A stretch of 64,000 bases of DNA from assembly GCA_016223205.1 (NCBI GenBank), contig JACRPM010000010.1, positions 26,441 to 90,440 on the forward strand, written 5' to 3'. The notes below the pieces were generated by a model. It had not been told where the DNA came from. It saw only the letters and a program-made list of their open reading frames with translations, and did not search any database. Both the position numbers and the translations under genes were made by a program. The first letter of the stretch is position 1, and the number at the start of each line of letters is the position of its first letter. Positions 1 through 64,000 of this stretch are shown here, one piece after another. This DNA is from Candidatus Saganbacteria bacterium (lineage in GTDB: Bacteria > Margulisbacteria > WOR-1 > XYC2-FULL-46-14 > WPAF01).

Positions 1-607
1 AGAGATCTTCGGTCGTTGCCAAAAGACCGCTCAATTTGTTATCGGTTGAATACAATTCAGCCGCAGGCGAGAAGCTCAAACCGCCGTCGGTCGAGGTCAG
101 TCGATATATTTTTGATCCCGAGATAAAATCGATCTCCAACTTATCGGGGATCACCAGCAGGGCGGGGCGGGTTACGATGGGCAAGGTGTCGTTGAGGACC
201 TTTGCCGGGGAAAAGCCGGCGCCCCGGTCGGCGGAGCGCAAGTAAAGCAGCTTCTCTTCTTTGACGGCCAAGATCTGTAATATTCCTTTTTGCGCCTGGA
301 TATCGATAATCTGCGGAGCGTCCTTGAGGGCGGCGATCTTTTCAAAGGTCAATCCGGCATTCCGGGAAAAAGTGATCTTCAGGTCGCCTTTTTCCATCCA
401 CCAGAGGTATAACAGTTTGTCTTGGGGATCTTCCAGGATGGTCGGAGAGGCGGAAGCAGGAAGAGGGGTGGAAAAGCGCTCCCAATTCTGCCCCAGGTCG
501 GTCGATCGCATCAGCCGACCCTGCTCGAAGGAATAAAGAATTCGGGCTTGCGCGGTTAACGGCAGGAACATGAAAAGGAGCAAAATCCAGATTGTTTGCC
601 GCCGCAT
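1..607 (-). CDS. Secreted BNR/Asp-box repeat protein (Ycf48-like beta-propeller family); partial, C-terminus off the left edge
   Basis: Minus-strand ORF open to the window edge, start ATG at 605-607. N-terminal signal peptide MRRQTIWILLLFMFLPLTAQA. Asp-box motifs STDLGQNW and STDGGLSF (S-x-D-x-G-x-x-W). Not in the ORF track because it runs off the edge. It supersedes the + strand ORFs 36..245 and 261..536. Confidence 0.5.
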   Translation of the reverse strand, partial: MRRQTIWILLLFMFLPLTAQARILYSFEQGRLMRSTDLGQNWERFSTPLPASASPTILEDPQDKLLYLWWMEKGDLKITFSRNAGLTFEKIAALKDAPQIIDIQAQKGILQILAVKEEKLLYLRSADRGAGFSPAKVLNDTLPIVTRPALLVIPDKLEIDFISGSKIYRLTSTDGGLSFSPAAELYSTDNKLSGLLATTEDL

Positions 608-631
608 TTGGCCCAATTCTATAACATTATA

Positions 632-670
632 TTGAAAATGCAAGCTACGGCGGGTATAATCGGTAAAATG
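632..670 (+). promoter_or_regulatory. Sigma70-type promoter TTGAAA(632-637)-N17-TATAAT(655-660), apparently giving a leaderless mRNA that starts at the ATG at 668
   Basis: Near-consensus -35 and -10 hexamers with 17-nt spacing. The ATG at 668-670 lies 7 nt downstream of the -10 element and has no Shine-Dalgarno sequence. Confidence 0.4.
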
Positions 671-1414
671 CGCATGCTACCCGAGGTCCGCCTGGCACTG
701 GGGCTAATTGAGAAACGCAAAGCCCGCGAGGACGAAGGGAAATTCGTGGTGGAAGGGGAGCATTTGATCGTGGAAGCGGGGGAGAGGGTGGAATTTATCA
801 TCCACACCCGTACCCTTCCACCCCAGCTGGCCGCGGGGAAAAAAACGATCAAGGTCTCGCAAAAAGAGTTCGCCCACCTGACTTCGGTCGAGACCCCGGC
901 CGGACTTTTGGCGGTGGTCAGAAAGCCGGAGCAAACCCTGGCGGATATCATGCCGGGGCTGGTAGTTTTTTGCGTCGAGATCCAGGACCCGGGCAATCTC
1001 GGCACTATCATCCGCGGGGCGGATGCGGCCGGAGCGAAGGGCGTGATCCTTTCCCGGGGAACGGTCGATCTTTTTAACCCAAAGGTCATCCGCTCCACCC
1101 AGGGATCGCTTTTTCACCTGCCGATCGTCCAGGTAAAGGACACGATAGAGACCATCGGGCAGTTGAAAAAACGGGGGTTTAAGGTCGTGGCGACCGCGGG
1201 CCAGGGAACCCGGCCGCATTTTAAGGCCGATCTTTCGGGCTCGGCCGTAATATTGATCGGCAACGAGGGAGCGGGACTGCCGGACAATATAAAAAAGCTG
1301 GCAGATGAAACAGTGTCCATTCCTATGCCGGGGAAAGCAGAATCGTTGAACGCCGCGATGGCGGCCACGGTTATTTTATATGAGGCGGTAAGACAAAGAT
1401 GGTCGAAAGAATAA
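668..1414 (+). CDS. SpoU/TrmH-family RNA 2'-O-ribose methyltransferase (RlmB-like, with N-terminal substrate-binding domain)
   Basis: Track ORF 596..1414. Motifs GNLGTIIRGADAAGA, IGNEGAGLP and ESLNAAMAATVILYE are SPOUT hallmarks. The start was chosen at MRMLPEV (668) because the ATGs at 596 and 638 overlap the divergent gene start and the promoter. Confidence 0.8.
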   Translation: MRMLPEVRLALGLIEKRKAREDEGKFVVEGEHLIVEAGERVEFIIHTRTLPPQLAAGKKTIKVSQKEFAHLTSVETPAGLLAVVRKPEQTLADIMPGLVVFCVEIQDPGNLGTIIRGADAAGAKGVILSRGTVDLFNPKVIRSTQGSLFHLPIVQVKDTIETIGQLKKRGFKVVATAGQGTRPHFKADLSGSAVILIGNEGAGLPDNIKKLADETVSIPMPGKAESLNAAMAATVILYEAVRQRWSKE

Positions 1415-2415
1415 AGGCGATAGAACAGGAAGCGCTCGGGGCGCTGGGATCGGTCAACGATCTGACGTCTTTGGACCAGGTGCGCGTGCGCTACCTGGGC
1501 AAAAAGGGTTTGCTGACGGAGCTTACCAGATTTTTGGGGAGCTTGCCGGAGCAGGAGCGGCCCCGCTTCGGCGCCGTCCTAAACGAGGTCAAGACCAAAC
1601 TGGAAGGGATCATCAAAGATAAAAAAGCCGCGCTCGAGAATACTGCGCTTGGCCAAAAGCTCAAAGGCGACGCGCTGGATATCACGCTTCCCGGGGCGGG
1701 GGTTAAAAGGGGCAAACTCCATCCCATCACCCAGGTGATGGATGAGCTGATCGATATTTTTCAACGGCTGGGATTTTCGATCGCGGAAGGTCCCGAGATC
1801 GAGTCCGATTATTACAATTTTGAGGCCCTGAACATCCCTCCCCACCATCCCAGCCGCGACATGTGGTCCACGCTCTGGATCGATGCGGATAAATTATTGA
1901 GGACCCACACCTCCCCGGTCCAGATCCGCGTCATGGAAAAGCAAAAGCCGCCGCTCGCGGTGATCATGCCCGGCCGGGTCTATCGTCGGGATGCCGACAT
2001 CACCCATTCGCCGGTCTTCCACCAACTCGAAGGTTTGCTGGTTGACCAAAATGTGACCTTCGGCGATCTTAAAGGCACGCTCACCGCCTTTCTCCATTCG
2101 GTCTTCGGCAAGGACAAAAAGGTCCGCTTCCGGCCAAGCTACTTCCCCTTTACCGAGCCCTCGGCGGAGGTGGATGTGGAATGCGTGATGTGCGAGGGTC
2201 GCGGCTGCCGCACCTGTTCGAACACCGGCTGGCTCGAGATATTGGGCTCGGGCATGGTGGATCCCAATGTTTTTAAATACGTAAAATGCGATCCGGAAAA
2301 ATACACGGGGTTCGCTTTCGGCATGGGAGTGGAGCGCATTGCCATGCTCAAGTTCGGCATCGACGACATTCGCCTGTTCTATGAGAACGATATGCGCTTT
2401 TTGAGGCAATTCTGA
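1399..2415 (+). CDS. pheS: Phenylalanine--tRNA ligase alpha subunit
   Basis: 338 aa. C-terminal FGMGVERIAMLKFGIDDIRLFYENDMRFLRQF and class II aaRS motifs. A 16-nt overlap with the preceding gene. Confidence 0.95.
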   Translation: MVERIKAIEQEALGALGSVNDLTSLDQVRVRYLGKKGLLTELTRFLGSLPEQERPRFGAVLNEVKTKLEGIIKDKKAALENTALGQKLKGDALDITLPGAGVKRGKLHPITQVMDELIDIFQRLGFSIAEGPEIESDYYNFEALNIPPHHPSRDMWSTLWIDADKLLRTHTSPVQIRVMEKQKPPLAVIMPGRVYRRDADITHSPVFHQLEGLLVDQNVTFGDLKGTLTAFLHSVFGKDKKVRFRPSYFPFTEPSAEVDVECVMCEGRGCRTCSNTGWLEILGSGMVDPNVFKYVKCDPEKYTGFAFGMGVERIAMLKFGIDDIRLFYENDMRFLRQF

Positions 2416-2416
2416 C

Positions 2417-4444
2417 ATGAAAATACCGTTAGAGTGGCTGAAAGATCTGGTGGAAGTGAAGATGAGGCCCCAGGAGCTGCAAGCGCGGCTCACCATGGCG
2501 GGACTGGAAGTGGGAGCGCTGGAAGGCGAGGTGCTGGATATTGATGTTCTGCCTAATAGGGGGGATTGTTTAAGCATTTTGGGAGTAGCTAGGGAAGTGA
2601 GCGCGGTTACAAATACGAAACTCAAGAAACCAGCGAATAAATTCGCGGTTAAATCTAAGCGAGACGGCTCGACCGAGCTCGCCGAGGTCTTCAGTCTCGG
2701 CTTACACAAGATGTCAATCGAAGTAAAAGACAAAGAACTTTGTCCGAGATATATGGCGAGAATGATAGAGAAGGTCTCGGTCGGGGAATCGCCGGAATGG
2801 CTGAAGAAGAGATTAGTGCTTGCCGGACTGCGGCCGATCAATAACATCGTGGATGCCACCAATTACGTCCTGATGGAACTCGGCCAACCCCTGCATGCCT
2901 TTGATGCGGGAAAGATTGGCGGCCAAAAGATCGTGGTGCGACGCGCCAAACCCGGCGAGAAGATCATCACTTTGGACGGGATGGAGCATAAACTTGGAAA
3001 AGATACGCTGGCCATCGCCGATGACCAAAGACCGATCGCCCTAGCGGGGGTGATGGGCGGGGCCAACACGGAAGTTTCTGCTTCTACCACTTCGGTATTG
3101 CTGGAATCCGCTTATTTCGATCCCACTTCCATCAACAAAACCTCCAAAGCGGCCAAACTGCGCACCGAGGCTTCCATCCGTTTTGAAAAAGGCGTGGATT
3201 GGGAAAGGGTGGAGCAGGCCCTTGACCGCGCGGCGGCCCTTATCGCCGAGCTTTCGGGAGGGAAGGTCACCGGTTATAAAGTTGATATTAAGTCCAGGGA
3301 CCGGAAACCGAAAATCCTGGAATTAAGGCAAGAACGGCTGAATAGGGTATTGGGGACCACGGTGCCGCTAAGTGAGGCCGCGAAGATATTAGTAAGGCTG
3401 GGATTTACCCGCCTTCGCCAAGGCTCCGGCGGGCAGGGGAAATTGAAAGTAGGGGTTCCGTTGTGGAGAGCGGGAGACATCGAACGGGAAATTGACTTAA
3501 TAGAAGAGGTGGCGCGCCTGCGAGGGTACGATCGCATACCTACAACCCTGCCCCGGCCCGCGGGCGAAGTTAGAGAAGACCGGAAATATGCCTTCCTCAA
3601 GAAAATAAAAGAAATATTGGTCGGCTGCGGATTGTACGAAGCGCAAACCTTTACCCTGGTAGATCCCCAGATGGCCGGAGAAGAAGCGGTTAAGCTGGCC
3701 AACCCCATGGCGCCCGAAGAATCGGTCCTGCGGACCGAAATGCTGCCCAGCCTACTTAGGGCGGTCTCTTATAATTTAAGGCGGCAGGTGGAAGACGTGA
3801 AGCTTTTTGAGATCGGGAAGGTGTTTTTGGAACCGCGGCGTTCAGCCGCAGGTTCCATTCCCGCGGGTAAACCCCGCGGTTCTCTTACCGAGGAAAGGCT
3901 AATTCTCGCCGGAGCATCGACCAACCTTGATTTTCTTGGTCTCAAAGGCATTGTGGAAAATCTATTGAATGAACTTACCTCCGATTGGAAGCTGGAATCC
4001 ACCGCCAAACGGGAGTATCATCCCGGACAATCCGCCGCCGTGATCGGAAAAAGCGGAAAACTGCTGGGTACTTTCGGCCGCCTGCACCCCGAACTAAAAC
4101 CGGAAGGGGTCTTGGTGTTCGAGTTTGATATCGACGCGCTGTTGGGTGAAGCGCAGATCGGCAAGCGTTATAAACCCCTTCCCAAATATCCCAAGGTGGA
4201 GCGGGATCTGGCCATGTTCGTGCCGCCGGGGGTTACCTCCGGGCAGATCATTTTGATCATCCGCCAGGCCGGCGGCAACATTGTGGAAGAAGTTCGACTT
4301 TTTGATATATTCAAGAACAGCCAGGCCTATCGCATTTCTTTCCGCGACCCGGAGCGGACCCTCACCGATGAGGTCGTGAACCGCGCTTTTCTTACCATCC
4401 AGGATGAACTAACCGGCAAACTCAAAGTCCAGATACGCAAATGA
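2417..4444 (+). CDS. pheT: Phenylalanine--tRNA ligase beta subunit (short form lacking the B2 OB-fold tRNA-binding domain)
   Basis: 675 aa. N-terminal MKIPLEWLKDLVEV B1 domain runs directly into the ...PNRGDCLSILGVAREV B3 region. B5 and FDX-ACB-like C-terminus present. Starts 2 nt after the pheS stop. Confidence 0.9.
   Translation: MKIPLEWLKDLVEVKMRPQELQARLTMAGLEVGALEGEVLDIDVLPNRGDCLSILGVAREVSAVTNTKLKKPANKFAVKSKRDGSTELAEVFSLGLHKMSIEVKDKELCPRYMARMIEKVSVGESPEWLKKRLVLAGLRPINNIVDATNYVLMELGQPLHAFDAGKIGGQKIVVRRAKPGEKIITLDGMEHKLGKDTLAIADDQRPIALAGVMGGANTEVSASTTSVLLESAYFDPTSINKTSKAAKLRTEASIRFEKGVDWERVEQALDRAAALIAELSGGKVTGYKVDIKSRDRKPKILELRQERLNRVLGTTVPLSEAAKILVRLGFTRLRQGSGGQGKLKVGVPLWRAGDIEREIDLIEEVARLRGYDRIPTTLPRPAGEVREDRKYAFLKKIKEILVGCGLYEAQTFTLVDPQMAGEEAVKLANPMAPEESVLRTEMLPSLLRAVSYNLRRQVEDVKLFEIGKVFLEPRRSAAGSIPAGKPRGSLTEERLILAGASTNLDFLGLKGIVENLLNELTSDWKLESTAKREYHPGQSAAVIGKSGKLLGTFGRLHPELKPEGVLVFEFDIDALLGEAQIGKRYKPLPKYPKVERDLAMFVPPGVTSGQIILIIRQAGGNIVEEVRLFDIFKNSQAYRISFRDPERTLTDEVVNRAFLTIQDELTGKLKVQIRK
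2633..2683. repeat. Family-3 palindromic mini-repeat (GCGAATAAATTCGCGGTTAAATYTARGCGAGA...), in-frame inside pheT
   Basis: About 34 nt are near-identical to copies at 55087-55131 and 61311-61344. It encodes KKPANKFAVKSKRDGSTELAE within a linker that is about 14 aa longer than in E. coli PheT. Confidence 0.55.
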
Positions 4445-4498
4445 CCTCACCCCGCCCTCGGCAAGCTCGGGCACCCCTCTCCATAAAATGGAGAGGGG
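4445..4498. repeat. Family-1 composite palindromic element (CCTCACCC + GC hairpin + CCCCTCTCCA-N5-TGGAGAGGGG)
   Basis: Perfect 10-bp stem hairpin cccctctccaTAAAAtggagagggg followed by TTATTAC. Fills the pheT-mutS spacer and may also act as a terminator. Confidence 0.6.
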
Positions 4499-4575
4499 TT
4501 ATTACAAACAGATTAACTATTGGCTATTTCAGGGATAACCTATGAAAAATCCCGAAGGTGATAAATCAGTAAGAT

Positions 4576-4632
4576 TCCCTCTCCACAAAGTGGAGAGGGA
4601 TGTCCCCCGGCTTGCCGGGGGACAGGGTGAGG
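4576..4632. repeat. Family-1 composite palindromic element (tccctctccaCAAAGtggagaggga + cccccggcTTGccggggg + GGGTGAGG), inverted orientation
   Basis: Lies just upstream of the likely mutS start, inside the N-terminal extension of track ORF 4542. Confidence 0.6.
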
Positions 4633-4640
4633 TGACCCCC

Positions 4641-6866
4641 ATGGTGGCCCAGTACCGCGAGATAAAAGCCCGCCACCAGGATGCTATCCTCTTTTACCGC
4701 TTGGGGGATTTTTACGAAATGTTCAACGAGGACGCCGAGCTCGCCAGCCGGGAGTTGGACCTGACTTTGACCGGCCGCGGCAAGGATGAGAACCGCATGC
4801 CCATGTGCGGCATTCCTTATCATGCGGCGCAGGGCTACATTGCCCGGCTGATCGAGAAGGGCTACAAGGTAGCTATCTGCGAACAGACCGAAGATCCCAA
4901 CCTGGCCAAGGGATTGGTCAAAAGGGAGGTCGTTCGCATCGTGACCCCGGGGACGGTGCTCGAATCCGATCTATTGTCCGAAAAAAGCAGCAACTATCTG
5001 GCGGCGATCTCTTTGGAGAAGGGGAAATACGGGCTGGCTTATGTCGAGGCCTCGACCGGCGAGTTCAAGACGACCGATTTTACGGATGAAACACAGCTTA
5101 AAGCCGAGATCGACCGCATCGCTCCCGCCGAGACCATCGCCGCAAAAAACGGCTCCGCGGTTGACGCCATACTAGAATATCTCAAGCAAAACCGCAAGAC
5201 CCGCTTAGGGCATATTGGAGAGGCGGTAAGATATTCGGTCGGCGAGTTCATGCTGATCGATCCGCAAACCCGGCGGAATTTGGAGCTTATCCAGACCATC
5301 CGCGACCGGGCTTTTAAAGGAAGCTTGCTTTGGGTTTTAGACCAGTGCCGGACCAGCATGGGCAGCCGCCTGCTTAAAAATTGGCTGCTGGCGCCGCTGC
5401 TCAACCGGGAGGAGATCGAGCGGCGGCTGGAGGCGGTGGCGGAATTACATGGAAACGCCATCCTGCGCGCCGAATTGTCCAGAGAACTCGATCAGGTCTT
5501 TGATATCGAGAGATTGACCGGAAGGGCGGCCTCCGGCGCCGCCAACGCGCGCGACCTTATCTCTTTGGCCGAATCCTTAACGCATTTGCCCCGTATCGCC
5601 GATATTCTGAAAAATTCCAAAACCTTGAAAGTTCCAAATCCCTTGCCCGAAGTAACGGACCTTATCCATAGGGCGATCGTAAATGACCCGCCGTTTGTCT
5701 TGACCGCAGGCGGGATCATCAAGGATGGATATAATGCCGAGCTCGATGAGCTCAAGCAGGCGGCTCGCGGCGGTAAAAGCTGGATCACGGAGCTGGAGAA
5801 TAAAGAACGCCTGCGCACCGGCATCAAATCCCTCAAAGTCGGTTTTACCAAGGTGTTCGGCTACTATATCGAAGTGAGCAACGCCAATCAATCAGCGGTT
5901 CCCGCCGATTATATCCGCAAGCAAACCCTGGTGAACTGCGAGCGCTTTATCACCCCGGAGCTCAAGGATAAAGAATCTTTCATCTTGAACGCCGAAGAAC
6001 GGCTGAAGGACATGGAATATAAGATATTCTGCGAAGTCCGCGAACAGGTCGCGGAGCACACCAAAGAGCTTCAATCCATCGCCCGCCAACTGGCCCGGAT
6101 AGATGTTCTGCTTTCTTTGGCCGAAGTCGCGGTCGCCAACAATTTCTGCCGCCCCCGGATCACCGGATCAGCGGATATCCGGATAACCGAATCGCGTCAC
6201 CCGGTTGTCGAAAAAACTCTCGGAGAACAAAAATTCACCCCAAACAACATTGTGATGGATGCTGAATCGCGATTTCTCATGATTACGGGGCCAAACATGG
6301 CGGGGAAAAGCACGTATATGCGGCAAGTTGCCCTCATCTGCCTTATGGCCCAGATCGGCTCCTTTGTCCCGGCCGCATCCGCCGAGCTTGCGATCATCGA
6401 CCGCATCTTTACCCGCATCGGGGCCATGGACGACATTTTCTCCGGCCAGTCCACCTTTATGCTGGAGATGACCGAGACCGCCAATATCTTAAAGAACGCA
6501 ACCGAGAACAGCTTGATAATTCTCGATGAAATAGGGCGGGGGACGGCGACTTTTGACGGCATGTCGATCGCGGCGGCGGTGGCGGAATATATCCACGAAA
6601 AGATCAAAGCGAAAACCTTATTCGCCACGCATTATCACGAAATAACCCAGCTGGCGGAAAAACACCCCGGCATGAAAAATTTCAATGTTCTGGTCAAAGA
6701 AGTTGGGGAGGAAATCACCTTTTTGCATAAGATCGCGGAGGGCCCGGCGGACAAATCTTACGGCATCGCGGTAGCCAAGCTGGCGGGCTTGCCCGCTGAA
6801 GTGGTTAAGCGCGCGCGCGAGGTCTATAATACGCTCGAAATGGCGGAAACCGACTTACTTGGCTAA
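4641..6866 (+). CDS. mutS: DNA mismatch repair protein MutS (lacks the C-terminal tetramerisation tail)
   Basis: Canonical N-terminus TPMVAQYREIKARHQDAILFYRLGDFYEMFNEDA. Walker A ITGPNMAGKSTYMRQ. Track ORF starts at 4542, but that region is a palindromic repeat. Start placed at ATG 4641 (MVAQY). Confidence 0.85.
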   Translation: MVAQYREIKARHQDAILFYRLGDFYEMFNEDAELASRELDLTLTGRGKDENRMPMCGIPYHAAQGYIARLIEKGYKVAICEQTEDPNLAKGLVKREVVRIVTPGTVLESDLLSEKSSNYLAAISLEKGKYGLAYVEASTGEFKTTDFTDETQLKAEIDRIAPAETIAAKNGSAVDAILEYLKQNRKTRLGHIGEAVRYSVGEFMLIDPQTRRNLELIQTIRDRAFKGSLLWVLDQCRTSMGSRLLKNWLLAPLLNREEIERRLEAVAELHGNAILRAELSRELDQVFDIERLTGRAASGAANARDLISLAESLTHLPRIADILKNSKTLKVPNPLPEVTDLIHRAIVNDPPFVLTAGGIIKDGYNAELDELKQAARGGKSWITELENKERLRTGIKSLKVGFTKVFGYYIEVSNANQSAVPADYIRKQTLVNCERFITPELKDKESFILNAEERLKDMEYKIFCEVREQVAEHTKELQSIARQLARIDVLLSLAEVAVANNFCRPRITGSADIRITESRHPVVEKTLGEQKFTPNNIVMDAESRFLMITGPNMAGKSTYMRQVALICLMAQIGSFVPAASAELAIIDRIFTRIGAMDDIFSGQSTFMLEMTETANILKNATENSLIILDEIGRGTATFDGMSIAAAVAEYIHEKIKAKTLFATHYHEITQLAEKHPGMKNFNVLVKEVGEEITFLHKIAEGPADKSYGIAVAKLAGLPAEVVKRAREVYNTLEMAETDLLG

Positions 6867-9800
6867 AAAAATCGGTTTGATAATATTGTGCCTGATCCTC
6901 CTGGGCACGGTCGCCCAGGCCGCCGACATCTATGTTGACGCGGTGAACGGCGACAACACCCGCACCACCGCCGAAGCCCAGAACCCCGCCACTCCCTGGA
7001 AGTGCATTACTGTGGCGGCCACCGGAGCGGCGGTGGGAGACACGGTGCATGTGGCGCCGGGTTATTATCTAACGGCCACCGGCGAAGCCTTCCCCATAAC
7101 CATCACCGGACGATATTTTATTTCGACCACCACCGGCTTGGCCACGATCGATTCGGGCACCAAGATTGCTGATGCCATCCATCTGGGAGCCGGGGCTACC
7201 CTGGATGGCTTTACCGTTTTAAATGCCGCACCCTCAAATTATTATTACGACATATACGTTCCCGCTGCCAATGCTCATATCCGGAATTGCACTTTAAAGC
7301 AGAACAGTACTGCCGCACAAAACAGGGTGATCTGGGTGGATGCCGGAGGAGACCGGGTAAGTATTGAAGGGAATTCCCTCACTACGAATACCTCCAATAC
7401 TTCTGCTGTGGTTACCTTTACCAGCGGAGCGGATAATCCTATCATCCGCAATAATATCATCTATGGGCCGGGAAGCCAGACCACCGGCATTGATTTTGGC
7501 ACCACCGTCGCGCCTACGGTCGAAGGCAATACCATAACGGTGGGATATTCCGGCATCGTTCAAACCGGGACCAGTACCAACCAAAATATTCTAAATAACA
7601 AGGTCATTGCGGTCGGGACCAACAATAATTATGGATTCTATGTCGGCGGAACTGCGGCGACCTCCATTACCGGCACGATCTCCGGCAATGAATTTAGGAA
7701 CTGGAACAATTCGGCCGGATCTTCCGGTATCAGGATCGAAAATACCAACGCTAATTATACTATCTCTAAAAATACCCTAGTCAAGAATACGAATGGGGTG
7801 AGAGTCGGCGCCGGCACCGCGACCGTCCGTGACAACATCATCTCCGCTGGTCCGCGAGACGGCACTTATCTTTCGGGCAGCACTGGGATCTACCAATCGG
7901 GGGGAACAATAACTTCCACTTACAACAATCTTTTCAACAACATTACGACTTATTACGGAACAGTTGGCAGTCAATCCAATGACAATACTTCCAACCCCAG
8001 GTTCGTAAATCCGGACGGCAATGATTATCGACTATTCTCCGATTCTCCCTGCAAAAATACGGCGAGCGACGGCGGCAATCGGGGGGCATATGCCGCGACC
8101 GATACCACCTCCGGCATCACCACCGAATCTTATGTGGATGATGGCGGAAGCGACGTAACGGGGGATGGCACATTGGGCAATCCCTGGAGAACGATCACCA
8201 AGGGATTGGGCTCGACCGAGGGCACGGTCTATGTGCGGGCAGGGACCTATACTGCCGCCAAGGGCGAAACCTTTCCTTTGGCGATCGGCAGCGGCCAGAA
8301 ACTCATCAATTATTTAACGGAGGCGGCCACCATCGATTCCTCAACCACCGCCATCAATACTGTTAATCTGGCCAATAACGCCACCCTCGAAGGGATGACG
8401 GTGAACAATTCCTCCAATCAATCCGCCGTATATTTGGTCGGCCCCGACTCACAGTTGATAAACAGCACAATTTATCAGGCCGGATCGGGCGGTTCGGGCG
8501 CCGCGGTATATTACGCGTCCGATGCCGATCGCTGCCTGCTGGAGGGGAATACCATTACCGGCGGTTCCAATTCCGTCGCCGCCCTATATTTGTTGACCGG
8601 GGTGGACAATCCGATCGTCCGCAATAACACTATTGTCGAGCAAAAAACCTCCAGCGCCTATGCGATCTATTTTGGCGGGACCAGCAGTTATCCCACCATC
8701 GAAGGCAATACCATTACAACCGGATATAACGGTATCATCCAAGTCGGGATCTGCACGAATCAAAATATATTAAACAATAAGATCATCGGGACGGGAAGCA
8801 ATATTAATGCCGGGATATATTTTCAGACCAATTCCACCGGAACGGTGGCCAGCAATGAAGTTAGGGGCTGGAGTGGGACGAGCGGCGCCGGGATCTATGT
8901 GAGCGGCTCCACCGCCAATTTAACCCTTAACAAGAACACCCTGGTCAAGAACACCTATGGGGTGCAGGTCACCAATGGGACGGTGAACATCCAAAACTGC
9001 ATTATTTCCGCGGCGCCGAGGGGCGGCACATATCTTTCGGCCAGTATCGGGATATATCGGACGGGAGGAACGGTAACCTCCACTTATAATGATCTTTTCA
9101 ATAACGTTGTTAATTATTCCGGGACAGTAGGAAGCCAATCGAACGACATCACCACCAATCCAAGGTTTGTAAATCCGGACGGCAATGATTATCAGCTATT
9201 TTCCGATTCCCCCTGTAAAAATACCGCGAGCGACGGCGGCAACCGGGGGGCCTATGCCGCGACCGGCGTTACCTCCGGCATTACGACCGAATCTTATGTG
9301 GATGACGGGGGCAGTGATGTTACCGGGGATGGGACATTGGGCAACCCCTGGAAAACGGTCACCAAGGGCTTGGGCTCGACGGAAGGCACGGTCTATGTAA
9401 GGGCCGGGACCTACAATACGGCCAACGGCAACACCCTGCCCGTTTCCCTGGCGGCGGGGCAGACCTTAAAAGGATATGCTTCGGAGATAGCCACCGTCGA
9501 AGGGAACGGCAGCAACCATGTGGTCCTGATCGGCTCCAATGCGACGATCGATAATATTTACCTCAAATTGACCGGGAATTATTACGGCGTATATGCCGGC
9601 GCCTCAAATGTAAATATCACCCGCAGCAAGATCATCGGCAACAGCCAGGGAAGCGGGATCTATTTTGACGGTGCTTTGACCGGCGTAACGCCGGGGGGCA
9701 ATATCACCACCTGTGAGGTCGGCGCAGTCGATTACGGCATTAATCTCTACGGCGCCACCTCCTGCGGAAATATTACCATCGAGGGGAACACCATCCGCGA

Positions 9801-12800
9801 TTATGACATTTGGGGAATTTATATTTACTGGGGACAAAGCGGCGCGAGTAATTTGGTCGATATCAAGAGGAATATCCTCAACAACTGCAACAACGCCTCG
9901 GGGACTTCTTACGGCGGCATCTACGCCTGGCTCCATTACACCGGGACCGTCAATATCATAAACAATACCATTGTTAAAAATTCTTTGGGAATCTATGCCT
10001 ATCGCTATTCATCCACCTTAAACATGAACATAAGGAATAACATCATCAGCGACACGCCGCGGCCGGACGGCGGGCCCCGTAACGGCAGTTATGGCCTGTA
10101 TAAAGATCAAGCGCTCTCTTTCATCTCTTCTTACAATAATGTTTGGAATCAGAGAACCAACTTCTATGGGGTGAGTGCGGGCACGGGCGATATTTCCGCC
10201 TATCCGCGATTTGTGGATCCCTGGAACAATAATTTCGACCTATATTCGGATTCGCCTTGCATCGGGACGGGATCGGGAGGTGCAAATATCGGGGCTTATG
10301 AAGGGGCGGGGGCGGCTAACTCGCCTTACCGGACCACCTCTTATGTCAACAACACCACCGGAGTCGACGCGGTGACCTCCGGAGAATCGGTCTCCAATCC
10401 CTATAAGACCGTTACCTTTGCCAATAAATATACGCTTGGCACGATAAATGTGGCGGCCAGCTCCAACAAGTACAATTCCACCAACAGCGAAACTTTTCCC
10501 ATAGATCTGGGCGCGGGCGGAGGAAAGCGGCTTTCCGGCGCCGACAGCGGCTCGGTCACCCTCGAGGGCTACGGCACGGATACTCATTTAGTTCCGGGGT
10601 CTTCCCTGGTTTATGGTTTAGGGGCCTTTACCAGCACGACCATTGAGGGTATCACTCTGCAGGGTATGGGGAACAATACGGGAGTTTATTTTTACGGGTC
10701 TAATCCAATTATCCAAAATTCGATCATCAAGGGGCCGCTCGCGGGAACCGGTTCTTCCGGCAAAGGCGTATATTTTGACGGCACTAATGGGGCATCAACC
10801 GGAGGCACGGTATCCACCTGCGAAATTACCAGTCTGGACTACGGGATTTATTTCACTGGAAGCACAACCTGCGGCAATATCACGATCGAAGGGAATGATA
10901 TCCACGACAATTATCAATGGGGCATCTATCATTATTTTTGGGCGCCGACCTCCAACGCCAATAATTTTATCGATATAAAACGGAACTTGATACGGAACTG
11001 CCTTAATACTTCCACCTCTTACGGCGGCATCTACGCCTGGACCTATTTTGTGACCTTGAACGTCAACCGCAACACGATCGTAAAAAATCCTATCGGGATC
11101 TATGCTTACCGATACGACAGCTATCTTACTCTGATCGCCAAGAACAATATTGTCGCATCGGAGATCGGCGGCTTTTCGGTAACGGGATCCAAAGGGATCT
11201 TGCGGGAGGGGGGGACCCTGACCAATACTTATAACGACGTATATTCGAACGACACCAATTGGTCGGGAGTGGCTTCCGGGGAAGGGAGCATTTCTGCCGA
11301 CGCCCTTTTCGTCAATGCCACCAACAACGATTTCCATCTCCAGCAGGGCTCCCCAGCCATCGATTCCGGCACACCGGCCGGCACCGACATGGGGGCGTAT
11401 GATTATAGTTCAACTACTCCCACCGTTACCCTGGGAAGCCCCAACGGCGGGGAGACCTGGGGTGCGGGCGCCTGGCACAACATTACCTGGGAGACCACCA
11501 ATACCCCTGACTCCATCAATCTCTATTATATTACCAGCGAGGCCACCGGATATCAGACCATTGCGACCGGTATTTCGGATAACGGCTCTTATCCTTGGCT
11601 GGTGCCGAACCGCGCGACCTCCACTGCCAAGGTAAGCGTCGAGGCGGTCAAAGCGGCAGAGACCGCTCGGGATGAATCGGCCGCGTACTTCACCATCACC
11701 GCGGCGACCAATTATTATGTGGATGCGACGAACGGGAATAATGCTTACAGCGGTATCACTTCCGAGGTCTCGGGAACCAACGGACCCTGGAAAACCCTAA
11801 CTTATGCTTCCACCCAAGCCGCGGCCTCGTCCACCACCCATGTAGCGGCGGGGACCTATAATGCGGCTCTGGGGGAAAGCTTCCCCATCGCCATTGCCAA
11901 CCTTAATTTTATCTCCTCGGCTTCGCCCACTACTTTAGCGACCATCGATGCCGGATCCAGCAACTGTATCACCCTGGGAGCGGCCGGTTATTTGGCGGGT
12001 TTCGATCTTAAATCGACTACTACCGATAAGGTGATCTATGTGACCGGAGCTAGCGCTTATATCGTCAGCAATAGGATGGCAACTTCGTATTCTATAACCA
12101 GCAATTACGATATTGATGTGGCCGATGCCGGCGATAATATCTTGATCCAGGGCAATACCATAGATTCGAAAAGAACCAACAATATCCGTTTGGAGACCGG
12201 CGCCGATAATCCGATCGTCAAGGACAACACTTTGACCACCGCCCAAAGTTACCAAACCGGCATCTATGTGAACTGGGTTACCACCCGGGTCACCGTAGAG
12301 GGGAATACCATTGTCGCGGACCAGGGCATATATCTGGGCAACTCTTGCAGCAATATTGATATTCGCACCAATGTGATCTCACCTTACAGCGCCGATTCCA
12401 GCGCTTATAAGGGAATGTTTTTGAGGGGGACCGGTACGGTGGCCAGTAATGAGGTGCGCGGGTATAAAAATTACGACACCTCCAATACCGCCGCCATATA
12501 TATCTATGACGGCACCATCACGGTCAGAAATAACACCCTGGTAAACAATGTAGTGGGGGTGGGCAACAGCTACGGCACTGCTACCATCAAAAACAATATT
12601 ATTTCCGCCGCTCCCAAGTTAAATTCCATTTATACCGATTACGGGGGCGGATTAGTAAACAGTGTGGGGATATGGGGGAGGGCCGGATACACCACCAACG
12701 CCAGTTATAATAACGTTTTCAATAATTACGCCAATTATTCGGGAAGCAGTATCACCCGATCGAACGAGCTCAATACTTGTCCGAGATTCGTCAATCCCGA

Positions 12801-15800
12801 CACGAATGATTTTCGGCTCTACTATGATTCTCCCAGCCGGGCAACGGCCGACGACGGCGGCAACCGGGGCAGGTATAGCGCTATCGGGACCAGCTCCGGA
12901 ATAACGGCCGAGTCCTATGTTTCGACCGCCGGCAATGATTCAACGGGTGACGGCAGTTTGTCTAATCCCTGGAAGACGGTGACCAAGGCGGTTTCTTCGA
13001 CCGAGGGAACGGTTTATGTGCGGGCCGGTAATTTCACCGCCAACGAGACCTTCCCCCTGGTCCTGACCGGCGGCCAAAAGGCGACCCGTTATCTTACCGA
13101 GTCGGCTTCGATCGATGCAACCGGGGCGGGCGCCAAGCATACTTTTATAACCGGATCGGCCGCCACCATAGAGTCGCTCACCCTGACCGCGAACAACACC
13201 AATGCCAGTTATTTCTCGATCTATTCCCTGGGCAATACCCACATCAAGAACAATACGCTTAACGCGGCGGTGAGCGGCGTATATCTCCGCGCAAATTACT
13301 GCACGGTCGAAGGCAACGCCATAACCATGAGCGGCTCCAGCGGTTATGGGGTAACCGTTCATGACAGCGGCGATTATTCGCTTATCCAAAACAACAGCAT
13401 AACCGCGAATGCCAGCGACGGCCGGGGGATCAGATTGGAAAATTATGCGGATAACATTACCGTAAGCGGGAATACCGTTGAAGCCCGGGCCTTTGGGATG
13501 GAGGTGGCCTCTTACAATAATAATTATAATATTACCAACAATATCTTGAGGGGGGCCGGGGTGGCGAGCTCTTACGGAATATATGCCAGTTACGTTTATA
13601 CCGGAAGCATTTCCTCGAATGAAGTGTCGAATTTTTACTACGGGATCCAGGCCGACTGTAATTCCGGCACCAGCACGATCTGGAACAATACCATCGTTAA
13701 TTTCACCACCGGCATTTACTCCTCGAACGGCGCCGCCAAGGTCATTAAAAACAATATCGTGAGCTCGTTGCCTACCTTCCCCTCGCTCCCGACCAGCGGG
13801 ACCAAAGGGATAGATCACATCGGGGGGACTACCACCCTAAAGAATAATGACATCTGGAACAATGAAACCAACTACAGCAACACCTCCGCCGGGACGGGCG
13901 ATATATCTCAAAATCCCAGATTTGTAAGCGCGGCGAGCAGCGATTTTCGCCTTTACAGCGATTCTCCCTGCGCCGCCGGCGGCGAAGGCGGGACCTATAT
14001 CGGGCGTTTCCCGGCGCTGGGAACTACTTCCGGCATAACCACGGAATCTTATGTGAGCGTGAGCGGAAATGATACGACCGGGAGCGGGACCCTAACCAGT
14101 CCCTGGAGGACCGTCACTAAAGGCTTGGGTTCAACGGAGGGGACGGTTTATGTAAGAGCGGGAACTTACACCGCGGGCGAGACCTTCCCCTTGGTCTTAC
14201 CTGCCGGAGAGCAGCTTAAAGGATATTTAACCGAAGCGGCGACCATCGATTGCACCGGGATTTCCGGAAAGAACACGGTGAACCTGGGAAGCAATACCAC
14301 CCTCGAAGGCCTGACGATCATCAACGCAGAAGGATCCGGCGCTTACCACACGATATATGCAGCTTCCTCCGGATCCCATATCAAGAACAATAAGATATAT
14401 CAAAATGGAGCGGCTTCGGGATCCTACGCCCTGTATCTAACGGCCGCCGCCGATCAATGCAGTATCGAAGGGAATACCATTCAGACCGGGAGCTCCAACG
14501 ATATAACGGTCTATCTGAGCAGTGGAGCGAATGATCCCATCATTAGGAACAACAACCTCACCGGAACAAAGTCCTCAAATTATGTCCTTTATTTCGCCGG
14601 CACCAGCAGCTCGCCGATCATTCAGAGCAACACCATAACCGGAACCTATTTCGGCATTTATCAGGGAGGAGCCCTAACCAATCAAGATCTAAGCAGCAAC
14701 AAGATCATCGCGACCGGATCCAATCATGTTTACGGAATATATATGGGATCGAATTCAACCGGCATCGTTTCCACCAATGAAGTGCGGGGCTGGAACGCCT
14801 ATTCTTATTCCTACGGCATCTGGGTGGGCGGCTTTAGCTCCAACCTGACCTTTAACAAGAATACGATCGTCAAATGCCAGACCGCTCTGGCTACCGGCGG
14901 CACCGCGAATATAACCAACAATATCATAGCGGGGGAGATCGGCGGTTTTTCTGGCTCCAATGTCAAGGGGATCGATAATGACAGCAGCGGCACGGTAACC
15001 TCGACTTACAACGACATTTATGCCAACGATATCACTTACGAAGGAACGGTGAGCAATAAAACCGGAGACCTGCAACAAAATCCTTTATTCGTCGACGCTG
15101 CCAATAACGATTACCATCTAACTTCGACTTCCCCCGCCATCGACGCCGGCGACCCGGCATCGCCGCACGATCCCGATGGTACGCGGGCGGACATGGGAGA
15201 ATACTATTTTAACCAGACCAATGACGCGCCCTCGGTTACCCTGCTCACTCCCAGCGGCGGCCAGAGCTTGACCGGCGGGGCCAGCTACAATATTACCTGG
15301 GCCGCCACCCAGCCGGCTTCGGGAGTGGATCATGTCGACATTTATTACTCCACCAACAGCGGATCGACCTATCCCAACCTGATCGTAGCCGGGACCTCCA
15401 ATGACGGCACTCATCCCTGGACCGTTCCCACCATCAATTCCACCACCGATAGGGTAAAAGTAATAGCGGTCTCGGGGGTAGGAGTTCTTGGCACCGGTGA
15501 AAGCAGTTCGGATTTTTCGATCACCACCGATTCCCAGGGTCCCACAGTCGAGGTTACTTCTCCGATCGGTGGGGAGTTGTGGAAGGGAGGGTCAACCCAC
15601 AATATCACCTTTACCGCGACCGATGAAGCCGGCCTTAAGGCCAATTCCCTTTATGCCTGGTATTCGACCAACGGAGGATCCACTTACCCTAATATCATAA
15701 CTAGTGAAGCCATCATTACTTCACCCTTCGTGTGGAATATCCCAGCCACGATCAATTCCCAGACGGTGCGGGTGCGTTTGAATATTTGGGATGCCTACAA

Positions 15801-18800
15801 CAATATCGGCACCGGGGAGAGTTCGGCAAGTTTTACTATCGATTCCACCCCTCCCACCGTTACCGTCCTGTCCCCGACGGGAGGGGATAAGTGGCAGGGT
15901 GGGACCAGCCACGACCTTACCTGGACCGCCACCGACAATTTTACACTGGAAGCTAATCCCATAACTCTCCAGTACTCGATTGATGCCGGAAGCAGCCGCA
16001 CCGACATTGCCACCGGGGAGGCAAATGACGGGAGCTATTCCTGGACAACGCTTTCCACCAACACCGATGAAGCGCGGATCAAGGTTTTGGCGCAGGATGT
16101 GTGCGGCAATATCGGCTCCGCCGAAAGCGCCAATTTCGTCATCGATTCCACGGCTCCAACGGCTCCGACCCTTTTAGCCCCGGCCAACGGATCAGCCACC
16201 GCCGAATCGCGGCCTCAATTAAGCTGGAATGCGGCAGTGGATTCCATCTCGGGGATCTCGAGTTACGAAGTGACCATCGATACCAACGTAGTAACCATCG
16301 ATGCCACCACCAGCTACACCACGCCGGACGCGCTTTCAGCCGCGGCGCACAGCTGGAAGGTGAAGGCCAAGAATGGCGTCGGTCTTTGGGGAGATTATTC
16401 GGAAACCTGGACCTTTACTACGGGTGTCGGCCCCAGTGCGGCGGGCATTGCGCTCAAAGATCGGGTCTATGGCAGTACCCAGTACTCCAACAGCTTGACC
16501 ATCTCGCTCGAAGTCCACGATGCGACCGGCTCGCCGACCCAAAGGCGAACTGCGCAGGATTCGGCATTTAGTGTCAATGACACCGGCTGGCTGACCTATG
16601 CCACCACCTCCGAATATACCTTTACCGCGGGGGAAGGCAGTCGCACGGCTTATTTTAAGATGCGCGACGCGTTCCAGAATGAAAGCGGCGCCTACAACGC
16701 CTCGATCGTAATCGATACCGTGCCGCCTTCACAGGTAACCCTGCTCACCCCGGCCAACAACAGTTATACCAACGACACCACACCGACATTCACTTGGAAT
16801 GCGGCCACGGACGCGACGAGCGGCGTGGCCAGCTATGAGGTGGTGATCGACACCACCCAGATCGCAACGGTCGGCGCGGTCACCACTTACACCACGCCCG
16901 ACGCCGAATCACAAGGACTGCACAACTGGAAGGCGCGCGCCAAGGACAACGCTCAAAATTGGGGGGAATATTCAACCACCTGGAATTTGACCGTTGAAAC
17001 CACCAATCCAACGGTAACTTTGGGCAAACCCAACGGCGGGGAAACCCTGGCTTCGGGCGCAAGCTACAGCATCACCTGGGAAGCGGCGGACAATTTCGGG
17101 TTAAAGACCGATCCCGTCACGCTCAACCTTTCAACCAACGGCGGAAGTTCTTGGTCCACCATCCAGGCCGGGATCTCCTACGTCACCGGCGAGGGGACCT
17201 ATTCCTGGACGGTGCCGTCGGTATCTTCCACCACCTGTCTGGTAAGCATCGAGGTGGAGGATAACGCCGGAAACAAGGGATACGACATCAGCAATTCAAC
17301 CTTTACCATCTCCAATACGCAGCCGACCGCTACGGTCACTTATCCCAACGGCGGGGAATACTTAAAAGGCGCGACCGCTTATAATATTACCTGGATCGCC
17401 ACAGGCGAGCCGGCTCCGGTCGCCATTAATCTGCGTTATTCGACCAACAGCGGATCGAGCTGGACGCTGATCGCCAGCAACGAAAGCAATGACGGAACTT
17501 ATGCCTGGACCACGCCTGCTATCGATTCTATAACCGATCGGGTCAGCGTCGAGGCGGTGGATGGTTTGGGGAGGGTGGGGACCGGGCAAAGCGCCGCGAA
17601 TTTTGCGATCGACAGTACTACTCCGGAAGTTGCGGTGGTCGCTCCAAGTGGCGGAGAACGGCTGGCGGGAGGGTCTTCCTATAATATCCAGTGGACCGCC
17701 ACAGACACAGTGGGCCTGCCGGCTAATCCCATCACGTTGAGATATTCAACCGATAGTGGAAGCAGTTGGACGCCCATCGCCGCTGCCCAACCCAACACGT
17801 CCCCCTATGCCTGGACGGTGCCGACGGTCAACTCCACCACCGTACGGGTAAGCGTCGAAGCGACCGATCGGGTCGGCTTTACCGGAACTGCCCAGAGCGC
17901 GTCGGATTTTATAATCGACAGCACCACTCCTACAGTACTGACGGTATCGCCCACCGACGGGGCGACCTCGGTTTCGATCAGCGCCACAGTGATCATCGTC
18001 TTCAGCAAGGAAATGAGCCGGGAAGCCACTCAAAACGCATTCTCGCTTTCCGCTTCGCCTGCGGTCTCGGGCGGTTTCTCCTGGAGCGGCGATGGTAAAA
18101 CCCTAACCTTCACTCCAGCTGCAGCTCTTGAATATAATACTCTTTATACGGTCGCGGTGGCCGCCGCGGCAACGGACCTGGCGGGCAACCATCTTACGGC
18201 TTTCTCCTCGAGCTTCACCACTGCGCCAAGAGGGGATTCCGAAGCGCCCCATATCATAATCCAAAGAGTAGATGCCCAAGGTGTGGCCAATACCCTGAAG
18301 GACGGGGATTATATTCCTAAACAGCCCAGGTTCAAAGGGGTCATAACCGATAATCTGGGAGTGAGCCGCGCCACCATCAAGTTCTACCTGGACGATGTGG
18401 AAACGGCGGCAACGATAACCGAGGTCTCTGTCACCAGATATGAAGTGGCTTACACGGTAACCTCCAATCTCGAAGGGGAGACAGTGAGGACTCATAGCGT
18501 TAAACTGGTCGCCAGCGATACTGCCGGTAATTCTACGACCCAGGAGATCACGGGACTTAAAGTTTCCTACGAATCAGGGAAAGTGATCGGCCCCGTGCTT
18601 ACTTATCCCACCACCTATAATCCGTTGACCGGCCAGCCGGCCCGCCTGGCTTACAATCTCACCGCCGACCAAGATGTGATGCTTTATATGCTGGATATCT
18701 CCGGACAAGTTGTCTGGACGGGCAAATATCCTTCGGGCGCCGAGGGCGGCAAGGCCGGCTATAACGAAATTCTCTTCTACGGCCGCTCCGAGATCTCCGG

Positions 18801-18885
18801 AACATTCCTCGGCAACGGCATCTATATCTACAAACTGGTGGCAGGCAATCGGGTCATCGGGACGGGAAGGTTGGCGATATTCTAA
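6859..18885 (+). CDS. Giant secreted surface protein (4008 aa): signal peptide, at least 5 right-handed parallel beta-helix modules, about 14 Ig/Fn3-like domains, T9SS-type (Por_Secre_tail / FlgD-Ig-like) C-terminal sorting domain
   Basis: Signal peptide MAKKIGLIILCLILLGTVAQA. Apparent TTG start overlapping the mutS stop. Repeated module ...NPRFVNPDGNDY(R/Q)LFSDSPCKNTASDGGNRGAYAAT..SGITTESYV..GDGTLGNPWKT(V/I)TKGLGSTEGTVYVRAGTY. PbH1-like NN(I/T)I repeats. Repeated PNGGE.W..G....ITW Ig-like domains. C-terminal ...YPTTYNPLTG...MLYMLDISGQVVWTGKY...GIYIYKLVAGNRVIGTGRLAIF. Confidence 0.85.
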   Translation: MAKKIGLIILCLILLGTVAQAADIYVDAVNGDNTRTTAEAQNPATPWKCITVAATGAAVGDTVHVAPGYYLTATGEAFPITITGRYFISTTTGLATIDSGTKIADAIHLGAGATLDGFTVLNAAPSNYYYDIYVPAANAHIRNCTLKQNSTAAQNRVIWVDAGGDRVSIEGNSLTTNTSNTSAVVTFTSGADNPIIRNNIIYGPGSQTTGIDFGTTVAPTVEGNTITVGYSGIVQTGTSTNQNILNNKVIAVGTNNNYGFYVGGTAATSITGTISGNEFRNWNNSAGSSGIRIENTNANYTISKNTLVKNTNGVRVGAGTATVRDNIISAGPRDGTYLSGSTGIYQSGGTITSTYNNLFNNITTYYGTVGSQSNDNTSNPRFVNPDGNDYRLFSDSPCKNTASDGGNRGAYAATDTTSGITTESYVDDGGSDVTGDGTLGNPWRTITKGLGSTEGTVYVRAGTYTAAKGETFPLAIGSGQKLINYLTEAATIDSSTTAINTVNLANNATLEGMTVNNSSNQSAVYLVGPDSQLINSTIYQAGSGGSGAAVYYASDADRCLLEGNTITGGSNSVAALYLLTGVDNPIVRNNTIVEQKTSSAYAIYFGGTSSYPTIEGNTITTGYNGIIQVGICTNQNILNNKIIGTGSNINAGIYFQTNSTGTVASNEVRGWSGTSGAGIYVSGSTANLTLNKNTLVKNTYGVQVTNGTVNIQNCIISAAPRGGTYLSASIGIYRTGGTVTSTYNDLFNNVVNYSGTVGSQSNDITTNPRFVNPDGNDYQLFSDSPCKNTASDGGNRGAYAATGVTSGITTESYVDDGGSDVTGDGTLGNPWKTVTKGLGSTEGTVYVRAGTYNTANGNTLPVSLAAGQTLKGYASEIATVEGNGSNHVVLIGSNATIDNIYLKLTGNYYGVYAGASNVNITRSKIIGNSQGSGIYFDGALTGVTPGGNITTCEVGAVDYGINLYGATSCGNITIEGNTIRDYDIWGIYIYWGQSGASNLVDIKRNILNNCNNASGTSYGGIYAWLHYTGTVNIINNTIVKNSLGIYAYRYSSTLNMNIRNNIISDTPRPDGGPRNGSYGLYKDQALSFISSYNNVWNQRTNFYGVSAGTGDISAYPRFVDPWNNNFDLYSDSPCIGTGSGGANIGAYEGAGAANSPYRTTSYVNNTTGVDAVTSGESVSNPYKTVTFANKYTLGTINVAASSNKYNSTNSETFPIDLGAGGGKRLSGADSGSVTLEGYGTDTHLVPGSSLVYGLGAFTSTTIEGITLQGMGNNTGVYFYGSNPIIQNSIIKGPLAGTGSSGKGVYFDGTNGASTGGTVSTCEITSLDYGIYFTGSTTCGNITIEGNDIHDNYQWGIYHYFWAPTSNANNFIDIKRNLIRNCLNTSTSYGGIYAWTYFVTLNVNRNTIVKNPIGIYAYRYDSYLTLIAKNNIVASEIGGFSVTGSKGILREGGTLTNTYNDVYSNDTNWSGVASGEGSISADALFVNATNNDFHLQQGSPAIDSGTPAGTDMGAYDYSSTTPTVTLGSPNGGETWGAGAWHNITWETTNTPDSINLYYITSEATGYQTIATGISDNGSYPWLVPNRATSTAKVSVEAVKAAETARDESAAYFTITAATNYYVDATNGNNAYSGITSEVSGTNGPWKTLTYASTQAAASSTTHVAAGTYNAALGESFPIAIANLNFISSASPTTLATIDAGSSNCITLGAAGYLAGFDLKSTTTDKVIYVTGASAYIVSNRMATSYSITSNYDIDVADAGDNILIQGNTIDSKRTNNIRLETGADNPIVKDNTLTTAQSYQTGIYVNWVTTRVTVEGNTIVADQGIYLGNSCSNIDIRTNVISPYSADSSAYKGMFLRGTGTVASNEVRGYKNYDTSNTAAIYIYDGTITVRNNTLVNNVVGVGNSYGTATIKNNIISAAPKLNSIYTDYGGGLVNSVGIWGRAGYTTNASYNNVFNNYANYSGSSITRSNELNTCPRFVNPDTNDFRLYYDSPSRATADDGGNRGRYSAIGTSSGITAESYVSTAGNDSTGDGSLSNPWKTVTKAVSSTEGTVYVRAGNFTANETFPLVLTGGQKATRYLTESASIDATGAGAKHTFITGSAATIESLTLTANNTNASYFSIYSLGNTHIKNNTLNAAVSGVYLRANYCTVEGNAITMSGSSGYGVTVHDSGDYSLIQNNSITANASDGRGIRLENYADNITVSGNTVEARAFGMEVASYNNNYNITNNILRGAGVASSYGIYASYVYTGSISSNEVSNFYYGIQADCNSGTSTIWNNTIVNFTTGIYSSNGAAKVIKNNIVSSLPTFPSLPTSGTKGIDHIGGTTTLKNNDIWNNETNYSNTSAGTGDISQNPRFVSAASSDFRLYSDSPCAAGGEGGTYIGRFPALGTTSGITTESYVSVSGNDTTGSGTLTSPWRTVTKGLGSTEGTVYVRAGTYTAGETFPLVLPAGEQLKGYLTEAATIDCTGISGKNTVNLGSNTTLEGLTIINAEGSGAYHTIYAASSGSHIKNNKIYQNGAASGSYALYLTAAADQCSIEGNTIQTGSSNDITVYLSSGANDPIIRNNNLTGTKSSNYVLYFAGTSSSPIIQSNTITGTYFGIYQGGALTNQDLSSNKIIATGSNHVYGIYMGSNSTGIVSTNEVRGWNAYSYSYGIWVGGFSSNLTFNKNTIVKCQTALATGGTANITNNIIAGEIGGFSGSNVKGIDNDSSGTVTSTYNDIYANDITYEGTVSNKTGDLQQNPLFVDAANNDYHLTSTSPAIDAGDPASPHDPDGTRADMGEYYFNQTNDAPSVTLLTPSGGQSLTGGASYNITWAATQPASGVDHVDIYYSTNSGSTYPNLIVAGTSNDGTHPWTVPTINSTTDRVKVIAVSGVGVLGTGESSSDFSITTDSQGPTVEVTSPIGGELWKGGSTHNITFTATDEAGLKANSLYAWYSTNGGSTYPNIITSEAIITSPFVWNIPATINSQTVRVRLNIWDAYNNIGTGESSASFTIDSTPPTVTVLSPTGGDKWQGGTSHDLTWTATDNFTLEANPITLQYSIDAGSSRTDIATGEANDGSYSWTTLSTNTDEARIKVLAQDVCGNIGSAESANFVIDSTAPTAPTLLAPANGSATAESRPQLSWNAAVDSISGISSYEVTIDTNVVTIDATTSYTTPDALSAAAHSWKVKAKNGVGLWGDYSETWTFTTGVGPSAAGIALKDRVYGSTQYSNSLTISLEVHDATGSPTQRRTAQDSAFSVNDTGWLTYATTSEYTFTAGEGSRTAYFKMRDAFQNESGAYNASIVIDTVPPSQVTLLTPANNSYTNDTTPTFTWNAATDATSGVASYEVVIDTTQIATVGAVTTYTTPDAESQGLHNWKARAKDNAQNWGEYSTTWNLTVETTNPTVTLGKPNGGETLASGASYSITWEAADNFGLKTDPVTLNLSTNGGSSWSTIQAGISYVTGEGTYSWTVPSVSSTTCLVSIEVEDNAGNKGYDISNSTFTISNTQPTATVTYPNGGEYLKGATAYNITWIATGEPAPVAINLRYSTNSGSSWTLIASNESNDGTYAWTTPAIDSITDRVSVEAVDGLGRVGTGQSAANFAIDSTTPEVAVVAPSGGERLAGGSSYNIQWTATDTVGLPANPITLRYSTDSGSSWTPIAAAQPNTSPYAWTVPTVNSTTVRVSVEATDRVGFTGTAQSASDFIIDSTTPTVLTVSPTDGATSVSISATVIIVFSKEMSREATQNAFSLSASPAVSGGFSWSGDGKTLTFTPAAALEYNTLYTVAVAAAATDLAGNHLTAFSSSFTTAPRGDSEAPHIIIQRVDAQGVANTLKDGDYIPKQPRFKGVITDNLGVSRATIKFYLDDVETAATITEVSVTRYEVAYTVTSNLEGETVRTHSVKLVASDTAGNSTTQEITGLKVSYESGKVIGPVLTYPTTYNPLTGQPARLAYNLTADQDVMLYMLDISGQVVWTGKYPSGAEGGKAGYNEILFYGRSEISGTFLGNGIYIYKLVAGNRVIGTGRLAIF

Positions 18886-19013
18886 TTAGGAATTTAATAA
18901 TTGGGATTTCCCTCGTCATTGCGGTTTCATCATTCGGATTTTCCGCGCAAGCGGACACGGTCAAAGTTGCCACAGACCCGACACGTATTTCTGTAGGCGC
19001 CAGGATCCTAGGG

Positions 19014-20654
19014 ATGGGCAAGGCCTATTTGGGCCGGGCGGACGATATCGGCTCGCTGTTCATTAATCCCGCGGGGTTAGCGAACATCAAGGAGTGGCAA
19101 GCTACCTCCATGTCCGGCAAATTCATCAACGAGTTCAATTATCTTAATCTGGGATTTGCTTATCCCACCCGTTTCGGCACTTTCGGGTTTGGGTTCACTG
19201 GTTCCGACATCTCTTTTTCCGGTCCGGCGGCGGTCTTGGAATCGATCGATGGGGTAAGGGTGGTGCCTTCCACCACCGAGACCGTTTCTTATGGGTACAA
19301 CAACAGCGTGATGCTTTTGGGATACGGCGGGAAGGCGCGCGAAGATCTAGCGGTCGGCTTGACCTTAAAGCTTTTCTCTCCCATCCTTACCGGCCCGCAG
19401 ATCACGGGGGGTACGGCGCGGGGATTCGACGCCGACCTGGGTTTTTTATATGAGCCGCGTCCGGCAGTGCGGATGGGCGTTACGGTGCAGAACTTCGTCC
19501 CTTATTCTTTGGGCGGCAAGATACGCTGGGGGAACGGACAGGAAGAATCCTTTCCCTCGACCCTAAAGACCGGATTAAGCTTGATCTTAATGGGAGAAAA
19601 AGGGATCAGGAAGTTCGGTCAACAAGAACTCAAATTTAACTTTGACGGGGATTTTACCCCTCTGCGCCCCACTATCCCCAGCTTGTACCATCTGGGCCTG
19701 GAGTGGTCGCCGGTTTTGATCCTTGATCTGCGATTGGGGATCGACCAGGATATTATCGGGAAGGGCGGGGGACTGCTCGATGTCTCGAACAACTTTACCA
19801 CCGGAGTGGGAATTTACCTTGATGGCTTCCGTTTCGATTATGCCTTCCACCAGTATTATGGGGCGGTAGAGAACGATACCCATTATTTCTCCGTAAGCTA
19901 TGGGATCTTCAGGGAGCCCCCTCCTAAAGTCATAAAAGAACACCTGCATGTGATCGCGCCCGCCGATCGCGCCGTCTTTTACACCGATAAGGTCCCGGTC
20001 CTGGCGCAGGCGCTCGATCCGGAGATCAAACGGATCACCGTTGCCGGCCGAACCTGGAACGCGACCGCTGAAGAGATCGGGCTGGGGGTCGGAAAAAATC
20101 TTATATCGGTCGAGGGCTGGTCCGCTGCCGGTCGAAAAGTTGAGACCATCTACCTGCGGGAGCTGCGCCTGCTTTCTTTCAAAGATGTGGATGAGATCTA
20201 TTGGGCGCGACCCCCCATAGAACGGCTGGCGACATTGGGAATTTTGCGCGGTTATCCGGACGGCGACTTTAAGCCGCAGGAAAGGGTGCGGCGGCAGGAT
20301 CTTGCCGCTCTTTTGGCCCGGCTGATAAGCCCGGAAGCCCAAACCGAAGTTGCCGATCCCAAAAGATATGTCACCCGGGCCGAAGCGGTGACCATGATCT
20401 ATAATTTCGGCGGGGTCGCTCCCGTGCCGGTGCTCGAAAGTCCTTTTCCCGATATTCCCGGAAGATATTGGGCCGCAGGGGCAATATATGCGGCCAAATC
20501 GGCGGGGATCTTGAAATATCTGGAGGGTGGGAACTTTCTTCCGGGTAAGGAGCTCACCCGCGCCGAGATGGCCGAGCTGCTTTCCCGCGTCCCGTCGATA
20601 AAAGCGAGGATCGACTACCTTCTGGACTTTGAGCGGGGTTTTGCGGTAAAATAG
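19014..20654 (+). CDS. FadL/OmpP1-family (PorV-like) outer-membrane beta-barrel fused to two C-terminal SLH domains
   Basis: N-terminal motif VGARILGMGKAYLGRADDIGSLFINPAGLA is the FadL/TodX signature (G.G.A...DDA....NPA). C-terminal SLH repeats FKDVDEIYWARPPIERLATLGILRGYPDGDFKPQERVRRQDLAALLARL and FPDIPGRYWAAGAIYAAKSAGILKYLEGGNFLPGKELTRAEMAELLSRV. The reading frame is open upstream to about 18885 and encodes a signal peptide (IIGISLVIAVSSFGFSAQA) with no canonical start codon, so the true 5' end is uncertain. Confidence 0.6.
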   Translation: MGKAYLGRADDIGSLFINPAGLANIKEWQATSMSGKFINEFNYLNLGFAYPTRFGTFGFGFTGSDISFSGPAAVLESIDGVRVVPSTTETVSYGYNNSVMLLGYGGKAREDLAVGLTLKLFSPILTGPQITGGTARGFDADLGFLYEPRPAVRMGVTVQNFVPYSLGGKIRWGNGQEESFPSTLKTGLSLILMGEKGIRKFGQQELKFNFDGDFTPLRPTIPSLYHLGLEWSPVLILDLRLGIDQDIIGKGGGLLDVSNNFTTGVGIYLDGFRFDYAFHQYYGAVENDTHYFSVSYGIFREPPPKVIKEHLHVIAPADRAVFYTDKVPVLAQALDPEIKRITVAGRTWNATAEEIGLGVGKNLISVEGWSAAGRKVETIYLRELRLLSFKDVDEIYWARPPIERLATLGILRGYPDGDFKPQERVRRQDLAALLARLISPEAQTEVADPKRYVTRAEAVTMIYNFGGVAPVPVLESPFPDIPGRYWAAGAIYAAKSAGILKYLEGGNFLPGKELTRAEMAELLSRVPSIKARIDYLLDFERGFAVK

Positions 20655-20661
20655 AGGCCTC

Positions 20662-21999
20662 ATGTCCGAAGAACGCATCCCACCGCAAAACCTGGCAGCC
20701 GAGCAATCCGTCATCGGCTCACTGCTTATCGACAAGAACGCCATTGTCAAAGCCATAGAGATACTGCGCCCCGACAGCTTTTACCGCGACGCCCACCGTT
20801 TTATCTTTGAAGCGATCTTGGAGCTTTTTGACCGCGGCGAGCCGGTGGACCTGGTGACCGTGACCGAGGTTTTGCGCAAGGGCGGCAAATTGGACGCGGT
20901 GGGCGGATCGGTATATGTGGCGGACCTTATTAATTCCGTTCCCACCGCCGCCAACCTCGAGCATTACGCCAAGATCGTCGAAGAAAAAGCCACTCTCCGC
21001 CGCCTCATCGATGCCGGCACCCGGATAGTGGGCAGCAGCTTTGAAGCCGTCGAAAATGTGGACCAGATACTGGACCGCGCGGAAAAAAGCATCTTTGAGA
21101 TCGCGCTCAAGCGTTCCCGCGAGGGTTTCCACCGCTTAGACGAAGTGCTGAAATCGGTCCTAGACAAGATCGACCGGCTCTACGGCAAAAAAGAAAATAT
21201 CACCGGCATCCCCACGGGATTCGCCGACCTCGACAATCTGACCGCCGGTTTCCAGAACTCGGACCTCATTATCCTGGCGGCCCGCCCGTCGGTCGGCAAA
21301 ACCGCCCTGGCGCTCAACATCGCGCAAAACGCCGCCCTGCGCCACAAGATCCCGGTAGCTATCTTTTCGCTCGAGATGAGCAAGGACCAGCTGGCCCAAC
21401 GGATGCTGTGCTCCGAAGCCGAGATCGACGCCCTGCGGCTTAAGACCGCGAGCTTGCCCGATGCCGGCTGGAAGCGGCTCACCCGGGCGCTTTCCAAGCT
21501 TTCGGAAGCCCCCATCTTTGTCGACGATACCGCGGCCATCACCGTGACCGAGATCCGCGCCAAGTGCCGCCGGCTTAAGCTCGAGAAAGGGCTGGGGCTG
21601 GTGGTGATCGATTATCTCCAGCTCATGCAGGGGAGGGGCCGGATCGAGAACCGCGTGCAGGAGATCTCGGAGATCACCCGGTCGCTCAAGACCTTGGCCC
21701 GGGAGCTCGATATCCCGGTGGTCTCGCTCTCCCAGCTGTCGCGCGCGGTGATGCAAAGGCAGGACCGCACCCCCATGCTCTCGGACCTGCGTGAATCGGG
21801 CGAGATCGAGCAGACCGCGGATGTGGTGATCTTTATCCACCGCGACGATTATTACAATCCGCAATCCGAGAAGGGCAACCTCGCGGAGATCATCATCTCC
21901 AAACAGCGCAACGGCCCCATCGGCACGGTGGAGCTGGTCTTCCGCAAGGATATCGCCAAGTTCGTCAACAAGGAAAGCAGATATGAGGAGGTTGGCTAG
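20662..21999 (+). CDS. dnaB: Replicative DNA helicase DnaB
   Basis: 445 aa. N-terminal PPQNLAAEQSVIGSLLID. Walker A ARPSVGKTALALN. RecA-like C-terminal domain. Confidence 0.95.
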   Translation: MSEERIPPQNLAAEQSVIGSLLIDKNAIVKAIEILRPDSFYRDAHRFIFEAILELFDRGEPVDLVTVTEVLRKGGKLDAVGGSVYVADLINSVPTAANLEHYAKIVEEKATLRRLIDAGTRIVGSSFEAVENVDQILDRAEKSIFEIALKRSREGFHRLDEVLKSVLDKIDRLYGKKENITGIPTGFADLDNLTAGFQNSDLIILAARPSVGKTALALNIAQNAALRHKIPVAIFSLEMSKDQLAQRMLCSEAEIDALRLKTASLPDAGWKRLTRALSKLSEAPIFVDDTAAITVTEIRAKCRRLKLEKGLGLVVIDYLQLMQGRGRIENRVQEISEITRSLKTLARELDIPVVSLSQLSRAVMQRQDRTPMLSDLRESGEIEQTADVVIFIHRDDYYNPQSEKGNLAEIIISKQRNGPIGTVELVFRKDIAKFVNKESRYEEVG

Positions 22000-23479
22000 C
22001 TGTCTTCTGGCTGCGGCGCTGGTGCTCCTGGCGGGCGCCGCCTGGTCGGTTGAAAAAGACCTCAAGATCAATGCCCATTCTGTCGATTATGACAATGTTC
22101 ACAATCTCATCGAAGCCACCGGATCGGTGGAGGCCCTCTATAAGGATTTTTCCGCCTCCGGCGAACATCTGATCTACCACACCGATACCCGGGTCCTGAC
22201 GATGGACCGGGGTTTTAAATTCAAGTACGAGGAGGTCGATCTTAAGGGTGGGCAATTGACCTACGAGGTCCAATCCCGCCGGGGCGAGGCCCAAAAGGTC
22301 AGCGCACTCTACGACCGGCTGACCCTTACCGGCCAAAAGGTGAACTTCGATCCCGAAAAACTCGAACTGCATGATGCCGGTTTCAATAGCTGCGGCCTCG
22401 CGGGCCCGCATTACAATTTTACCGCCTCCGACATCCAGCTTTATCCCAAATCCGGTTGGTTGGTCGCCTATTGGGGATTGTTCTACCTGCAGGGCATTCC
22501 CACTATCCCGGTGCCGGTCTATATCTACGATGTGGAGGCGCAAAGAAGGGGGGAGGGCAATGTCCTGCCTTATCCGGTCTTGGGCAGTAACGCCGAGGAC
22601 GGCAATTTTATATCCGAAAGCTTCGCCTGGACGCGGAGCCGCGAACTTTTCGGCTCGGTGACGCTCGGCTATCTCGAAAAGAAGGGATTGAGCCTGGGAG
22701 TGGCGGCCAACTATCTCAATGACCAAAACAACTCCGGCAAGGTCCGGCTGGCGGGCAATCCCAAAGACGGCATTTGGGGCGGCTGGACCCATCAATATGC
22801 TTTCGGCGACCTGATCATCCCCGGGGAAAAATTCGCCTTTCGCCTGTTTAACCTGCCCTCTTTCCATCGTTACGACCTGGTATCCGACCTTACTTATCGG
22901 GAACGCATCAATTACGAGCGGGTGAGCCAGCTGCCCAACCTCAAGCTCACCGTCCGCCGGATCGACTGGGGAGAAATAAAAGGGGTGGGGGAAGCGCAGG
23001 CGGGCTATATTACCGAAGAATCGACTGGCGTATCCTTGGCCCGATATTCTCTTGCCGCGGACCTGGTGCGGCCGTATCCTTTGGGGGGGTGGGGATATTT
23101 GACCCCGGGAGTGAACCTCAACGGGACCTATTACGGCAACCACACCAATTGGAGAAAGATCCAGGGAAGGTTGGTCTGGGATTCGACCCTGGGGGAAAAC
23201 TTTACCACCAGTTTGGGTTATTACCATTATTTCCTTAACCAGGGGACCAGCCCCTTCAGGTACGAGCTGTACCGATTCACCTCGTCCGACCAGGTGACCG
23301 CCGGTTTCATCTATTCGTGGCAGTTGAGCAAACTGGGAGTGAGCGCGGCCTATAACCTCCCTTCCGGCGCCCCGCAAGATATCGATTATCTCTTTAAAGT
23401 CGGCTTCCATTGTTATAGTATAGGAGCGACCTATCGCGCCATGCGCAACGAGTTCTATATGATATTCAACCTAATATAA
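21983..23479 (+). CDS. OstA/LptD-like outer-membrane protein (short LPS-assembly LptD homologue, tentative)
   Basis: Signal peptide MRRLASCLLAAALVLLAGAAWS. N-terminal beta-jellyroll-like region with LptA/OstA-style alternating pattern. C-terminal beta-rich region of about 350 aa. A 17-nt overlap with dnaB. Confidence 0.4.
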   Translation: MRRLASCLLAAALVLLAGAAWSVEKDLKINAHSVDYDNVHNLIEATGSVEALYKDFSASGEHLIYHTDTRVLTMDRGFKFKYEEVDLKGGQLTYEVQSRRGEAQKVSALYDRLTLTGQKVNFDPEKLELHDAGFNSCGLAGPHYNFTASDIQLYPKSGWLVAYWGLFYLQGIPTIPVPVYIYDVEAQRRGEGNVLPYPVLGSNAEDGNFISESFAWTRSRELFGSVTLGYLEKKGLSLGVAANYLNDQNNSGKVRLAGNPKDGIWGGWTHQYAFGDLIIPGEKFAFRLFNLPSFHRYDLVSDLTYRERINYERVSQLPNLKLTVRRIDWGEIKGVGEAQAGYITEESTGVSLARYSLAADLVRPYPLGGWGYLTPGVNLNGTYYGNHTNWRKIQGRLVWDSTLGENFTTSLGYYHYFLNQGTSPFRYELYRFTSSDQVTAGFIYSWQLSKLGVSAAYNLPSGAPQDIDYLFKVGFHCYSIGATYRAMRNEFYMIFNLI

Positions 23480-23480
23480 T

Positions 23481-24059
23481 ATGTTCATAACTTTTGAGGG
23501 CGGTGAAGGTTCCGGTAAATCCACCCACGCGCGGCTCCTGTCCGAGCGCCTGTCGGCAGTTTTAACCCACGAGCCGGGAGGGACGGCGGTCGGCAAGCTC
23601 ATCCGCGAGGCCCTGCTCAACCGCGAGTCGGAGCTCGAAGCCATGTCGGAAATATTCCTTTTTGCGGCCGATCGGGTGGAACATATGGAAAAGGTCATCC
23701 TGCCCGCGCTCCACGCCAAAAAGATCGTGATCTCCGACCGTTTCCTCGATTCGACCATTGCCTACCAGCTGGCGGGGAGGGGCCTGCCCGAGGACCTGGT
23801 GAGATACGTTAATTGGGTATCCTGCCGGGGTACTATCCCCGACCTGACTTTTTACCTCGATGTTCCGGTCAAGGAAGGGCTGCTGCGCGCACAAAAGCGC
23901 GGCGCGGCCGACCGCTTTGAGGCGGAGATCTTGGCCTTCCACGAAAGGGTACGCGACAAGTATCTCGAGATCGCGCGGGATAATCCGGAACGCGTTAAAG
24001 TAATTGAGAGCGTGGGTTCGATAGACGAGGTCCAGGCGCGGATCAGAAAGCTGATATGA
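23481..24059 (+). CDS. tmk: Thymidylate kinase
   Basis: MFITFEGGEGSGKSTHARLL P-loop. DRF lid motif. 192 aa. Confidence 0.9.
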   Translation: MFITFEGGEGSGKSTHARLLSERLSAVLTHEPGGTAVGKLIREALLNRESELEAMSEIFLFAADRVEHMEKVILPALHAKKIVISDRFLDSTIAYQLAGRGLPEDLVRYVNWVSCRGTIPDLTFYLDVPVKEGLLRAQKRGAADRFEAEILAFHERVRDKYLEIARDNPERVKVIESVGSIDEVQARIRKLI

Positions 24060-26662
24060 AAAGCGACGAAATTCGAAAGACGTTCTTGAAATATTTTGAG
24101 AGCAAGGGGCATAAGATATTGCCTTCCTCTTCGCTTATCCCCAAAGATCCCACGGTCTTGCTGACCCTGGCGGGGATGCTGCAGTTCAAACCCATCTTTT
24201 TGGGGATCGAGGAGCCGCAGCACAAAAAGGTAGCCACCGTGCAGAAGTGCATCCGCATGAACGACCTGGAAAACGTAGGAAAGACCTCCCGCCATCACAC
24301 TTTTTTTGAGATGCTGGGTAATTTTTCTTTCGGCGATTATTTTAAGACCGAGGCCATCGAGATGGCCTGGGAGCTTTTGACCAAGGTATATGGGCTGCCG
24401 GCGGACCGGCTGGTGGCGGCGGTCTATGAGAAAGATGACGAGGCGGCCGAGATCTGGGCTAAAAAGATCAAACTTCCCATCGACCGCATCTACCGATTAG
24501 ACGAGGAGAATAATTTTTGGTCGGCGGGGCCCACCGGTCCCTGCGGGCCGTGCTCCGAGATCTATTATGATTACGGCACACCTTGCGGCCGGCCCAACTG
24601 CAATCCCGCCTGCGATTGCGAGCGTTTCCTGGAGGTATGGAACCTGGTCTTTATCGAGTTCGACCGCCAGGAATCCGGGCATCTGGTCCCGCTCCCCAAA
24701 AAGAACATCGATACGGGAATGGGGCTCGAGCGGATCGCCCGTCTGCTCCAGAACGTTGAGACCAATTTCGACACCGACCTGTTCGCCCCCATCCTTAAAG
24801 AGCTTCCCGATCCGCAGAACCTTCCGGCCCGGGTGGTGGCCGACCATGTCCGCGCGGCCACTTATCTTTTGGCCGATGGGTTGCGGCCCGGCAACGAGGG
24901 GAGGGGCTATGTCCTGCGCCGTATCATCCGCCGGGCCGTGCTGTTCTTAAAGAAGTTGAAATTGACCGAGGCCTATTTATCCAAATTGGCGGAGATAGTC
25001 ATTTTGATCAACCAGGCCGCCTATCCCGAGCTGGGACGGGAGAGAAAGAACATATTGAGCATCCTCAACTACGAGGAAAAAGCGTTCAGCGCCACGCTGG
25101 AGTCCGGGCTCAAATTGCTCGATAAATATCGGGGCGCAAAGATACTGCCGGGAGAGGAGGCCTTTAAACTCCACGACACCTATGGATTTCCCATCGAGTT
25201 GACCCGGGAGCTTATGGCGGTGGATGAGGCGGGGTTTGCCAAATGCATGGAAGAACAGCGGGGGCGGGCCCGCCAGGCAGGCAGTTTCCGCGAAAAGTTC
25301 GATGCCGCCCAGCTTAAGAACCTGGGCCGGACCAATTTTATCGGCTACGACAAATTCGAAGCCGAAGCCAAGATCACCGGCATGGTTCCCGAAGAGAATA
25401 TTGTGGTGCTCGACAAATCGCCTTTCTATCCTGAAGGCGGCGGGCAGGTGGGAGATACCGGCATTTTGGGGGAGAACCTGGTGCAGGATACTTACGGCGA
25501 GATCGGCGGCCTCATCGGGCACAAACTCGACCACGCCGACAATTTAAAAGTCGGCCAAAAGGTCAAGGTCAAGATCGACCTAAGCAAACGGGCCGCAACT
25601 TCCGCGCACCATACCTCGACCCATCTTTTGCAAGCGGCTTTGCGCCGGGTGCTGGGGCCGGAGGTTAAACAATCCGGATCGCTGGTGGCCCCCGACCGCC
25701 TGCGTTTTGACTACACTTCTACCCGAGCCCTGACCCCGGCAGAGATCGGGCAGGTGGAGAAGATCGTAAATGATTCCATAAAAGCGGCCCTGCCGGTAGA
25801 AATATTCGAGACCACAATGGAGGAAGCGCGGAAACTCGGGGTTTTGGCCTTCTTCGAAGAAAAATATGGGGAAAAGGTGAGGGTCGTGAAGATCGACGAG
25901 GTGAGCCGCGAGCTGTGCGGCGGCTGTCATGTTAAAAATACCAAAGAGATCGCTTTCTTTAAGATAGTTAAAGAAGACGCCCTGCAGGCCGGGGTGAGAC
26001 GCATCGAAGCGACGGCCGGATCCGCCGCTAAAGTATCGACCGTTTTCCGCGGCAAGAACTTAAAGCTGACCATCGACGGACTTATGCAAAAGCACCGCCT
26101 GCTGCAGGCCCAGGCCGGGAAACAGCTGGAAGCGGATATCTTTGAGATCGATGTGGAAGAGATCGAACGCCTGAAAAGGGCGGTGGACGCGCAGGATATC
26201 GAGAACGTCAACAAGTTCCTGGAGCATTTAGAAGGGCGTCGCGAATGGCTGCGCGACCGTAATTTGACATTGGAAAAGGAGATCGGAAAGCTCAAAGAGA
26301 AGCAGGCGCTGGAGAGAGCAGATGACATCGCCAAGGATATCAAGGAGATCAAGGGAGTGCGGGTCTTGGCCGTGGAGCTGGCCGGATTCAATATCGACAA
26401 CCTGCGGTCTTTGTCTGATTCATTGCGGCAAAAGATAGGATCGGGGATATTGCTTCTGGCCGGCACGGCGGAGGGGAAGGTATCGTTTTTGGTCTCGGTT
26501 CCAGACGAGCTAACTTCCAAATATCATGCCGGAAAGCTGGCTAAAATATTGGCGGAAACGTGCGGTGGGGGCGGGGGCGGCAAGGCCAACAAAGCCGAGG
26601 CCGGCGGTAAAGACCCCTCAAAAGTTGGAGAAGCTTTCAACCAGGCGATCGGGTCGCTATGA
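24056..26662 (+). CDS. alaS: Alanine--tRNA ligase
   Basis: 868 aa. N-terminal MKSDEIRKTFLKYFESKGH. HxxxH/CxxxH editing motifs (HHTSTHLL, CGGCH). Gly-rich C-terminus. A 4-nt overlap with tmk. Confidence 0.95.
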   Translation: MKSDEIRKTFLKYFESKGHKILPSSSLIPKDPTVLLTLAGMLQFKPIFLGIEEPQHKKVATVQKCIRMNDLENVGKTSRHHTFFEMLGNFSFGDYFKTEAIEMAWELLTKVYGLPADRLVAAVYEKDDEAAEIWAKKIKLPIDRIYRLDEENNFWSAGPTGPCGPCSEIYYDYGTPCGRPNCNPACDCERFLEVWNLVFIEFDRQESGHLVPLPKKNIDTGMGLERIARLLQNVETNFDTDLFAPILKELPDPQNLPARVVADHVRAATYLLADGLRPGNEGRGYVLRRIIRRAVLFLKKLKLTEAYLSKLAEIVILINQAAYPELGRERKNILSILNYEEKAFSATLESGLKLLDKYRGAKILPGEEAFKLHDTYGFPIELTRELMAVDEAGFAKCMEEQRGRARQAGSFREKFDAAQLKNLGRTNFIGYDKFEAEAKITGMVPEENIVVLDKSPFYPEGGGQVGDTGILGENLVQDTYGEIGGLIGHKLDHADNLKVGQKVKVKIDLSKRAATSAHHTSTHLLQAALRRVLGPEVKQSGSLVAPDRLRFDYTSTRALTPAEIGQVEKIVNDSIKAALPVEIFETTMEEARKLGVLAFFEEKYGEKVRVVKIDEVSRELCGGCHVKNTKEIAFFKIVKEDALQAGVRRIEATAGSAAKVSTVFRGKNLKLTIDGLMQKHRLLQAQAGKQLEADIFEIDVEEIERLKRAVDAQDIENVNKFLEHLEGRREWLRDRNLTLEKEIGKLKEKQALERADDIAKDIKEIKGVRVLAVELAGFNIDNLRSLSDSLRQKIGSGILLLAGTAEGKVSFLVSVPDELTSKYHAGKLAKILAETCGGGGGGKANKAEAGGKDPSKVGEAFNQAIGSL

Positions 26663-26798
26663 CCTCACCCCTTCGCTTCGCTCTTCCCCTCTCCATCAAA
26701 GATGGAGAGGGGCTATCAATAAAAGGAAATCAGTTGACAATCAGAATAACCCCCTCTCTACGAAGTGGAGAGGGGGTGCCCGAAGGGCGGGGGTGAGG
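26663..26798. repeat. Family-1 composite palindromic element (CCTCACCCC ... two CCCCTCTCCA/TGGAGAGGGG-type hairpins ... GGGGTGAGG) filling the alaS-ruvX spacer
   Basis: Outer 9-nt inverted repeat CCTCACCCC/GGGGTGAGG. Hairpins cccctctccaTCAAAGAtggagagggg and ccccctctctaCGAAgtggagaggggg. GC hairpin gcccGAAgggc. An internal TTGACA may serve as the -35 for ruvX. Confidence 0.6.
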
Positions 26799-26799
26799 T

Positions 26800-27222
26800 A
26801 TGAGGATCTTAGGCATTGATTACGGGGACCAGCGCATCGGTATCGCGATGTCGGACCCTCTGGGTTTTACCGCGCAGGCGGTGGCGGTGGTGGGCAAAGG
26901 CCCGACCTTTGAGGAAGACATAAAGGAACTTAAAAAAATAATTAAGAAGTTCGAAGGCATCGACGAGATCGTGGTGGGACTGCCCAAAACCATGTCCGGG
27001 GAGGTCAAGGAGCAGGCCGAAAAGGTGCTGGCCTTTGTCGAAGCCCTGAAAAAGTCATTCAAGATACCCATCCTTACCTGGGATGAGCGTTTGACCACGG
27101 TCTTGGCGGAGCGCGCCCTGCGCGAGGCCGGGGTGCCGGCCAAAAAACGGCGCGGGATCGTGGATAAGACCGCGGCCGGCTATATCCTGCAAAGTTATCT
27201 GGACAACCAAAGCAAGAGATGA
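26800..27222 (+). CDS. ruvX: Putative pre-16S rRNA nuclease / Holliday-junction resolvase-like YqgF
   Basis: MRILGIDYGDQRIGIAMSD catalytic Asp motif. 140 aa. Confidence 0.85.
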   Translation: MRILGIDYGDQRIGIAMSDPLGFTAQAVAVVGKGPTFEEDIKELKKIIKKFEGIDEIVVGLPKTMSGEVKEQAEKVLAFVEALKKSFKIPILTWDERLTTVLAERALREAGVPAKKRRGIVDKTAAGYILQSYLDNQSKR

Positions 27223-28181
27223 AGAACCTAAAGTTGATCGTGATCGTTACCGCCGCGGTGGTTTTAATATTCGGCGCCTATTCGGTATTGTCACTTTTAT
27301 TGAGCATCGGCTCTAACGGCAAATCGGTGAAAGTAGAGATCAAGCCCGGCGCTTCCGCCTCGTCTATAGCTTATGACCTGGCCCAACAAAAAGTCATTAA
27401 AAGCGCCCGGGATTTTAAACTGGTCGCCTTTATTTTGGGGTCGTCAAACAAGTTCCAGGCGGGCCTTTATAAATTCAAGCCCCGTACGCCGCTCTATGAG
27501 GTGATCCTCAAGCTAAAGATGGGATCGATCATGGCGCCCGAGCCGCTCACGGTCACCTTCCCCGAAGGCGCCTCGATCTACAAGATGGGAAGCATTTTGG
27601 AGAAGGCCGGCATGCTGGATTTTAAGGATTTCCGCAAGCTTACCCGGGAAGAGGGCTATTTGTATCCGGATACTTATATTTTCGACAAGGAGATCACCGC
27701 GGAGGCCCTGGCCAATCTAATGCGGAAGAGGTTCAATGAAGTGGTCCTGCCTTACTGGGAGCAGAATAAAAAAGCGACCAAATACGATCTGCGCCAGATC
27801 CTGATCTTGGCTTCGATCATTGAGAAGGAGGCCGCGCAGGAGAAAGAACGCCCGATCATCTCTTCGGTATTTCATAATCGGTTAGACATCAAAATGGCGC
27901 TCGATTCCTGTTCAACCGTAAAGTATGCGCTGGAAAAACCTACCAAAGTCGTCTATTTCGATCAACTGAAATACCCTTCGCCTTACAATACTTATCTGCA
28001 TCGCGGCCTGCCTCCGGGGCCCATCTGTAATCCCGGTTTGGCTTCCATCAAAGCGGCCATCTATCCGGCTAAGACCAATTATTTATATTTTGTGGCCAAC
28101 CAGGACGGCTCGCATACTTTCTCCGCCACCTGGGCCGAGCATCAGAAAGCGAGGTTAAAAGTCCCTACTCCCACTCGATAG
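27219..28181 (+). CDS. mltG: Endolytic murein transglycosylase MltG (YceG family)
   Basis: N-terminal TM helix. YceG motifs YLYPDTYIF and YNTYLHRGLPPGPICNPG. A 4-nt overlap with ruvX. Confidence 0.8.
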   Translation: MKNLKLIVIVTAAVVLIFGAYSVLSLLLSIGSNGKSVKVEIKPGASASSIAYDLAQQKVIKSARDFKLVAFILGSSNKFQAGLYKFKPRTPLYEVILKLKMGSIMAPEPLTVTFPEGASIYKMGSILEKAGMLDFKDFRKLTREEGYLYPDTYIFDKEITAEALANLMRKRFNEVVLPYWEQNKKATKYDLRQILILASIIEKEAAQEKERPIISSVFHNRLDIKMALDSCSTVKYALEKPTKVVYFDQLKYPSPYNTYLHRGLPPGPICNPGLASIKAAIYPAKTNYLYFVANQDGSHTFSATWAEHQKARLKVPTPTR

Positions 28182-29718
28182 TGGAGGGCGGCTTGCTGCT
28201 GATATCGTAGACCACGCGGTTGACGGTGGGCGTTTCATTAACAATTCGATTAGCGATCGTATCCAATAGGTCATAAGGCAATCTGGCCCAATCGGCGGTC
28301 ATGGCGTCGGTTGAGGTCACCGCTCGGATGGCCACCGTATTCAAATAAGTTCTCTTGTCACCCATCACTCCTACGGTCCTGATAGGAAGAAGAACTCCGA
28401 ATGACTGCCAGACCTTCTTGTAAAAGCCGGCTTTCTTGACCTCGGAAACCACGATATCATCCACTTCTTGTAGGATCTTTACACGTTCCGGCGTTACTTC
28501 CCCGATAATGCGGATGGCGAGCCCCGGACCGGGGAACGGCTGGCGGCTGATGATATCTTCCGGAACCCCTAATTCCCTGCCCAACGCTCTAACCTCGTCC
28601 TTGAAAAGTTTTTTAAGCGGCTCCACCAGTTTGAATTTAATATCTTTAGGTAATCCGCCCACATTATGGTGGGTCTTGATGCGCACCGCGGTGGTGGAGG
28701 TGAGGCCCGGCACCGCAGATTCGATCACATCCGGGTAAAGTGTTCCCTGCGCCAGATATGGCATCTTGCCGAGCTTTTTAGCTTCTTCCTCAAAGACCCG
28801 GATGAACTCGTTGCCGATGCGGTGGCGTTTTTCTTCGGGATCGGTAACCCCGCTAAGCTTGTTATAGAACCTTTGGCTGGCGTCGATATGGACGAACTTT
28901 ATCTTGAACCTGGTGGTGAAGATGTCGTTTATCTTTTTGGCCTCGTTCTTGCGCATAAAACCCTGGTCGATGAACATGCAGGTGAGCTGTTTGCCCACGG
29001 CCTTGCTTACCAGAGCGGAGACAGTGGTCGAATCCACCCCGCCCGAAAGCGCGCAGAGGATCTTTTCCTTGCCTACGGTTGCCTTGATCTCTTTGATCGA
29101 TTCCTCAACGAAATTCTTGGTGGTCCAGGTGGGCTTACAGCCGCAGACCACATAAACGAAGTTCTTGATGATCTCAACCCCCGATTCGGTATGCGCCACT
29201 TCGGGATGGAATTGGACGCCGTATAGCTTTTCTTTGGGGTTGCCGATGGCGGCCAGGGGAGTATTTTTGGTGTGGGCCAAGACCTTAAAACCCTTAGGGA
29301 GCTTTACCACGGAATCCCCATGGCTCATCCAGCAGGTCAGATGGTTGGGGAGCCCCGCAAAAAGATTGGTCTCATCATCCACCAAAAGTTCGGTTCGTCC
29401 GTATTCCTTCTTTTTTTCGGGTTTAACCACACCCCCGAGGGCTTTGGCGATCAATTGAGTGCCGTAGCAGATCCCCAAAATGGGTATTCCGGATCTTAAT
29501 AGATTAGGATCGGGGTAGGGGGCGCCTTTGTCGTAAACGGAGGCGGGTCCGCCTGAAATTATGATCCCTTTGACTTTGCGTCGTTTCAGTTCACTTACTG
29601 TGACATTATGAGGCAGGATCTCGCAGTAAACATTGCACTCCCTAACCCGCCGGGCGATGAGCATGGCATACTGCGCCCCAAAATCAAGAACGGCGACCAG
29701 GTCGTGCTTAATGGCCAT
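28165..29718 (-). CDS. guaA: GMP synthase (glutamine-hydrolysing)
   Basis: 517 aa. Class I glutamine amidotransferase domain plus ATP-PPase SGGVDS motif. C-terminal ...PPSTIEWE. Confidence 0.95.
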   Translation of the reverse strand: MAIKHDLVAVLDFGAQYAMLIARRVRECNVYCEILPHNVTVSELKRRKVKGIIISGGPASVYDKGAPYPDPNLLRSGIPILGICYGTQLIAKALGGVVKPEKKKEYGRTELLVDDETNLFAGLPNHLTCWMSHGDSVVKLPKGFKVLAHTKNTPLAAIGNPKEKLYGVQFHPEVAHTESGVEIIKNFVYVVCGCKPTWTTKNFVEESIKEIKATVGKEKILCALSGGVDSTTVSALVSKAVGKQLTCMFIDQGFMRKNEAKKINDIFTTRFKIKFVHIDASQRFYNKLSGVTDPEEKRHRIGNEFIRVFEEEAKKLGKMPYLAQGTLYPDVIESAVPGLTSTTAVRIKTHHNVGGLPKDIKFKLVEPLKKLFKDEVRALGRELGVPEDIISRQPFPGPGLAIRIIGEVTPERVKILQEVDDIVVSEVKKAGFYKKVWQSFGVLLPIRTVGVMGDKRTYLNTVAIRAVTSTDAMTADWARLPYDLLDTIANRIVNETPTVNRVVYDISSKPPSTIEWE

Positions 29719-29724
29719 ATCAAA

Positions 29725-30540
29725 TTATATCATAATAGCGAAATATTTATCGATCGCGCCGACAAAGTAATCTTTCTTGAAATATTCCGCCTCTTCTTTT
29801 TTTTCAAGAAAGAATTGAACGTCGCTCAAGAGACGGGGGAAATTGATCCGGTCGATCCTGCCAAGAAGAAGTTCTTTGGTTTGGGGGCCGTCCAGGTCAA
29901 AATTCTTTCCTTCCGTCTGCGCCGCCGCGTTCGACAATAGCTTGTAATTGATGGGGGTCTTGCGGGTCAAAAACCAGAGCAGATCGTAATAATCCCGGCC
30001 TTTATCATATTTTCTAAACAAGACGGCGTGCAATTTGGAGGCGAACAGGGAATCCGGCTTATAGCAGTTCACTTTGAACAGGAAATTCTTGTTTACCAGC
30101 ACGACTTCGGTTTGATAGCCCCGCGGAGGATTCGAATCTATCTCCAGTTTAATGAACAGTTTTTCGCTCTTTAGTTGAGATAGGCCAAGCTCGTATAACA
30201 GCCCCTTGAAGCGAATGAATTCGCTTAAAACGGTTTTATCCTTGGCTTTCGCCTCCTCCACGGAATAACCGGTTAATTCCAGCTCTTTTTTAGCCGTTTT
30301 GAGAAGCGCGCTAAAATCAAATCCTTTTTTATTAATCAGTGAGAAATCAAGGTCCTCTGAAAATCGCGGCATATCATAAAGAATTCTTAGGGCAGTTCCC
30401 CCGACAAAAGCGAAGTTCTTGAAATAGCCCTTCCTATCCAGGATCTGAAGGATCAGTTCCTGCAGATATTCCCTGGTGAAATTATATTTTTCTTCGTTCG
30501 ATCCCAGGCCTTCAAGTTTTTTCAGCAATATTTCTTTCAT
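29725..30540 (-). CDS. abiEii: AbiEii/AbiGii-family nucleotidyltransferase toxin (type IV toxin-antitoxin / abortive infection)
   Basis: DUF1814 hallmark FVGGTALRILYDMPRFSEDLDFSL. 271 aa. A 4-nt overlap with the upstream AbiEi gene. Confidence 0.75.
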   Translation of the reverse strand: MKEILLKKLEGLGSNEEKYNFTREYLQELILQILDRKGYFKNFAFVGGTALRILYDMPRFSEDLDFSLINKKGFDFSALLKTAKKELELTGYSVEEAKAKDKTVLSEFIRFKGLLYELGLSQLKSEKLFIKLEIDSNPPRGYQTEVVLVNKNFLFKVNCYKPDSLFASKLHAVLFRKYDKGRDYYDLLWFLTRKTPINYKLLSNAAAQTEGKNFDLDGPQTKELLLGRIDRINFPRLLSDVQFFLEKKEEAEYFKKDYFVGAIDKYFAIMI

Positions 30541-31151
30541 TTAAACTGCCCAAGGACTCGATCTAATTTTTTTATATTGAAGCGCCGGGCATATGAAAAA
30601 AGCTTCTTTTTATTCAGGATGGATATATTTTGAAGGCGGAGCGACTGATTGAAATATCCCTTTTTTTTCGGATCGATCTTTCCTAAATTAAGATAGAGAT
30701 AATCAAGCAGGGCTTTTTCCGGCTCGGCAATAAAATAGGGATAGCCCGACTCGTCCTTTTTAGCCATAAAGCCGAAATAGAGCGGGGTTTTTATATGGCG
30801 GTAAACAAAACCGCCTTCCTGGTTGGTGAAGGTCCGGGTCTTGCGGGTCGAAACCGAAGTCACCCTGGTCACTTTTTCCGGGATCATCTTGTAACTGCTT
30901 AAGGCGGATTCGAGGCTGATATAAGAGGGCTGGTAGATGCTGGCGGCCGCCACTTCTTTGGAAAGAGGCGTTTGCATCTCGCTTTTTCCAAGCGTATAAA
31001 GGCCCCTTTTCAATTCCAACAGAAGCCCCTGCTTTTTCCAGCGGGAAAGCTGGTTCCTCATCGTCTTCGGAGAGAGGGAGAAGATCTCCGCAACGTCGCT
31101 TCCGAAGAAGGGCAGCTTTTTGACTTTTTCTTTAAATTCCCTGAAATTCAT
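30537..31151 (-). CDS. abiEi: AbiEi-family antitoxin / transcriptional autoregulator
   Basis: N-terminal winged-HTH region with a conserved RGLY motif (LKRGLYTL). 204 aa. Immediately upstream of the AbiEii gene. Confidence 0.7.
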   Translation of the reverse strand: MNFREFKEKVKKLPFFGSDVAEIFSLSPKTMRNQLSRWKKQGLLLELKRGLYTLGKSEMQTPLSKEVAAASIYQPSYISLESALSSYKMIPEKVTRVTSVSTRKTRTFTNQEGGFVYRHIKTPLYFGFMAKKDESGYPYFIAEPEKALLDYLYLNLGKIDPKKKGYFNQSLRLQNISILNKKKLFSYARRFNIKKLDRVLGQFK

Positions 31152-31164
31152 GTCGTTTCCTTAA

Positions 31165-31225
31165 ATAATCATAAATGATTATATGTGGAAATAATAGCAG
31201 GTAGAGATCGGTTGTCAAGGCCCAA
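31165..31225 (-). promoter_or_regulatory. Promoter (TTGACA-N16-TATTAT on the minus strand) plus perfect palindromic operator ATAATCAT-TT-ATGATTAT (31165-31182) upstream of abiEi
   Basis: -35 and -10 hexamers read on the minus strand. The 8-bp-arm palindrome sits between the -10 element and the AAGGAAA ribosome-binding site. AbiEi proteins are known to autoregulate via inverted repeats. Confidence 0.4.
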
Positions 31226-31237
31226 GGGGGGGATTTA

Positions 31238-32398
31238 TTACTTATACATCCCCAACTGCTGGGCTTTCTGATAAACCTTGCCTTCGGTAAGGAGCGAAGG
31301 GGCGATGACCACTTCCACCTGCTGCATTTCCTTGAGATTAGCAGCGCCCAGGGTGCCCATCGAGGTCCTTAGCGCTCCTGCCAGGTTCATGGAGCCGTCA
31401 TCATATTTAGCCGGGCCTAAAAGTATTTCCTTAAGCGTCCCGATCGTTCCAACTTTGATCCTGGAGCCGCGGGGCAGCAGTGGGGAAGGGGTGGCCATCC
31501 CCCAGTGGAAGCCCTTGCCGGGAGCTTCTTCCGCCTTGGCGATGGGGGAGCCCATCATTACCAGGTCGGCTCCGCAGGCGATGCATTTGCAGACATCTCC
31601 GCCGGTGACCAGCCCCCCATCGGCGATGATGGGGACATATTTACCGTTTTCCTTATAATAAGAATCGCGGGCGGCAGCGCAATCAGAGATAGCGGTTGCC
31701 ATAGGAACGCCGACGCCCAATACTCCGCGAGAAGTACAGGCGGCGCCGGGGCCAATGCCCACCAGCACCCCGGCTACCCCGGTCCCCATCAAGGTCAAAG
31801 CCACTTCATAGGTGACACAGTTGCCCACCAAAACCGGGATCCCCATCATTTGGCAGAATTCAGCCAGGTGCAGGGGCTCGCTGCTCTTGGATTTATGCTT
31901 GGTGGAGATGACGGTGGATTGCAGGACGAACATGTCCACCCCGGCTTTTTTGGTTATCGGGCCCAGCCAGGCGGCATCCTGGGGGATAGAGGAGACCGCG
32001 CATTTGGCTTTGGCGGCTTTGATTTCCTTGATGCGTTTGGTCACCAGCTCTTCCTTAATAGGTTCAAGATAAAGTTTTTGCATCAGCGGCACATATTCGT
32101 CCTTGCTTACTTTAGATATCTGTTCGAGCTGGGCTTCGGCGTTTTCGTACCTGGTCCAAAGGCCCTGCAGGTTCAAGACCCCCAAACCGCCATATTGGCT
32201 CATTAAAATGGCGGTCTGGGGGCTAACCACCCCGTCCATGGCGGAGGCGATGATCGGGATCGCCAGCTTGTAATTGCCCAAATTGGCGCTGATATCGGTA
32301 TCGTCCGGATTGATGGTGATAATGCTGGGACAAAGCGCGATCTCATCCAGTCCGTAAGTCCGGCGGGTCTTTTTACCTTTTCCCAGTTCAATTTCCAT
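31238..32398 (-). CDS. guaB: IMP dehydrogenase family protein (CBS-domain-less form)
   Basis: 386 aa TIM-barrel. Catalytic loop GIGPGAACTSRGVLGVG. No CBS pair. Lies upstream of guaA, with the AbiE pair inserted between them. Confidence 0.7.
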   Translation of the reverse strand: MEIELGKGKKTRRTYGLDEIALCPSIITINPDDTDISANLGNYKLAIPIIASAMDGVVSPQTAILMSQYGGLGVLNLQGLWTRYENAEAQLEQISKVSKDEYVPLMQKLYLEPIKEELVTKRIKEIKAAKAKCAVSSIPQDAAWLGPITKKAGVDMFVLQSTVISTKHKSKSSEPLHLAEFCQMMGIPVLVGNCVTYEVALTLMGTGVAGVLVGIGPGAACTSRGVLGVGVPMATAISDCAAARDSYYKENGKYVPIIADGGLVTGGDVCKCIACGADLVMMGSPIAKAEEAPGKGFHWGMATPSPLLPRGSRIKVGTIGTLKEILLGPAKYDDGSMNLAGALRTSMGTLGAANLKEMQQVEVVIAPSLLTEGKVYQKAQQLGMYK

Positions 32399-32401
32399 TT
32401 T

Positions 32402-33460
32402 TTACTCCTGTGGCCTTTCCCCGATCTTGCCGCCCAGATTCAAGTTTTTCCCATCGCGGTATATCATAAAAGTTATCCGGTCGCCGGGCTTCTTGCCGGC
32501 GACGAGCTTTTGGATATCTTCACTGGCCTTGATCTTTTGGCCGTCGACTTCTTTGACCAGGTCATACTGCTTGATGCCGATCTTTTCAGCCGGGCCGTCT
32601 TTTATGACCTCGGTAATGACCACGCCTTCGGCCAGCGGCAGGTCCAGATAGGCCTTGATCTTTTCGTCCACATTGCGCATATAGATCCCCAGCCAGGGGC
32701 GGATCACTTTACCTTTGTTTATCAGGTCTTCTTTTATCTCGCGGGCTTCATCGATGGGGATGGCAAACCCGATGCCCTGGGCCTGGGCCACGATGGCCAC
32801 ATTGATGCCGATGACCTTCCCGTCCAGGTCGATCAGGGGACCGCCGGAATTGCCGGGATTGATGGCGGCATCGGTCTGGATAAGGTCTTTTTTCCCTAAT
32901 TCTCCCAGTGTCCGGCCGATGGCGCTGACGATGCCGGCCGTCACCGTGTTGCTGAACCCATAAGGATTGCCGATGGCGATCACCCATTCTCCTACTCTTA
33001 TCCGGCTTGAATCCCCCATGGTTAGAACCGGCAGGTTGTGAGCATCGACTTTAACTACCGCAACATCTAAAGTAGAGTCGGAGCCGACCACCTTGCCGTC
33101 AAATGAGCGGCCGTCCTTTAGGGTGACCTTGATCTTATCCGCGCCCTTGACCACATGGGCGTTAGTGAAGATATAGCCCTCTTTATCTATAATGAAACCG
33201 GAGCCCGCTCCCTTAAGCGGGACCATGCGGTCCTCAAAGTAGCGTTTGAACTCCGGGTCCATCTCAAAGCCGAAGCCGAAATCGAAATCCTTGAAAGGAT
33301 TAAAGATGCGCTGGCGCTCCATCTTGACCACATCGATATTGACCACCGCGGGGCCTACCTGCTCCACGATATCGGCTATCATAATCGGCAGCTGGGCGAG
33401 CGAGGGGCAGGCGCACAGAAAATAAAAAAGGGCTCCTAAGATCGCAATTCTTTTTGCCAT
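32402..33460 (-). CDS. htrA: HtrA/DegP-family periplasmic serine protease with one PDZ domain
   Basis: Signal peptide. Catalytic triad context TNAHVV ... D ... GNSGGPLIDLDGKVIGIN. C-terminal PDZ domain. Confidence 0.85.
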   Translation of the reverse strand: MAKRIAILGALFYFLCACPSLAQLPIMIADIVEQVGPAVVNIDVVKMERQRIFNPFKDFDFGFGFEMDPEFKRYFEDRMVPLKGAGSGFIIDKEGYIFTNAHVVKGADKIKVTLKDGRSFDGKVVGSDSTLDVAVVKVDAHNLPVLTMGDSSRIRVGEWVIAIGNPYGFSNTVTAGIVSAIGRTLGELGKKDLIQTDAAINPGNSGGPLIDLDGKVIGINVAIVAQAQGIGFAIPIDEAREIKEDLINKGKVIRPWLGIYMRNVDEKIKAYLDLPLAEGVVITEVIKDGPAEKIGIKQYDLVKEVDGQKIKASEDIQKLVAGKKPGDRITFMIYRDGKNLNLGGKIGERPQE

Positions 33461-33480
33461 AAAATTAGTTGGTCATTCTA

Positions 33481-33729
33481 TCATTTTTTGGGGCGCTTCG
33501 CAAGACGGGACTTGTGGCGCTTGGCGGTCTCCATCATCTTCTCGAATTCTTTTAAGATCGGCTCGGGGACCCAGATCTCGCCGCACTGCTCGCAGACCAT
33601 GGCCGGCACGTTCTCCATGAGATAGAGTTTGCCGCCCTCGAGCTCTTCCAGGTTCACCTTTTCGGGCTTAAGCTCGCCCCCGCAGGCCTCGCACGTCCCC
33701 TCCGCTTCTTCAAATAATTCTTCGCTCAA
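33481..33729 (-). CDS. YgiT-type zinc-ribbon protein (CxxC...CxxC), 82 aa, TTG start
   Basis: CEACGGELKP...(27 aa)...CEQCGEIW. Basic C-terminal tail RHKSRLAKRPKK. Confidence 0.4.
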   Translation of the reverse strand: MSEELFEEAEGTCEACGGELKPEKVNLEELEGGKLYLMENVPAMVCEQCGEIWVPEPILKEFEKMMETAKRHKSRLAKRPKK

Positions 33730-33738
33730 GTTATCTTG

Positions 33739-33788
33739 ATTATACAGGTCGAAATTTGGCTTGACAAGCCTTACCTATATGTTATAGT
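33739..33788. promoter_or_regulatory. Back-to-back divergent promoters sharing the near-palindromic -35 GGCTTGACAAGCC (33758-33770)
   Basis: + strand: TTGACA-N16-TATAGT, then GGGAGG ribosome-binding site, then ATG 33819. Minus strand: TTGTCA-N17-TATAAT, then TTG start 33729. Confidence 0.35.
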
Positions 33789-33818
33789 TCGGCGTTGAAA
33801 GACCCAATAGGGAGGTAA

Positions 33819-34460
33819 TTGATGAAAAAATTCGTGGGCCTCATGATCCTTTCCTGTTTCGTCGTTTCCCTCGCAGTCGCCTCATTTGCCCAGAGCCAGG
33901 AGCGCATCAGCAAACTCGAACGCGAGATCAGCAAGCTGGAATCCACTTTAGCTAAGACCAAGAACCGCACCCAACGCCTGCGTCTGCAAAAAACCATCAA
34001 CGATTATAAGAAGGAGGTCGCCGAGCTGAAGAAGGAAATGTCGCCGGCAGCGGCTTCTTCTATGGCCGCAGGCCCAAGCGGGCCGGCCGCTCCCAAGACC
34101 CTGATGGTAAAAGGCGGTCTGGCGGGAGGAGCGGGACTGATCGCGGGCGAATTCTTTATGCCGATGGGCCCGATGAACGTGGGCGGGGAGCTGGGATATG
34201 CCATCGGCAGCAACTTCGGCATCATCGATGCCGGGGTCAAGGCGACTTACTCGCTGGGCATGCCCTTTGTTGGGTTGGAAATCAGCTACGCGGGCTATTC
34301 TAAGGATGTTACCAATGTCCCAGGACTGTCCGGCACGATCAAGAGCGGGATAGGGTTGGGCTTAGTAGGGGGCACCAACATAGGTCCGGTGCTGGCTCAA
34401 GTGGGTTATAACACCATTTTCGGCCTCCGCGCGGATGCCGGATACCGGATCAAGATATAA
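33819..34460 (+). CDS. Secreted coiled-coil / Gly-rich beta-rich protein (possible small OM protein)
   Basis: Signal peptide MMKKFVGLMILSCFVVSLAVASFA. Heptad-like KLEREISKLESTLAK. Gly-rich C-terminal half ending ...YRIKI. Confidence 0.35.
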   Translation: MMKKFVGLMILSCFVVSLAVASFAQSQERISKLEREISKLESTLAKTKNRTQRLRLQKTINDYKKEVAELKKEMSPAAASSMAAGPSGPAAPKTLMVKGGLAGGAGLIAGEFFMPMGPMNVGGELGYAIGSNFGIIDAGVKATYSLGMPFVGLEISYAGYSKDVTNVPGLSGTIKSGIGLGLVGGTNIGPVLAQVGYNTIFGLRADAGYRIKI

Positions 34461-34475
34461 TAAGGGAGGGAAAAC

Positions 34476-35735
34476 ATGAAAAAAGCGTTAGTATTTAGTT
34501 TGGTCTTATTCGTTGGGGTTACTATATTATTATTTGGTTGCGCTAAAGTGGTGGACACCACTTCTAGTTCCAGACTACCTGCAGGAGTGGCAGTAGGAAG
34601 CCCTATTTCCTCGCCCGAAGCCACAATTACCGGAGCAGTGGCAACTTCAGGTGGGGCAGTAAGACTAAATCTGGGCGGCATTATTCCGACCGGAGCTTCG
34701 AGTTCGGTTTCGATCGACCTTAGTCGTATGTCGGTTTATGCGGCTGCCGGGTCTCATGCTTCCGGGCTTTCGGCTTCAGATACCGCATCCTGGACGGCTC
34801 TTTCAACCGGATTTTATAGTGGTTCGGCCTCACCCATAGATGTTGTTTTTGTTCTGGATAACACCGGCAGTATGGGGGAAGAAATTACCGCGGTCAAAAA
34901 CAGCATTGTGGCTTTTGCCACCACGCTGGAAGCGGCAGGAGTGGATGCCAAATTTGCCCTGGTAACCTATGGCGACAGCGCCCTGCACCCCACACCCGCG
35001 GGCTTCATCACCAGCGAAAGTTTTACTGATGCATCCTTTATCAGACCGATCCTCGATCTAAGCACTGCCGCTAGATTGCAGGCCACGCTGGAAAGCGTAA
35101 CTGCGGACGGTGGAAGCGATACTCCGGAAAATCCGTTTGATTGCACAAAATGGGCTCTTCACACTAATGATACCACTGGAGCGCTTGATAACCTTACCTG
35201 GAGAGCCGGAGCTCAAAAGATATTTGTTATTATTACAGATGCCAGCGCCCATCAAAATATAGCCGCGGATACCAGCTCCGATAACAAATGCACTACTACT
35301 GCCACGCTTGAAGTTGCGCGTATGAGGAACTTCAATGCCAAGGTCTACGCCGTAAGCCCCAATTACACTTCGTCCCTGTCTCCCTACGCGGATGTTCGCA
35401 TGCTGGCGGACGGATTTGGAGAGGGAAGGACCACGGCGGAGGCGGTGACTTATACCAGCGGCGGACAATGGATCAGATTGCCCTCCGATGGCAATGTTGA
35501 CCTGACCGAACTGGGAATTTCAGACACTTTAACCGCCGGGCGTACAATTAACCTGTCAGGATATACCTTTGCCAATGGAACGGTTTATACCTTAATCGTT
35601 TATTACGACGTGACCGGTGACGGCATATTGGATAGCTACGCATATTTTGTGTTCACCTATTCATCTACCGCCGGCGCTTTGGGCATTCAGGGTAAACTGG
35701 TACCGATCGACGATCATCGACCCAGCTACAACTAG
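34476..35735 (+). CDS. Lipoprotein with von Willebrand factor A domain
   Basis: Signal peptide with lipobox-like LLFGC. vWA MIDAS context IDVVFVLDNTGSMGEEI...ALVTYGD. Confidence 0.6.
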   Translation: MKKALVFSLVLFVGVTILLFGCAKVVDTTSSSRLPAGVAVGSPISSPEATITGAVATSGGAVRLNLGGIIPTGASSSVSIDLSRMSVYAAAGSHASGLSASDTASWTALSTGFYSGSASPIDVVFVLDNTGSMGEEITAVKNSIVAFATTLEAAGVDAKFALVTYGDSALHPTPAGFITSESFTDASFIRPILDLSTAARLQATLESVTADGGSDTPENPFDCTKWALHTNDTTGALDNLTWRAGAQKIFVIITDASAHQNIAADTSSDNKCTTTATLEVARMRNFNAKVYAVSPNYTSSLSPYADVRMLADGFGEGRTTAEAVTYTSGGQWIRLPSDGNVDLTELGISDTLTAGRTINLSGYTFANGTVYTLIVYYDVTGDGILDSYAYFVFTYSSTAGALGIQGKLVPIDDHRPSYN

Positions 35736-35749
35736 CCCGCGGATCAAGA

Positions 35750-35785
35750 ACGGCCCCGGCTTGCAAGCCGGGGCCGTTTCATTTA
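35750..35785 (+). terminator. Rho-independent terminator: perfect 14+14 palindrome ACGGCCCCGGCTTG/CAAGCCGGGGCCGT followed by TTTCATTT
   Basis: GC-rich 28-nt perfect palindrome followed by a T-rich tract, 15 nt after the stop of the vWA gene. Confidence 0.6.
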
Positions 35786-35789
35786 ATAT

Positions 35790-35858
35790 ATGACCATGCC
35801 AAAGACCATCGTCATCATGCCCGCCTATAACGCCGAGAAGATATTAAAAAATGAATAA
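35790..35858 (+). pseudogene. Orphan 5' fragment of the GT2 glycosyltransferase gene (MTMPKTIVIMPAYNAEKILKNE*), displaced by insertion of the DUF1016 gene
   Basis: 33 nt TCGTCATCATGCCCGCCTATAACGCCGAGAAGA are identical at 35808-35840 and 36887-36919. The fragment carries the ATG start and first 17 codons of the gene that continues at 36872. Confidence 0.55.
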
Positions 35859-36879
35859 AAAAATCAGCAAAGAGAGCAAGTATCATAAACTGATAGATTC
35901 GATTGGGGCGCTTCTGCAACAGGCGCGACAAAAAGCGTTTCAGCAGATTAATAATTTAATCGTGAAAACCTATTGGGAAATCGGCAGGTATATAGTAGTT
36001 TATGAGCAGGAAAACAAGGTTAAAGCGGAATATGGCTCGAAATTGCTGGACAAAATCGCTTATGATCTGAAAGGGAGATACGGGAAGGGTTTTAGCCGAA
36101 GCAATGTCGTATACATGAGATTGCTGTATCTTAAATACCCCAAAAGTCAGACACTGTCTGACCAATTGAGCTGGAGTCATTACGTTGAGCTGTTGGGGGT
36201 TTCAGATGATCTGGCTCGCTCTTTTTATGAAAAAGAATGTCTTGTTAACCGCTGGAGCGTAAGAGAGCTGGAAAGACAAATTAATTCTATGCTTTTTGAG
36301 CGTCTGGCACTAAGCAAAGACAAGCAAGGCGTGCTGGCGCTGGCTGCCAAGGGCCACAAAATAGAGAAAGCCGAGGACGTAGTCAAAAACCCATATATTC
36401 TGGAATTTCTGGGTATACCGGAAGATTATCGCTATTCCGAAAAAGAGCTCGAACAAAAAGTCATCGATAATATGCAAAACTTCTTGCTTGAGCTGGGTAA
36501 AGGATTTACTTTCGTGGCGCGCCAGTATCGCCTCACATTAAACAATAAGCATTTCCATGTTGACCTGGTTTTTTATCATCGGATTTTGAAATGCTTTGTT
36601 TTGATCGATCTAAAACTGGGAGCGATTACCCATTATGATATAGGGCAAATGAATATGTATCTAAATTATTTCAAGAAAGAAGAAATGGCCGAAGATGATA
36701 ATGAGCCGATAGGTATTGTTTTAGGCGCCGAGAAGAAGCATATTTTGGTTGAATATGCTTTAGGCGGAATTTCCAACAAACTTTTCGCTTCAAAATACCA
36801 GCTATCACTGCCCAACAAATATCTTTTGCAGAAAGCGGTCGAAAATATTATAACTCGCGAGAAAAAACACCGTGCTTAA
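35851..36879 (+). CDS. PDDEXK-nuclease-fold protein, DUF1016 / YhcG family
   Basis: 342 aa. Core FHVDLVFYHRILKCFVLIDLKLG (D...D/ExK-like) typical of YhcG. Lies inside a roughly 1.05 kb insertion bounded by the 33-bp direct repeats. Confidence 0.7.
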   Translation: MNKKISKESKYHKLIDSIGALLQQARQKAFQQINNLIVKTYWEIGRYIVVYEQENKVKAEYGSKLLDKIAYDLKGRYGKGFSRSNVVYMRLLYLKYPKSQTLSDQLSWSHYVELLGVSDDLARSFYEKECLVNRWSVRELERQINSMLFERLALSKDKQGVLALAAKGHKIEKAEDVVKNPYILEFLGIPEDYRYSEKELEQKVIDNMQNFLLELGKGFTFVARQYRLTLNNKHFHVDLVFYHRILKCFVLIDLKLGAITHYDIGQMNMYLNYFKKEEMAEDDNEPIGIVLGAEKKHILVEYALGGISNKLFASKYQLSLPNKYLLQKAVENIITREKKHRA

Positions 36880-37573
36880 AACAGTCGTCATCATGCCCGC
36901 CTATAACGCCGAGAAGACACTGGAAAAGACCTACCGGGATATCCCCAAGGACCAGGTCTCCGAGATCATTTTGGGGGATGATTGTTCACAGGACAAAACA
37001 ATTGAAATCGCCGAAAAGTTGGGCATTCGCGTCCTTAAAACCCCGCACAACCTGGGTTACGGCGGCAACCAGAAAATGCTGTATCGGGAAGCCCTCAAGA
37101 GGGGAGCGGATGTGATCGTGATGGTGCATCCCGACTGGCAGTACGATGCCACTAAAATTCCGGAGATGGTCGCGCCCATTGCGGCCGGAGAAAAAGACGT
37201 TATGATGGGCTCGAGGGTGCTGGGCGGGGGGACGCTGGCGGGGGGCATGCCCATCTGGAAATACATCAGCAACCGCTTCCTCACCTGGTGTGAGAATATG
37301 ACTTTTCGTCTTGATCTTTCCGAATACCACACCGGCTTCCGCGCTTTTTCCCGCAAGGTATTGGAAACCATCCCTTTTGAGAAGAATTCCAACGATTTTG
37401 TCTTTGACACCGAGGTTCTGGCGGAGGCGGCCCGGAAAAAATTCAGGGCCGGGGAGATCGCAGTACCCTGCCGCTATTTTTCCGAGGCCTCGGAGATCAA
37501 TTTTGTCCGCAGTTCGGTCTACGGTCTGCAGACCTTATGGGTATGTCTTAAGTATTGGTTGAATCTCATATGA
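36872..37573 (+). CDS. Family 2 glycosyltransferase (polyprenyl-phosphate sugar transferase-like)
   Basis: VVIMPAYNAEKTL...GDDCSQDKT GT-A DxD context. 233 aa. The current GTG start lies inside the inserted DUF1016 element. Confidence 0.8.
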   Translation: MLKTVVIMPAYNAEKTLEKTYRDIPKDQVSEIILGDDCSQDKTIEIAEKLGIRVLKTPHNLGYGGNQKMLYREALKRGADVIVMVHPDWQYDATKIPEMVAPIAAGEKDVMMGSRVLGGGTLAGGMPIWKYISNRFLTWCENMTFRLDLSEYHTGFRAFSRKVLETIPFEKNSNDFVFDTEVLAEAARKKFRAGEIAVPCRYFSEASEINFVRSSVYGLQTLWVCLKYWLNLI

Positions 37574-38076
37574 AAAACCGCCGCGGATTCACCCTTATCG
37601 AAGCCGCTTCCGTGATCGTCATTCTTATGATACTGGCCGTGGGAAGCTTCGTCTACATCGGTTTTACCAACGGCATCAAGCTTGATGCCGCCGCAAACAA
37701 GCTGGCCGCCGACATCCGCTACGCCCAATCCCGCGCCATGAGCTATACCGTCTGGCACGGCGTGATCTTTAACGTTAATCCGACCAACACCTATTCGGTA
37801 TATTCGACCGACGGATCGACCGATACCGTGGTCGAAGATCCCGCCAAGCTCGCCTCCAACCTCACGGTGAATTTAAATACCGCTTATGGGGCCACCATCA
37901 ACAGCGTCAGCATCCAGGAAGGCGGGAATAAGATAGAATTTTCCCCGTTGGGCGCGCCCTGGACGGACAAGAACGGCATGCTATTAAGCTCCGAGGCCGG
38001 CGTGGTGATCGGCCTGGCCGGGCAGACCAAGACGATTACCATAACCCAGAACACCGGCAAGGTGAACGTGGAATGA
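37555..38076 (+). CDS. Type IV pilin / pseudopilin (prepilin N-terminal cleavage-methylation domain)
   Basis: RRGFTLIEAASVIVILMILAVGSF class III signal. Likely true start MKNRRG at about 37570. Confidence 0.75.
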   Translation: MVESHMKNRRGFTLIEAASVIVILMILAVGSFVYIGFTNGIKLDAAANKLAADIRYAQSRAMSYTVWHGVIFNVNPTNTYSVYSTDGSTDTVVEDPAKLASNLTVNLNTAYGATINSVSIQEGGNKIEFSPLGAPWTDKNGMLLSSEAGVVIGLAGQTKTITITQNTGKVNVE

Positions 38077-38462
38077 GAAAGACGGGATTTTCCCTGGTCG
38101 AACTGATCATTGCCGTAGTGGTGATCGGCATCGCTTTTTATGCTTTGATCTCGGTCTTTATCACGGTGGCGCCGCGCAACGTGAACGTGGAGGATATAAC
38201 CAAGGCCACCCACCTGGCCTTTGAAAAGATGGAAGAGACCACGGTCAAGCCCTTTACCAGCGTGGCCTCCGTTTCGGCCACCAGCTTCACCGGAGATTTT
38301 TCCAATTTCCAGTATCAGGTGATCATGAATTATGTGACCTCCTCCGAGCCGGATGTTTTAGCGCCCGGCGCGACCTCCTATAAAAGGGTTAAAGTCAGGA
38401 CCTGGGGCGGGCTTTCGGGAACGGTGGAGCTAGTGACTTTGGTAACAACTTATGAATTCTAG
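38073..38462 (+). CDS. Minor pilin / pseudopilin
   Basis: MRKTGFSLVELIIAVVVIGIAF prepilin leader plus hydrophobic helix. A 4-nt overlap with the preceding gene. Confidence 0.75.
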   Translation: MRKTGFSLVELIIAVVVIGIAFYALISVFITVAPRNVNVEDITKATHLAFEKMEETTVKPFTSVASVSATSFTGDFSNFQYQVIMNYVTSSEPDVLAPGATSYKRVKVRTWGGLSGTVELVTLVTTYEF

Positions 38463-38934
38463 GGGATACACACTAATAGAGCTGGTTATCGTCATCACCT
38501 TGTTGGGTTTGCTTTCTTTTATTTTCGGGGCCTTTATCACCGAGTCCATGGACGCCTGGGTGTTCGTAAAAGCCCGGGAAAACGCCTTGGGCACCTCACG
38601 GTACGCAATAGAGAGGATGGTGACCGAAATGCGGAGGATACAGAAAGCCAACATGATCATTACCTCCACCACCTCGGAGGTAAGCTTTGTGGATATTGGG
38701 GGAGGGACGGTGACCTTTAGCCAGGAGGCCACCAACTTATGGCGGAATTCTAATATTCTGGCGACCGGGTTGGTAAGCGGGAGCGGCAACGGCTTAAGGT
38801 TCTCTTACCTGGATGCCAACGGCAACCCCACCGCGACCAAACAGAATATCCGCAGTATCCGCGTGTGGCTGAAGCTCAATAAATTCGGCCAGACCATGAT
38901 ATTGGAATCGGCGGCGAGGTTGAGGAACTTATGA
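38452..38934 (+). CDS. Minor pilin / pseudopilin (PulJ/GspJ-like)
   Basis: MNSRGYTLIELVIVITLLGLLSF prepilin-type N-terminus. Confidence 0.7.
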   Translation: MNSRGYTLIELVIVITLLGLLSFIFGAFITESMDAWVFVKARENALGTSRYAIERMVTEMRRIQKANMIITSTTSEVSFVDIGGGTVTFSQEATNLWRNSNILATGLVSGSGNGLRFSYLDANGNPTATKQNIRSIRVWLKLNKFGQTMILESAARLRNL

Positions 38935-40166
38935 AGAAAAACCGGGGTTTTGCGCTGATTGTGGCGATCTTTGTGGTGGTGGTCTTTGCCGTGCTGGGGG
39001 TGGTGGCGGTCTCTTTGCTTTCGGGCGAGAGCATTATGGCCATGCGGGACCTGCACGGCATCCAGGCGCTGGAGCTGGCCGAGGCCGGGCTCAAGCACGC
39101 CCTGGCATATCAATTGTCCGGCGATGACGATTGGTCGGACAACACCGGATATTCCAAGAACCTTTCGCCGGGTTCTTTTACGATCTCCTACACTTATAAT
39201 ACTAAGAACCGGGTGACCTTGCAGGTTACCGGGGTGGTGTCGGGGGTTTCGCGCACCATCCAATCCACGGTCAAAAGGGGAGGCCTGCCGGCGGCGTTCG
39301 GTTACGGCATGTATTCCGCCAACCAAGGCGGCGACCCGCTGGTAATAGAAAATTCCGCCACCATCTTCGGGGATTTCTATTTCAAGGGCGATGTTACCAT
39401 GAAAAACAGCTCACGCTTGCTGAACGGTACCATGTACAGCGATTCCTTGACTTTGTTGAACTCGGCGACCTGCGCCTCCTGGGAGCCCGCCCCCGACGTG
39501 CCTCTGCCGACTCTCGAAACCGGCTATTACGACACCCTGCTGGCGGAGACCACCAGGTCCGCTTCTTCCTCATTAAGAATGAGCAGCGGCACCCTGGCTT
39601 TGGCGGGAACGACCCGGTATTACACCAGCATCAATCTTTCCGGCTCCGCTATCGTGACCGGGCCGGGAATGCTGGTGGCCACTACCGGCAACTTCACTTT
39701 ACAGAACAGCGCGCGATTAGGCGATAACATTATTGTGGTTGCCAAACAACAGGCCTCTTTTCAAAATTCCGCCCAGGTGGGCAACGATGTTAAGATAGTA
39801 GCCAATGATGACATCAATATAAATAATGGACAAAATTTTCTTCCCGAAGCGCTGATCTTTTCTTATGGGAATATTGATTTTGATAACACCTCATATTACT
39901 ACGGCAGTTTCATTTGTCCTAACGGCCAGGTGTCGTCGCTCAACTCCACGAAGTTTAGAGGGTTGATCTACGCGGGGACCATCGATATGCTCAATTCAAC
40001 CAACCTAATTGGGAGTATCGTGCTCCGGGAGGGCATCAGCCATTTCCGCAATAGCTCCACCGTAACTTATGATCCATCTTACTTGCCCACCGAATGGCCG
40101 CCGGGGCTCGAAGGCGGGGTTGGGGCTTCTGAAGAGGGGACTTCCGATTGGCTGGAGGTCTATTAG
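38931..40166 (+). CDS. Large minor pilin (PilX-like) with prepilin-type N-terminus and beta-helix-like repetitive C-terminal region
   Basis: MKKNRGFALIVAIFVVVVFAVLGVVAV. Repetitive NSA/NS-rich segments. Confidence 0.65.
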   Translation: MKKNRGFALIVAIFVVVVFAVLGVVAVSLLSGESIMAMRDLHGIQALELAEAGLKHALAYQLSGDDDWSDNTGYSKNLSPGSFTISYTYNTKNRVTLQVTGVVSGVSRTIQSTVKRGGLPAAFGYGMYSANQGGDPLVIENSATIFGDFYFKGDVTMKNSSRLLNGTMYSDSLTLLNSATCASWEPAPDVPLPTLETGYYDTLLAETTRSASSSLRMSSGTLALAGTTRYYTSINLSGSAIVTGPGMLVATTGNFTLQNSARLGDNIIVVAKQQASFQNSAQVGNDVKIVANDDININNGQNFLPEALIFSYGNIDFDNTSYYYGSFICPNGQVSSLNSTKFRGLIYAGTIDMLNSTNLIGSIVLREGISHFRNSSTVTYDPSYLPTEWPPGLEGGVGASEEGTSDWLEVY

Positions 40167-40378
40167 ATCGGATTCCCTTTTATGATGGGAATTATATATT
40201 CCCTTATATTAGAGGTCAACTTTTCGGCCGCGGCTTGGATCTTAAGCAGCCGGTCTTTTTGAACGTGGCTCAATTCCCCGGAAAGGCCTTCGAGCAGGAT
40301 GCTCACCTGGCCGAGAATGATGGTGGTCGGCTCCAGCAGTTTGTGCTGTAACACCCTCTCATCTATTGGCTGATCCAC
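40163..40378 (-). CDS. Small ORF, possible HisKA-like dimerisation fragment (remnant histidine kinase?)
   Basis: ILGQVSILLEGLSGELSHVQKDRLLKIQAAAEKL resembles a His-phosphotransfer helix. 71 aa. Overlaps the response-regulator gene by 16 nt. No catalytic domain follows. Confidence 0.2.
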   Translation of the reverse strand: MDQPIDERVLQHKLLEPTTIILGQVSILLEGLSGELSHVQKDRLLKIQAAAEKLTSNIREYIIPIIKGNPI

Positions 40379-40725
40379 TTCTTGATCCTTTGCATAAGAT
40401 CCGCGGGATCGAAGGGCTTGGCCACGTAATCGTTCATGCCCACCCCTTCACTGCGTTTGTGATTGGCCTCATCCTTAAGGACGGTCACCGCGATCACCGG
40501 GATATTGTTCCCGTCTTTCCTGATCTTCCGGCAAAATTCAAATCCATCCATACCGGGCAGCATCAAGTCCAGCAGGATCAGATCGGGCTTCTCGTGGGTG
40601 AGTTTGGTTAAGCCCTGCTCCGCGTCCGGGGCGGATATGGCCTGGTAACCATGCGCTTCGACCAGATCTTCGAGCAAGGTTACTATCTCCGGAGCATCAT
40701 CAATGATCAGGACTTTCTTTTTCAT
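40363..40725 (-). CDS. Single-domain response regulator (CheY-like receiver)
   Basis: KVLIIDDAPE...DLILLDLMLPGMDGFEF...K. 120 aa. Confidence 0.85.
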   Translation of the reverse strand: MKKKVLIIDDAPEIVTLLEDLVEAHGYQAISAPDAEQGLTKLTHEKPDLILLDLMLPGMDGFEFCRKIRKDGNNIPVIAVTVLKDEANHKRSEGVGMNDYVAKPFDPADLMQRIKKWISQ

Positions 40726-42191
40726 GTTTTCTTTTCCCCCTCAACTACATTATACCCTTCACCGGCGGTCTCGCCGATCACGTTCAGGTCGTGGCGGATG
40801 GCGTCGGTGATCACCCAATCGCAGACCTTAAGTATCATGCGCGGCACACCCTGGCTCATCTTATAAATATTCTCGACCGATTCCGGGGTGAACGGCTTAA
40901 GGCCGGTTCCTCCCGAGTTCTCGATCCTCTTTTGCATCATCTCTTCGGTCTCCTTAACGGAGAGATGCTCCAAGGTCACTTCCAAAATAATGCGGTCGTA
41001 AAATGGAGCGCTCACGCACTTGATCTTGTCCGAGGTCTCCAGTAATCCTGCCAGCACAAAATTTACCCCATTTAGGTCGCCCAGGGTGCGGAGCGGCCGC
41101 TCGAATTCGGCCGAGAACTCATGGGCTTCGTCGAGAAACAATAGGATGTTCTTCTGGGTGGTGCTGGCCAGGGATTCCAGATCGTAGATGGTGAACCGGC
41201 GGTCCTTGGGCTTTTTCAATTTGAGCGATGCGGCCAAGAATTCCAGCAAGTCGTCGAAATTATCGGTGGGGCGGGGGATATAGATAGTATGATAATCGTC
41301 TTTGAGCTTGTCGGCCAGCCACTTGAGCAGGGTGGTCTTGCCTACGCCCTTATTGCCGCAAACCAGGACATGTCCGCTTTTAAGGCAGATCTTCTCAAGG
41401 ATATTCTGCACCTGGGTCTGGTAACCGGTAAAAAGATTGGGTAGGATATCCAGGGTAAAGGGATTGCGCTTCCAGCCGAACTTGGCGTACCACTTGCGCT
41501 GGGCCGCGGTGACCCCGGTCCAGGGCTTGAGCCGCGCGCCGCACTTGGCGCAAAATTCGGCCGCTCCGGGATTGGACCACTTGCATTCGGTGCAGATCTG
41601 CAGTTTTTTCTTTTCCAGATAATCCCGGATATTGGTGTAAGTTATGCGGATAAGCAGAAGAAGGGTCAGGACCGATACCACTCCCATCCACAAGGATATT
41701 TGCTGGATCAGATTTGCGGTAACGGCGGTTGCGGCGGGTGGTTTCTGCGGCCTAAAAAGCGGCGCCCTGGGCTCCTCTTTTTGGGGTTCTTCCTTTTTGG
41801 GCTTGGGCAGGGTAGGAGGCAGAACCTGTCTTAAGCTGGGGAAGGCGGGTTTTTCCTGTACTTTGGGTGGAGGCGGGGGAGGAGCGGCCGGTCCCATCTC
41901 CTTTTTGATCTCATTTTGCAGTTCCATGGCCCGGGTGTGGTTGGGATCGAGCTTCAGCGCCTCGCCCAGGTCCTTAAGGGCGCCTTCGTTATCGCCCAGG
42001 AAGTATTTATTTACCGCGCGGTCGTAGTGGTCGTCTGCGCTTTGGGCGTATCCGGGAGCTTGAAAGCTAATCATCAAAAAACAAACAACAAAAAACAAAC
42101 AAATACCAATATCCATTATCCAATATTTAAATTGAGATTTGGAATTTTGAAATTGTTTGTTATTTGTCATTTGTAATTTATTATTTTTCAT
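40722..42191 (-). CDS. Membrane-anchored TPR / Pro-rich linker / TM / zinc-ribbon / AAA+ ATPase (ExeA/GspA-like)
   Basis: N-terminal TM helix plus TPR (ALKDLGEALKLDPNHTRAMEL). PPPPPPP linker. Second TM helix. CTECK...CAKCG zinc ribbon. Walker A CGNKGVGKTTLLKW and Walker B LLFLDEAHE. Confidence 0.6.
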   Translation of the reverse strand: MKNNKLQMTNNKQFQNSKSQFKYWIMDIGICLFFVVCFLMISFQAPGYAQSADDHYDRAVNKYFLGDNEGALKDLGEALKLDPNHTRAMELQNEIKKEMGPAAPPPPPPKVQEKPAFPSLRQVLPPTLPKPKKEEPQKEEPRAPLFRPQKPPAATAVTANLIQQISLWMGVVSVLTLLLLIRITYTNIRDYLEKKKLQICTECKWSNPGAAEFCAKCGARLKPWTGVTAAQRKWYAKFGWKRNPFTLDILPNLFTGYQTQVQNILEKICLKSGHVLVCGNKGVGKTTLLKWLADKLKDDYHTIYIPRPTDNFDDLLEFLAASLKLKKPKDRRFTIYDLESLASTTQKNILLFLDEAHEFSAEFERPLRTLGDLNGVNFVLAGLLETSDKIKCVSAPFYDRIILEVTLEHLSVKETEEMMQKRIENSGGTGLKPFTPESVENIYKMSQGVPRMILKVCDWVITDAIRHDLNVIGETAGEGYNVVEGEKKT

Positions 42192-43645
42192 TACTTCTTC
42201 TCCAATTTCATGATCAATTGCAGTTTTTTCTGCAGGGCCTGGGCCTGTTTGTTTTTGGGATCCTTGGAGAGCGAGGCATCCACCTGCTCCAGGGCTTCCT
42301 TGTACTTGCCGGTCACCACCAGCTTCAGGGCTTCGCCCAAAAAGCTGCGGGCCTGCTCCTGGCTCTGCTCGATAAGCTGGCTCTCCATTTTGGTCTGGGC
42401 CTCGCTTTGGAGCCGCAGGGCCTCACGGTTGGTGGGCTCGATCCTCAAGGCCTTGCTGAATTCCGCCAGGGCCTCCAAATACTTGCCCTGGGATAAAAAT
42501 CCCTTGCCGGAAGACATTATATCATTGATATCGCGTTTGATCTCAACCGCCAGTTCTGCGAAGACCTTCTCAAAGGCCTCTCTTTCGAGCTCGGCCTGGG
42601 CTTTTTTCAGGAGTATCAGGCCTTCTTCGTTCTTGGGGTCGAGGGTGTTAACCTTTTCAAATCTTATAACCGCATCGGAATATTTTTTCTTATCAAGATA
42701 GGCCTTGCCCAGCGCCAGGTTATCCAAGATGAGCTTCTTGGACTTATCTTCGGCGCCGAAAAGCAGGCTGATGCTCACCTGGTGCGCGGCTCCCAGATCG
42801 GCGTGGCCCAGGTAAGCGTAGTCGAAGGCGAAGAGATTGGCATACAGGCCCAGCCCGGCGCGCAAAGTCCCGCCCGCCGAACCCACTCTTATGGCCAAGA
42901 AATTGCGGATCAAATATTCGGCCCCCAAATTGATCCGCAGGCCTTCGGGGAAAGACACCAGATCGGAATTAAGATTGATATTTTCATCGAAAAGCCGGGT
43001 GGCGAAGGCCGCCCCCAGGCGGTAAGAAGCGGGGAGAGGCGTGTTTTCGGTGACGAATTTTAAGGGGGAGCCCAGATTAAGCGCCGAAACCCCCAGGCAA
43101 AACTGGGAATTGACGCGGTAAGCCAAGCCGCCGTCCAGGGCGAAGGTGGAAGCGGAGCTCCCTTCCAATTTTTCCGAGATCGATTTTACCCCCAAACCGA
43201 ACGAGAGGTTGGGGGTTATCCTTCTGCCCAGGGAAAGATTGATACTGCTGTGAGCGGTGTTAAAGGTGGAGGTTACCGCTCCGGTATTATCGTATCCTTG
43301 TATATCTCCTGAAGATAAGCCCGAATAGCCGATCCCCAGCACCCCGAAATTAACCGGGTACGCGGCTCCCACGATCATCTGGCTGGCGCCGACGAAGTGG
43401 CTGTTGTACAGGCTCAAGACCTCGGGGAAATTAAGCTGGGCCAGGCCCGCCGGGTTATAATACATGGCTGAAATGTCATCCGCTTGCGCTACATAGGCCT
43501 CGCCCATCCCCAAAGGTCTGGCTCCACCGCCTAAGCGGAGAAAATCAGCGCCGGAACTGGAACCAACGCCCGCCTCCGATGGAATAACCAATGAACAAGC
43601 TACAAAAGACAAACAAATAATAAATATCAATTTCCAATTTCTCAT
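42191..43645 (-). CDS. FadL/OmpP1-family (PorV-like) outer-membrane beta-barrel with C-terminal TPR repeats
   Basis: Signal peptide. Motif GGGARPLGMGEAYVAQADDISAMYYNPAGLA. C-terminal 150 aa TPR-like (YLDKKKYSDAVIRFEKVNTLDPKNEEG...). Start overlaps the stop of the upstream cargo gene by 4 nt. Confidence 0.55.
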   Translation of the reverse strand: MRNWKLIFIICLSFVACSLVIPSEAGVGSSSGADFLRLGGGARPLGMGEAYVAQADDISAMYYNPAGLAQLNFPEVLSLYNSHFVGASQMIVGAAYPVNFGVLGIGYSGLSSGDIQGYDNTGAVTSTFNTAHSSINLSLGRRITPNLSFGLGVKSISEKLEGSSASTFALDGGLAYRVNSQFCLGVSALNLGSPLKFVTENTPLPASYRLGAAFATRLFDENINLNSDLVSFPEGLRINLGAEYLIRNFLAIRVGSAGGTLRAGLGLYANLFAFDYAYLGHADLGAAHQVSISLLFGAEDKSKKLILDNLALGKAYLDKKKYSDAVIRFEKVNTLDPKNEEGLILLKKAQAELEREAFEKVFAELAVEIKRDINDIMSSGKGFLSQGKYLEALAEFSKALRIEPTNREALRLQSEAQTKMESQLIEQSQEQARSFLGEALKLVVTGKYKEALEQVDASLSKDPKNKQAQALQKKLQLIMKLEKK

Positions 43646-46600
43646 CTAATTATCACTAATTTGCCTAATTTTTGATCGGTGGCGCTCTTAATAGCATAAA
43701 AATACAAGCCACTCACCACATTTTCTCCCGCGTCGTTTTTGACGTCCCACGCGTTCTGCCCGTCGCCGTCGGATTCATTGATGGTCTTGACCGCATCTCC
43801 GCTCACGGTGAAGATCTTGATGGTGCACTGGGAAGCCAGGTTGGTGAAAGTTATGGTGGTGTGGCCCAGGCCGGAATTGGGTTTAAAAGGATTGGGATAA
43901 GCGTAAGCGATCGACAGGTCGTTGGCCGGCGTGGCCATGGCGGTGAAAGTCGAAAAGCTTTTAACCGGGGCGGATACCAGCTTGGTGGAGGTGTCTACCA
44001 CGCAGCCTGGGACTCTAACCCAGAGTTGACTGGTTTCATTTAAACGATAATTGAGCAGGGCCGAGACCCTGGCCGGCGGAGTCACGTTATCAACGTAGCC
44101 GTCGTTGTTGTCGTCGCGATAGGGGAGGTAAATGGTCGCGTCGCTTTGGAGTTGATCGGTTATGCGAGTTCCCGAAGTATTGTAAACCACGAATTCCCTC
44201 ACATCGCCGGAGATGGGATGCCGGAAAGTGTTGCCTTCTCCCGCGATCTTGGTGGTGGCCGCGGTGATATTTGCCGGGGTTACCACGATGGGATCGCTTT
44301 CCGGATTGGTGCTGATCCTTACATAAAAATCCTGGTTATAGGCGTTGGCCGGGATCACCACTTTGGTCTTGCCGTCGTCGGCGATAACCGTTAAAGAGGC
44401 GGTATGATCCAATATTGTCTCAAATGATGCGCTGAAAGTCGTAGCCAGATGGTCGCCCACCAGATCGGCGGCTTCGGTGGAAACCGTAGCCTGATAAGTA
44501 TAGTTCTTGGTCAAGTTGGAAGTGGGAGTGAAGGTAACGGTGGTTCCCGACCAGGAATACGTCCCATCGATCTGGGTATTGAGGGTATTGCCGTCTTTGT
44601 CCCGGATAGCTTTAAGCCGCAGGGCATTTTCCACCGACGACTGGTTCATAGTTTCGGAGAAGGTGACCCTAACGGTTTCCGATGTGGCCACGCCCACTGC
44701 CAGGTCGGCAGGGGAGACGCTCGTTATAGTTGGTGTTGCCTCGGCGGTTATATTAAAAGTATTGGAGGTAGCCGAAGTTAAGCCGGTAGCGGAGGCGACC
44801 AGGGTGTAGCCGTTCCCGGCATTGTTGATGCTTAGGTTGGAAAAAGAAGCAACGCCGGATGATACGGTCTTGCTGGTGGTGCCGGAAAGTGTTCCGCTCC
44901 CTGGATTGGTGCCGATGGCAAGCGAAACGCTGGTGGTGTTATCGCTGGCCAGCAAATTGCCGTATTGATCTTGCACCTCAACACTCACCGAAGGCGACAT
45001 CGTCACTCCCGCTTCGGTGGTTGAGGGCTGAACGCTGTACGCGACCTTGCTGGCGGGGGCCGAGGCCCAGGCGGCATATCTATAAGTGATGCCGTTAGCA
45101 TTGGTCGCTAATCCTGCTGCGGCGCCCGAGCCGATCTGAAAACCATCGGATTGCAGGGCCTGGATAAGGTCGGAAGCATTGGCGGTATTGGTAAAATATT
45201 GTGCGTTATCGCCCGAAAGCGAGGAGTTCCGGAAGACGGCGTTGGTATTAGCCGTTCCTTCGGGTCTTTTTATCAATAATAATCCGGGAATAAAGCCCAC
45301 GCCGGTGATGTTGCGGTTATCGGTCGCATTTCCCACATAAGTGCTTTCTTTGAATTGGTCGGTTGTGGCTTTAAATGCGAAATAGTGGTAAAGATTGGCT
45401 GCGGTATTGGCCTGCGCGTTGGTCCCGACTTGAAAGCCGGTGGTTTCGAGGGCCTGAATTACATCCGCCGTGTCAGCAGTGACGGAGAAGTAAGCGGTAT
45501 TATCGCCTGCGATCGAAGCGGTGCGGAAAACACCTAAGCTGGCGCCGTCCCTCTTTATCGCCACAATGTCTGGGGTAAAGTCCAGGGCAGGGATTGAGCG
45601 ATTGTCGCCGACCCCGACACCGGTGCTCGTGCCGGTATAAGAGCCCACCACAAAGTTAGTAGAGCCCGAATTGCCGAAAGCTGTCCAGCGGTAAGTGATA
45701 CCGACGGTATTGACCGCAGCATTAGCTCCTATATTAAAACCAGTGCCGGTCAAAGATGTTATCCCGTCCGAAAAATTAGCGGCGGCATTGGCCAGATAGG
45801 CGGTGGAATCAGGCGTCATCTTGGAGGTTGCGAATACTCCGTAGCCCGCGGCGGTATCGGATTTCACGATCACCAGGTCCGGTCGGAAGCCCACCGAGGT
45901 GATCGACATGCTGGTGCCGTTGCCCAAATAAGATCCACTGGACATAGTGAAAGTGTTGGTAGGCGCAGTAGAAGTAACACCCCGAAAAGCCGCAAAATAA
46001 TAAGTGCTGGCGGCGGCATTTACCCGGGCATTGGTCCCGACTTGGAATCCGGCGGCCTCCAAAGTTTGGATGTGATCGACGGCGTTAGCGGTGGCAGTGA
46101 AGATCTGGCTCTCGTCACCGTAATTCTGGTTGCTGCGCAAAACCGCGGCACTGGCGGCGGCGGATTGCTTGACGAACACGAAATCCGGCTTAAAGGCGGT
46201 CTTGCTGATGGAGCGGTTATCCGTCCCGTCGCCCGTATAGCTTTCAACCGACATGCTTTCGGACGTCTTGAAGGCGACATAATAGTAAGTTGCACCGGTA
46301 GAATTTACTTCTGCATTGGCGCCTACCTGGAATCCATCCGCCTGCAAGGCCTGGATGCGGTCTGCGGCAGGAGCAGTAGCTGAAAAATAATGGCTGTTAT
46401 CCGCTCCCATGGAAGAGGTGTACCAGACCCCCAGGTAAGCCCCGTCCCGCTTGGTCCAAACCAAGTTGGGCTGGAAGCCGACCCCAGTAATATTGCGGTC
46501 ATCACTGCCATTGCCGGTATAAGAACCGATTTTTAGATTAACCCCCGTGCTGCTGCGGAACGCGATCCAGACATAGCGCGTATTGCTGACCGAATTGACA

Positions 46601-46899
46601 TCCGCTCCGGTGCCCAGGGAAAAGCCGTCAGAATCAAGCGAAGTTACCAGTCCCGAAGCATTGGCGGCGGCATTCTCAAAATAAGCGGTGGAATCGCCCG
46701 TCATGGAGGAAGAGCGCCACACCGCGCGCCCGGTAGCAGTGTCGGCCTTGATGATCACCAGGTCGGGCTGGAATCCCACCCCCGTGATCGAGCGCGAAAC
46801 GCCCGAACCCACATAATATCCGGTTTGCATTTGGAAGGCGAGGGCACAACTGCCTAATAGTAAGAGAAAAATCGCGGCCCAAAAAGCTGTCTTCTTCAT
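43642..46899 (-). CDS. Secreted 1085-aa protein with 7 tandem ~95-aa repeats, Big-like Ig domains and T9SS-type C-terminal sorting domain
   Basis: Signal peptide MKKTAFWAAIFLLLLGSCALA. Repeat consensus GSYTGNG..NR.I.GVGFQPDLV.IK....G.V.R.S.M.GD...F...A...D.I..L...GFQVG.NA.VN....Y...AF. C-terminal AYAYPNPFKPNSG..TITF..L...CTIKIFTVSGD.V.T.......G.N.W.W......G..V.SGLYFYAIKSA.DQ..GKLVIIR, which matches the Por_Secre_tail pattern. Confidence 0.75.
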   Translation of the reverse strand: MKKTAFWAAIFLLLLGSCALAFQMQTGYYVGSGVSRSITGVGFQPDLVIIKADTATGRAVWRSSSMTGDSTAYFENAAANASGLVTSLDSDGFSLGTGADVNSVSNTRYVWIAFRSSTGVNLKIGSYTGNGSDDRNITGVGFQPNLVWTKRDGAYLGVWYTSSMGADNSHYFSATAPAADRIQALQADGFQVGANAEVNSTGATYYYVAFKTSESMSVESYTGDGTDNRSISKTAFKPDFVFVKQSAAASAAVLRSNQNYGDESQIFTATANAVDHIQTLEAAGFQVGTNARVNAAASTYYFAAFRGVTSTAPTNTFTMSSGSYLGNGTSMSITSVGFRPDLVIVKSDTAAGYGVFATSKMTPDSTAYLANAAANFSDGITSLTGTGFNIGANAAVNTVGITYRWTAFGNSGSTNFVVGSYTGTSTGVGVGDNRSIPALDFTPDIVAIKRDGASLGVFRTASIAGDNTAYFSVTADTADVIQALETTGFQVGTNAQANTAANLYHYFAFKATTDQFKESTYVGNATDNRNITGVGFIPGLLLIKRPEGTANTNAVFRNSSLSGDNAQYFTNTANASDLIQALQSDGFQIGSGAAAGLATNANGITYRYAAWASAPASKVAYSVQPSTTEAGVTMSPSVSVEVQDQYGNLLASDNTTSVSLAIGTNPGSGTLSGTTSKTVSSGVASFSNLSINNAGNGYTLVASATGLTSATSNTFNITAEATPTITSVSPADLAVGVATSETVRVTFSETMNQSSVENALRLKAIRDKDGNTLNTQIDGTYSWSGTTVTFTPTSNLTKNYTYQATVSTEAADLVGDHLATTFSASFETILDHTASLTVIADDGKTKVVIPANAYNQDFYVRISTNPESDPIVVTPANITAATTKIAGEGNTFRHPISGDVREFVVYNTSGTRITDQLQSDATIYLPYRDDNNDGYVDNVTPPARVSALLNYRLNETSQLWVRVPGCVVDTSTKLVSAPVKSFSTFTAMATPANDLSIAYAYPNPFKPNSGLGHTTITFTNLASQCTIKIFTVSGDAVKTINESDGDGQNAWDVKNDAGENVVSGLYFYAIKSATDQKLGKLVIIR

Positions 46900-46908
46900 T
46901 CAAGGGGT

Positions 46909-46938
46909 ATTATATAGAATAGATATAATGTAAGTCAA
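46909..46938 (-). promoter_or_regulatory. Consensus sigma70 promoter TTGACT-N18-TATAAT (minus strand) giving a near-leaderless transcript for the CTD-cargo operon
   Basis: + strand AGTCAA at 46933-38 and ATTATA at 46909-14. The ATG at 46899-97 lies about 10 nt downstream of the -10 element. Confidence 0.45.
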
Positions 46939-46955
46939 CAACCAACAGGTTCCTC

Positions 46956-47137
46956 AGCAAACAGTGTGCTAAGACGGAACCTGCGACTAAACGTCGCGGT
47001 TCCTTAAATCTATTGATTTTAATCAGGAAACCGCGAAGTTCATTCGCGGGTTTCCTGATTTCTCATGTCATTTTTTCTGTTAACCACTGCAAGGAAAAAT
47101 AATTAATTATCGTTTACTATTTGGCACACTGTTTGCT
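46956..47137. repeat. Structured intergenic element: 14-nt long-range inverted repeat AGCAAACAGTGTGC/GCACACTGTTTGCT enclosing two GC-clamped hairpins (46976-47003 and 47024-47057)
   Basis: Hairpins GGAACCTGCGAC-TAAAC-GTCGCGGTTCC and CAGGAAACCGCGAA-GTTCA-TTCGCGGGTTTCCTG. Lies downstream of the OmpM-like gene and upstream of the cargo-operon promoter. Probably a terminator/insulator or a MITE-like element. Confidence 0.4.
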
Positions 47138-47182
47138 ATAGAGCCCAACCAACATGTATCGGCCAATCGGCTTTCCTCTTAG

Positions 47183-48538
47183 TTAGAAAACTATTCCGAT
47201 TTTAGCGCCGAAAAGTCCGGAAGATTTCGGCACACTAATGGCTAGGGCTGAATCTTTGGAACTCACTCCCGAGGGAACCTGGTAATTGCGATAGAAACCG
47301 TAGCCGCTGATATTATCGGTTAGGTCGTAGGATAACCCGAATTCGGAGGTCAAAGTGGTGCCGGGATATGCTTCGCCAAAGGTCAGGTCGCCATTGGCTA
47401 CCACGTCGGATCTGATCTGCGTGCGAATGCGGGGGAACAATAGCTGGGTCAAGATAAAACCGGCGTCGACCGTGCCGTCCAAAACATATTTATCGAACTG
47501 ATTCAACTCCAACAGCTTAAAGCGGGCGTAAGCGGGGCGATAAGCGCTCCCCACTTTATGGATGGTTATGGCCAGATCGGTGTCCGGCAGGTCTATTTTA
47601 AATTTACCTCGAACATACTGGCTGTGATAGCTGGATAAATTACCGACACCAAAGAGGAGCTCGGCCGAGACCTCTTTTGAATGATCATAACCGGCCGCGA
47701 TCTCGCCCCGGGCGTCATGCTCGTTGATAAACCCCAGCAAGCTGGGACGAGCAGAAAACCTAAACTTACCCAAGCGATAAGAGACCGAAAGGGAAGTTTC
47801 GGATAGGGTGGCTTCTCCGGATAAAGTATTGGCCAACACCGTGTAAGCCAGATCAAGGTCCAGGTTGTTCCATCTGGTCGAGGTCGAAAGGCGCGGGTAT
47901 TTCATACGGAAAACGGTCCCGTCATCGGAATATGAGATCGGATCGCGGTGCAGGATATCTCCCGCGCCAAACGAGACCGACAATCCTCGCGTCCGCCCCT
48001 CAAAATCGATCTGCGCCGGGTCGGTGTACAGGGTGTCCAGGTTGATCTTTAAAGTATCGGTGTAATTGAATTCCTTAAGCAGAGAAACCTTCAGCCGATG
48101 GTCGATGAGCGGGCCGTGAAATGCCCGGTCTTCATACTGCGCTCTGATGCGGTCGGTGTAATTTCCCGATAATTTGAACCCCTCCGGATGGTCCAGCTGA
48201 TATTTTGCCGTGTTCAGCTCGGTCTTAAGCTCCGCCAGGATTTTTTCCGTCCGTGCTTTTTCCGTGGATTTTTCAGACAATTTGGAGAGCAGGGCGGCAG
48301 TCTCATAGCGGGTAAGATTTTTGTCGCCCCGGAAGGTGCCGTCGGGGTAGCCGGAAGTCACTCCCTGTTTTACCAGATCGTAAACCGCCGGAGCGGCCCA
48401 ATGGTCGGCCGGAACGTCCCCAAACTTTATGTCCGCATTGGCGGCGCTACAGATACTTGATAATATCAGCAGCGATATCAAAAGCCGCATGCGGTTTTCT
48501 GGCCCTTTCAATGTTCTTCTGGATCTTTTTATATTCAT
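47183..48538 (-). CDS. OmpM/Slp-like outer-membrane protein: N-terminal SLH domain, coiled-coil, C-terminal beta-barrel
   Basis: SLH FGDVPADHWAAPAVYDLVKQGVTSGYPDGTFRGDKNLTRYETAALLSKL. Heptad region. C-terminal barrel ending ...FGAKIGIVF. Likely true start MRLLISLLILSSICSAANA at about 48490. Confidence 0.65.
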   Translation of the reverse strand: MNIKRSRRTLKGPENRMRLLISLLILSSICSAANADIKFGDVPADHWAAPAVYDLVKQGVTSGYPDGTFRGDKNLTRYETAALLSKLSEKSTEKARTEKILAELKTELNTAKYQLDHPEGFKLSGNYTDRIRAQYEDRAFHGPLIDHRLKVSLLKEFNYTDTLKINLDTLYTDPAQIDFEGRTRGLSVSFGAGDILHRDPISYSDDGTVFRMKYPRLSTSTRWNNLDLDLAYTVLANTLSGEATLSETSLSVSYRLGKFRFSARPSLLGFINEHDARGEIAAGYDHSKEVSAELLFGVGNLSSYHSQYVRGKFKIDLPDTDLAITIHKVGSAYRPAYARFKLLELNQFDKYVLDGTVDAGFILTQLLFPRIRTQIRSDVVANGDLTFGEAYPGTTLTSEFGLSYDLTDNISGYGFYRNYQVPSGVSSKDSALAISVPKSSGLFGAKIGIVF

Positions 48539-49544
48539 TGGGATCTTGCAGGTCCCGGATTATCTCCACCACTTTTTCGGGGTCCTGGGTGACCTGGCCG
48601 ACCTTTGCCGCCTCCACAAAACGCACATTGCCCTCCTCCTGGCCGGGCAGCCAGGAGGTGATGATGATGGGCAGGTTCATGGCCAGGGCTTCGGCGATCG
48701 ATCCCGGCCCGGCCTTGGTGATGATGAGATCCGATTGGGACATGATCTGCGGCACCTGGTCGGTAAAACCGTAGACCTTGAGGGGGAAGCCGAAATTCGG
48801 GGCTTCGGCCTTTAGCTTTTCTTCCAGTTTTTGGTTTCTTCCGCAGATCACGATCAGCTGGACTTTTAGTTTGGCCAGGTCGATGGCCTGGATTATCTCA
48901 TACATGCCGCCCGCGCCTTCGCCTCCGCCCATCAAGAGCACCGTGAACTTATGCGGGGTCTTCTTTTTTTGCGGGCCTTTGGCAAAGCGGGGGTCGATCG
49001 GCATGCCTTCCACTTTTATCTTTTTTACCGGCATACCGTACTTAACAGCCAGCTTTTTGGCTTCTTCCGTAGCTACCAGGCAAAGGTCGACCTTGGGGGT
49101 GATCCAGGCCCGGTGCAGGGTCACCGGGTCCATCACCACCACGATAAAGGGGATCTTAAGGCCGCTGTCGGCAATAGCCTGCGCGGTCAAATGGTTCACC
49201 AGGGGATGGACCGAAACGATCGCATCGGGCTTGGTCTTTTTTATTAACTTGGTCAGGTCTTTGAGGATAAAGGGTCGGGAGATCGCCTCCAGCTGTTCTA
49301 ATTTCTTTTCGTCATCCAGAAAGTAATAAAGCATTCCCCACATCCGGGGAGAGAATTTTATCACCGGCGCGTAAAGCCGGGCGAAGATGTTCAAGAACCC
49401 GCTGCACTCGGCAAAGACATCCACCATTTCCTGCTCGAATTTACCGGGCTTGAGACCTTCGACCGCATTCATCAGGGCCTTGGCCCCGGAGCGGTGCCCC
49501 CCGCCGGTATCCGAGAACAGGTAGAGGATCTTCTTTTTCATCAA
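48447..49544 (-). CDS. GT28-family diacylglycerol glycosyltransferase (MGDG synthase / UgtP-like)
   Basis: N-terminal LYLFSDTGGGHRSGAKAL, characteristic of MGDG/processive DAG glucosyltransferases. 365 aa. Confidence 0.7.
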   Translation of the reverse strand: MMKKKILYLFSDTGGGHRSGAKALMNAVEGLKPGKFEQEMVDVFAECSGFLNIFARLYAPVIKFSPRMWGMLYYFLDDEKKLEQLEAISRPFILKDLTKLIKKTKPDAIVSVHPLVNHLTAQAIADSGLKIPFIVVVMDPVTLHRAWITPKVDLCLVATEEAKKLAVKYGMPVKKIKVEGMPIDPRFAKGPQKKKTPHKFTVLLMGGGEGAGGMYEIIQAIDLAKLKVQLIVICGRNQKLEEKLKAEAPNFGFPLKVYGFTDQVPQIMSQSDLIITKAGPGSIAEALAMNLPIIITSWLPGQEEGNVRFVEAAKVGQVTQDPEKVVEIIRDLQDPNEYKKIQKNIERARKPHAAFDIAADIIKYL

Positions 49545-50455
49545 GTGGTGGCCTTAACGGTGAGCTCGAGGCCCCGGGCCATGTCGACGGTCGGCTGCCA
49601 GCCGAGTTCCTTCTTGATCTTTTCGGCGTTCAGGACACTGCGGAAGAGTTCCCCGGCGCGGGGTGGGGCATAGACCACGGACCCCTTGAATTTCATGATC
49701 TTTTTTAAGTGGTCGAACAATTCGTTGACCGAAGTGCCGATGCCGGTGCCTACATTATATATGCCGTTGTCACCCTTGGTTAAAGCGGTTAGGTTGGCCT
49801 GGCATACGTCCTTAACATAAACATAATCGCGCAATTGCTTGCCATCGCCGAAGATGGTGGGATTTTCTCCCTTGGCTAGCTTTCCAATAAAAATAGCGAT
49901 CACTCCGGCCTCGCCCAGGGGATCCTGCCGCGGGCCGTAGACGTTGCCGTAGCGCAGGACGGTGAACTTTATCCCGTAGGTGACATGATAGAAATACAGG
50001 TACATCTCGGTTGCTTTCTTGGTGACGGCATAGGGGGAAATGGGCTCGAGTTTATGGTCCTCATCGGCGCCTTCCTTTTCGGGGATCTCGCCGTAAAGCG
50101 CGCCGCCGGTCGAAGAAAATACTATCTTTTTAACTTTAGCTTTTACCGCGGCGTCCAAGAGATTTATCGCGCCCAAAACGTTCACCTCTTCGGTAAAAGC
50201 CGGGTCCGCCACGGATTTCCTTACATCTATCTGGGCGGCCAGGTGATTTATGATCTCGGGCTTAAAATCCAACAGGATATCGGCGACCTTTTTATCCCGG
50301 ATATCGATCTGATAGAACTTCGCTATGGGGTTGAGATTTTCTTTTTTCCCGGTTATAAGATTGTCGAGGATGGCGACCTCATGTCCCGCCTCGATATAAG
50401 CATCCACGATGTTACTGCCGATGAATCCCGCGCCGCCGGTCACTAGAATTTTCAA
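49541..50455 (-). CDS. NAD-dependent sugar epimerase/dehydratase (GalE/WcaG-like SDR)
   Basis: MKILVTGGAGFIGSN Rossmann motif. YxxxK catalytic context (YAVTKKATE). 304 aa. A 4-nt overlap with the MGDG synthase gene. Confidence 0.85.
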   Translation of the reverse strand: MKILVTGGAGFIGSNIVDAYIEAGHEVAILDNLITGKKENLNPIAKFYQIDIRDKKVADILLDFKPEIINHLAAQIDVRKSVADPAFTEEVNVLGAINLLDAAVKAKVKKIVFSSTGGALYGEIPEKEGADEDHKLEPISPYAVTKKATEMYLYFYHVTYGIKFTVLRYGNVYGPRQDPLGEAGVIAIFIGKLAKGENPTIFGDGKQLRDYVYVKDVCQANLTALTKGDNGIYNVGTGIGTSVNELFDHLKKIMKFKGSVVYAPPRAGELFRSVLNAEKIKKELGWQPTVDMARGLELTVKATT

Positions 50456-50485
50456 GGTTTACTCCTATTGGGGGGATTATAGCAT

Positions 50486-50639
50486 GGTAAATAGGGGAGA
50501 GGGAATGGGGAAGGGGAGAGCACGGAACTTAGAACATAGGGTAAGATCCCTGTGCTCTGTGTTCAGTGCCTGCCTGCCGGCAGGCAGGTTCCGTGCTCCG
50601 TGTTCATTTTTCCCTCACTCTTCACGATTTACTATTTCC
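50486..50639. repeat. Element A: ~150-nt imperfect palindromic repeat with GAACTTAGAACA submotifs and an internal perfect 20-nt palindrome CCTGCCTGCCGGCAGGCAGG (50569-50588)
   Basis: Left end GGTAAATAGGGGAGAGGGAATGGGGAAGG. Right end TTCCGTGCTCCGTGTTCA...CACGATTTACTATTTCC. 11-nt inverted repeat GAGCACGGAAC/GTTCCGTGCTC. Homologous to element C (52341-52499) and partially to element B (51081-51144). Confidence 0.6.
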
Positions 50640-50729
50640 AGTTTTTCTTATTATTGAGCCAAATACTAATTTTGCAGAAGATTGGCATACTAATTGCTAG
50701 GGTGGTGGTTAGGAAGGGAGGTGAAAGAA

Positions 50730-51080
50730 ATGTTCATATTTGAGAATTTGGAGGCCTACAAAAAGGCGGTTGCCCTTGCCAAGAAAATATTCTCCGCAAA
50801 TCGAAGGATTAAGGACCGAACCATCAAGGATCAACTTTGCCGCGCAGTCCTTTCTGTCCCGCTAAACATTGCGGAGGGGCAAGGGCGATACCACCAAAAA
50901 GAAAAGCGGCAATTTTACTGCACGGCAAAGGGTTCACTATACGAAAGTCTGCCGCTGGTGCAACTGTGTTTCGAGCTACAGTATTTCGATATGGCACAAT
51001 ACGAAGAAATATATGGTCTGATGAATGAGATAGGGCGAGTTTTGTCGGGGCTTATAAGATCAGTGAAGGGGGAGGAGTGA
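50730..51080 (+). CDS. Four-helix-bundle protein (23S rRNA intervening-sequence protein family, TIGR02436; Avd-like)
   Basis: MFIFENLEAYKKAVALAKKIF...LCRAVLSVPLNIAEGQGRYHQKEKRQFYCTAKGSLYESLPLVQLCFELQYF matches the 4HB / IVS-protein pattern. GGAGGTG ribosome-binding site 7 nt upstream. Track ORF starts at 50694. Confidence 0.75.
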   Translation: MFIFENLEAYKKAVALAKKIFSANRRIKDRTIKDQLCRAVLSVPLNIAEGQGRYHQKEKRQFYCTAKGSLYESLPLVQLCFELQYFDMAQYEEIYGLMNEIGRVLSGLIRSVKGEE

Positions 51081-51144
51081 ATAGCGAAGGTTAGAACACA
51101 GAACTTAGAACACGGAACTTGGAGCATAGGGCGGAATCGCTATT
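51081..51144. repeat. Element B: short hairpin repeat with tandem AGAACAC(A/G)GAACTT units, between the convergent 4HB and FHA genes
   Basis: AATAGCGAAGG...GAATCGCTATT stem enclosing TTAGAACACAGAACTTAGAACACGGAACTTGGAGCATAGGG. Probable bidirectional terminator. Shares submotifs with elements A and C. Confidence 0.5.
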
Positions 51145-52248
51145 TTAATCTTCTTTAGGTGTGGCCTCGGGCAAAGCCGGCGCGCTCATGGCCTCAATTA
51201 ATTGATTTCTGACCGCCTGTGCTTTTAAACTATCAGCCTTCTCCAAAAGCCCCAGAAAACGATCTCTTTCCGCGGGATTTCTGACTGCTAATAATCTGGC
51301 AATTTCTCGCACATCAAATTGAAATAATATATGGCAAATACTATCATCTAATTTTCTGTGAGCCGCTTTGTTTGAAGATCGGTAGCTTGCCAATGAGCCA
51401 GCGGCACCGCCAATAAAACCACCAATACAAACTAAAGTCGAAATGGGAAAAAGTAAGCCCATTATTCCCCAGCCTACTCCAGAACCTAATAGAGTTTGAA
51501 TAAACGTATTTCTCCAGTCGCGCCGGATTTTATCTTTTCTTTCTAGATAAATAGTGAGAAGTTCATCTGTCGTTCTTGCTTCCGCAAAATCAGTCCCTTC
51601 GATCAGAGATGGATCGATTCGCTTGGTAACTGTCAACCCTTGTTCGGCAATAAAGGTTTGAACTATCGCCAATTGTTCCTGTCGAGCTTGAGCTACTTCC
51701 GGCGTGACCTCTTCAATGGGCGGACGGGTGGCTAAAAGCAGACGGACATCTTCACCGATTTCTTTGGCGGTTTCTAATTGTATCTCCAGATATCTGCCGT
51801 TTTTACCAGGAATAGCACCGCTTAAGTGCAGAACCAACCGTGCGCCCTCGGGTATTAAGCTGCCTTCGAGATTCTTGTCGGTTGGAACAGTTATGGGCCG
51901 GCCGTTCGGCTTAAGGAGGGTAATCGGCTTGTCGGAATAATTTAGGATGCGGAAACTTTTACCCTGCTGATGAATGATCTGCGCATGGTTTAAGTCAATC
52001 TGCGGATCATTGATCCGGATTTCACAGCTTCGATCGCGACCTATGGAGATCGAACCGCCTACGGGAAGATAAATCTTCTGGCCGCCGATATGCAGGGTGG
52101 CTGCGATATTCGCGTTCATCTGGGGATTTAAAAACTGGTTCCGAACCCTTACCCGCACCTCCCCGCCGCCCCTGGCCTCCGCGTTGAATCCAATGTACCT
52201 TTCTCTGACCGCTGTTCTGACCGCTCTAACCGCTCTAACTATTCCCAT
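51145..52248 (-). CDS. FHA-domain protein with C-terminal glycine-zipper transmembrane region
   Basis: FHA core SISIGRDRSCEIRINDPQIDLNHAQIIHQQGKSFRILNYSD...NGRPI. C-terminal LLGSGVGWGIMGLLFPISTLVCIGGFIGGAAGSLASY. Real start is probably MNANIAATL (52119). The 5' extension is a 9-mer tandem repeat (GTTAGAGCG)x2. Confidence 0.55.
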   Translation of the reverse strand: MGIVRAVRAVRTAVRERYIGFNAEARGGGEVRVRVRNQFLNPQMNANIAATLHIGGQKIYLPVGGSISIGRDRSCEIRINDPQIDLNHAQIIHQQGKSFRILNYSDKPITLLKPNGRPITVPTDKNLEGSLIPEGARLVLHLSGAIPGKNGRYLEIQLETAKEIGEDVRLLLATRPPIEEVTPEVAQARQEQLAIVQTFIAEQGLTVTKRIDPSLIEGTDFAEARTTDELLTIYLERKDKIRRDWRNTFIQTLLGSGVGWGIMGLLFPISTLVCIGGFIGGAAGSLASYRSSNKAAHRKLDDSICHILFQFDVREIARLLAVRNPAERDRFLGLLEKADSLKAQAVRNQLIEAMSAPALPEATPKED

Positions 52249-52340
52249 TGATGTCCCTCCTAGAGGATCTGCTTTCCTATGTATATATCGTTAAAAACGA
52301 GGCCGGATTTCACTTATTAAGGGATATTTTTAGAATTGAT

Positions 52341-52499
52341 TAAATAGGGAGGAGTAAATTGGGAAGGTTAGAACACAGAACTTAGAGCACCGAACTTAGA
52401 ACACAGGGCGGAATCCCTCCCTGTGCTCCGTGCTCCGTGTTCTGTGTTCCGTGCTCCATGTTCTTTCCGTCCCTCTCCACTATTCCCTATTTACTATCC
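52341..52499. repeat. Element C: ~160-nt imperfect palindromic repeat (long hairpin) with tandem GAACTTAGAACAC units
   Basis: Left arm GGAAGGTTAGAACACAGAACTTAGAGCACCGAACTTAGAACACAGGG. Right arm CCCTGTGCTCCGTGCTCCGTGTTCTGTGTTCCGTGCTCCATGTTCTTTCC. Termini TAAATAGGGAGGAG / CCCTCTCCACTATTCCCTATTTACTATCC are homologous to the element A termini. Confidence 0.6.
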
Positions 52500-53954
52500 G
52501 TTAAAACGATATTTTAATATCTCAGTATCGCTCTCATCGACCTCGATCAGGTGATAAGGAAAGAAAACGTGGGTGTCGGATTCGCGGATGGCCAGTTCCT
52601 GGAGCTTGACCTCCAGGTTGATGTCCGCGGGGATCACCTTTAGCAGGTTTTTGGATCCACCGCTGTTCATGGGCTGGGCCCAGTTCTCGATTATCCGGCC
52701 GATGGTCTCGCGCTTTCCCGCCAGCTCCTCGCCGAATTCGGTCAAGATCGCGAGCAGCGGCTTGCCCAGGCGGGCCTCTTTTAAAAGATTGATCGAGCCC
52801 AGCATGCCCAGGTGCTGATTCAATAATTTTCCTTCTTCCTTTTCCACCGAGCCGATATTTAAAAGCAGGACCTGGCACTCGGAATATTCCCGGCCCAATC
52901 CTTCCACAAAGCGCGAATCCCCCGTGATGCCGATGTGGAGCCGTTCACCGTTCTTCAAGACCAGGTTGGTATCGAGCACCAAGCCCACGGAAGATTCCTG
53001 ATTGGTCCAGCGCTCGGTGTGGTAGGCGGGCTTCACATGGATATGAAAGCCGTATTTTTCCATCAGGGACTGGTTCTCGATCTCCGCCACCCGGTTGCCG
53101 GGCACCAGCAGTTTGAAATTTATCTCCTTGTTGCCGAACAGGTCGGTGGCGGAAAGCAGGCCGTGGAATTTCAAAAGCACTCCGGACGAGCCGAAAATAT
53201 CCAGGACTTTGCTCTTTTTTTCCTGGTTGTGATCGTTGTATTTGGCCAAAAGCGAAAGTATCCCCTCCACCGATTCGGTGTGGTCGTCGTGGTCGTGGGT
53301 GATGATGATGGCGTCGATATCGGCGATGCCCAGCCCCAGCCCGCGAAAGATATCGAAAAAATCATAGCCGGGATCGATGGCGATGCCCTTTACTTCCCCT
53401 CTCCCGTTCCGCAAGGTTAAAAAGTACCCTCCGCCCTGGGAGAGCCCGTGGGAGAATAGGGGAGAGGCGGAGTTCCACTTGTGGATGGTGCGCAGGACGT
53501 TGGCTCCCATCTTGTATTCCACCTGGCGGGGAGCGTTCAGCTCCCTGATCAGTTGGGCCTGGTTCTTTTTTATGATTTCCCGCGTGGGGAAAATGGTCTC
53601 GTCCATGTAGTTAATAGCACGGGTGGCGGAGGAGCCGAGGTTCTTCATATGCAGGTCGTACTGGCGCGCCAGCCGGAAATCCTCGTAAGCCTCGCGGAAG
53701 CGCCCCTGCAGAAAGCGACTGATGCCGCGATTGTAGGCCGGCAGCCCCACATTGCCATGCTTTTTCTGCATCAGGCGGAAAAGCGCGTCGAATACCGCCT
53801 CGGCTTCTTTATAAAGATTTCGGTCTATTAAAGCGTGGCCGAGCTGTTCCCACTTCGCCGGATCGTTCTCATTGAGGGATTTGAGAAGTTCTGGAAAGCT
53901 CTTAAAGCCGCCAAGTAAGTCCTGCAATTTGTGTCCTATTAAAATTTCCGCCAA
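52494..53954 (-). CDS. MBL-fold metallo-hydrolase with N-terminal TPR-like region
   Basis: Metal-binding IIITHDHDDHTESVEG (HxHxDH variant). 486 aa. Confidence 0.7.
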   Translation of the reverse strand: MAEILIGHKLQDLLGGFKSFPELLKSLNENDPAKWEQLGHALIDRNLYKEAEAVFDALFRLMQKKHGNVGLPAYNRGISRFLQGRFREAYEDFRLARQYDLHMKNLGSSATRAINYMDETIFPTREIIKKNQAQLIRELNAPRQVEYKMGANVLRTIHKWNSASPLFSHGLSQGGGYFLTLRNGRGEVKGIAIDPGYDFFDIFRGLGLGIADIDAIIITHDHDDHTESVEGILSLLAKYNDHNQEKKSKVLDIFGSSGVLLKFHGLLSATDLFGNKEINFKLLVPGNRVAEIENQSLMEKYGFHIHVKPAYHTERWTNQESSVGLVLDTNLVLKNGERLHIGITGDSRFVEGLGREYSECQVLLLNIGSVEKEEGKLLNQHLGMLGSINLLKEARLGKPLLAILTEFGEELAGKRETIGRIIENWAQPMNSGGSKNLLKVIPADINLEVKLQELAIRESDTHVFFPYHLIEVDESDTEILKYRFNG

Positions 53955-55182
53955 GGTAGGCGTAGTCCAAGATTACCTGGTTGATCATGATCGAGGCGCC
54001 GGCGGTCTTACTGCCGTCGTTTAATCCGGCCCGCAAGGCCAGGCCGGGAAAGGGACGGAATTCAGCGCCATAATGGTTGGTTTGCGGTTTGCCCGACTGG
54101 CGAAAAATATTCTGGATATCCGCGGCCACGGTGAGCTCATCGATAGGGGTGACAGCCAGGCCGCAGTTGATCGACATGCGATAGGTGAGGTTGGTCCCGT
54201 TCTCAAAGTGAATATCGGTGGTCAGTATCTCCTTGGCCACCGCCCCAAAGGCCAGCTGGTCCACCGGCCGCAAAAGCAAGCCCAGGTCGATCCCCGCCCC
54301 ATAACCTTTCAGGTTCACGCTGGGGATCTTGATGTCGTAGAAATTGAGGTTGCTGCCCAGCGCCACCCGCTCCTCATAGCCGGTGGCCAGCGTGAGGGTG
54401 TAATAATTGGTTTTCTGGTCCTGCACGGAATTATTGTCCGTCAACCAGGATAATCCTCCCGCGAACTGTGCCTTGCCCTGGGGGGAATATTCTTCCTCCG
54501 CCGGGCGTTCATCCCAATAGGTAGGGCGGTGATAATCGCGGTAGTAATAGGGATACGCCCAAGGACCCCAGTAGACGTTTACCGAGGTATGGCGGGCCAC
54601 TTCCTTAGCGGTCGAGGCGGTCGAAGAAAGCGCTTGTTCGGTGACCTGCGCGGCCTTTTCTTTTATCTTTTGACCCACCGCCACGGTCTTTTCGGTGCCG
54701 CCTTCCTTTACCTTTTCCGCCGGCGACTCCGTTTGGTCCACCTTTTCAGTGGATCTTCCCCAGTTTTTCTTGAGCACTCCCTGGTCCGAAAGATATTTAG
54801 CGCCTTCGAGCGCCACCAGGGAAACGACGCCGATGCCGGCGACCCAAAGAAAAGGATTAAGCTCGGTCTCGAAGTTCATCTTGAGCGCTAAAAGGTTGTC
54901 GCCGAGGCAGGCGTTGCGGTTTGAAATTACAGTGGTTCCGGTGATATCCACGCCGGGATTGCGCGCTAATCCCGCCGGGTTCCACCAGGCGGCGTTGGCA
55001 TCGTCGGAGATGGCCACAAAAGCCCCGCCCATGCCCAGCGGTCGCGCCCCGAAATTTGCGAATGATTGAGAGGCAAGAGTAAGCACCAACAAGCCGGCGA
55101 ATAAATTCGCGGTTAAATTTAGGCGAGAATTTATTCTCGGCTTCACAAGTGTTATTCTAGCAAAGCCGCCTTGCAGAAGCAA
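53902..55182 (-). CDS. FadL/OmpP1-family (PorV-like) outer-membrane beta-barrel, third paralogue
   Basis: Signal peptide, then FGARPLGMGGAFVAISDDANAAWWNPAGLA. 426 aa. C-terminal ...LTWRL. The 5' end (signal n-region) is encoded by a family-3 palindromic repeat. Confidence 0.55.
   Translation of the reverse strand: MLLQGGFARITLVKPRINSRLNLTANLFAGLLVLTLASQSFANFGARPLGMGGAFVAISDDANAAWWNPAGLARNPGVDITGTTVISNRNACLGDNLLALKMNFETELNPFLWVAGIGVVSLVALEGAKYLSDQGVLKKNWGRSTEKVDQTESPAEKVKEGGTEKTVAVGQKIKEKAAQVTEQALSSTASTAKEVARHTSVNVYWGPWAYPYYYRDYHRPTYWDERPAEEEYSPQGKAQFAGGLSWLTDNNSVQDQKTNYYTLTLATGYEERVALGSNLNFYDIKIPSVNLKGYGAGIDLGLLLRPVDQLAFGAVAKEILTTDIHFENGTNLTYRMSINCGLAVTPIDELTVAADIQNIFRQSGKPQTNHYGAEFRPFPGLALRAGLNDGSKTAGASIMINQVILDYAYLGGNFNRTQIAGLTWRL
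55081..55134. repeat. Family-3 palindromic mini-repeat (AAGCCG-GCGAATAAATTCGC-GGTTAAATTTAG-GCGAGAATTTATTCTCGGC-TT)
   Basis: Near-identical to 2633-2666 and 61311-61344. Forms two adjacent hairpins bounded by AAGCCG/CGGCTT. Confidence 0.55.
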
Positions 55183-55800
55183 GAAAGAGCTGGTAAAATG
55201 GCCGGCATGTGGATTTTTGATCGGGCGCGCGAAATATTATTGTTCCCCAAAGAGGCCTGGGAGAAGATAAAACTCGAGGAGATCAAGGACTGGAAGACGA
55301 TCATCATATATCCGGTGGTGCTGGCCCTATTCTCCGCGGCCGCTTTTTTTATTGGCTACTTCATTGTAGGAGTAAGGATTGGGGTGGTTGGTTATTACCG
55401 GATGTCAGCTATTGATGCTTTCTTTTCAGCGGTAGTTTTTTTCTTTTTAGCTCTGCTGGGTGTGGTGGTCACTGGCTTCATTATTTTATTCCTGGCTAGT
55501 TATTTTTTGGCGGAGGGGGATTTTTTTGCAGCCCTAAAGCTTTCCGTTTATTCGGCGACCGCACCGATTTTAGCGTCAGCTTTTAATATTATTCCCGGGT
55601 TAAAAATTCTTGAGATACTGGGATTGTATGGTGCTTACTTATTGTATGCGGGTATTCCTTTGCTTATGAAGGCCCCGCACGATAAAGAACAACAATTTAT
55701 TTTCACTTCCATAATTTTTGCTGTGGTAATGGTATTACTAATCCATGCTTTAGTAGGTTCTTATGTGTCCCCTATCTTTAGGGAGATGATAGTTTATTAG
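55171..55800 (+). CDS. Yip1-family polytopic membrane protein (tentative)
   Basis: 209 aa. 4-5 predicted TM helices after a soluble N-terminal segment (WIFDRAREILLFPKEAWEKI), resembling Yip1/DUF1282 topology. Confidence 0.35.
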   Translation: MQKQERAGKMAGMWIFDRAREILLFPKEAWEKIKLEEIKDWKTIIIYPVVLALFSAAAFFIGYFIVGVRIGVVGYYRMSAIDAFFSAVVFFFLALLGVVVTGFIILFLASYFLAEGDFFAALKLSVYSATAPILASAFNIIPGLKILEILGLYGAYLLYAGIPLLMKAPHDKEQQFIFTSIIFAVVMVLLIHALVGSYVSPIFREMIVY

Positions 55801-55815
55801 CTCCTTTACCCCGCA

Positions 55816-57252
55816 ATGAAAATCGAACGACATAAAATACCCGAGAGACCGGTTAACGAGCGCATCAAGGACTTTGAGGAAGTGGCGCTCGGCTACACCA
55901 TTGAGACCGCCATCGAAGAGGCCCAGCGCTGCATCCAATGCCAAAATCCCAAGTGTGTGGGAGGCTGTCCGGTGGAGATCGACATTCCCGCCTTTCTAAA
56001 GCTCATCGCCGCCGGCGATATGGAAGGGGCCATTCGTAAGATCAAAGAAAAGAATTCCCTGCCTGCCGTTTGTGGAAGGGTCTGTCCGCAAGAGGACCAG
56101 TGCGAAAAGGTGTGCATACTGGGAATTAAAGGGAAACCGGTGGCGGTAGGAGCATTGGAGAGGTTTGTGGCGGACCAGGCCTCACCCCTTTCTTCTCCTT
56201 CGCCTACGGCTTCGGAGAATTCATTCCCCTCTCCATCGAAGATGGAGAGGGGTGTCCCGATGAATCGGGACGGGGTGAGGATTGCCGTCGTCGGCTCCGG
56301 TCCCGCGGGGCTTACTTGTGCGGGAGATTTAGCCAAACTGGGTTATCAGGTCACGCTGTTTGAGTCGCTTTCGACCCCCGGCGGGGTGTTGGTCTACGGC
56401 ATTCCTGAATTCCGCCTGCCCAAGAAGATCGTGGAGATCGAGATCGATTATGTCAGATCGTTGGGGGTAGAACTGATCACCGATGTTTTGATCGGCAAGA
56501 CCATAACTATCGAGGAGCTGTTCGCCCAAGGGTTCAAGGCCGTCTTTATCGGTTCGGGCGCCGGTCTGCCGCAATTTTTGGGGGTCCCGGGAGAAAATCT
56601 TCTGGGAGTTTATTCCGCCAATGAGTTCTTATCACGGGTAAATTTAATGAAGGCCTATAAATTCCCCGAATATTTAACGCCGGTCAAGGTGGGAAAGAAG
56701 GTGGCGGTGCTGGGGGCGGGGAACGTGGCCATGGACGCGGCGCGGGTCTCGCTTCGCCTGGGAGCAAAAGAAGTTACCATCGTCTATCGCCGCAGCCGTA
56801 AGGAAATGCCTGCCCGGGCGGAGGAGATCGAGAGGGCGGAGGAGGAGGGGATCGTTTTCAAACTGCTCACCGCGCCCACCGAAATACGCGGGGATAAGAA
56901 CGGCTGGGTGCAGGAAATGGAATGCCTGGAGATGGAGCTGGGCGAGCCCGACGCATCGGGCCGCAGAAGGCCGGTCCCCAAGGAAGGATCCGAATTCGTA
57001 TTTCCGGTCGATACCATCATCTCCGCCATCGGCAACAAGCCCAATCCTTTGATCCCCCGCGAAACCTTAGAACTAAAAGTGGAAAAGTGGGGTGGGGTGA
57101 TAATCAATGAAAGCACCCGCATGACCTCTATTCCCGGGGTTTTCGCGGGAGGGGACATCGTGAGGGGAGCGGCCACGGTAATTTCCGCCATGGGGGACGG
57201 CAAAAAGGCTGCCGAGCAGATCAACGCGTATTTATCCAAGCTCGGAACCTGA
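55816..57252 (+). CDS. GltD-family NAD(P)H-dependent oxidoreductase (glutamate synthase small-subunit-like / NfnB/SudA-like)
   Basis: N-terminal Fe-S Cys clusters CIQCQNPKCVGGCP and CGRVCPQEDQCEKVC. FAD motif IAVVGSGPAGLTCAGDLAKLG. NAD(P) motif VAVLGAGNVAMDAAR. Carries an in-frame family-1 repeat in the inter-domain linker. Confidence 0.8.
   Translation: MKIERHKIPERPVNERIKDFEEVALGYTIETAIEEAQRCIQCQNPKCVGGCPVEIDIPAFLKLIAAGDMEGAIRKIKEKNSLPAVCGRVCPQEDQCEKVCILGIKGKPVAVGALERFVADQASPLSSPSPTASENSFPSPSKMERGVPMNRDGVRIAVVGSGPAGLTCAGDLAKLGYQVTLFESLSTPGGVLVYGIPEFRLPKKIVEIEIDYVRSLGVELITDVLIGKTITIEELFAQGFKAVFIGSGAGLPQFLGVPGENLLGVYSANEFLSRVNLMKAYKFPEYLTPVKVGKKVAVLGAGNVAMDAARVSLRLGAKEVTIVYRRSRKEMPARAEEIERAEEEGIVFKLLTAPTEIRGDKNGWVQEMECLEMELGEPDASGRRRPVPKEGSEFVFPVDTIISAIGNKPNPLIPRETLELKVEKWGGVIINESTRMTSIPGVFAGGDIVRGAATVISAMGDGKKAAEQINAYLSKLGT
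56180..56280. repeat. Family-1 composite palindromic element inserted in-frame in the gltD-like CDS (CCTCACCCC ... CCCCTCTCCA-TCGAAGA-TGGAGAGGGG ... GTCCCGAT-GAA-TCGGGAC ... GGGGTGAGG)
   Basis: About 101 nt bounded by the same 9-nt inverted termini as the 26663-26798 copy. It encodes the S/P-rich linker SPLSSPSPTASENSFPSPSKMERGVPMNRDGV, which is absent from typical GltD homologues. Confidence 0.6.
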
Positions 57253-57269
57253 TTGTTTAACCGCGACGT

Positions 57270-58544
57270 TCAGTCGCTGGTTACTAAGATTATCGAATTA
57301 TAGGTTATATCAACCAATTTTCTAAGTTCTGCTTCCGAAATGCTCAAAGGCGGCATAAGCACAATGACATTTCCCAGCGGTCGAAGGATCGCGCCCAATT
57401 TGCGGGCTCTCAATATCACCGGTTGCGCGGGAATATTTAGTTCGATCCCCACCATAAATCCCAATTGCCTGATCTCTTTTACCTGCTTTAATTTGGTGAA
57501 GGGCTTTAACGATTGAGACAGCAATTTTATTTTGGGCTGAAGCTTCTCGATCGTTCTTTCTTTCCTGAAGATCTCCAGATTAGCGAGGGCAGCGGCGCAG
57601 GCCAAAGGATTTCCGGTATAAGTATGGCCGTGGTAAAAGGTGTGATCAAGGAAAGCCCGGTAGATCTTTTCAGATGTTAAGGTAGCAGCCAGGGGCAAGT
57701 ATCCCCCGGTAATTCCTTTGGCGACACACATCAGGTCGGGCGTGATGCCAACGTGCTCGCAGGCGAACATTTTACCGGTTCGTCCAAAGCCGGCGGCCAC
57801 TTCATCCACGATCAAAAGCACATCATATTTTGAGCATAATCTGCGGACCGCTTTGAGATATCCCGGCGGATAAAACAGCATCCCGGCGGCGGCCTGGATA
57901 AGCGGTTCTACGATCATCGCGGCGATCTCTGGATGGCGGGTTTTCAGGATGTTTTCGAGCGCCTGGATATTTCCCGACGGCACTTTCAGCGATTTAAAAA
58001 GCAGGGGTTTATAGGTTTTATGGAAAAGGTCTATGCCCCCGACCGACACCGAGCCGATGGTATCGCCGTGATAGGCGTTGGTCAGGGTGAGGAATTTGGT
58101 TTTACCCCCTCTCTTTCTCCCCCTTAATAAGGGGGAGACGGAGGAGGGGGTGATCTGCCAATAATGGAAAGCCATCTTTAAGGCGATCTCCACCGCCTCC
58201 GAGCCCGAGTCGGAATAAAAGACACGAGTTAAACCCCGGGGAGCGAGCTTTACCAGTTTTTCCGCCAATTCTATCGAAGGGACATTGCCCAGGCCTAAAA
58301 GTGTAGAGTGGGCGATCTTTTTTAATTGGTTTTCGATGGCCCGGTCGAGCTCGGCCTTACGGTGGCCGTGGACCGTGACCCAGAGGGAAGAAACCCCGTC
58401 CAGGTATTTTCTGCCTTTGGTATCAAAGAGATAACTGCCTTTCCCCCTTTCGATGATGAGAGGTTCGCTCTTTTCCCAACCCTTCTGGTCGGTAAAAGGA
58501 TGCCAGAGGTATTGCCGGTCTTTTTTATCTAGCGCTTTTGCCAT
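57270..58544 (-). CDS. bioA: Adenosylmethionine-8-amino-7-oxononanoate aminotransferase
   Basis: 424 aa. N-terminal DRQYLWHPFTDQ. PLP-aminotransferase class III fold. Contains an in-frame family-2 repeat. Confidence 0.9.
   Translation of the reverse strand: MAKALDKKDRQYLWHPFTDQKGWEKSEPLIIERGKGSYLFDTKGRKYLDGVSSLWVTVHGHRKAELDRAIENQLKKIAHSTLLGLGNVPSIELAEKLVKLAPRGLTRVFYSDSGSEAVEIALKMAFHYWQITPSSVSPLLRGRKRGGKTKFLTLTNAYHGDTIGSVSVGGIDLFHKTYKPLLFKSLKVPSGNIQALENILKTRHPEIAAMIVEPLIQAAAGMLFYPPGYLKAVRRLCSKYDVLLIVDEVAAGFGRTGKMFACEHVGITPDLMCVAKGITGGYLPLAATLTSEKIYRAFLDHTFYHGHTYTGNPLACAAALANLEIFRKERTIEKLQPKIKLLSQSLKPFTKLKQVKEIRQLGFMVGIELNIPAQPVILRARKLGAILRPLGNVIVLMPPLSISEAELRKLVDITYNSIILVTSD
58104..58152. repeat. 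Family-2 palindromic element (ACCCCCTCTCTTTCTCCCCCTT-AATA-AGGGGGAGA...GAGGGGGTG), in-frame in bioA, preceded by GGGTGAGG
   Basis: It encodes QITPSSVSPLLRGRKRGGKTK, which is about 12 aa longer than the corresponding E. coli BioA segment YWQARGEARQRF. Near-identical copy at 60275-60343. Confidence 0.6.
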
Positions 58545-59167
58545 TTGAGCTTAGCCATGATCGGGATACCCGTTAGTTCTTCTATCACTTCTGTATTAGT
58601 CCTTTCCGAGAGATCTTTACGTTTAAACCCGTTAAGGACTATTCCCGCGATCCGTATCTTCCTTTTTCTTAAGGCCTCCACCGTAAGCAATGTATGGTTG
58701 ATGGTGCCCAGCCCCGCCCGCGCCACCACAAGGGCGGGCAGGCCCAGATCTTTTATCAGGTCCGCCACCAGATAATCGCGTTTTATGGGTACCATAACCC
58801 CGCCGATCCCCTCCACCAGCAGGCAATCGTGTTTATTTGATAATTTATGAAAAGCGGAAAATATTGGGGATAAAGAAAGCTTTTTCTTTTGCAGTTGGGA
58901 AGCGGGGTAGGGGGCGAGGGGCAAGGAAAGATGGATAGGATTTATCAAGTTGATAGGGTCTTTCAATTTGAGTTTTCTTTTTAGATAAAGAGCGTCATTC
59001 TCTTTCTGCGGGCCGCAGGAGATGGGTTTCATTACGCCAATATCCAGCCCCTCTTTTTTCAAGAGTTCCGCCAGCCAGAGCGTGACGTAGGTCTTGCCTA
59101 CGCCGGTATCAGTTCCCGTAATGAAGAAGCCAGGCAAGCTATATCCTCCTTGGTGTGCTGGGCGCAA
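58529..59167 (-). CDS. bioD: Dethiobiotin synthetase
   Basis: GFFITGTDTGVGKTYVTLWL P-loop. 212 aa. Overlaps bioF by 70 nt and bioA by 16 nt. Confidence 0.85.
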   Translation of the reverse strand: MRPAHQGGYSLPGFFITGTDTGVGKTYVTLWLAELLKKEGLDIGVMKPISCGPQKENDALYLKRKLKLKDPINLINPIHLSLPLAPYPASQLQKKKLSLSPIFSAFHKLSNKHDCLLVEGIGGVMVPIKRDYLVADLIKDLGLPALVVARAGLGTINHTLLTVEALRKRKIRIAGIVLNGFKRKDLSERTNTEVIEELTGIPIMAKLKWQKR

Positions 59168-60273
59168 ATTGTGAGCCGCAGACGGCTTTGACCCGGGGGC
59201 ACGGTCGGCGGGCGGATGGCCGAAAGCAAAATGCCGCGGGTGAAAAGTTGATTGGAGATTTCTAATGTTTTTTCGGGTGGGCCTATGATGATAGGAATGA
59301 TGGGGGATAAGGAACCTGGGGCTGAACGCCCCGGTTCCTTGGAGCCGCGACGTTCAGTCGCAGGCGAAGAATAGTAATCAATATTTTTTCTCAATTTTTC
59401 AAGAAGGGATAAATCCTTCTCGATCAACTCCAGCGCGGCCAGGGCAGCAGCGCAGGAGGCAGGCGGCAGGGCGGTGGTATAAATGAACGAACGCGATTTA
59501 TTGCGCAGGTAATCGATCAAATTCTTTGGACCTGCCACAAAGCCGCCCAGGGAGCCGATGGCCTTGGATAAAGTTCCCATCACGATGTCGGTTCGGCCTT
59601 CGCAATTAAAATGTTCTTCCAGACCTCTTCCTGTCTTCCCGAGCACTCCCGTAGAATGGGCCTCGTCTATCATCACTAAGGCCTTATGATTTTTTGCCAG
59701 CATTAATATATCGAGCAGCGGCGCCAGGTCCCCGTCCATGCTGAAGACCGAATCGGTTACGATAAGCCGCTTGCCGAAGTTTTGCGACTTGCCCAGGAGC
59801 TTTTCCAAAGCATTCATATCCCGATGGGGGAAGACCTGCAGTTTGGCGCGGGATAATTTGCAGGCATCGATTATCGAGGCATGATCCAGGCGGTCGATGA
59901 TCACGGTATCTTTTTCGTCTACCAATGCGGAAACAACGCCCAGGTTAGCCATAAAGCCGGTAGGGAAAACGATCGCCGCTTCTCTTTTTTTGAACTCGGC
60001 TATCTTCCGCTCGAGCTTTTCGTGAAGAACAAGGTTGCCGGAAATTAAACGAGACGCTCCCGCTCCAGTGCCGTACTTTTCTACTGCTTCTTTGGCGGCA
60101 GCCACGACTGCCGGATGATTCGCCAAGCCCAGATAATTGTTAGAGCAGAAATTCAGATAGAGTTTTTCGTCGATGGTTACCGTTCGGCCATCGGTCTTCT
60201 CAATGGTCTTAAGCGAGCGATAAAGGCCGGAATCTTTGATATCCGACAATTCTTTTTCGATGAAGTCCAGCAT
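59098..60273 (-). CDS. bioF: 8-amino-7-oxononanoate synthase
   Basis: 391 aa. PLP-dependent acyl-CoA transferase fold. C-terminal ...AIRPPTVPPGQSRLRLTI. Contains a low-complexity in-frame insertion encoded by two hairpin repeats. Confidence 0.9.
   Translation of the reverse strand: MLDFIEKELSDIKDSGLYRSLKTIEKTDGRTVTIDEKLYLNFCSNNYLGLANHPAVVAAAKEAVEKYGTGAGASRLISGNLVLHEKLERKIAEFKKREAAIVFPTGFMANLGVVSALVDEKDTVIIDRLDHASIIDACKLSRAKLQVFPHRDMNALEKLLGKSQNFGKRLIVTDSVFSMDGDLAPLLDILMLAKNHKALVMIDEAHSTGVLGKTGRGLEEHFNCEGRTDIVMGTLSKAIGSLGGFVAGPKNLIDYLRNKSRSFIYTTALPPASCAAALAALELIEKDLSLLEKLRKNIDYYSSPATERRGSKEPGRSAPGSLSPIIPIIIGPPEKTLEISNQLFTRGILLSAIRPPTVPPGQSRLRLTICAQHTKEDIACLASSLRELIPA
59311..59361. repeat. Two GC-clamped hairpin repeats in-frame in bioF (GGAACCTGGGGC-TGAACG-CCCCGGTTCC and GCCGCGACGTTCAGTCGC)
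   Basis: The second hairpin is 17/17 identical to 57261-57277 (gltD/bioA convergent spacer). The first resembles the GGAACC...GGTTCC hairpin at 46976-47003. They encode SSPATERRGSKEPGRSAPGSL in place of the roughly 14-aa KQRLEEAGF... segment of E. coli BioF. Confidence 0.5.
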
Positions 60274-61278
60274 TTACCCCCTCTCTTTCTCCCCCTTGGC
60301 AAGGGGGAGAGGTCCCGAGCTTTGTCGAGGGACAGAGGGGGTGTCTACTTCTAACCCCAAATCCGCTAACATCCGCAAATCTTTCTCCGGCGCCTGGCCC
60401 TTGGTCGTCAAATAATCCCCGATCAAAGTCACATTCGCTCCTGCCAAAAACATCAAGGGCTGGAGCGTGCCCAACGATAATTCCCTCCCCCCAAAGACGC
60501 CGATATCCTTGTCCTGCAATATCAGTCGATAAACCGCCACCAGACGGAGTACTTCCAAAGGTGGCATAGGCCGATAATTTTTTGCGGCGGGAGTGCCGGG
60601 GATGGGATTTAAGATATTTATCGGTACGGAATCCACCTTGAGTTCCGCCAGAGTGAAGGCCAGCTCCACTCTCTGCTCCGGTGTTTCCCCTAGGCCGAAA
60701 ATGCCGCCCGAACAAACCTCTAAACCCTCTGCTTTTGCCGCTTTGATGGTGGCCAATCTTTCCTGGTAAGTATGCGTGGTGCAAACCTGGTTGAAAAAGC
60801 TTTCCGCGGTCTCGAGATTATGGTGTAATCGCTTCAGCCCGGCGGCCTTGAGTTTTTTGATCTGCTCTTTGGAAAGCGTACCGAGCGAAACACAACGATC
60901 CAGCTTAGTTTGGCTTTTAATGGCGGAAAGGACCCCGGCAATGTCCTCAATTTCCTGGTCGGTTTTGACCGATTTTCCGGCGGTCACTATACTAAAGCAG
61001 GTGGCGTGGAAATTCTTTTCGGAATCGGTAGCGGATTTAAACATCTCATCCTTGGAGAGCAGGGGGTAGATGGGTGTTTTGGTTGAAAAATGGCCGGATT
61101 GGGCGCAGAACGAACAGTTCTCGCTGCAGCGGCCCGATTTGGCGTTAACGATCGCGCAGAGCTTTACTTTATTACCTTTGAATTTCCGGCGGGTCTCGTC
61201 GGCTTTAGCCAAAAGAGAGAAGGTCTCTTCGTCGGAAGAATTAATAAGATTTATTGCTTCTTTGAAAGATAAGGTCAT
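60274..61278 (-). CDS. bioB: Biotin synthase (radical SAM)
   Basis: CSENCSFC Fe-S/SAM motif. 334 aa. The C-terminal tail ...PLPLAKGEKERG is encoded by a family-2 palindromic element. Confidence 0.9.
   Translation of the reverse strand: MTLSFKEAINLINSSDEETFSLLAKADETRRKFKGNKVKLCAIVNAKSGRCSENCSFCAQSGHFSTKTPIYPLLSKDEMFKSATDSEKNFHATCFSIVTAGKSVKTDQEIEDIAGVLSAIKSQTKLDRCVSLGTLSKEQIKKLKAAGLKRLHHNLETAESFFNQVCTTHTYQERLATIKAAKAEGLEVCSGGIFGLGETPEQRVELAFTLAELKVDSVPINILNPIPGTPAAKNYRPMPPLEVLRLVAVYRLILQDKDIGVFGGRELSLGTLQPLMFLAGANVTLIGDYLTTKGQAPEKDLRMLADLGLEVDTPSVPRQSSGPLPLAKGEKERG
60275..60343. repeat. Family-2 palindromic element at the bioB/bioF junction (ACCCCCTCTCTTTCTCCCCCTT-GGC-AAGGGGGAGAG + GTCCC...GGGAC + CAGAGGGGGTG)
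   Basis: 24 of 26 nt identical to the bioA copy. It supplies the last 10 codons and the stop of bioB. The bioF ATG follows the TAA directly. Confidence 0.6.
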
Positions 61279-61291
61279 GATAACTCTAGAA

Positions 61292-61344
61292 ACCGGCCCC
61301 GGTAAACCGGGGCGGTTAAATTTCGGCGAGAATTCATTCTCGCC
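61292..61344. repeat. Hairpin ACCGGCCCCGG-TAAA-CCGGGGCGGT plus family-3 repeat GGTTAAATTTCGGCGAGAATTCATTCTCGCC in the GH94-bioB spacer (terminator-like on the minus strand)
   Basis: Perfect 9-bp stem GGCGAGAAT/ATTCTCGCC immediately after the GH94 stop. Shares GGTTAAATTT-GGCGAGAAT with copies at 2647-2666 and 55101-55131. Confidence 0.5.
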
Positions 61345-63716
61345 TATCCTAACACCGCTTCTACGTGATGATCTTGGTCATCTTTGAAAAGCGGCACCCG
61401 GTTGCCGGAGATCTGGTTGCCGTCCACGATCAAGTGCTTGACCCCTTTATTCACGCCTTTAGGATTTCTTACGGTTATGAAGTAAGTGCAACCCCGGAAG
61501 ACCCTTTTAACTTCAAACCCCTTCCACTTTTTGGGGATGCAGGGATCGATGACGAGACCGTGATAATCCGGACGGATCCCCAGGATATACTGGGAGATCG
61601 CGACCATCGCCCAGGAGGCAGTGCCGGTAAGCCAGCTGTTGCGGCCCAGCCCGAACTGGGGATGTTCCTTGCCTAAGATATTTTGGCAGTAGACGTAGGG
61701 CTCTACTTCGTAAACCTCGGCGATGTCGTTCTTTAAAGAAGGCAGGATCTGGCGGTAATATTGGTAAGCCAGGTCCCCTTCTCCCAGCATGGTTTGGGCG
61801 ATCATCTGCCAGGGATTGGTCTGCAAAAATATCCCACCGTTCTCTTTGGCGCCGGGAGGGTAGGTGGTGGTGCCGCCGATCTTCCAATCAAAGTGATCGT
61901 AAGCCGGCCAGATCAAGACCAGCCCGTATTTGGTGTTGAGATATTTATGAGCCGAAGCCAGCGCGGTCTTGGCCCTGTGGTTGGTCGCAAAACCCGCCAT
62001 CACCGCCCAGCTTTGCATCAAAAGATAGATCTTGGCTTTTTCGTTGAGGTGGCTGCCGACTTTCTTTCCCTCATCCGTATAGGCCCGCAGATACCACTTG
62101 CCGTCCCAGCCGGCCTTGGAGTTTACGATCTTTGAAAAATGCTTATGAAGGTCCGCGTATTTTTTGGCCAGCTCTTCTTTGTTCAGGATGCGGCAAAGGG
62201 CGATCATCTCGAGCAGGGCCACGCCCAAAAGCATGGTGCTCCACACCGACTCCGCCTGGCCCTTGCCGGTGTCCAGATTTAAGGTGTCGTCCCAATCCGC
62301 CCAGCCCGCCAGGGTTAAGCCGTGTTTGCCCACATGGGAGACGGAGAAATCGACGGCTGCTTTTAAATGTTCGAAGACCGGGAACTTGCCGTCCTCTTTG
62401 AAGGTCACCTTTTCATTAAGCAGTTCGTAATCCCCGGTCTCCTTAAGATAAGCGCAGACCGCCAGGATGATCCACAGGTGATCGTCCGAATACCATTTAG
62501 CGGCTTTTTTGGTGCCCTCCGCGGCATCTCCGGATTCCACCTCTCCGGTCAGCGGATAAAATTGATGGGCGGCGTGGCCGTCGCGGTACTGGATCTCCAG
62601 TAATTTGAACAGAGTATGGCGGGCTTCATCCGGGATGGTGTGCATCACGCCCAGGGTGTCTTGCGCGGTATCGCGGAAACCCATACCCCGGTTGACTCCC
62701 AGCTGGTAGAGGGAGACAAAACGCGACCAGTTGAAGGTGCATTTGCATTGGTACTGGTTCCAGATATTCACCATCACGTTGGTCTCGTCGTCGGGGGTTT
62801 TCGCTTCGAATTTGGAAAGGTAGCCGCCCATTTTTTTCTTAAGCTCCGCCAGGGCTACCTGGCAATTCTCGCTTTTGCGGTATTTTTTGATAAGGGGCAG
62901 GGCCCGCTCGGGCTTATCGGTCGTGCCCAAAATAAAGACGACCTCTTTTTCTTCGTGGGGTTTAAGGTCCACTTCCACGCATAATCCTCCCACGCCGTTG
63001 CCCCGCAAAGCCTCCGAGTTGGAGCATTTTCCCGTTTCCACGCAGATCGGGTTGGCCAGGGAGCGGTAGGGGCCGACAAATTTTTCGCGGTCGGTGTCGA
63101 ATCCCGCGATCTTCCCATTGGTCGCAAAATAGGTATAACCCTGGGTCTTCATAAAAGAGGTCCAGAAGATGGTCTGCTGTTTGAATACCGCCTGGTCGAT
63201 CTGCTGGCACCAGTCCACATTGGTCTGGTCCTTCACCGCTTCATAAAAACTGAATTCGGCGTAGCTGAAAAGCTTCAGCCGCCGGGGCTTGCCGTTCATA
63301 TTTTTTACCTTGACCACCCAAACTTCCAGGGCCTGCTGGTTATCCGGCACAAAGTAGGTGACGGAAGATCTGATCTTCTCGTATTCCGAAGTGATGATCG
63401 TATAGCCCAATCCATGCCGGCACTCGTAAGCTTTTAGCTGGTTGTAAGTAGGGGCCCAGGTGGGCGACCAGAACTTTCCGCTCAATTCATCCCGGATATA
63501 AACATAGCGGCCGGGCTGGTCGGTCGGGACGGAATTGTAGCGGTAGCGCAGGATGCGCTTGTTCTTGGGATCGCGGTCGAAAGAATAACCCCCTCCCGTC
63601 TGCGAGACGAATCCCCCGTAATTGCCGGCGCCGATATAGTTGATCCAGGGGGTGGGGGTGTCGGGGCGGTTGATGATATACTCTCGATTTTCGGTGTCAA
63701 ACGATCCGTAACGCAT
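61344..63716 (-). CDS. Glycoside hydrolase family 94 phosphorylase (cellobiose/chitobiose phosphorylase-like)
   Basis: N-terminal MRYGSFDTENREYIINRPDTPTPWINYIGAGNYGGFVSQTGGGYSFDRDPKNKRILRYRYNSVP is closely similar to GH94 cellobiose phosphorylase N-termini. 790 aa. Confidence 0.8.
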   Translation of the reverse strand: MRYGSFDTENREYIINRPDTPTPWINYIGAGNYGGFVSQTGGGYSFDRDPKNKRILRYRYNSVPTDQPGRYVYIRDELSGKFWSPTWAPTYNQLKAYECRHGLGYTIITSEYEKIRSSVTYFVPDNQQALEVWVVKVKNMNGKPRRLKLFSYAEFSFYEAVKDQTNVDWCQQIDQAVFKQQTIFWTSFMKTQGYTYFATNGKIAGFDTDREKFVGPYRSLANPICVETGKCSNSEALRGNGVGGLCVEVDLKPHEEKEVVFILGTTDKPERALPLIKKYRKSENCQVALAELKKKMGGYLSKFEAKTPDDETNVMVNIWNQYQCKCTFNWSRFVSLYQLGVNRGMGFRDTAQDTLGVMHTIPDEARHTLFKLLEIQYRDGHAAHQFYPLTGEVESGDAAEGTKKAAKWYSDDHLWIILAVCAYLKETGDYELLNEKVTFKEDGKFPVFEHLKAAVDFSVSHVGKHGLTLAGWADWDDTLNLDTGKGQAESVWSTMLLGVALLEMIALCRILNKEELAKKYADLHKHFSKIVNSKAGWDGKWYLRAYTDEGKKVGSHLNEKAKIYLLMQSWAVMAGFATNHRAKTALASAHKYLNTKYGLVLIWPAYDHFDWKIGGTTTYPPGAKENGGIFLQTNPWQMIAQTMLGEGDLAYQYYRQILPSLKNDIAEVYEVEPYVYCQNILGKEHPQFGLGRNSWLTGTASWAMVAISQYILGIRPDYHGLVIDPCIPKKWKGFEVKRVFRGCTYFITVRNPKGVNKGVKHLIVDGNQISGNRVPLFKDDQDHHVEAVLG

Positions 63717-64000
63717 TTATATCCTTTCCTTTCCATTTGAGCACACTTCCGAACAAGCTGAAAGTCGCGTAAACGATCTTTCCCTTGCCCAGCTTTTTTC
63801 TGATAATTGCCGGTTTCTCGCAGCCGGCCAAAACATCTTGAAATCCCCAGGCCTCGGCCTTGGTTTTAGGGAGCGGTAGGCGGTTATCCATGATCTGCGT
63901 ATAAAGATGCTTGATATTCAGCAGTTCCTCCAGCAAAGGTTTGGGGTAAAGGTGGGCATTCTCATCCTTTAACCCAAAGCGGGATTCGGTGACCAGGGTC
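63697..64000 (-). CDS. Hypothetical protein, C-terminal part (gene continues past the right edge)
   Basis: Minus-strand frame open from 64000: ...TLVTESRFGLKDENAHLYPKPLLEELLNIKHLYTQIMDNRLPLPKTKAEAWGFQDVLAGCEKPAIIRKKLGKGKIVYATFSLFGSVLKWKGKDINALRIV*. Overlaps the GH94 start by 20 nt. Confidence 0.35.
   Translation of the reverse strand, partial: TLVTESRFGLKDENAHLYPKPLLEELLNIKHLYTQIMDNRLPLPKTKAEAWGFQDVLAGCEKPAIIRKKLGKGKIVYATFSLFGSVLKWKGKDINALRIV

Follow-up and report, generated by a model that had tools for sequence, protein, structure and literature searches.

The closest described relatives of the locus reported here are the AbiE system of S. agalactiae and the Men systems of M. tuberculosis, in which a nucleotidyltransferase (NTase) toxin is paired with a DNA-binding antitoxin. 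Four NTase motifs, i.e. I (hGG/S), II (R..DhD), III (KLxAxxxR) and IV, are each needed for the toxicity of S. agalactiae AbiEii, which binds GTP, and its partner AbiEi binds inverted repeats of its own promoter (Dy et al. 2014, PMC3985639). [quoted passage not shown] Rv2827c binds inverted repeats of its own promoter as well, and thereby autoregulates (PMC7319586). S. agalactiae AbiE, when placed in E. coli, left the cells unprotected against 32 coliphages, and a defence role is therefore not to be assumed for the pair described here. Of the housekeeping genes concerned here, GuaB3 has been described as the essential IMP dehydrogenase (IMPDH) of Synechococcus elongatus (PMC13273366).

In this study, we analysed a 64-kb stretch of Saganbacteria DNA (the window), in which an AbiE pair lies between guaB3 and guaA. 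Together, these two genes form an operon that converts IMP to XMP and on to GMP. The reading that we consider highly probable is that the pair is an intact, horizontally acquired cassette that entered the guaB3-guaA junction a single time, before two sister lineages parted. As an element it is of an ordinary kind, well documented in this instance, and it leaves the understanding of AbiE systems unchanged. The first-pass annotation had described a guaB-like gene and guaA on the same strand, parted only by the AbiE pair, and all four ORFs were confirmed on the minus strand at the positions it gave, in the order guaB3, abiEi, abiEii, guaA:

guaB3, 31238..32398, minus strand: Bateman-less IMP dehydrogenase of the GuaB3 family, upstream neighbour of the cassette
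abiEi, 30537..31151, minus strand: antitoxin and putative autorepressor, 204 aa; winged helix-turn-helix at the N-terminus, antitoxin domain at the C-terminus
abiEii, 29725..30540, minus strand: predicted DUF1814 nucleotidyltransferase toxin, 271 aa
guaA, 28165..29718, minus strand: glutamine-hydrolysing GMP synthase, downstream neighbour of the cassette

The guaB3 stop lies 86 nt from the abiEi ATG, the end of abiEi and the start of abiEii share 4 nt (ATGA, 30537-30540), and 6 nt part the abiEii stop from the guaA ATG. The guaA product scores 790.8 bits against NF000848 (cut-off 400). The label guaB-like holds for the upstream gene, with 505 bits against the GuaB3 family model TIGR01304 (cut-off 342), but the gene is not a canonical guaB, since it stays under the cut-off of the canonical IMPDH model TIGR01302 (146.9 vs 481.5). 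Its 386-aa product matches Pfam IMPDH (1.5e-49), has no CBS/Bateman family among its Pfam matches, and contains the active-site loop GPGAACTS with the catalytic Cys.

Both cassette proteins are full length relative to their homologues, and by sequence and predicted fold they form a pair of the toxin-antitoxin/abortive-infection kind, AbiEi being of the COG5340 and AbiEii of the DUF1814 type. AbiEii matches Pfam AbiEii PF08843 with 105.3 bits (cut-off 22.5) and the PADLOC AbiEii model with 3.9e-71. Across 34 homologues, G47 and G48 of motif I, R59, D63 and D65 of motif II, K169, L170, A172 and R176 of motif III, and R182, Y185 and D186 of motif IV are invariant, with D183 kept in at least 90%; motif IV is the acidic residue after motif III, and either Asp may be the counterpart of S. 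agalactiae D192. S61, two residues ahead of the first catalytic Asp, is equally invariant, and its position, the same as that of Thr65 in S. agalactiae, makes it a candidate phosphoacceptor. For AbiEi, the PADLOC AbiEi model gives 1.3e-56, and neither Pfam AbiEi_4 (21.5 vs 25) nor NCBIfam TAA_AbiEi (NF047376; 44 vs 150) reaches its curated cut-off; the public annotation of this protein is 'hypothetical protein'. A single-sequence search of the PDB gave no match for AbiEii and chance matches only for AbiEi, and a profile search with AbiEi found nothing meaningful in the PDB, therefore predicted folds were compared instead. The AlphaFold (AF2) model of AbiEii (pLDDT 92.7) has as its best PDB folds the DUF1814 proteins JHP933 (4o8s/4ok0) and TglT/MenT3 Rv1045 (6j7n), with E from 1e-7 to 3e-7, while that of AbiEi (pLDDT 90.5) has, by Foldseek, a sole significant PDB match, S. 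agalactiae AbiEi (6y8q, E 6.8e-7; TM 0.53-0.55 and 16% identity over 206 columns). Because AbiEi stays below the curated cut-offs and lacks a sequence-level match in the PDB, its assignment comes from the PADLOC models and the predicted fold.

To see what the site looks like without the pair, the same junction was compared in relatives. Ten relatives' contigs have no AbiE genes between guaB3 and guaA; there, the two genes overlap (TAATG or ATGA) or are 11-30 nt apart, and this direct adjacency, which the first-pass annotation had proposed to look for in relatives, supports insertion. Six of the ten are close relatives from Saganbacteria/Margulisbacteria (L180, L181, L182, L183, L184 and L185; GuaB3 89-94% identical), in which guaA begins within the guaB3 stop or directly at it (ATGA or TAATG) and which have the neighbourhood htrA-guaB3-guaA-yceG-ruvX-alaS in common with the window. 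In the more distant L001, L003, L004 and L048 the two genes are also directly adjacent. The overlap is TAATG in L181, L001 and L003, and ATGA in L180 and L183. A different insert is seen at the guaB3-guaA junction of L005, where a 201-aa ORF has no Pfam match. Homology of the window to the empty-site relatives stops at 31234-31242 and resumes at 29712, and the borders of the 1519-bp insert read as follows:

left junction, 31219..31237, minus strand: 19 nt, TAAATCCCCCCCTTGGGCC, from the guaB3 stop to the -35 box
right junction, 29710..29739, minus strand: AbiEii tail codons AIMI* (29739-29725), spacer TTTGAT (29724-29719) and guaA codons ATG GCC ATT (29718-29710); the window reads ATGGCCATT-AAGCAC

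The 19 nt of the left junction are absent from the empty-site relatives and from other AbiE cassettes. At the right border, AbiEii homologues end in ...KYF plus 0-4 variable residues, and the AIMI* tail is lineage-specific. We found no recombinase within the insert, and its two borders are not marked by repeats, direct or inverted, or by a target duplication of at least 10 nt; the two junctions have in common just the dinucleotide AT.

One other carrier was found, the sister lineage L179 (GuaB3 96% identical), which has the same left junction, including the 19 nt, a nearly identical promoter and operator, and the same abiEi; its sequence, a contig from Logan SRR6490205, ends inside abiEi, and the comparison covers the left junction to that point. 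The window and L179 are sisters in a neighbour-joining tree of guaB3. Since these two lineages are ~11% diverged in DNA, the insertion is not very recent, and a dN/dS of 0.13 between them indicates that abiEi is under purifying selection. Taken together, the same left junction and this dN/dS point to one insertion event, passed on by descent to the two lineages. Homologous recombination may instead have spread the filled allele, without strict vertical descent; the guaB3 of L179 is 87.3% similar to that of the empty-site L184 and 87.3% to that of the window.

Composition and the whereabouts of homologues support horizontal acquisition of the cassette, and with the empty sites they bear out the idea in the first-pass annotation of a module that landed inside a housekeeping operon. 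The insert has a G+C of 43.7% vs 53% for the window (0.530 +/- 0.028), within the lowest 0.3% of equal-sized windows. Its nearest cassette homologues are 72-78% identical; they reach into other phyla and all sit in unrelated contexts (a chromosome from Deltaproteobacteria, a further contig from Saganbacteria, and unbinned contigs from metagenomes), where the neighbours are MNT/HEPN, HicAB or two-component genes, or else a second AbiE pair. Among 97 AbiEi-related loci, AbiEii lies downstream in 87, and gua genes occur in the flanks of none. The viral contigs scanned held just 33-38% identical AbiEi relatives, which therefore give no evidence for a phage donor. Searching the literature for toxin-antitoxin modules that lie within housekeeping operons brought up no relevant work.

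The cassette carries its own control region upstream of abiEi, as the first-pass annotation had claimed for the promoter:

abiE promoter, 31191..31218, minus strand: sigma-70-type, with -35 TTGACA (31218-31213), a 16-nt spacer and an extended -10 TGcTATTAT (31199-31191); -10 hexamer 31196-31191, consensus match 11/12
putative operator, 31156..31191, minus strand: 36-bp imperfect 17-2-17 dyad, TTTCCACATATAATCAT-TT-ATGATTATTTAAGGAAA
palindrome core of this dyad, 31165-31182, minus strand: perfect 8-2-8, ATAATCAT-TT-ATGATTAT

Homologous cassettes in unrelated contexts have -35 TTGAC[AC] and -10 TAT[TC]AT at the same distance from the ATG, and across the family both promoter and dyad keep a fixed distance from it. 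The palindrome had been proposed as an operator; it is indeed perfect, and the operator idea gains from a conserved, covarying dyad, but the extent was set too short, the symmetry reaching over ~36 bp and not 18. Even when up to 2 mismatches are tolerated, the window has a single copy of the palindrome (0.02 expected by chance), and since no other operator copy was found in the 64 kb at this threshold, there is no sign of AbiEi regulating other genes there. The dyad spans the last base of the -10 box to the ribosome-binding site, with the Shine-Dalgarno AAGGAAA (31162-31156) within its right arm; its arms are complementary at 14/17 positions, and 0/200 shuffles were as good. Among 19 operators of homologous cassettes, the share of symmetric positions that pair is 84.8%, compared with 34-57% when the arms are slid, and nine pairs have changed on both sides. 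Half-site position 3, for example, is C/G in 9, A/T in 8, T/A in 2 and unpaired in none of these operators, and the operator of L179 is a one-step asymmetric intermediate at this switching half-site position (C, A and T in the family). From 63 homologous upstream regions, the operator family can be written as TTTC-N-core-NN-core-N-GAAA. This conservation supports the 36-bp dyad as a putative operator, at which AbiEi may repress its own operon.

Several other readings of the locus were weighed against a single insertion of an intact cassette. An RNA helix, too, should have this symmetry and these compensatory changes, and with its right arm extending to the Shine-Dalgarno, the palindrome might be a 5' UTR hairpin acting on translation or stability in place of a DNA operator; this we hold to be exceedingly unlikely, because the fold is weak (-3.4 kcal/mol, z -0.48, no better than shuffles), the conserved outer left arm TTTCC adjoins the -10 box and would be upstream of or at the transcription start, and the asymmetric operators of L088 and L089 have C-A oppositions, unpaired in RNA, besides T-G ones. 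Rfam, moreover, gave no match above threshold (the lone match, snoR80, had 27 bits vs 45, E 0.09), and proteins of the AbiEi family have been shown to bind promoter inverted repeats (PMC3985639, PMC7319586). Equally slight, and strongly disfavoured, are the chances of an ancestral four-gene operon from which relatives cleanly lost the AbiE pair. It could explain an arrangement common to two lineages, but it would need repeated precise deletions, each recreating the overlapping stop/start and the MKHD N-terminus of GuaA, whereas the carriers are one small clade in the guaB3 tree, the insert G+C is foreign to the window and homologous cassettes are scattered in unrelated contexts. Synteny and the sequences at the junctions led us to reject this reading. 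A four-gene arrangement conserved among relatives, and hence ancient, which the first-pass annotation had named as the observation that would speak against a mobile module, is not what relatives have, L179 alone having the same insertion. That the pair might be an inactive relic, decaying and without toxin-antitoxin action, deserves a hearing, given that chromosomal toxin-antitoxin modules often decay and that the two-lineage comparison, with L179 ending inside abiEi, covers this gene only. Such a state is nonetheless very unlikely for two full-length ORFs that retain every invariant catalytic residue and yield confident structure models, behind an intact promoter and operator that are near-identical in L179, and with the low dN/dS of abiEi.

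The consequences of the insertion for guaA raise a further question, namely whether the cassette has become of use to its host operon. As the insertion split the original start codon, guaA now starts at an in-frame ATG of the insert's right flank, and GuaA begins with MAIKHD in the window vs MKHD in five close relatives, a 2-residue extension. Just ahead of it lies one more feature:

promoter-like site, 29753-29724, minus strand: TCGATA-18-TGATATAAT, at the end of abiEii, 10/12 with TG; candidate only

In a regulatory co-option, the cassette as a whole, or its promoter, operator and 3' end, would now mainly serve guaA and tie GMP synthesis to the toxin-antitoxin state; operator-bound AbiEi would block or throttle transcription arriving from guaB3, and guaA would depend on abiEii for its translation (re-initiation across the 6 nt) or its transcription (the TGATATAAT promoter). 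The minus strand has no terminator in the guaB3-abiEi or the abiEii-guaA gap (the two matches on this strand lie inside guaB3, and terminator matches overall are as many as chance would give), the guaA start codon is in insert-derived sequence 6 nt past the abiEii stop, the extended -10-like TGATATAAT, which ends 6 nt before the guaA ATG, is built from the lineage-specific AbiEii tail, and S. agalactiae AbiEii is a GTP-binding protein (PMC3985639). Yet all of these features could be a passive result of the landing place; the promoter-like match is just 10/12, with 5 such sites in the region vs 3.0 +/- 2.0 expected and hence near chance, gua association is seen in 0/97 other cassettes, and the toxin motifs are all intact, which suggests ordinary toxin-antitoxin function. 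We therefore regard co-option as decidedly unlikely. Entrenchment by operon capture, in which the cassette, having entered the stop/start overlap of two genes that are both essential and coupled in translation, supplies the guaA start codon, and possibly a promoter or re-initiation, so that its loss needs precise repair, is a tentative proposal that we also consider unlikely. If it is true, the output of GMP synthase would depend on, or be modulated by, how a selfish toxin-antitoxin module is transcribed, translated or occupied by AbiEi, and the module would have a route to stabilisation distinct from post-segregational killing.

Returning to the single insertion of an intact cassette, a working sequence of events can be drawn up, largely by homology to the systems of S. 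agalactiae and M. tuberculosis. The cassette would have entered exactly at the overlapping stop/start (TAATG) of the guaB3-guaA operon, and its own promoter would drive a bicistronic abiEi-abiEii mRNA. AbiEi, bound to the 36-bp dyad, would repress its own operon, while its C-terminal domain would neutralise AbiEii, probably by binding and induced auto-phosphorylation of Ser61. Upon loss of antitoxin supply (e.g. through phage infection or loss of the cassette), the toxin would be freed, and its nucleotidyltransferase activity may then add nucleotides to tRNA 3' ends and block translation. Transcripts of guaA would either run on from the abiE promoter and those further upstream or start at the promoter-like TGATATAAT.

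The locus is of interest as a clean natural before/after case, in which lineages with GuaB3 89-96% identical to that of the window have the same site either empty or occupied by an AbiE cassette of 1.5 kb. It indicates that a minimal, promoter-to-stop toxin-antitoxin cassette can enter an essential operon at its coupling point, where purifying selection then keeps it, and that a downstream essential gene, guaA, can recruit a new start codon from inserted DNA. In addition, the 63 upstream regions of the operator family provide a ready panel for how AbiEi proteins read their operators.

Among known systems, cyanobacterial GuaB3 resembles the window protein at 62-67% identity, but its setting differs, as guaA was never within 7 kb of guaB3 in the ~70 cyanobacterial loci retrieved; among all loci retrieved, the tight guaB3-guaA operon was seen in Margulisbacteria/Saganbacteria only. 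For the toxin, Helicobacter pylori JHP933 (4o8s, 4ok0) comes out best both by structure (TM 0.54-0.68) and by profile (E 5e-4), with aligned GG...RFSEDLDF and KxRDxxDL motifs; it differs in being a plasticity-zone protein. MenAT3/TglT-TakA (Rv1045-Rv1044) and MenAT4 (Rv2826c-Rv2827c) of M. tuberculosis likewise combine a DUF1814 toxin with a COG5340 antitoxin, and the fold of TglT/MenT3 (6j7n) matches the window AbiEii model with E 3e-7, at 12-14% identity in the fold alignment, whereas Rv2827c recognizes four 23-bp repeats with negative cooperativity and the window has a single dyad. [quoted passage not shown] The two antitoxins differ in sequence, with 16% identity over the structural alignment and no sequence match of the window AbiEi to PDB chains detected, and so do the operators, a 17-2-17 dyad between the -10 and the start codon in the window as opposed to two 23-bp repeats, 3 bp apart and including the -35, in S. 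agalactiae. Lastly, the sites differ: the S. agalactiae pair belongs to an integrative conjugative element, whereas the window pair sits in the guaB3-guaA operon of a Saganbacteria chromosome.

The AbiE cassette is an insertion between guaB3 and guaA, and the four minus-strand ORFs run head to tail in the order guaB3, abiEi, abiEii and guaA:

31238-32398, minus strand, guaB3 (TIGR01304)
30537-31151, minus strand, abiEi (PADLOC AbiEi models and predicted fold)
29725-30540, minus strand, abiEii (PF08843, PADLOC AbiEii)
29724-29753, minus strand, promoter-like TCGATA-18-TGATATAAT at the very end of abiEii
28165-29718, minus strand, guaA (NF000848)

Insertion was decided because, in the closest relatives in the protein database (contigs L180-L185; GuaB3 identity 94% in L180, 93% in L181 and L182, 89% in L183, 94% in L184 and 93% in L185), guaA starts inside the guaB3 stop (ATGA or TAATG). 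The htrA-guaB3-guaA-yceG-ruvX-alaS neighbourhood is common to the window and these contigs, where they reach far enough. In the genome collection, guaA also directly follows guaB3 in the Margulisbacteria relatives L001, L003, L004 and L048, and synteny at all these empty sites bears out the first-pass annotation, which had the module landing inside the operon. The insertion was otherwise found only in L179 (GuaB3 96%, nucleotide identity 87%), the window's sister in a neighbour-joining tree of guaB3. Contig L179 has the window's 19-nt left junction and promoter and an abiEi 92.5% identical in DNA before it breaks off; L081 is the window's own sequence from another assembly. A more distant Margulisiibacteriota relative (L005, GuaB3 69%) has a different insert of ~700 nt between its guaB3 and guaA (3341-4047), with a 201-aa ORF on the opposite strand lacking any Pfam match (3359-3964, minus strand); insertions may recur at this junction. 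Upstream, the window, L005 and L179-L183 have an HtrA-like protease gene (window 32402-33460) separating guaB3 from a DUF7479 zinc-ribbon gene; in L001 it is missing, and the DUF7479 gene is immediately upstream of guaB3 (332-376).

The flanking genes encode purine enzymes. guaA encodes a glutamine-hydrolysing GMP synthase of full length (NF000848, 790.8 bits against a cut-off of 400). The upstream gene, earlier called "guaB-like", does lie on the same strand at 31238-32398, but its type is GuaB3 (TIGR01304, 505 bits, cut-off 342): its product does not pass the canonical IMPDH model (146.9 vs a cut-off of 481.5), a Pfam search found no CBS/Bateman domain, and the translation retains the catalytic Cys loop GPGAACTS. 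Cyanobacteria depend on GuaB3 as their essential IMP dehydrogenase (PMC13273366). The window originates from Margulisbacteria/Saganbacteria, the sister group of cyanobacteria; its nearest genome matches are Margulisiibacteriota MAGs, and proteins identical to its own are deposited under Candidatus Saganbacteria bacterium. Among the loci compared, the tight, overlapping guaB3-guaA operon was seen in Margulisbacteria/Saganbacteria only, and the cyanobacterial loci (L006-L080) have no guaA within 7 kb of guaB3.

Homology to the empty-site relatives ends at 31234-31242 and restarts at 29712, and homology between cassettes runs from the -35 box through the ...KYF codons of AbiEii, with a tail of 0-4 residues beyond that differs per homologue. 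The ancestral ...TATAAGTAATGAAGCACGAC... was split within the TAATG overlap, such that the guaB3 stop codon is preserved, the ancestral guaA ATG is now ATT, and a new start lies six bases upstream (ATG GCC ATT AAG...), giving a GuaA N-terminus of MAIKHD in place of the MKHD of five close relatives. This ATG follows the abiEii stop by 6 nt and has no Shine-Dalgarno sequence upstream. The lineage-specific AbiEii tail AIMI* and the spacer spell TGATATAAT, an extended -10-like element ending 6 nt ahead of the guaA ATG; if the promoter-like sequence were active, the guaA mRNA would be leaderless. With no terminator-like site between guaB3 and abiEi or between abiEii and guaA, the four genes would most simply be transcribed together by read-through. 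The location would allow guaA expression to depend on the cassette. A search of the insert and its borders turned up neither a recombinase nor repeats at both ends or a duplicated target of 10 nt or more.

The 1519-bp insert has a G+C content of 43.7%, vs 53.0 +/- 2.8% in equal-sized windows (lowest 0.3%). Its nearest homologues, at most 78% identical, come from a chromosome of Deltaproteobacteria, a further Saganbacteria contig and unbinned metagenome contigs; their neighbours are MNT/HEPN, HicAB, a two-component operon or a second AbiE pair. In none of 97 AbiEi-related loci do gua genes flank the cassette. Contigs with the closest cassette homologues often have an additional, divergent AbiEi/AbiEii pair a few kb away (L087 7101-8412; L088 1461-2991) or a toxin-antitoxin pair of another type (MNT/HEPN in L082, HicAB in L089); in those genomes the cassette belongs to a toxin-antitoxin cluster. 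Between the window and L179, abiEi has a dN/dS of 0.13 (dS 0.27), so the antitoxin has been under purifying selection since insertion; for comparison, guaB3 gives 0.05 and htrA 0.19. Elsewhere in the window, a second low-G+C stretch (35800-37000, 0.38-0.45 vs 0.53), spanning ORFs 35851-36879 and 36872-37573, may be another acquired segment, and the plus strand holds one very long ORF of 4008 aa (6859-18885).

The pair is AbiEi/AbiEii, as first annotated. AbiEii scores 105.3 bits against PF08843 (cut-off 22.5) and 3.9e-71 against PADLOC AbiEii, and its AlphaFold model (pLDDT 92.7) most resembles the DUF1814 proteins JHP933 (4o8s/4ok0; also recovered by the sequence profile) and TglT/MenT3 Rv1045 (6j7n), with E 1e-7 to 3e-7. 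NTase motifs are required for the toxicity of S. agalactiae AbiEii (Dy et al. 2014, PMC3985639), and their residues here (G47 G48; R59, D63, D65; K169, L170, A172, R176; R182, D186) are all invariant among 34 homologues. Also invariant among these is S61, two residues ahead of the first catalytic Asp, at the position of T65, the phosphoacceptor of S. agalactiae AbiEii (bioRxiv 10.64898/2026.01.19.700257). AbiEi falls below curated cut-offs (Pfam AbiEi_4, 21.5 vs 25; NCBIfam, 44 vs 150); the PADLOC AbiEi models cover it end to end (1.3e-56), and the single significant PDB match of its AlphaFold model (pLDDT 90.5) is S. agalactiae AbiEi 6y8q (E 6.8e-7, TM 0.53-0.55, 206 columns). In GenBank it is only "hypothetical protein HZC35_06465", with the toxin named AbiEii/AbiGii, and many homologous proteins (e.g. 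P0138, P0143, P0147) are likewise unnamed. All defining AbiE features testable at the sequence level are present.

The 86 nt from the guaB3 stop to the abiEi ATG hold the cassette's own promoter, as previously proposed (TTGACA-16-TGcTATTAT, 11/12 consensus). The perfect operator-like palindrome reported earlier is confirmed at 31165-31182 and is unique in the window allowing up to 2 mismatches (0.02 expected), but the symmetry extends beyond it to a dyad at 31156-31191, TTTCCACATATAATCAT-TT-ATGATTATTTAAGGAAA, with 14/17 complementarity (reached by 0/200 shuffles), which runs from the final base of the -10 box into the Shine-Dalgarno sequence. Homologous cassettes in unrelated contexts share the layout (-35 TTGAC[AC], -10 TAT[TC]AT, TTTC..., core, ...GAAA, ATG) and the distance to the ATG. 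Across 63 distinct upstream regions, from AbiEi proteins 33-100% identical to the window's, the best dyad centre mostly lies 17-22 nt upstream of the ATG; the outer TTTC/GAAA is conserved, and the inner core varies by subfamily but remains symmetric. In a formal covariation count (19 aligned operators, 17 symmetric pairs), symmetric positions were complementary in 84.8% of cells, vs 34-57% with the partner slid 1-3 columns, and 9 pairs had changed on both sides; half-site position 3 is C/G in 9, A/T in 8 and T/A in 2, unpaired in none. The L179 counterpart (2699-2785, window 31152-31237) has an asymmetric core, ATCATCAT-TT-ATGATTAT, a one-step intermediate between the symmetric family types ATCATCAT/ATGATGAT and ATAATCAT/ATGATTAT.

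Such a dyad could instead act as an RNA element, but this is a weak alternative, given an RNA fold of -3.4 kcal/mol (z -0.48), C-A oppositions within the operators of L088 and L089, and no Rfam family. Because of this, the conserved layout, the symmetric covariation and the known self-repression of AbiEi and Rv2827c via promoter inverted repeats (PMC3985639; PMC7319586), we read the dyad as the putative AbiEi operator and infer binding by analogy.

By homology, AbiEi at the dyad would repress PabiE, and AbiEii is a DUF1814 nucleotidyltransferase; its characterised relatives, MenT1/3/4 and S. agalactiae AbiEii, halt translation by extending the 3' ends of tRNAs with added nucleotides. Antitoxins of the AbiEi type bind their toxin and trigger its auto-phosphorylation. 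A defence role for the cassette is possible, though not to be assumed. abiEi and abiEii share 4 nt, as do their counterparts in S. agalactiae AbiE (PMC3985639). The cassette differs from that prototype in its very low sequence identity, its shorter, single dyad downstream of the -10 box, and its chromosomal site. What is unusual is where it sits: at the point where the two genes of an essential operon are coupled, with the guaA start codon replaced.

Follow-up and report, generated by a model that had tools for sequence, protein, structure and literature searches.

In the 64,000-nt stretch of Candidatus Saganbacteria DNA analysed here (the window), the 5′ end of a GT2 glycosyltransferase gene has received a nuclease gene, flanked by a 33-nt direct repeat. 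Because its GC content is 39.9% as compared with 53.0% in the flanks, the insert is, on sequence grounds, a foreign, horizontally acquired gene placed after codon 15-17 of GT2. We infer that it entered by one-sided homologous recombination anchored in GT2, with an illegitimate join on the other side, a mechanism that fits the observations best and is on balance the probable one.

The repeat is the 33-mer TCGTCATCATGCCCGCCTATAACGCCGAGAAGA, which occurs as two exact copies in the window, the left one at 35809-35841 and the right one at 36885-36917, both on the forward strand. By chance no such repeat is expected (0 of 100 shuffles). The preliminary description had noticed the duplication and placed its second copy at 36887-36919, which is 2 nt off. 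The repeat can be extended imperfectly to 49 nt, with 88% identity between 35793-35841 and 36869-36917, and further to 59 nt with 83% identity. Left of the core, 10 of 16 positions match between the copies (p ~0.002), and right of it 6 of 12. The possibility that the repeat was a piece of a longer tandem array was checked, and it belongs to no tandem array in the window; a third copy of the 33-mer or a second nuclease gene of this type was sought in the same 64 kb and not found. Between the two copies lie 1043 nt of inserted DNA (35842-36884, forward strand), in keeping with the insert of roughly 1.05 kb encoding a YhcG-like nuclease that had been proposed. The insert consists of one ORF (35851-36879) with 9 nt upstream and 5 nt downstream. 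DUF1016_N and YhcG_C are the only domains encoded; neither a recombinase domain nor a second gene was found in the insert. Terminal inverted repeats were looked for at the insert ends and are absent, the insertion site has no dyad symmetry, and shuffled sequence folds at least as well as the target, the two junctions or the empty site (z 0.07 to 1.3).

The ORF (forward strand; NCBI MBI5699928.1) is an intact gene for a putative PD-(D/E)XK nuclease of 342 aa and belongs to the DUF1016 / YhcG family, defined here by Pfam PF17761 and PF06250. Both domains lie above their gathering thresholds, DUF1016_N with 152.5 bits (Pfam cut-off 32.8; E 1e-44) and YhcG_C with 193 bits (cut-off 32.5; E 4e-57). 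E214, D238, D253 and K255 are invariant across 35 homologues. A sequence search of the PDB found no solved structure for the nuclease. The predicted model has an alpha-beta-beta-beta-alpha-beta core, and its best PDB fold matches, at weak E-values of ~2e-3, are the nuclease domains of NucS/EndoMS, Bax1 and AdnAB. The protein also matches the PADLOC PDC-S02 profile over residues 2-338 (E 4e-139), which makes it a candidate for phage defence. In the one test that was found, a representative each of PDC-S02 and PDC-S01 gave no protection against T4, T5 or T7 in E. coli (10.1101/2024.09.26.614923). Viral contigs yielded 27 distant DUF1016 homologues with 41-59% identity, none of them close enough to define donor flanks.

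Upstream of the insert, the start of the resident GT2 gene survives as an orphan stub, the ORF MTMPKTIVIMPAYNAEKILKNE (35790-35858, forward strand, stop codon included). Of its 22 codons the first 17 are GT2-like; the similarity is cut after K17, and the last 5 codons run into the insert. The native 5′ end of GT2 is seen in the orthologues, whose N-termini read MPK(T/I)IVIMPAYNAEKTLEKT, and it bears out the earlier view of the stub as a surviving GT2 start. Because the orthologues begin with MPK, the native start is probably the second ATG of the stub ORF, at 35796. The intrinsic-terminator hairpin of the upstream VWA-domain gene (34476-35735) is located at 35748-35779 on the forward strand, has a 14-bp stem and a T-rich tail, and ends 10 nt before the stub ORF.

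Downstream of the insert, GT2 is complete. It is of the polyprenyl-phosphate sugar transferase type, stands at the head of a pilin operon, and runs from a GTG start through 36872-37573 on the forward strand, with the right repeat copy as its codons 5-16. The 233-aa product matches Glycos_transf_2 and is 90% identical to its orthologues over the full length, and the gene remains intact despite the insertion. The GTG lies in the last codons of the nuclease gene, and the first four codons of GT2 (GTG CTT AAA ACA) are new. The end of the insert had been thought to supply a new GT2 start, and this GTG restores the residues of the first beta-strand. The NCBI call for GT2 differs, with an ATG at 36893 and 226 aa, and a start there would cost the protein most of that beta-strand. 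Stub, nuclease and GT2 are chained by two 8-nt overlaps. The stop of the stub overlaps the ATG of the nuclease (ATGAATAA, 35851-35858), and the stop of the nuclease overlaps the GTG of GT2 (GTGCTTAA, 36872-36879). The insert has no obvious expression signals of its own, and the two stop/start overlaps suggest that it may borrow those of the host gene. Since overlaps of 8 nt are present at both junctions, ribosomes starting at the native GT2 start could pass on to the nuclease and then to GT2, as far as can be read from the overlaps.

An uninterrupted GT2 gene was sought in related genomes, and the empty site was found in a close relative, L116, from which the inserted DNA is absent. The window minus 35842-36917, i.e. 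one repeat copy plus the insert, is colinear with L116. In L116 the gene is preceded by the same spacer and by an identical terminator hairpin. An empty allele of the window itself would have ...GAGAAGA followed directly by CACTGGAAAAG, with native sequence upstream. The tract made up of terminator and stub is 93.5% identical between the two genomes as compared with 69-80% for the flanking genes, which suggests that this tract was exchanged recently by recombination. Two further GT2 proteins, P0243 and P0249, are called from M8 as in the window and may represent further occupied alleles. P0243, encoded on a 743-kb contig, is the same protein as the GT2 of L116 apart from this called start.

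The same end of GT2 is occupied by other genes in other relatives through independent events, and in L007 and L103 copies of that end flank the cargo. L007 carries three copies of the GT2 5′ end, in the order stub, ParE/Phd toxin-antitoxin (TA) cassette, stub, AAA_14-DUF4143 (PDC-S01) ATPase and GT2. The SNPs among its three copies are mosaic, and its cassettes end 1-2 nt past their stop codons. In L103 an exact 26-nt repeat surrounds another AAA_14-DUF4143 (PDC-S01) ATPase, which is 23% identical to that of L007; both ATPases match the PADLOC PDC-S01 profile strongly. The L103 insertion also keeps the 3′ end of the upstream gene, and at the other end of GT2 in L103 a 145-nt duplication of the GT2 3′ end surrounds a 23S_rRNA_IVP gene. 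In L008 the site is occupied by a PDDEXK_3 gene and no stub is present, and in L013 GT2 itself is flanked by a 21-nt repeat taken from the end of its upstream neighbour. The genes upstream vary between lineages, whereas GT2 and the pilin genes are constant. The presence of other small genes in this position in relatives points to the GT2 5′ end as a recombination hotspot rather than to a self-homing element. In the loci examined no recombinase was found in or beside any insert at the GT2 site, and none of the viral contigs searched carries the GT2 block. About 75 GT2 loci outside Saganbacteria, in other phyla, have a single 5′ copy each, and among 49 metagenome loci with the conserved 20-mer a true second copy was present only in L103. 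The second GT2 copy of L107 was considered as a stub and rejected as a tandem paralogue.

The preliminary description had held that stub and gene in a relative without the nuclease would speak against an insertion of the nuclease. L007 shows a modified form of this arrangement, with two stubs and no intact nuclease, but both stubs are followed by remnants from the interior of DUF1016. The segment concerned lies at 36142-36174 of the window (forward strand), encodes KSQTLSDQLSW and contains a 7-bp hairpin (z -1.3). It recurs directly after both GT2 stubs of L007, with 91% identity over 33 nt (E 2e-7) and 96% over 23 nt. Because such remnants follow both stubs, DUF1016 evidently has a history at the GT2 site.

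Could the structure have been made by the assembler? A graph loop at the shared 33-mer might have threaded a separate molecule into the chromosome, and the repeat lengths of 33 nt in the window and 21 nt in L013 are common k-mer sizes, 33 being a k value of SPAdes. The final k values of metagenome assemblers are, however, above 33, so that unique k-mers span the junctions. A chance join would hardly have produced such orderly reading frames and stop/start overlaps or a GTG in frame. Comparable structures are seen in four assemblies that come from different projects and assemblers, with repeats of 26 and 45-51 nt among them. We regard an artefact as extremely improbable.

In the recombination model that we favour, the cassette in the incoming DNA would already have been followed immediately by a diverged GT2 gene. 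A homologous crossover would have taken place on the right side, in the conserved MPAYNAEK-coding block of GT2, and on the left side an illegitimate join would have been made a few codons further into the resident gene. As a result of the right crossover and the left illegitimate join, the resident GT2 5′ end would have been displaced upstream as an orphan. The pattern at the locus fits such a model: the right repeat copy grades into homeology and the left junction is abrupt, and upstream synteny is varied. The right-hand core is preceded by 16 nt that share the high AT content of the insert and retain the near-invariant K3; this flank encodes MLKTV as compared with the native MPKTI. These nucleotides score 16-18/24 against orthologous GT2 starts, one of which is also GTG-initiated. 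With their AT-richness, the 10/16 match, K3 and these scores, the 16 nt look like a diverged GT2 start that was brought in with the cassette. No genome was found in which DUF1016 immediately precedes a GT2 gene starting GTGCTTAAAACAG (MLKTV) and which could have been the donor; this key intermediate is hypothetical. Since GT2 is conserved while upstream genes differ between lineages, small cassettes, selfish ones or defence candidates, would land at its 5′ end again and again. Arrays could then grow by unequal crossing-over between repeated GT2 5′ ends, and recombination between two repeat copies would restore the empty site. The gene was probably not inserted by transposition, by integrase action or by classical homing.

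Several observations run counter to the recombination model. The 5′ block is not alone among the long conserved stretches of GT2; the idea that it was the sole stretch able to support a homologous crossover was tested and rejected. Only 9 nt separate the left junction from the nuclease ATG, and the L007 cassettes likewise end close to their stop codons; random illegitimate joins do not predict such ORF-tight edges, which would need selection for compactness or coupling, or else a different mechanism. In L103 (26 nt) and L013 (21 nt) the repeats are perfect copies with sharp edges, and they resemble target duplications made in situ no less than the outcome of recombination between diverged copies.

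Such a duplication in situ would require an unknown, ORF-precise insertion process, the candidates being staggered breaks, spaced 21-33 nt and then filled in, or a template switch where a fork has stalled. Besides the sharp, exact repeats, that of the window included, the reading draws on the poorly conserved codons covered by the repeats in L103 and L013, on the ORF size of the inserts and on the imperfect microhomology at the junctions. In the window, however, all six mismatches fall within the 16 nt that precede the core (chance ~0.001), a pattern that fits two diverged homologues better than the decay of a 49-nt duplication. No enzyme is known for duplications of such variable length, and the sample is a small one, ascertained through GT2. 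We find this explanation highly doubtful.

The preliminary description had taken the event as site-specific or homing-like. The real insertion of a foreign gene into the GT2 5′ end stands, and it is the varied cargo, the varied junctions and the lack of self-immunity that speak against homing or a site-specific event by this nuclease. As a homing-like selfish gene, the DUF1016 protein would cut the MPAYNAEK-coding sequence of empty GT2 alleles and repair from an occupied allele would bring the gene in; the 5′ duplication would spare the host gene, standing in for intron or intein splicing. Much at the locus resembles free-standing homing endonuclease genes such as seg and mob of T4-like phages: a nuclease ORF with almost no flanking DNA, in or beside a conserved gene, polymorphic in presence and absence among relatives and patchy in host distribution. 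The ORF is intact with conserved catalytic residues, it sits alone in a widely conserved gene, where it occupies the coding block with the highest conservation, and empty and occupied alleles both exist. DUF1016 remnants, only 23-33 nt long, are found at the same site in a second genome (L007), the clade is spread at ~70% identity over bacterial and archaeal phyla, and the cargo families at the GT2 site are mostly PD-(D/E)XK. On the other hand, the two 33-nt copies are identical and each is contiguous with one native flank, so every recognition site of up to 33 bp persists in the occupied allele. The duplication thus keeps the putative target intact, and the insertion confers no immunity, which classical homing needs. 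Non-nuclease cargo (ParE/Phd) and unrelated ATPases share the site with different junctions, and the variation of repeat lengths and junction positions between events (26 to ~51 nt) argues against a fixed cleavage or crossover site. Nor has DUF1016 any demonstrated homing activity: in the literature we found no report of it as a homing enzyme or as self-mobile, only as mobile-element cargo and beside restriction-modification genes. A search for further DUF1016 copies flanked by duplications had also been suggested. Among 34 other DUF1016 loci tested for flanking repeats, 33 were at background and one (L168) had a repeat of ~150 nt; L001, a DUF1016 locus from a separate earlier test, has a 64-nt repeat array. 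With so few cases, duplication is not a general hallmark of the family. Taken together, homing is improbable.

A third reading treats the insert as a small circular cassette of 1076 bp, composed of the nuclease ORF and one repeat copy, for which the 5′ block of GT2 is the site of attachment. It would enter by a single Campbell-type crossover, could be excised again, and would depend on RecA or an unknown recombinase in trans. Both sides of the core retain similarity to GT2 (10/16 and 6/12), which fits an element-borne mimic of the GT2 5′ end, and direct repeats of 26-51 nt would allow excision. The array of L007, in which single cassettes are separated by a repeated site, resembles integron or pdif-module arrays; unlike these, the GT2 site has no structured attC or Xer-type site and no recombinase nearby. 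The circle junction that this reading predicts (...TTAAAACAG-core-TATTAAAAAATG..., also given as ...GCTTAAAACAG-core-TATTAAAAAATG) was not observed. The site is without secondary structure or dyad symmetry, none of the inserts contains or adjoins a recombinase, the events differ in crossover position and repeat length, and a homology of 26-33 bp is at the lower limit for RecA. We judge the circular cassette unlikely.

Comparison with other mobile systems places the locus further. Insertion sequences and MITEs are likewise flanked by direct repeats of target sequence, but the present repeat is 33 nt instead of the usual 2-14 nt and its counterparts vary in length, and there are neither terminal inverted repeats nor a transposase. 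Phage 21 and e14 (both in icd) and tRNA-targeting islands are integrase-mediated elements that restore the target gene they enter. The GT2 insertion shares with them a diverged copy of a gene end carried along, an interrupted gene that remains functional and an identical core at both junctions. It differs in having no integrase, in being a 1-kb single-gene insert, in duplicating the 5′ rather than the 3′ end, and in a core whose length differs between events at GT2. Like PDC-S02 and PDC-S01 genes in defence-island hotspots, the genes at the GT2 site lie at a synteny breakpoint beside a conserved operon.

The closest parallel to the one-sided recombination that we prefer is provided by the orphan arrays of Rhs, CDI and T6SS toxins, which have been attributed, by inference, to homology-facilitated illegitimate recombination (PMC5361080; for the process, de Vries and Wackernagel 2002 and Prudhomme et al. 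2002, as cited in PMC5361080). In those arrays, as at GT2, a conserved segment acts as the homologous anchor, the incoming DNA brings its own copy of the segment together with new cargo, the displaced end of the resident gene stays as an orphan, no dedicated recombinase takes part, and repeated events build arrays, as in L007. The anchor is, however, the constant part of a toxin there and the 5′ end of a housekeeping-type gene here. Their orphans are 3′ toxin tips downstream, whereas those of GT2 are 5′ stubs of 15-17 codons upstream, a mirror image, and the cargo at GT2 consists of single PD-(D/E)XK, ATPase or TA genes.

DUF1016 and AAA_14-DUF4143 genes are very common, patchy and enriched in variable regions, and they rank with the commonest defence candidates. 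One speculative proposal, which we think unlikely to hold, is that DUF1016 (PDC-S02), AAA_14-DUF4143 (PDC-S01) and similar genes are minimal selfish elements that move as bare ORFs by an undescribed process of gene-end insertion. If so, the process would duplicate 20-50 nt of the target (up to ~150 nt) while sparing the host gene, the insert would be wired into host gene translation, and the window would be a fresh and unusually legible example. The locus resolves the event to the base pair, in that one can read the empty site, the two junctions, the stub that was displaced and how the host gene was rescued, and the relatives show the same gene end reused by other cassettes. Orphan gene-end stubs offer a simple signature that can be searched for at scale. 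With its conserved-gene anchor, orphan 5′ stub and coupled translation, the recombination model would account for the entry of such genes into compact genomes poor in classical mobile elements.

The window contains two, and only two, copies of the 33-mer TCGTCATCATGCCCGCCTATAACGCCGAGAAGA (35809-35841 and 36885-36917), where chance would give no such repeat. The preliminary description was correct on the two exact copies of 33 nt and placed the second one 2 nt off. The repeat extends imperfectly to 49 nt (35793-35841 against 36869-36917, 88%) or to 59 nt; next to the 33-nt core, 10 of the 16 nt on the left (p ~0.002) and 6 of the 12 nt on the right match. Between the two core copies lies an insert (35842-36884) of 1043 nt at 39.9% GC, whereas the flanks and the window as a whole are both at 53.0%. 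It holds only one ORF (35851-36879), with 9 nt preceding the ATG and 5 nt trailing the stop. The product contains DUF1016_N and YhcG_C domains with scores far over threshold and matches MBI5699928.1, an NCBI entry for a Candidatus Saganbacteria MAG, at 100% identity. Upstream of the insert, a stub ORF (35790-35858) encodes MTMPKTIVIMPAYNAEK, followed by ILKNE and a stop read from the insert. Because the closest GT2 glycosyltransferase orthologues begin with MPK(T/I)IVIMPAYNAEKTLEKT, the stub carries the native GT2 start, probably the ATG at 35796, with 15 native codons.

In L116, a locus from a close relative, the VWA gene upstream of GT2 is followed by the same terminator hairpin, the same spacer (GACGGCCCCGGCTTGCAAGCCGGGGCCGTTTCATTTAATATAT) and then directly by an uninterrupted GT2 gene. 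With 35842-36917 removed, the window is colinear with L116, and the window arrangement is therefore an insertion. This empty site and the colinearity bear out the anatomy first proposed, an orphan stub, a nuclease insert and a resumed GT2 gene, and provide the uninterrupted relative whose search had been suggested. The terminator-plus-stub tract (window 35750-35841, L116 774-865) is 93.5% identical between the two loci, and beside it the adjacent VWA 3' end and the GT2 body are 69% and 80% identical, respectively. The higher conservation of the intergenic tract than of its coding flanks suggests a recent recombination or exchange of this tract between lineages. Like the window GT2, two other GT2 proteins of the same cluster, P0243 and P0249, have M8 as their annotated start (226 aa), and they may represent further occupied alleles; apart from this start P0243 does not differ from the L116 GT2, yet it is on a 743-kb contig.

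The resumed gene (ORF 36872-37573, GTG start, 233 aa) encodes a family-2 glycosyltransferase according to its domain match and is 90% identical to its orthologues over the full length. It is nearest in kind to polyprenyl-phosphate sugar transferases, yet far under the curated cut-offs, and prepilin-type genes lie downstream. The GTG start gives MLKTV ahead of VIMPAYN, the first beta-strand of the GT-A fold, and the Pfam match begins at residue 6. The NCBI start (ATG 36893) would cost GT2 most of this strand. The earlier claim that the insertion kept host gene function is supported, since GT2 is full-length and the GTG start restores the residues of the first beta-strand. The stub stop (35856-35858) and the nuclease start fall within the same ATGAATAA, and the nuclease stop (36877-36879) and the GT2 start within the same GTGCTTAA. 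A strong terminator closes the upstream gene 10 nt ahead of the stub ORF, and no consensus promoter was found on the + strand near the starts of the stub, nuclease and GT2 ORFs. We infer that the insert would depend on the transcription and the start of the host gene, with ribosomes handed on by termination and reinitiation.

The same GT2 end is reused in relatives. At L007, where GT2 is 88% identical and the VWA-to-GT2 synteny is kept, the GT2 5' end is present in three copies (two stubs at 3110-3160 and 3723-3770, and the gene proper at 5002), and the cargo between them is a toxin-antitoxin pair (Phd/ParE) and an ATPase of the AAA_14-DUF4143 type. Both stubs are immediately followed by a short DUF1016-interior piece (equivalent to window 36142-36174, 91% over 33 nt, E 2e-7, and 36149-36171, 96% over 23 nt), indicating that a DUF1016 gene was once present at this site too. 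The SNPs among the three copies are mosaic, a pattern expected from crossing-over between copies. In L103, a 1.67-Mb Saganbacteria contig, the exact 26-nt repeat ATGCCCAAAACCATAGTCATCATGCC surrounds another AAA_14-DUF4143 ATPase, distinct from that of L007 and encoded on the opposite strand, and the left copy also retains the last codons and the stop of the upstream gene. Both ATPases match PADLOC PDC-S01, a phage-defence candidate; as they are only 23% identical, the two insertions are independent events. Gene ends are duplicated away from this site as well: the last 145 nt of the L103 GT2 occur twice (90%; 3915-4059 and 4741-4885) around a 23S_rRNA_IVP four-helix-bundle gene (4250-4615), so that this GT2 has an insert and a duplication at both ends. 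L008 and L009 carry a PDDEXK_3 (GxxExxY) gene at the same GT2 place with no recognisable stub. L144, L147 and L149 are without an insert; there the upstream gene varies by lineage, and GT2 plus the pilin genes are constant. A second case away from the GT2 5' end is L013, another Saganbacteria contig, in which GT2 (6001-6744) itself lies between exact 21-nt repeats (5975-5995 and 6744-6764) that correspond to the 3' end of the upstream gene; the pilin genes do not follow, which gives the impression that GT2 entered this place as a lone ORF. No second GT2 5' copy was found outside this lineage in about 75 GT2 loci of other phyla, each of which has a single copy. An assembly loop is an unlikely source of the arrangement in the window: its repeat is shorter than the final assembly k values, frames and overlaps are orderly, and analogous structures with other repeat lengths occur in 4 assemblies from different projects.

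In the nuclease, E214, D238, D253 and K255 are invariant among 35 homologues. The AlphaFold prediction (pLDDT 71, moderate quality) is helical in its N-terminal half and has an alpha-beta-beta-beta-alpha-beta core C-terminally, and its top PDB fold matches, with weak E-values, are the NucS/EndoMS, Bax1 and AdnAB nuclease domains; a sequence search of the PDB found no solved relative. The protein matches the PADLOC phage-defence candidate PDC-S02 (E 4e-139). In a preprint (10.1101/2024.09.26.614923), a single representative each of PDC-S02 and PDC-S01 gave no protection against T4, T5 or T7. In the literature DUF1016 appears only as an uncharacterised PD-(D/E)XK family whose members neighbour restriction-modification genes and are carried as cargo by mobile elements. 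The spread of ~70%-identity relatives over Margulisbacteria, Ratteibacteria, Patescibacteria and DPANN archaea indicates that the family is horizontally mobile. The similarity to the nearest nucleotide copy, L001 (85%), spans 35874-36849 only, and the C-terminal tails past LLQKAVExI differ in almost every DUF1016 homologue; the ORF body is thus the conserved unit, with the ends remade per location.

The preliminary description, which regarded the event as site-specific or homing-like, called for a search for other DUF1016 copies flanked by duplications. These proved rare: among 34 other DUF1016 loci tested systematically, flanking direct repeats were found only in L168, with L001 known from an earlier test. 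L168 is a predicted viral contig in which ~150-nt direct repeats (1695-1837 and 2933-3083), an AT-rich intergenic region with a dyad, surround the gene. In L001 (2590-5225; likewise L002-L004), two tandem DUF1016 genes, one with 88-90% identity to the window protein, lie inside an array of 64-nt repeats (TTCGGATTTAGGATTTAGGAC...), and in the second a short microhomology marks the fusion of the C-terminus with a repeat unit. Classical homing by the DUF1016 nuclease is unlikely. Each 33-bp copy is still contiguous with one native flank, and a recognition site of at most 33 bp persists after the duplication, so that the occupied allele would be recut; non-nuclease cargo also shares the site. Placement of the cassette by an integrase lacks support, with no recombinase within or beside any insert, variable junction positions and a site without structure or symmetry. 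Transposition is excluded: neither inverted repeats nor a transposase is present, and the duplications are long and variable in length.

On the Saganbacteria contig L142 (83-3508), DUF1016, AAA_14-DUF4143 and PDDEXK_3 genes, the three families of the GT2 site, stand in a row, the last with imperfect direct repeats of ~175 nt on both sides. In the Ratteibacteria-like contigs L150-L159, an identical DUF1016 protein (P0042) and its DUF6933 partner are at the edge of a hypervariable region, as the right flank is fixed (a V-type ATPase operon) and the left flank varies by sample (ResIII helicase, AAA_16, argininosuccinate synthase, permease, PIN/RHH, PemK). A 23S_rRNA_IVP four-helix-bundle gene in the window (50694-51080; region 50590-52418) has inverted arms of short GAACAC(A/G)GAAC-type motifs on either side, and similar simple-motif arms are found around DUF1016, GxxExxY and IVP genes in L001, L008, L103 and L142. 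A 72-nt direct repeat (51070-51141 and 52347-52418, 88%) surrounds an FHA-domain ORF (51145-52248, minus strand). A 38-nt repeat (58101-58138 and 60273-60310, 92%) containing the palindrome TCTCCCCCTT..AAGGGGGAGA has one copy inside a BioA-like aminotransferase ORF and the other where BioF-like (59098-60273) and BioB-like (60274-61278) ORFs meet, within the final codons of the BioB-like ORF. It has the look of a small hairpin element that coding sequence tolerates.

At the insert, the left-hand copy of the GT2 start breaks off sharply. The right-hand copy passes gradually, on its left, into AT-rich sequence that still resembles a GT2 start, with a GTG as in one orthologue, the near-invariant K at position 3 and 16-18/24 matches to orthologous starts. 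All six mismatches between the copies are in the 16 nt left of the core, with none in the next 33 nt. We favour, with moderate confidence, a recombination between two diverged GT2-start copies. Incoming DNA with the cassette already directly upstream of GT2 would cross over by homology in the conserved GT2 block, and its other end would join illegitimately a few codons deeper in the resident GT2, displacing the resident start upstream as an orphan. The whole process would be a homology-facilitated illegitimate recombination, and L007-like arrays would grow through unequal crossing-over. Confidence in this mechanism is only moderate, on several counts. The search gave no donor in which DUF1016 lies directly upstream of an MLKTV-type GT2. 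The exact repeats of L103 and L013, with their sharp edges, resemble in-situ duplications just as closely, which the recombination model leaves unaccounted for. The 5' block is not the sole long conserved stretch in GT2, and the ORF-tight insert edges call either for selection that favours compactness and coupling or for a mechanism still to be described. It seems to us improbable that these genes are bare-ORF selfish elements with a duplicative insertion process of their own.

The event, its anatomy and the hotspot are held with high confidence. Under the recombination model, the hotspot would be a conserved gene with non-conserved neighbours, and the same reasoning has been put forward to account for the runs of orphaned ends found at Rhs, CDI and T6SS loci (PMC5361080). 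The likeness is in an orphan-leaving, anchor-based acquisition at a hotspot; the difference is that here the anchor would be the 5' end of a housekeeping-type gene and the cargo is the two most abundant single-gene defence candidates.

Follow-up and report, generated by a model that had tools for sequence, protein, structure and literature searches.

A possible surface-display module of Margulisiibacteriota that pairs a CTD cargo protein with a PorV-family barrel and an ExeA-like ATPase

The window analysed here is a 64,000-nucleotide stretch of DNA from Candidatus Saganbacteria (Margulisiibacteriota), and its minus strand carries five genes, A to E, which an earlier sequence-only reading had described as one translationally coupled operon. 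Both the open reading frames recovered from the sequence and the gene calls on public contigs agree with that layout (Table 1); the GenBank call of C is 39 aa shorter. All junctions had been read as overlaps of 4-16 nt, which is correct for A/B (ATGA, 4 nt), C/D (ATGA, 4 nt) and D/E (16 nt, with a GTG start for E) but not for B/C, where TAATG gives an overlap of 1 nt rather than 4. Translational coupling holds from the junctions read in this way. Shine-Dalgarno-like purine runs lie upstream of C, D and E, and none was found upstream of the start of B, so that translation of B would depend on its ATGA junction with A.

The strong promoter that had been claimed ahead of A is a sigma-70-type element matching 11 of 12 consensus positions. 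Matches of this kind are by themselves not above chance (9 found in 9 kb against 7.7 expected); the promoter is borne out by its conservation in a 75%-identical relative (locus L049), in which the stretch from the -35 hexamer through the ATG of A is identical at 46 of 48 nt while the flanking intergenic DNA has diverged and coding dS exceeds 1.2. It is one of the few intergenic stretches conserved between the two. Since the -10 hexamer ends 9 nt ahead of the ATG, the operon mRNA would be leaderless or nearly so. A scan for terminators inside the operon gave counts at or below chance, and an Rfam scan of 36-50 kb gave no match. Measured against L049, dN/dS lies at 0.03-0.13 across all five genes, which are co-transcribable and under purifying selection.

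Table 1. Genes, domains and neighbouring elements of the locus, with positions in the window
Feature	Position	Strand	Description or basis
Gene A	43642-46899	minus	1085 aa cargo or surface protein; GenBank 'Ig-like domain-containing protein'
A residues 1-23, Sec-type signal peptide MKKTAFWAAIFLLLLGSCALAFQ	46831-46899	minus	read from sequence; start conserved in L049
A residues ~24-640, six ~100-aa DUF7483-type repeats	44980-46830	minus	DUF7483 1e-39, 5 stretches
A residues 721-828, Big_5 Ig-like domain	44416-44739	minus	conserved in all clade-1 cargo proteins
A residues 1001-1085, T9SS type-A / FlgD-Ig-like C-terminal domain (CTD)	43645-43899	minus	TIGR04183, PF18962, alignment of 16 CTDs
Gene B	42191-43645	minus	484 aa outer-membrane barrel with TPR tail; GenBank 'PorV/PorQ family protein'
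B residues 31-295, hatch segment with invariant NPA motif, then FadL/PorV-type beta-barrel	42761-43555	minus	NF033709, AF2, Foldseek
B residues 298-483, all-helical TPR extension	42197-42754	minus	domain search, AF2 model
Gene C	40722-42191	minus	489 aa bitopic TPR / zinc-ribbon / AAA+ ATPase; GenBank 'AAA family ATPase'
C residues 52-99, N-terminal TPR unit after signal peptide	41895-42038	minus	domain search, alignment, model
C residues 100-155, Pro-rich disordered spacer	41727-41894	minus	alignment; pLDDT < 50 for residues 102-150
C residues 156-195, long helix with transmembrane segment	41607-41726	minus	alignment, model, sequence reading
C residues 200-222, CxxC...CxxC zinc ribbon	41526-41594	minus	DZR and Zn_Ribbon_1, both weak
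C residues 229-470, ExeA/GspA-like AAA_22 P-loop ATPase and lid domain	40782-41507	minus	AAA_22 5.5e-17
Gene D	40363-40725	minus	120 aa stand-alone CheY-like receiver
Gene E	40163-40378	minus	71 aa HisKA/DHp-only protein
Sigma-70-type promoter TTGACT-18-TATAAT	46909-46938	minus	11/12 consensus positions matched
Four minor (pseudo)pilin genes, 173, 129, 160 and 411 aa	37555-40166	plus	N_methyl, GspH and PilX_N matches; convergent on module

Gene A is predicted to encode a CTD cargo protein, with a Sec signal peptide at one end and a T9SS-type-A beta-sandwich domain at the other. Residues 1001-1083 score just above the cut-offs of TIGR04183 (28.3 bits, cut-off 23) and PF18962 (27.4 bits, cut-off 27), and the FlgD_ig and CHU_C scores of the CTD fall just below theirs. 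The sixth DUF7483-type repeat was recognised by eye from the repeat register. This repeat region is a variable 'payload'; several orthologous modules have cargo with unrelated N-terminal regions, that of A is absent from the cargo of L003, L013 and L021, and across the cargo proteins variable N termini go with a conserved Big_5 domain and CTD. The dN/dS of A is 0.13 against its L049 orthologue. We rejected a lipoprotein assignment at 'LGSC', as the Cys is not conserved in orthologues.

The barrel of B had been called FadL-like; barrel and TPR tail are both present, and the barrel is more closely placed in the PorV/PorQ family. It scores 120 bits against NF033709 PorV_fam (cut-off 90), and a Foldseek search with the AF2 model (pLDDT 85.8) returned as top match PorV 8gl6_F (1.5e-15), the PorV of the SprA-PorV-CTD complex, five orders of magnitude ahead of FadL (4.9e-10), which came next. 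The score against Pfam Toluene_X (PF03349) is 24.3 bits, below the cut-off of 29.7, and the equivalog models score far below theirs (PorV 41.7, cut-off 250; PorQ 75.6, cut-off 220; PorV2 47.8, cut-off 325). In the homologue alignment N64, P65 and L68 of the hatch are invariant and A66 nearly so. The TPR extension is presumably periplasmic, and in a paralogue of B at 19014-20654 SLH domains take its place at the C terminus; the window has two paralogues besides B. PorV-like barrels of a spirochaete and of FCPU426 stand alone among housekeeping genes, with neither cargo nor ATPase adjacent, and on this ground we gave up the assumption that a PorV-family barrel outside the FCB group is always the sign of a cargo module. 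As the subfamily is broad, with lone members and the paralogues in the window, membership in it is no proof of CTD binding.

The predicted product of gene C sits in the inner membrane, with a TPR head at its N terminus and, in the cytoplasm, a zinc ribbon and an ExeA-like AAA+ ATPase whose catalytic residues are intact. The domain matches, an alignment of 24 homologues and the topology of the model all support the membrane-spanning ATPase with a cytoplasmic zinc ribbon that had been read here. The TPR unit would be periplasmic, and the transmembrane helix is Lys/Arg-rich on its C-terminal, cytoplasmic side. All four zinc-ribbon cysteines (C200, C203, C214 and C217) are invariant in the 24 homologues, and so are GxxGxGKT, DEAHE and the residues K285, D354, E355, R400 and R451. 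The ATPase scores 62.7 bits against AAA_22 (cut-off 27) and contains 'WYAKFGWKRNPFTLD', a Walker A motif GNKGVGKTT and a Walker B motif LDEAHE; an 'FG(L/W)..(N)PF' motif before the P-loop is common to C and the ExeA/GspA family. Its fold is that of a generic initiator-clade AAA+ protein, and fold and sequence searches against the PDB gave only generic AAA+ (RuvB, ORC/Cdc6, MuB, TnsC) and TPR matches, which are uninformative on function. The best NCBIfam match, TIGR03015 (XrtA/PEP-CTERM system-associated ATPase), lies far below its cut-off (72.1 bits against 324.5), and the domain search gave no PG_binding match.

Gene D, read earlier as a CheY-like regulator, is an intact receiver that matches Response_reg (4.9e-31; 107.6 bits, cut-off 30.2), with D9, D10, D53, T81 and K103 all in place in the sequence and a dN/dS of 0.03. 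For gene E, which had been taken for a HisKA-like remnant, the likeness to HisKA stands: HisKA is its sole Pfam match (E 0.05; 14 bits against a cut-off of 26.9), and a profile of three family sequences matched the histidine-kinase DHp 7n0e (E 0.0027) with the His aligned. The word remnant does not fit, however, as the family comprises six members of 62-72 aa, two of them with a precomputed HisKA match, His12 is invariant and dN/dS is 0.06. E and its five relatives have no catalytic ATP-binding domain, their sequences ending right after the DHp hairpin, and by these features E is a putative conserved DHp-only protein under purifying selection. It is restricted to one subclade; neither tblastn nor phmmer found E homologues in the genome-contig loci, and members were found only in closer relatives. 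Domain searches reproduced every domain call of the sequence-only reading, with FadL-like and HisKA-like remnant as the two that were refined.

The genes co-occur well beyond this genome. Across Margulisiibacteriota, 14 clade-1 modules contain A-B-C, as a rule with D next, and their genes meet at junctions of -16 to +15 nt; in 10 of the 14, D comes after C in the same direction. Synteny in 14 modules with equally tight junctions makes the cluster more than chance, and synteny together with dN/dS rules out chance adjacency or pseudogenes; overlapping junctions and gene order are conserved even at saturated dS. Of 23 informative modules, 22 have B no more than 1.3 kb from C, and the conserved core of the module is B-C. 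L024, L030 and the whole of clade 2 have no D, and most modules have no E. A lack of conserved co-occurrence, which would have refuted the earlier proposal, is not what the related genomes show: A-B-C, usually with D, recurs in them, with E confined to one subclade. One contig carries two tandem cargo-barrel-ATPase sets, which suggests that each cargo has its own barrel and ATPase. The clade-2 modules keep barrel and ATPase; here the barrel is without the TPR tail, and the gene between the two encodes a secreted protein of its own with a similar single TPR at its end. No type-A CTD was detectable in clade-2 modules, so the CTD link is not universal. A clade-2 beta-sandwich family of 230-270 aa was tried as a CTD homologue and rejected (profile-profile probability 0.5% against the 16 CTDs). 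We found no paper describing the A-B-C-D-E combination, whose component genes are annotated singly, in agreement with the earlier statement that it is not described as a unit.

Absent from the earlier reading was a link of the module to type IV filament genes. In the window, the last minor-pilin gene and E have overlapping stop codons. A strict prepilin regular expression proved too strict, and a relaxed form together with phmmer was used instead; by this search pilins occur only in the window, L001, L003, L049 and L056, and they lie 0-3 kb from the module in the window and L049. In L003 the same four minor-pilin genes stand directly upstream of A and co-directional with it, and in L056 at least the last two do (the locus ends there). 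Both loci have the order minor pilins, A, a small CTD protein, B, C, D, PilMN, PilO-like, PilP-like and secretin, all co-directional with gaps of 1-33 nt. The window keeps the minor pilins only and has no secretin. No pilus or secretin genes were found within 10 kb in 8 of 12 clade-1 loci (near-identical relatives counted once), no pilus genes within 10 kb of any clade-2 module, and no GspB was identified at the module loci. SLH porins and lipid glycosyltransferases are also found near the module.

T9SS genes are stated to be limited to Bacteroidota and the allied phyla of the FCB group (PMC11285876), and the host of the module, a member of Margulisiibacteriota, lies outside it. The module resembles the T9SS in that A ends in a type-A CTD passing TIGR04183 and PF18962, and in that the adjacent B passes the PorV/PorQ subfamily cut-off and has a CTD-bound PorV as its best solved structure; its dedicated one-barrel-one-CTD pairing is like that of PorQ and PorZ. 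PorA, a CTD protein of P. gingivalis, reaches the surface without the T9SS translocon, binds PorV and feeds two-component signalling through PorXY-SigP (PMC7712824), and the small CTD protein and two-component link of the module are similar in kind. Unlike in the T9SS, B has a TPR tail, its equivalog-level PorV and PorQ scores are far below cut-off, and its partner is an ATPase rather than the proton-driven PorLM motor. Scans of ORFs in the 64-kb window (best 25 of 49 families in one search) and of the module flanks showed none of SprA/Sov, PorK/L/M/N and PorU.

Like ExeA/GspA, C is an AAA_22 P-loop ATPase tethered to the inner membrane with a periplasmic protein-binding part, and in some genomes it is linked to pseudopilin and secretin genes; the pairing of an ExeA-like ATPase with a TPR protein is the MshM/MshN pattern of the MSHA pilus. 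It differs in its reversed order (periplasmic part N-terminal, ATPase C-terminal), in having TPR and a Pro-rich spacer where ExeA has a peptidoglycan-binding domain, and in its inserted zinc ribbon; the module has no GspB, is usually not beside a secretin and pairs C with a PorV-like barrel. The FadL-like outer-membrane proteins of Treponema pallidum have an alpha-helical TPR C-terminal extension (UPF0164; PMC8407342) and share with B the succession of a FadL/PorV-type barrel and a helical TPR part that is presumed to be periplasmic. Precomputed UPF0164 matches exist for several B homologues, and the B of the window has none at E <= 0.01. Unlike B, the Treponema pallidum proteins have no known partner and are not reported beside CTD cargo or an ATPase. 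PEP-CTERM/exosortase is likewise a C-terminal sorting system with an ExeA-like ATPase (TIGR03015) and a TPR protein (PrsT), but the PrsT match of the B tail is weak (26 against a cut-off of 312), the module has neither exosortase nor PEP-CTERM motif, and its sorting domain is a beta-sandwich CTD. Finally, a single-domain receiver encoded beside a His-bearing DHp four-helix-bundle protein without an ATP-binding domain recalls phosphorelay modules of the Spo0F-Spo0B and ChpT type; E differs in being a bare DHp of 62-72 aa, in having no acidic residue after the His, and in having no linked kinase or terminal regulator.

The reading that we favour, with confidence a little short of even, is that these genes form a conserved, dedicated surface-display module of Margulisiibacteriota. 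A would be exported by Sec and its CTD would dock on its own barrel B, which would hold A at the cell surface much as PorQ holds PorZ and PorV binds PorA. The TPR tail of B would bind the TPR head of C in the periplasm to bridge the outer and inner membranes, and C, through ATP turnover, could license or drive the insertion of the A-B complex or its assembly, in a role like that of ExeA/GspA for secretins. Phosphorylated D may tune C, and E may serve as a His-phosphotransfer or dimerisation partner of D, fed by an unlinked kinase. The passage of A across the outer membrane would probably be by way of a secretin machine of the type IV filament kind (T2SS/T4P-like); some genomes have the module inside a gene cluster of this sort. 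We infer the CTD-B, B-C, C-D and D-E contacts, like every one of these steps, for organisms that are uncultivated; of what had been suggested before, the architecture of cargo, outer-membrane barrel, ExeA-like ATPase and receiver stands, and the export/assembly plus signalling function is still a proposed one.

The same gene neighbourhoods could instead mean that the module is an accessory of the type IV filament machine (T4P or T2SS-like) and that B and C mainly serve the secretin rather than A, with C as a fused MshN/MshM- or GspA-like assembly ATPase, B as a pilotin-like TPR outer-membrane protein and A as an adhesin in the position of PilY1 or a secreted substrate. The tight co-directional embedding (gaps of 1-33 nt) between minor pilins and secretin genes in L003 and L056 is consistent with this, as are the minor pilins 0-3 kb away in the window and L049, the names ExeA or GspA that JGI gives to C homologues, the weak matches of the B tail to the PilW and Amuc_1098 type IV pilus outer-membrane models, one B homologue named TadD, and the need for ExeA-ExeB in secretin assembly (PMC4098917). 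Most modules, however, including all those of clade 2, have no pilus genes within 10 kb, and NCBIfam does not settle whether the neighbouring genes are T4P or T2SS; the best fold match of B is PorV and not a pilotin, C reverses the domain order of ExeA with TPR in place of the peptidoglycan-binding domain, and the joint tandem duplication of cargo, barrel and ATPase fits a partner for each cargo better than a factor that serves secretin assembly in general. We consider this accessory role unlikely.

A trans-envelope signalling device, comparable to cell-surface signalling, appears to us rather improbable. Here A and B would sense at the surface, and TPR contacts would relay to C as a STAND-like NTPase switch with the D/E phospho-pair as output. 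The receiver after C in most clade-1 modules (an NtrC-type regulator in L023), a conserved DHp partner in E, weak AAA_16 and nSTAND matches in C, a cargo/PorV-TPR pair followed by SpoIIE, STAS and GGDEF signalling genes in Zixibacteria, and the P. gingivalis PorA-PorV-PorXY-SigP route (PMC7712824) would all suit it. Yet D is missing from L024, L030 and all of clade 2 and E occurs in one subclade only, D has no output domain, and the module contains neither a kinase nor a DNA-binding protein; moreover, the best family matches of C are assembly ATPases of the ExeA/PEP-CTERM type, and a cargo gene in first place with translational coupling suggests stoichiometric assembly. Far less probable is a role of B as an ordinary channel of the FadL type for small hydrophobic molecules, with no more than an envelope neighbourhood shared with A, C, D and E. 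FadL and TodX structures are its next-best fold matches, the NPA hatch motif is conserved, lone PorV-like barrels exist in other phyla, and SLH porins and lipid glycosyltransferases are nearby, but the weak Toluene_X match is below cut-off where PorV_fam is above, the E-value of PorV is better than that of FadL by five orders of magnitude, synteny and overlapping junctions persist at saturated dS, and barrel-TPR and ATPase-TPR are paired in 22 of 23 modules.

The surface-display reading can be carried further, to an SprA-independent, ATP-coupled sorting and anchoring of CTD proteins in a diderm outside the FCB group, in which A would pass a T2SS/T4P-like secretin, be captured by a private PorV-like barrel and, through this barrel, be TPR-wired to an inner-membrane ExeA-like ATPase under phosphorelay control. 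Such a hybrid of type II and type IX secretion, which might be related in evolution to the attachment step of the T9SS, is a doubtful extension of that reading. What is found at the locus, in a lineage that is sister to Cyanobacteria, is a conserved, translationally coupled pair of cargo CTD and PorV-family barrel that evolves under purifying selection and has an ExeA-like ATPase as partner in place of the PorLM motor. If the proposed contacts are real, CTD/PorV docking, as a means of anchoring proteins at the surface, would be more ancient and more portable than the T9SS, the poorly understood ExeA/MshM class of ATPases would gain a tractable context, and there would be a concrete partner for the periplasmic TPR tails of FadL/PorV-like barrels; vaccine-candidate outer-membrane proteins of Treponema pallidum have this unexplained tail too. 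The DHp-only protein beside a CheY-like receiver is a compact candidate phosphorelay element that can be tested, and the module as a whole has the look of an undescribed device for mounting proteins at the cell surface.

Genes A to E, lettered in order of transcription, are five consecutive minus-strand open reading frames (ORFs) that lie where the sequence-only reading had placed them, and two public contigs from this organism, with gene calls made independently, carry the same five genes; each gene is already named individually in GenBank (see the table below). Their junctions had been described as overlaps of 4-16 nt, which holds for A/B (ATGA, 4 nt), C/D (ATGA, 4 nt) and D/E (16 nt, with GTG as the start codon of E), but not for B/C, where the overlap (TAATG) is only 1 nt. 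Shine-Dalgarno-like purine-rich runs lie upstream of C, D and E. The sequence upstream of B has no such run, so translation of B would depend on the ATGA junction. At the 3' end of E its stop codon overlaps that of the last minor-pilin gene on the opposite strand, hence there is no intergenic terminator; a plus-strand hairpin with a T-run and a minus-strand TTGACC-17-TATAAT match lie inside the end of E.

The claimed promoter ahead of A (TTGACT-18-TATAAT) matches at 11 of 12 positions. As a single match within 9 kb it is not above chance taken alone, but the 48-nt stretch that begins at the -35 hexamer and includes the ATG of A is identical at 46 positions in L049, a 75%-identical relative with a coding dS of >1.2 to the window, the remaining intergenic DNA having diverged. 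Such conservation is a convincing phylogenetic footprint. The ATG follows 9 nt after the end of the -10 hexamer (window 46899-46909), with no Shine-Dalgarno sequence between them; this spacing would place the transcript start 1-3 nt upstream of the ATG, and the mRNA of A, a secreted protein, would be leaderless or near-leaderless. Between the neighbouring SLH-porin gene and this promoter, a perfect 13-nt inverted repeat (GCAAACAGTGTGC) surrounds two strong hairpins, and the 243-nt intergenic stretch folds as RNA with -90 kcal/mol (z = -7.8 versus shuffles). The repeat occurs once in the window and is not kept in L049; it may act on the porin gene as a terminator or insulator, or may be a small insertion.

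Positions of the module genes and of other features (window positions unless another locus is named)
Feature	Locus	Positions	Strand	Remarks
Gene A	window	43642-46899	-	1085-aa ORF; GenBank 'Ig-like domain-containing protein'
Gene B	window	42191-43645	-	484-aa ORF; GenBank 'PorV/PorQ family protein'
Gene C	window	40722-42191	-	489-aa ORF; GenBank 'AAA family ATPase'
Gene D	window	40363-40725	-	120-aa ORF; GenBank 'response regulator'
Gene E	window	40163-40378	-	71-aa ORF; GenBank 'hypothetical protein'
Promoter-like match ahead of A	window	46938..46909		
Inverted repeat with hairpins	window	46957-47136		
Overlapping stop codons	window	40163-40166		E (-) and last minor-pilin gene (+)
Hairpin with T-run	window	40187-40203	+	
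TTGACC-17-TATAAT match	window	40219..40191	-	
Four minor (pseudo)pilin genes	window	37555-40166		
PorV/PorQ-like barrel paralogue	window	19014-20654	+	65 bits; two C-terminal SLH domains
PorV/PorQ-like barrel paralogue	window	53902-55182	-	49 bits
4008-aa ORF	window	6859-18885	+	
AbiEii/AbiEi pair	window	29725-31151	-	
CTD-only lipobox protein	L003	8133-8477		
CTD-only lipobox protein	L021	8140-8481		
CTD-only lipobox protein	L051	2143-2511		
CTD-only lipobox protein	L055	7235-7558		
CTD-only lipobox protein	L056	8185-8529		
SLH porin/glycosyltransferase neighbourhood	window	47183-50455		
SLH porin/glycosyltransferase neighbourhood	L049	1693-4974		
SLH porin/glycosyltransferase neighbourhood	L023	1776-6587		
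SLH porin/glycosyltransferase neighbourhood	L022	11361-15407		
Archaeal C-homologue locus	L017	68-3553		Altiarchaeota
Archaeal C-homologue locus	L018	3532-7002		Altiarchaeota
Archaeal C-homologue locus	L019	7542-11212		labelled Methanobacteriota
PorV-like barrel and MotA/ExbB-MotB operon	L054	3157-9038		Elusimicrobia

Protein A begins with a Sec-type signal peptide, which would be lost from the GenBank start, 23 aa further in. It carries six repeats of ~100 aa (DUF7483 type, 1e-39), one Big_5 Ig-like domain and a C-terminal domain (CTD) just above the T9SS type-A cut-offs (TIGR04183, 28.3 versus 23; PF18962, 27.4 versus 27), of which tblastn found no further copy elsewhere in the window. Protein B scores above the NCBIfam PorV/PorQ subfamily cut-off (120 versus 90) and below the PorV, PorQ and PorV2 equivalog cut-offs. 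In an AlphaFold2 model (43 homologues, pLDDT 85.8), the N-terminal hatch, in which an NPA motif is invariant, leads into a beta-barrel (residues 75-295), and the TPR extension behind it (residues 298-483) is all-helical. The window holds two more PorV/PorQ-family-like barrels, both scoring under the cut-off, and they show that family membership alone is no proof of CTD binding. One of them has SLH domains in the position of the TPR tail of B, which supports a periplasmic location of such tails; within this Saganbacteria genome the barrel type thus appears to carry different periplasmic anchoring tails.

The layout of protein C is common to 24 homologues: signal peptide, one TPR unit, Pro-rich disordered spacer, transmembrane helix, CxxC...CxxC zinc ribbon, a 'WYAKFGWKxNPFTLD' motif and an AAA_22 ATPase. 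The Walker A and B residues do not vary, nor do the candidate arginine-finger and sensor residues. Because positively charged residues come next to the transmembrane helix on its C-terminal side and an ATPase needs ATP, we infer a periplasmic TPR head and a cytoplasmic ATPase part. Full-length architectures of this kind are rare; 1.84 billion representatives contain ~20 clusters of them (50% identity). The zinc-ribbon/AAA_22 part has archaeal homologues (41-44% identity, with an N-terminal transmembrane helix) encoded directly 3' of a secreted Ig-like (CarboxypepD_reg) protein of 670-745 aa, and more distant ATPase-only relatives lie beside housekeeping genes in DPANN archaea.

Protein D is a complete single-domain receiver. 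HisKA is the sole Pfam match of E, under cut-off, and E had been taken for a HisKA-like remnant. It is better described as a functional gene encoding only a histidine-kinase dimerisation/phospho-acceptor (DHp) domain, because orthologues of 62-72 aa exist in five further clusters (two with precomputed HisKA matches), a three-sequence profile finds DHp domains of histidine kinases in the PDB (E 0.0027), its invariant His12 falling on their phospho-acceptor His, and dN/dS against the L049 orthologue is 0.06. E was found in one Saganbacteria subclade only, always immediately 3' of D.

To collect homologous loci, genomes were scanned with the C family, and every ORF of the loci was then compared with the window proteins by phmmer; four contig look-ups added to these. 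The loci related to the window come from Margulisiibacteriota MAGs. Conserved co-occurrence, on which the proposed unit had been made to depend, was found: 14 modules (clade 1) keep the order cargo with Big_5 and CTD, optional small CTD-only protein (often with a lipobox), barrel-TPR and ATPase, with junctions of -16 to +15 nt. Cargo N-termini vary from module to module, but Big_5 and the CTD are retained. One contig holds two full cargo-barrel-ATPase sets in tandem, so that each cargo is matched by a private barrel and a private ATPase. In 10 of the 14, C is followed by D in the same direction; in L005 a receiver is downstream on the opposite strand, and L023 has an NtrC-type regulator after C and no barrel. 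Clade 2 (seven loci, plus L016 with the barrel downstream) keeps barrel and ATPase. Here the barrel has no TPR tail, and between barrel and ATPase lies a secreted protein in its own right (230-270 aa) with a similar single TPR at its C-terminus; no type-A CTD was detectable in the large neighbouring proteins. In 22 of 23 informative modules, <=1.3 kb separates barrel from ATPase. The conserved core is therefore B-C; clade 1 is defined by A-B-C, D is common and E local.

The CTD-only proteins (107-122 aa; LLSGC, LLAGC, LLTGC or IIGC lipoboxes), which many modules, though not that of the window, encode between the cargo and the barrel, may serve the barrel as placeholders or regulators. A recurring outer-membrane-biogenesis neighbourhood adjoins the module, comprising an SLH-domain porin-like gene, an MGDG-synthase-like glycosyltransferase gene and, except in L022, one for an NAD-dependent epimerase. 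Otherwise the window looks like any chromosomal region (DnaB, AlaRS, GuaA, PheST, MutS, SLH-domain outer-membrane proteins and an AbiE type IV toxin-antitoxin pair between guaA and IMPDH-like genes). A 4008-aa ORF with beta-helix, DUF1565, NosD, LIC10774-like surface-protein and choice-of-anchor Q matches is predicted to encode another giant surface protein.

The sequence-only reading had proposed a dedicated export/assembly and signalling module, a proposal that is borne out in part. The module's gene set, conservation, domain architectures, PorV-like fold and intact catalytic and phospho-acceptor residues are observed, while its function is what we infer from them. We tentatively favour, as best supported, the reading that the module is dedicated to surface display. 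A would dock by its CTD on its private barrel B, as PorV binds CTDs (PMC7712824), the periplasmic TPR tail of B would touch the TPR head of C, and the cytoplasmic ATPase of C, modulated by D and E, would license or drive assembly. A would probably pass the outer membrane via a type IV filament secretin machine. That B might instead be an unrelated FadL-type channel is highly improbable: FadL and TodX are its next structural matches (~1e-9), after PorV of the SprA-PorV-RemA-CTD complex (8gl6_F, E 1.5e-15, TM 0.63 on the target). Unexplained periplasmic TPR extensions are known from FadL-like outer-membrane proteins of Treponema pallidum (PMC8407342).

It is rather unlikely that the module is a secretin-assembly accessory of a pilus or T2SS machine. 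JGI names C homologues ExeA or GspA, and secretin assembly requires ExeA with ExeB (PMC4098917); the top NCBIfam match of C is the PEP-CTERM-system ATPase, far under cut-off, and fold searches return nothing more specific than initiator-clade AAA+ proteins. The four genes that converge on the module encode minor (pseudo)pilins, a link overlooked in the sequence-only reading. The same four lie upstream of A, co-directional, in L003, as do at least the last two in L056, where the locus is cut; in both, a PilM-PilN fusion 33 nt after D is followed by PilO- and PilP-like genes and a secretin. L049 retains a minor pilin 2.5 kb downstream. No pilin or secretin genes lie within 10 kb in eight other clade-1 loci or in any clade-2 locus, and NCBIfam models do not discriminate T4P from T2SS for those around the module. 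A trans-envelope signalling device seems distinctly unlikely; D and E would suit it, as would the precedent of PorA, a CTD protein that gets to the surface independently of the T9SS translocon and signals into PorXY-SigP (PMC7712824). Against it, D follows C in only part of clade 1.

In a Zixibacteria genome, a 1257-aa FlgD_ig-tailed protein overlaps a PorV-TPR barrel by 4 nt, and signalling genes (SpoIIE, STAS, GGDEF) come next. In an Elusimicrobia locus, a PorV-like barrel neighbours a divergent FliG_C-MotA/ExbB-MotB-MotB-TPR operon, and a 1567-aa Por_Secre_tail protein is encoded at a distance of 7 kb; this locus may correspond to the present module, with protons in place of an ATPase as the driving force. 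Spirochaete and FCPU426 PorV-like barrels are solitary among housekeeping genes. T9SS genes have been stated to be absent outside FCB phyla (PMC11285876), and our literature search found no paper joining Margulisbacteria or Saganbacteria with type IX secretion, or PorV with ExeA in the sense of this module. The module thus resembles systems of known kinds (T9SS CTD/PorV docking, ExeA-type ATPases), met in an unexpected phylum and combination.
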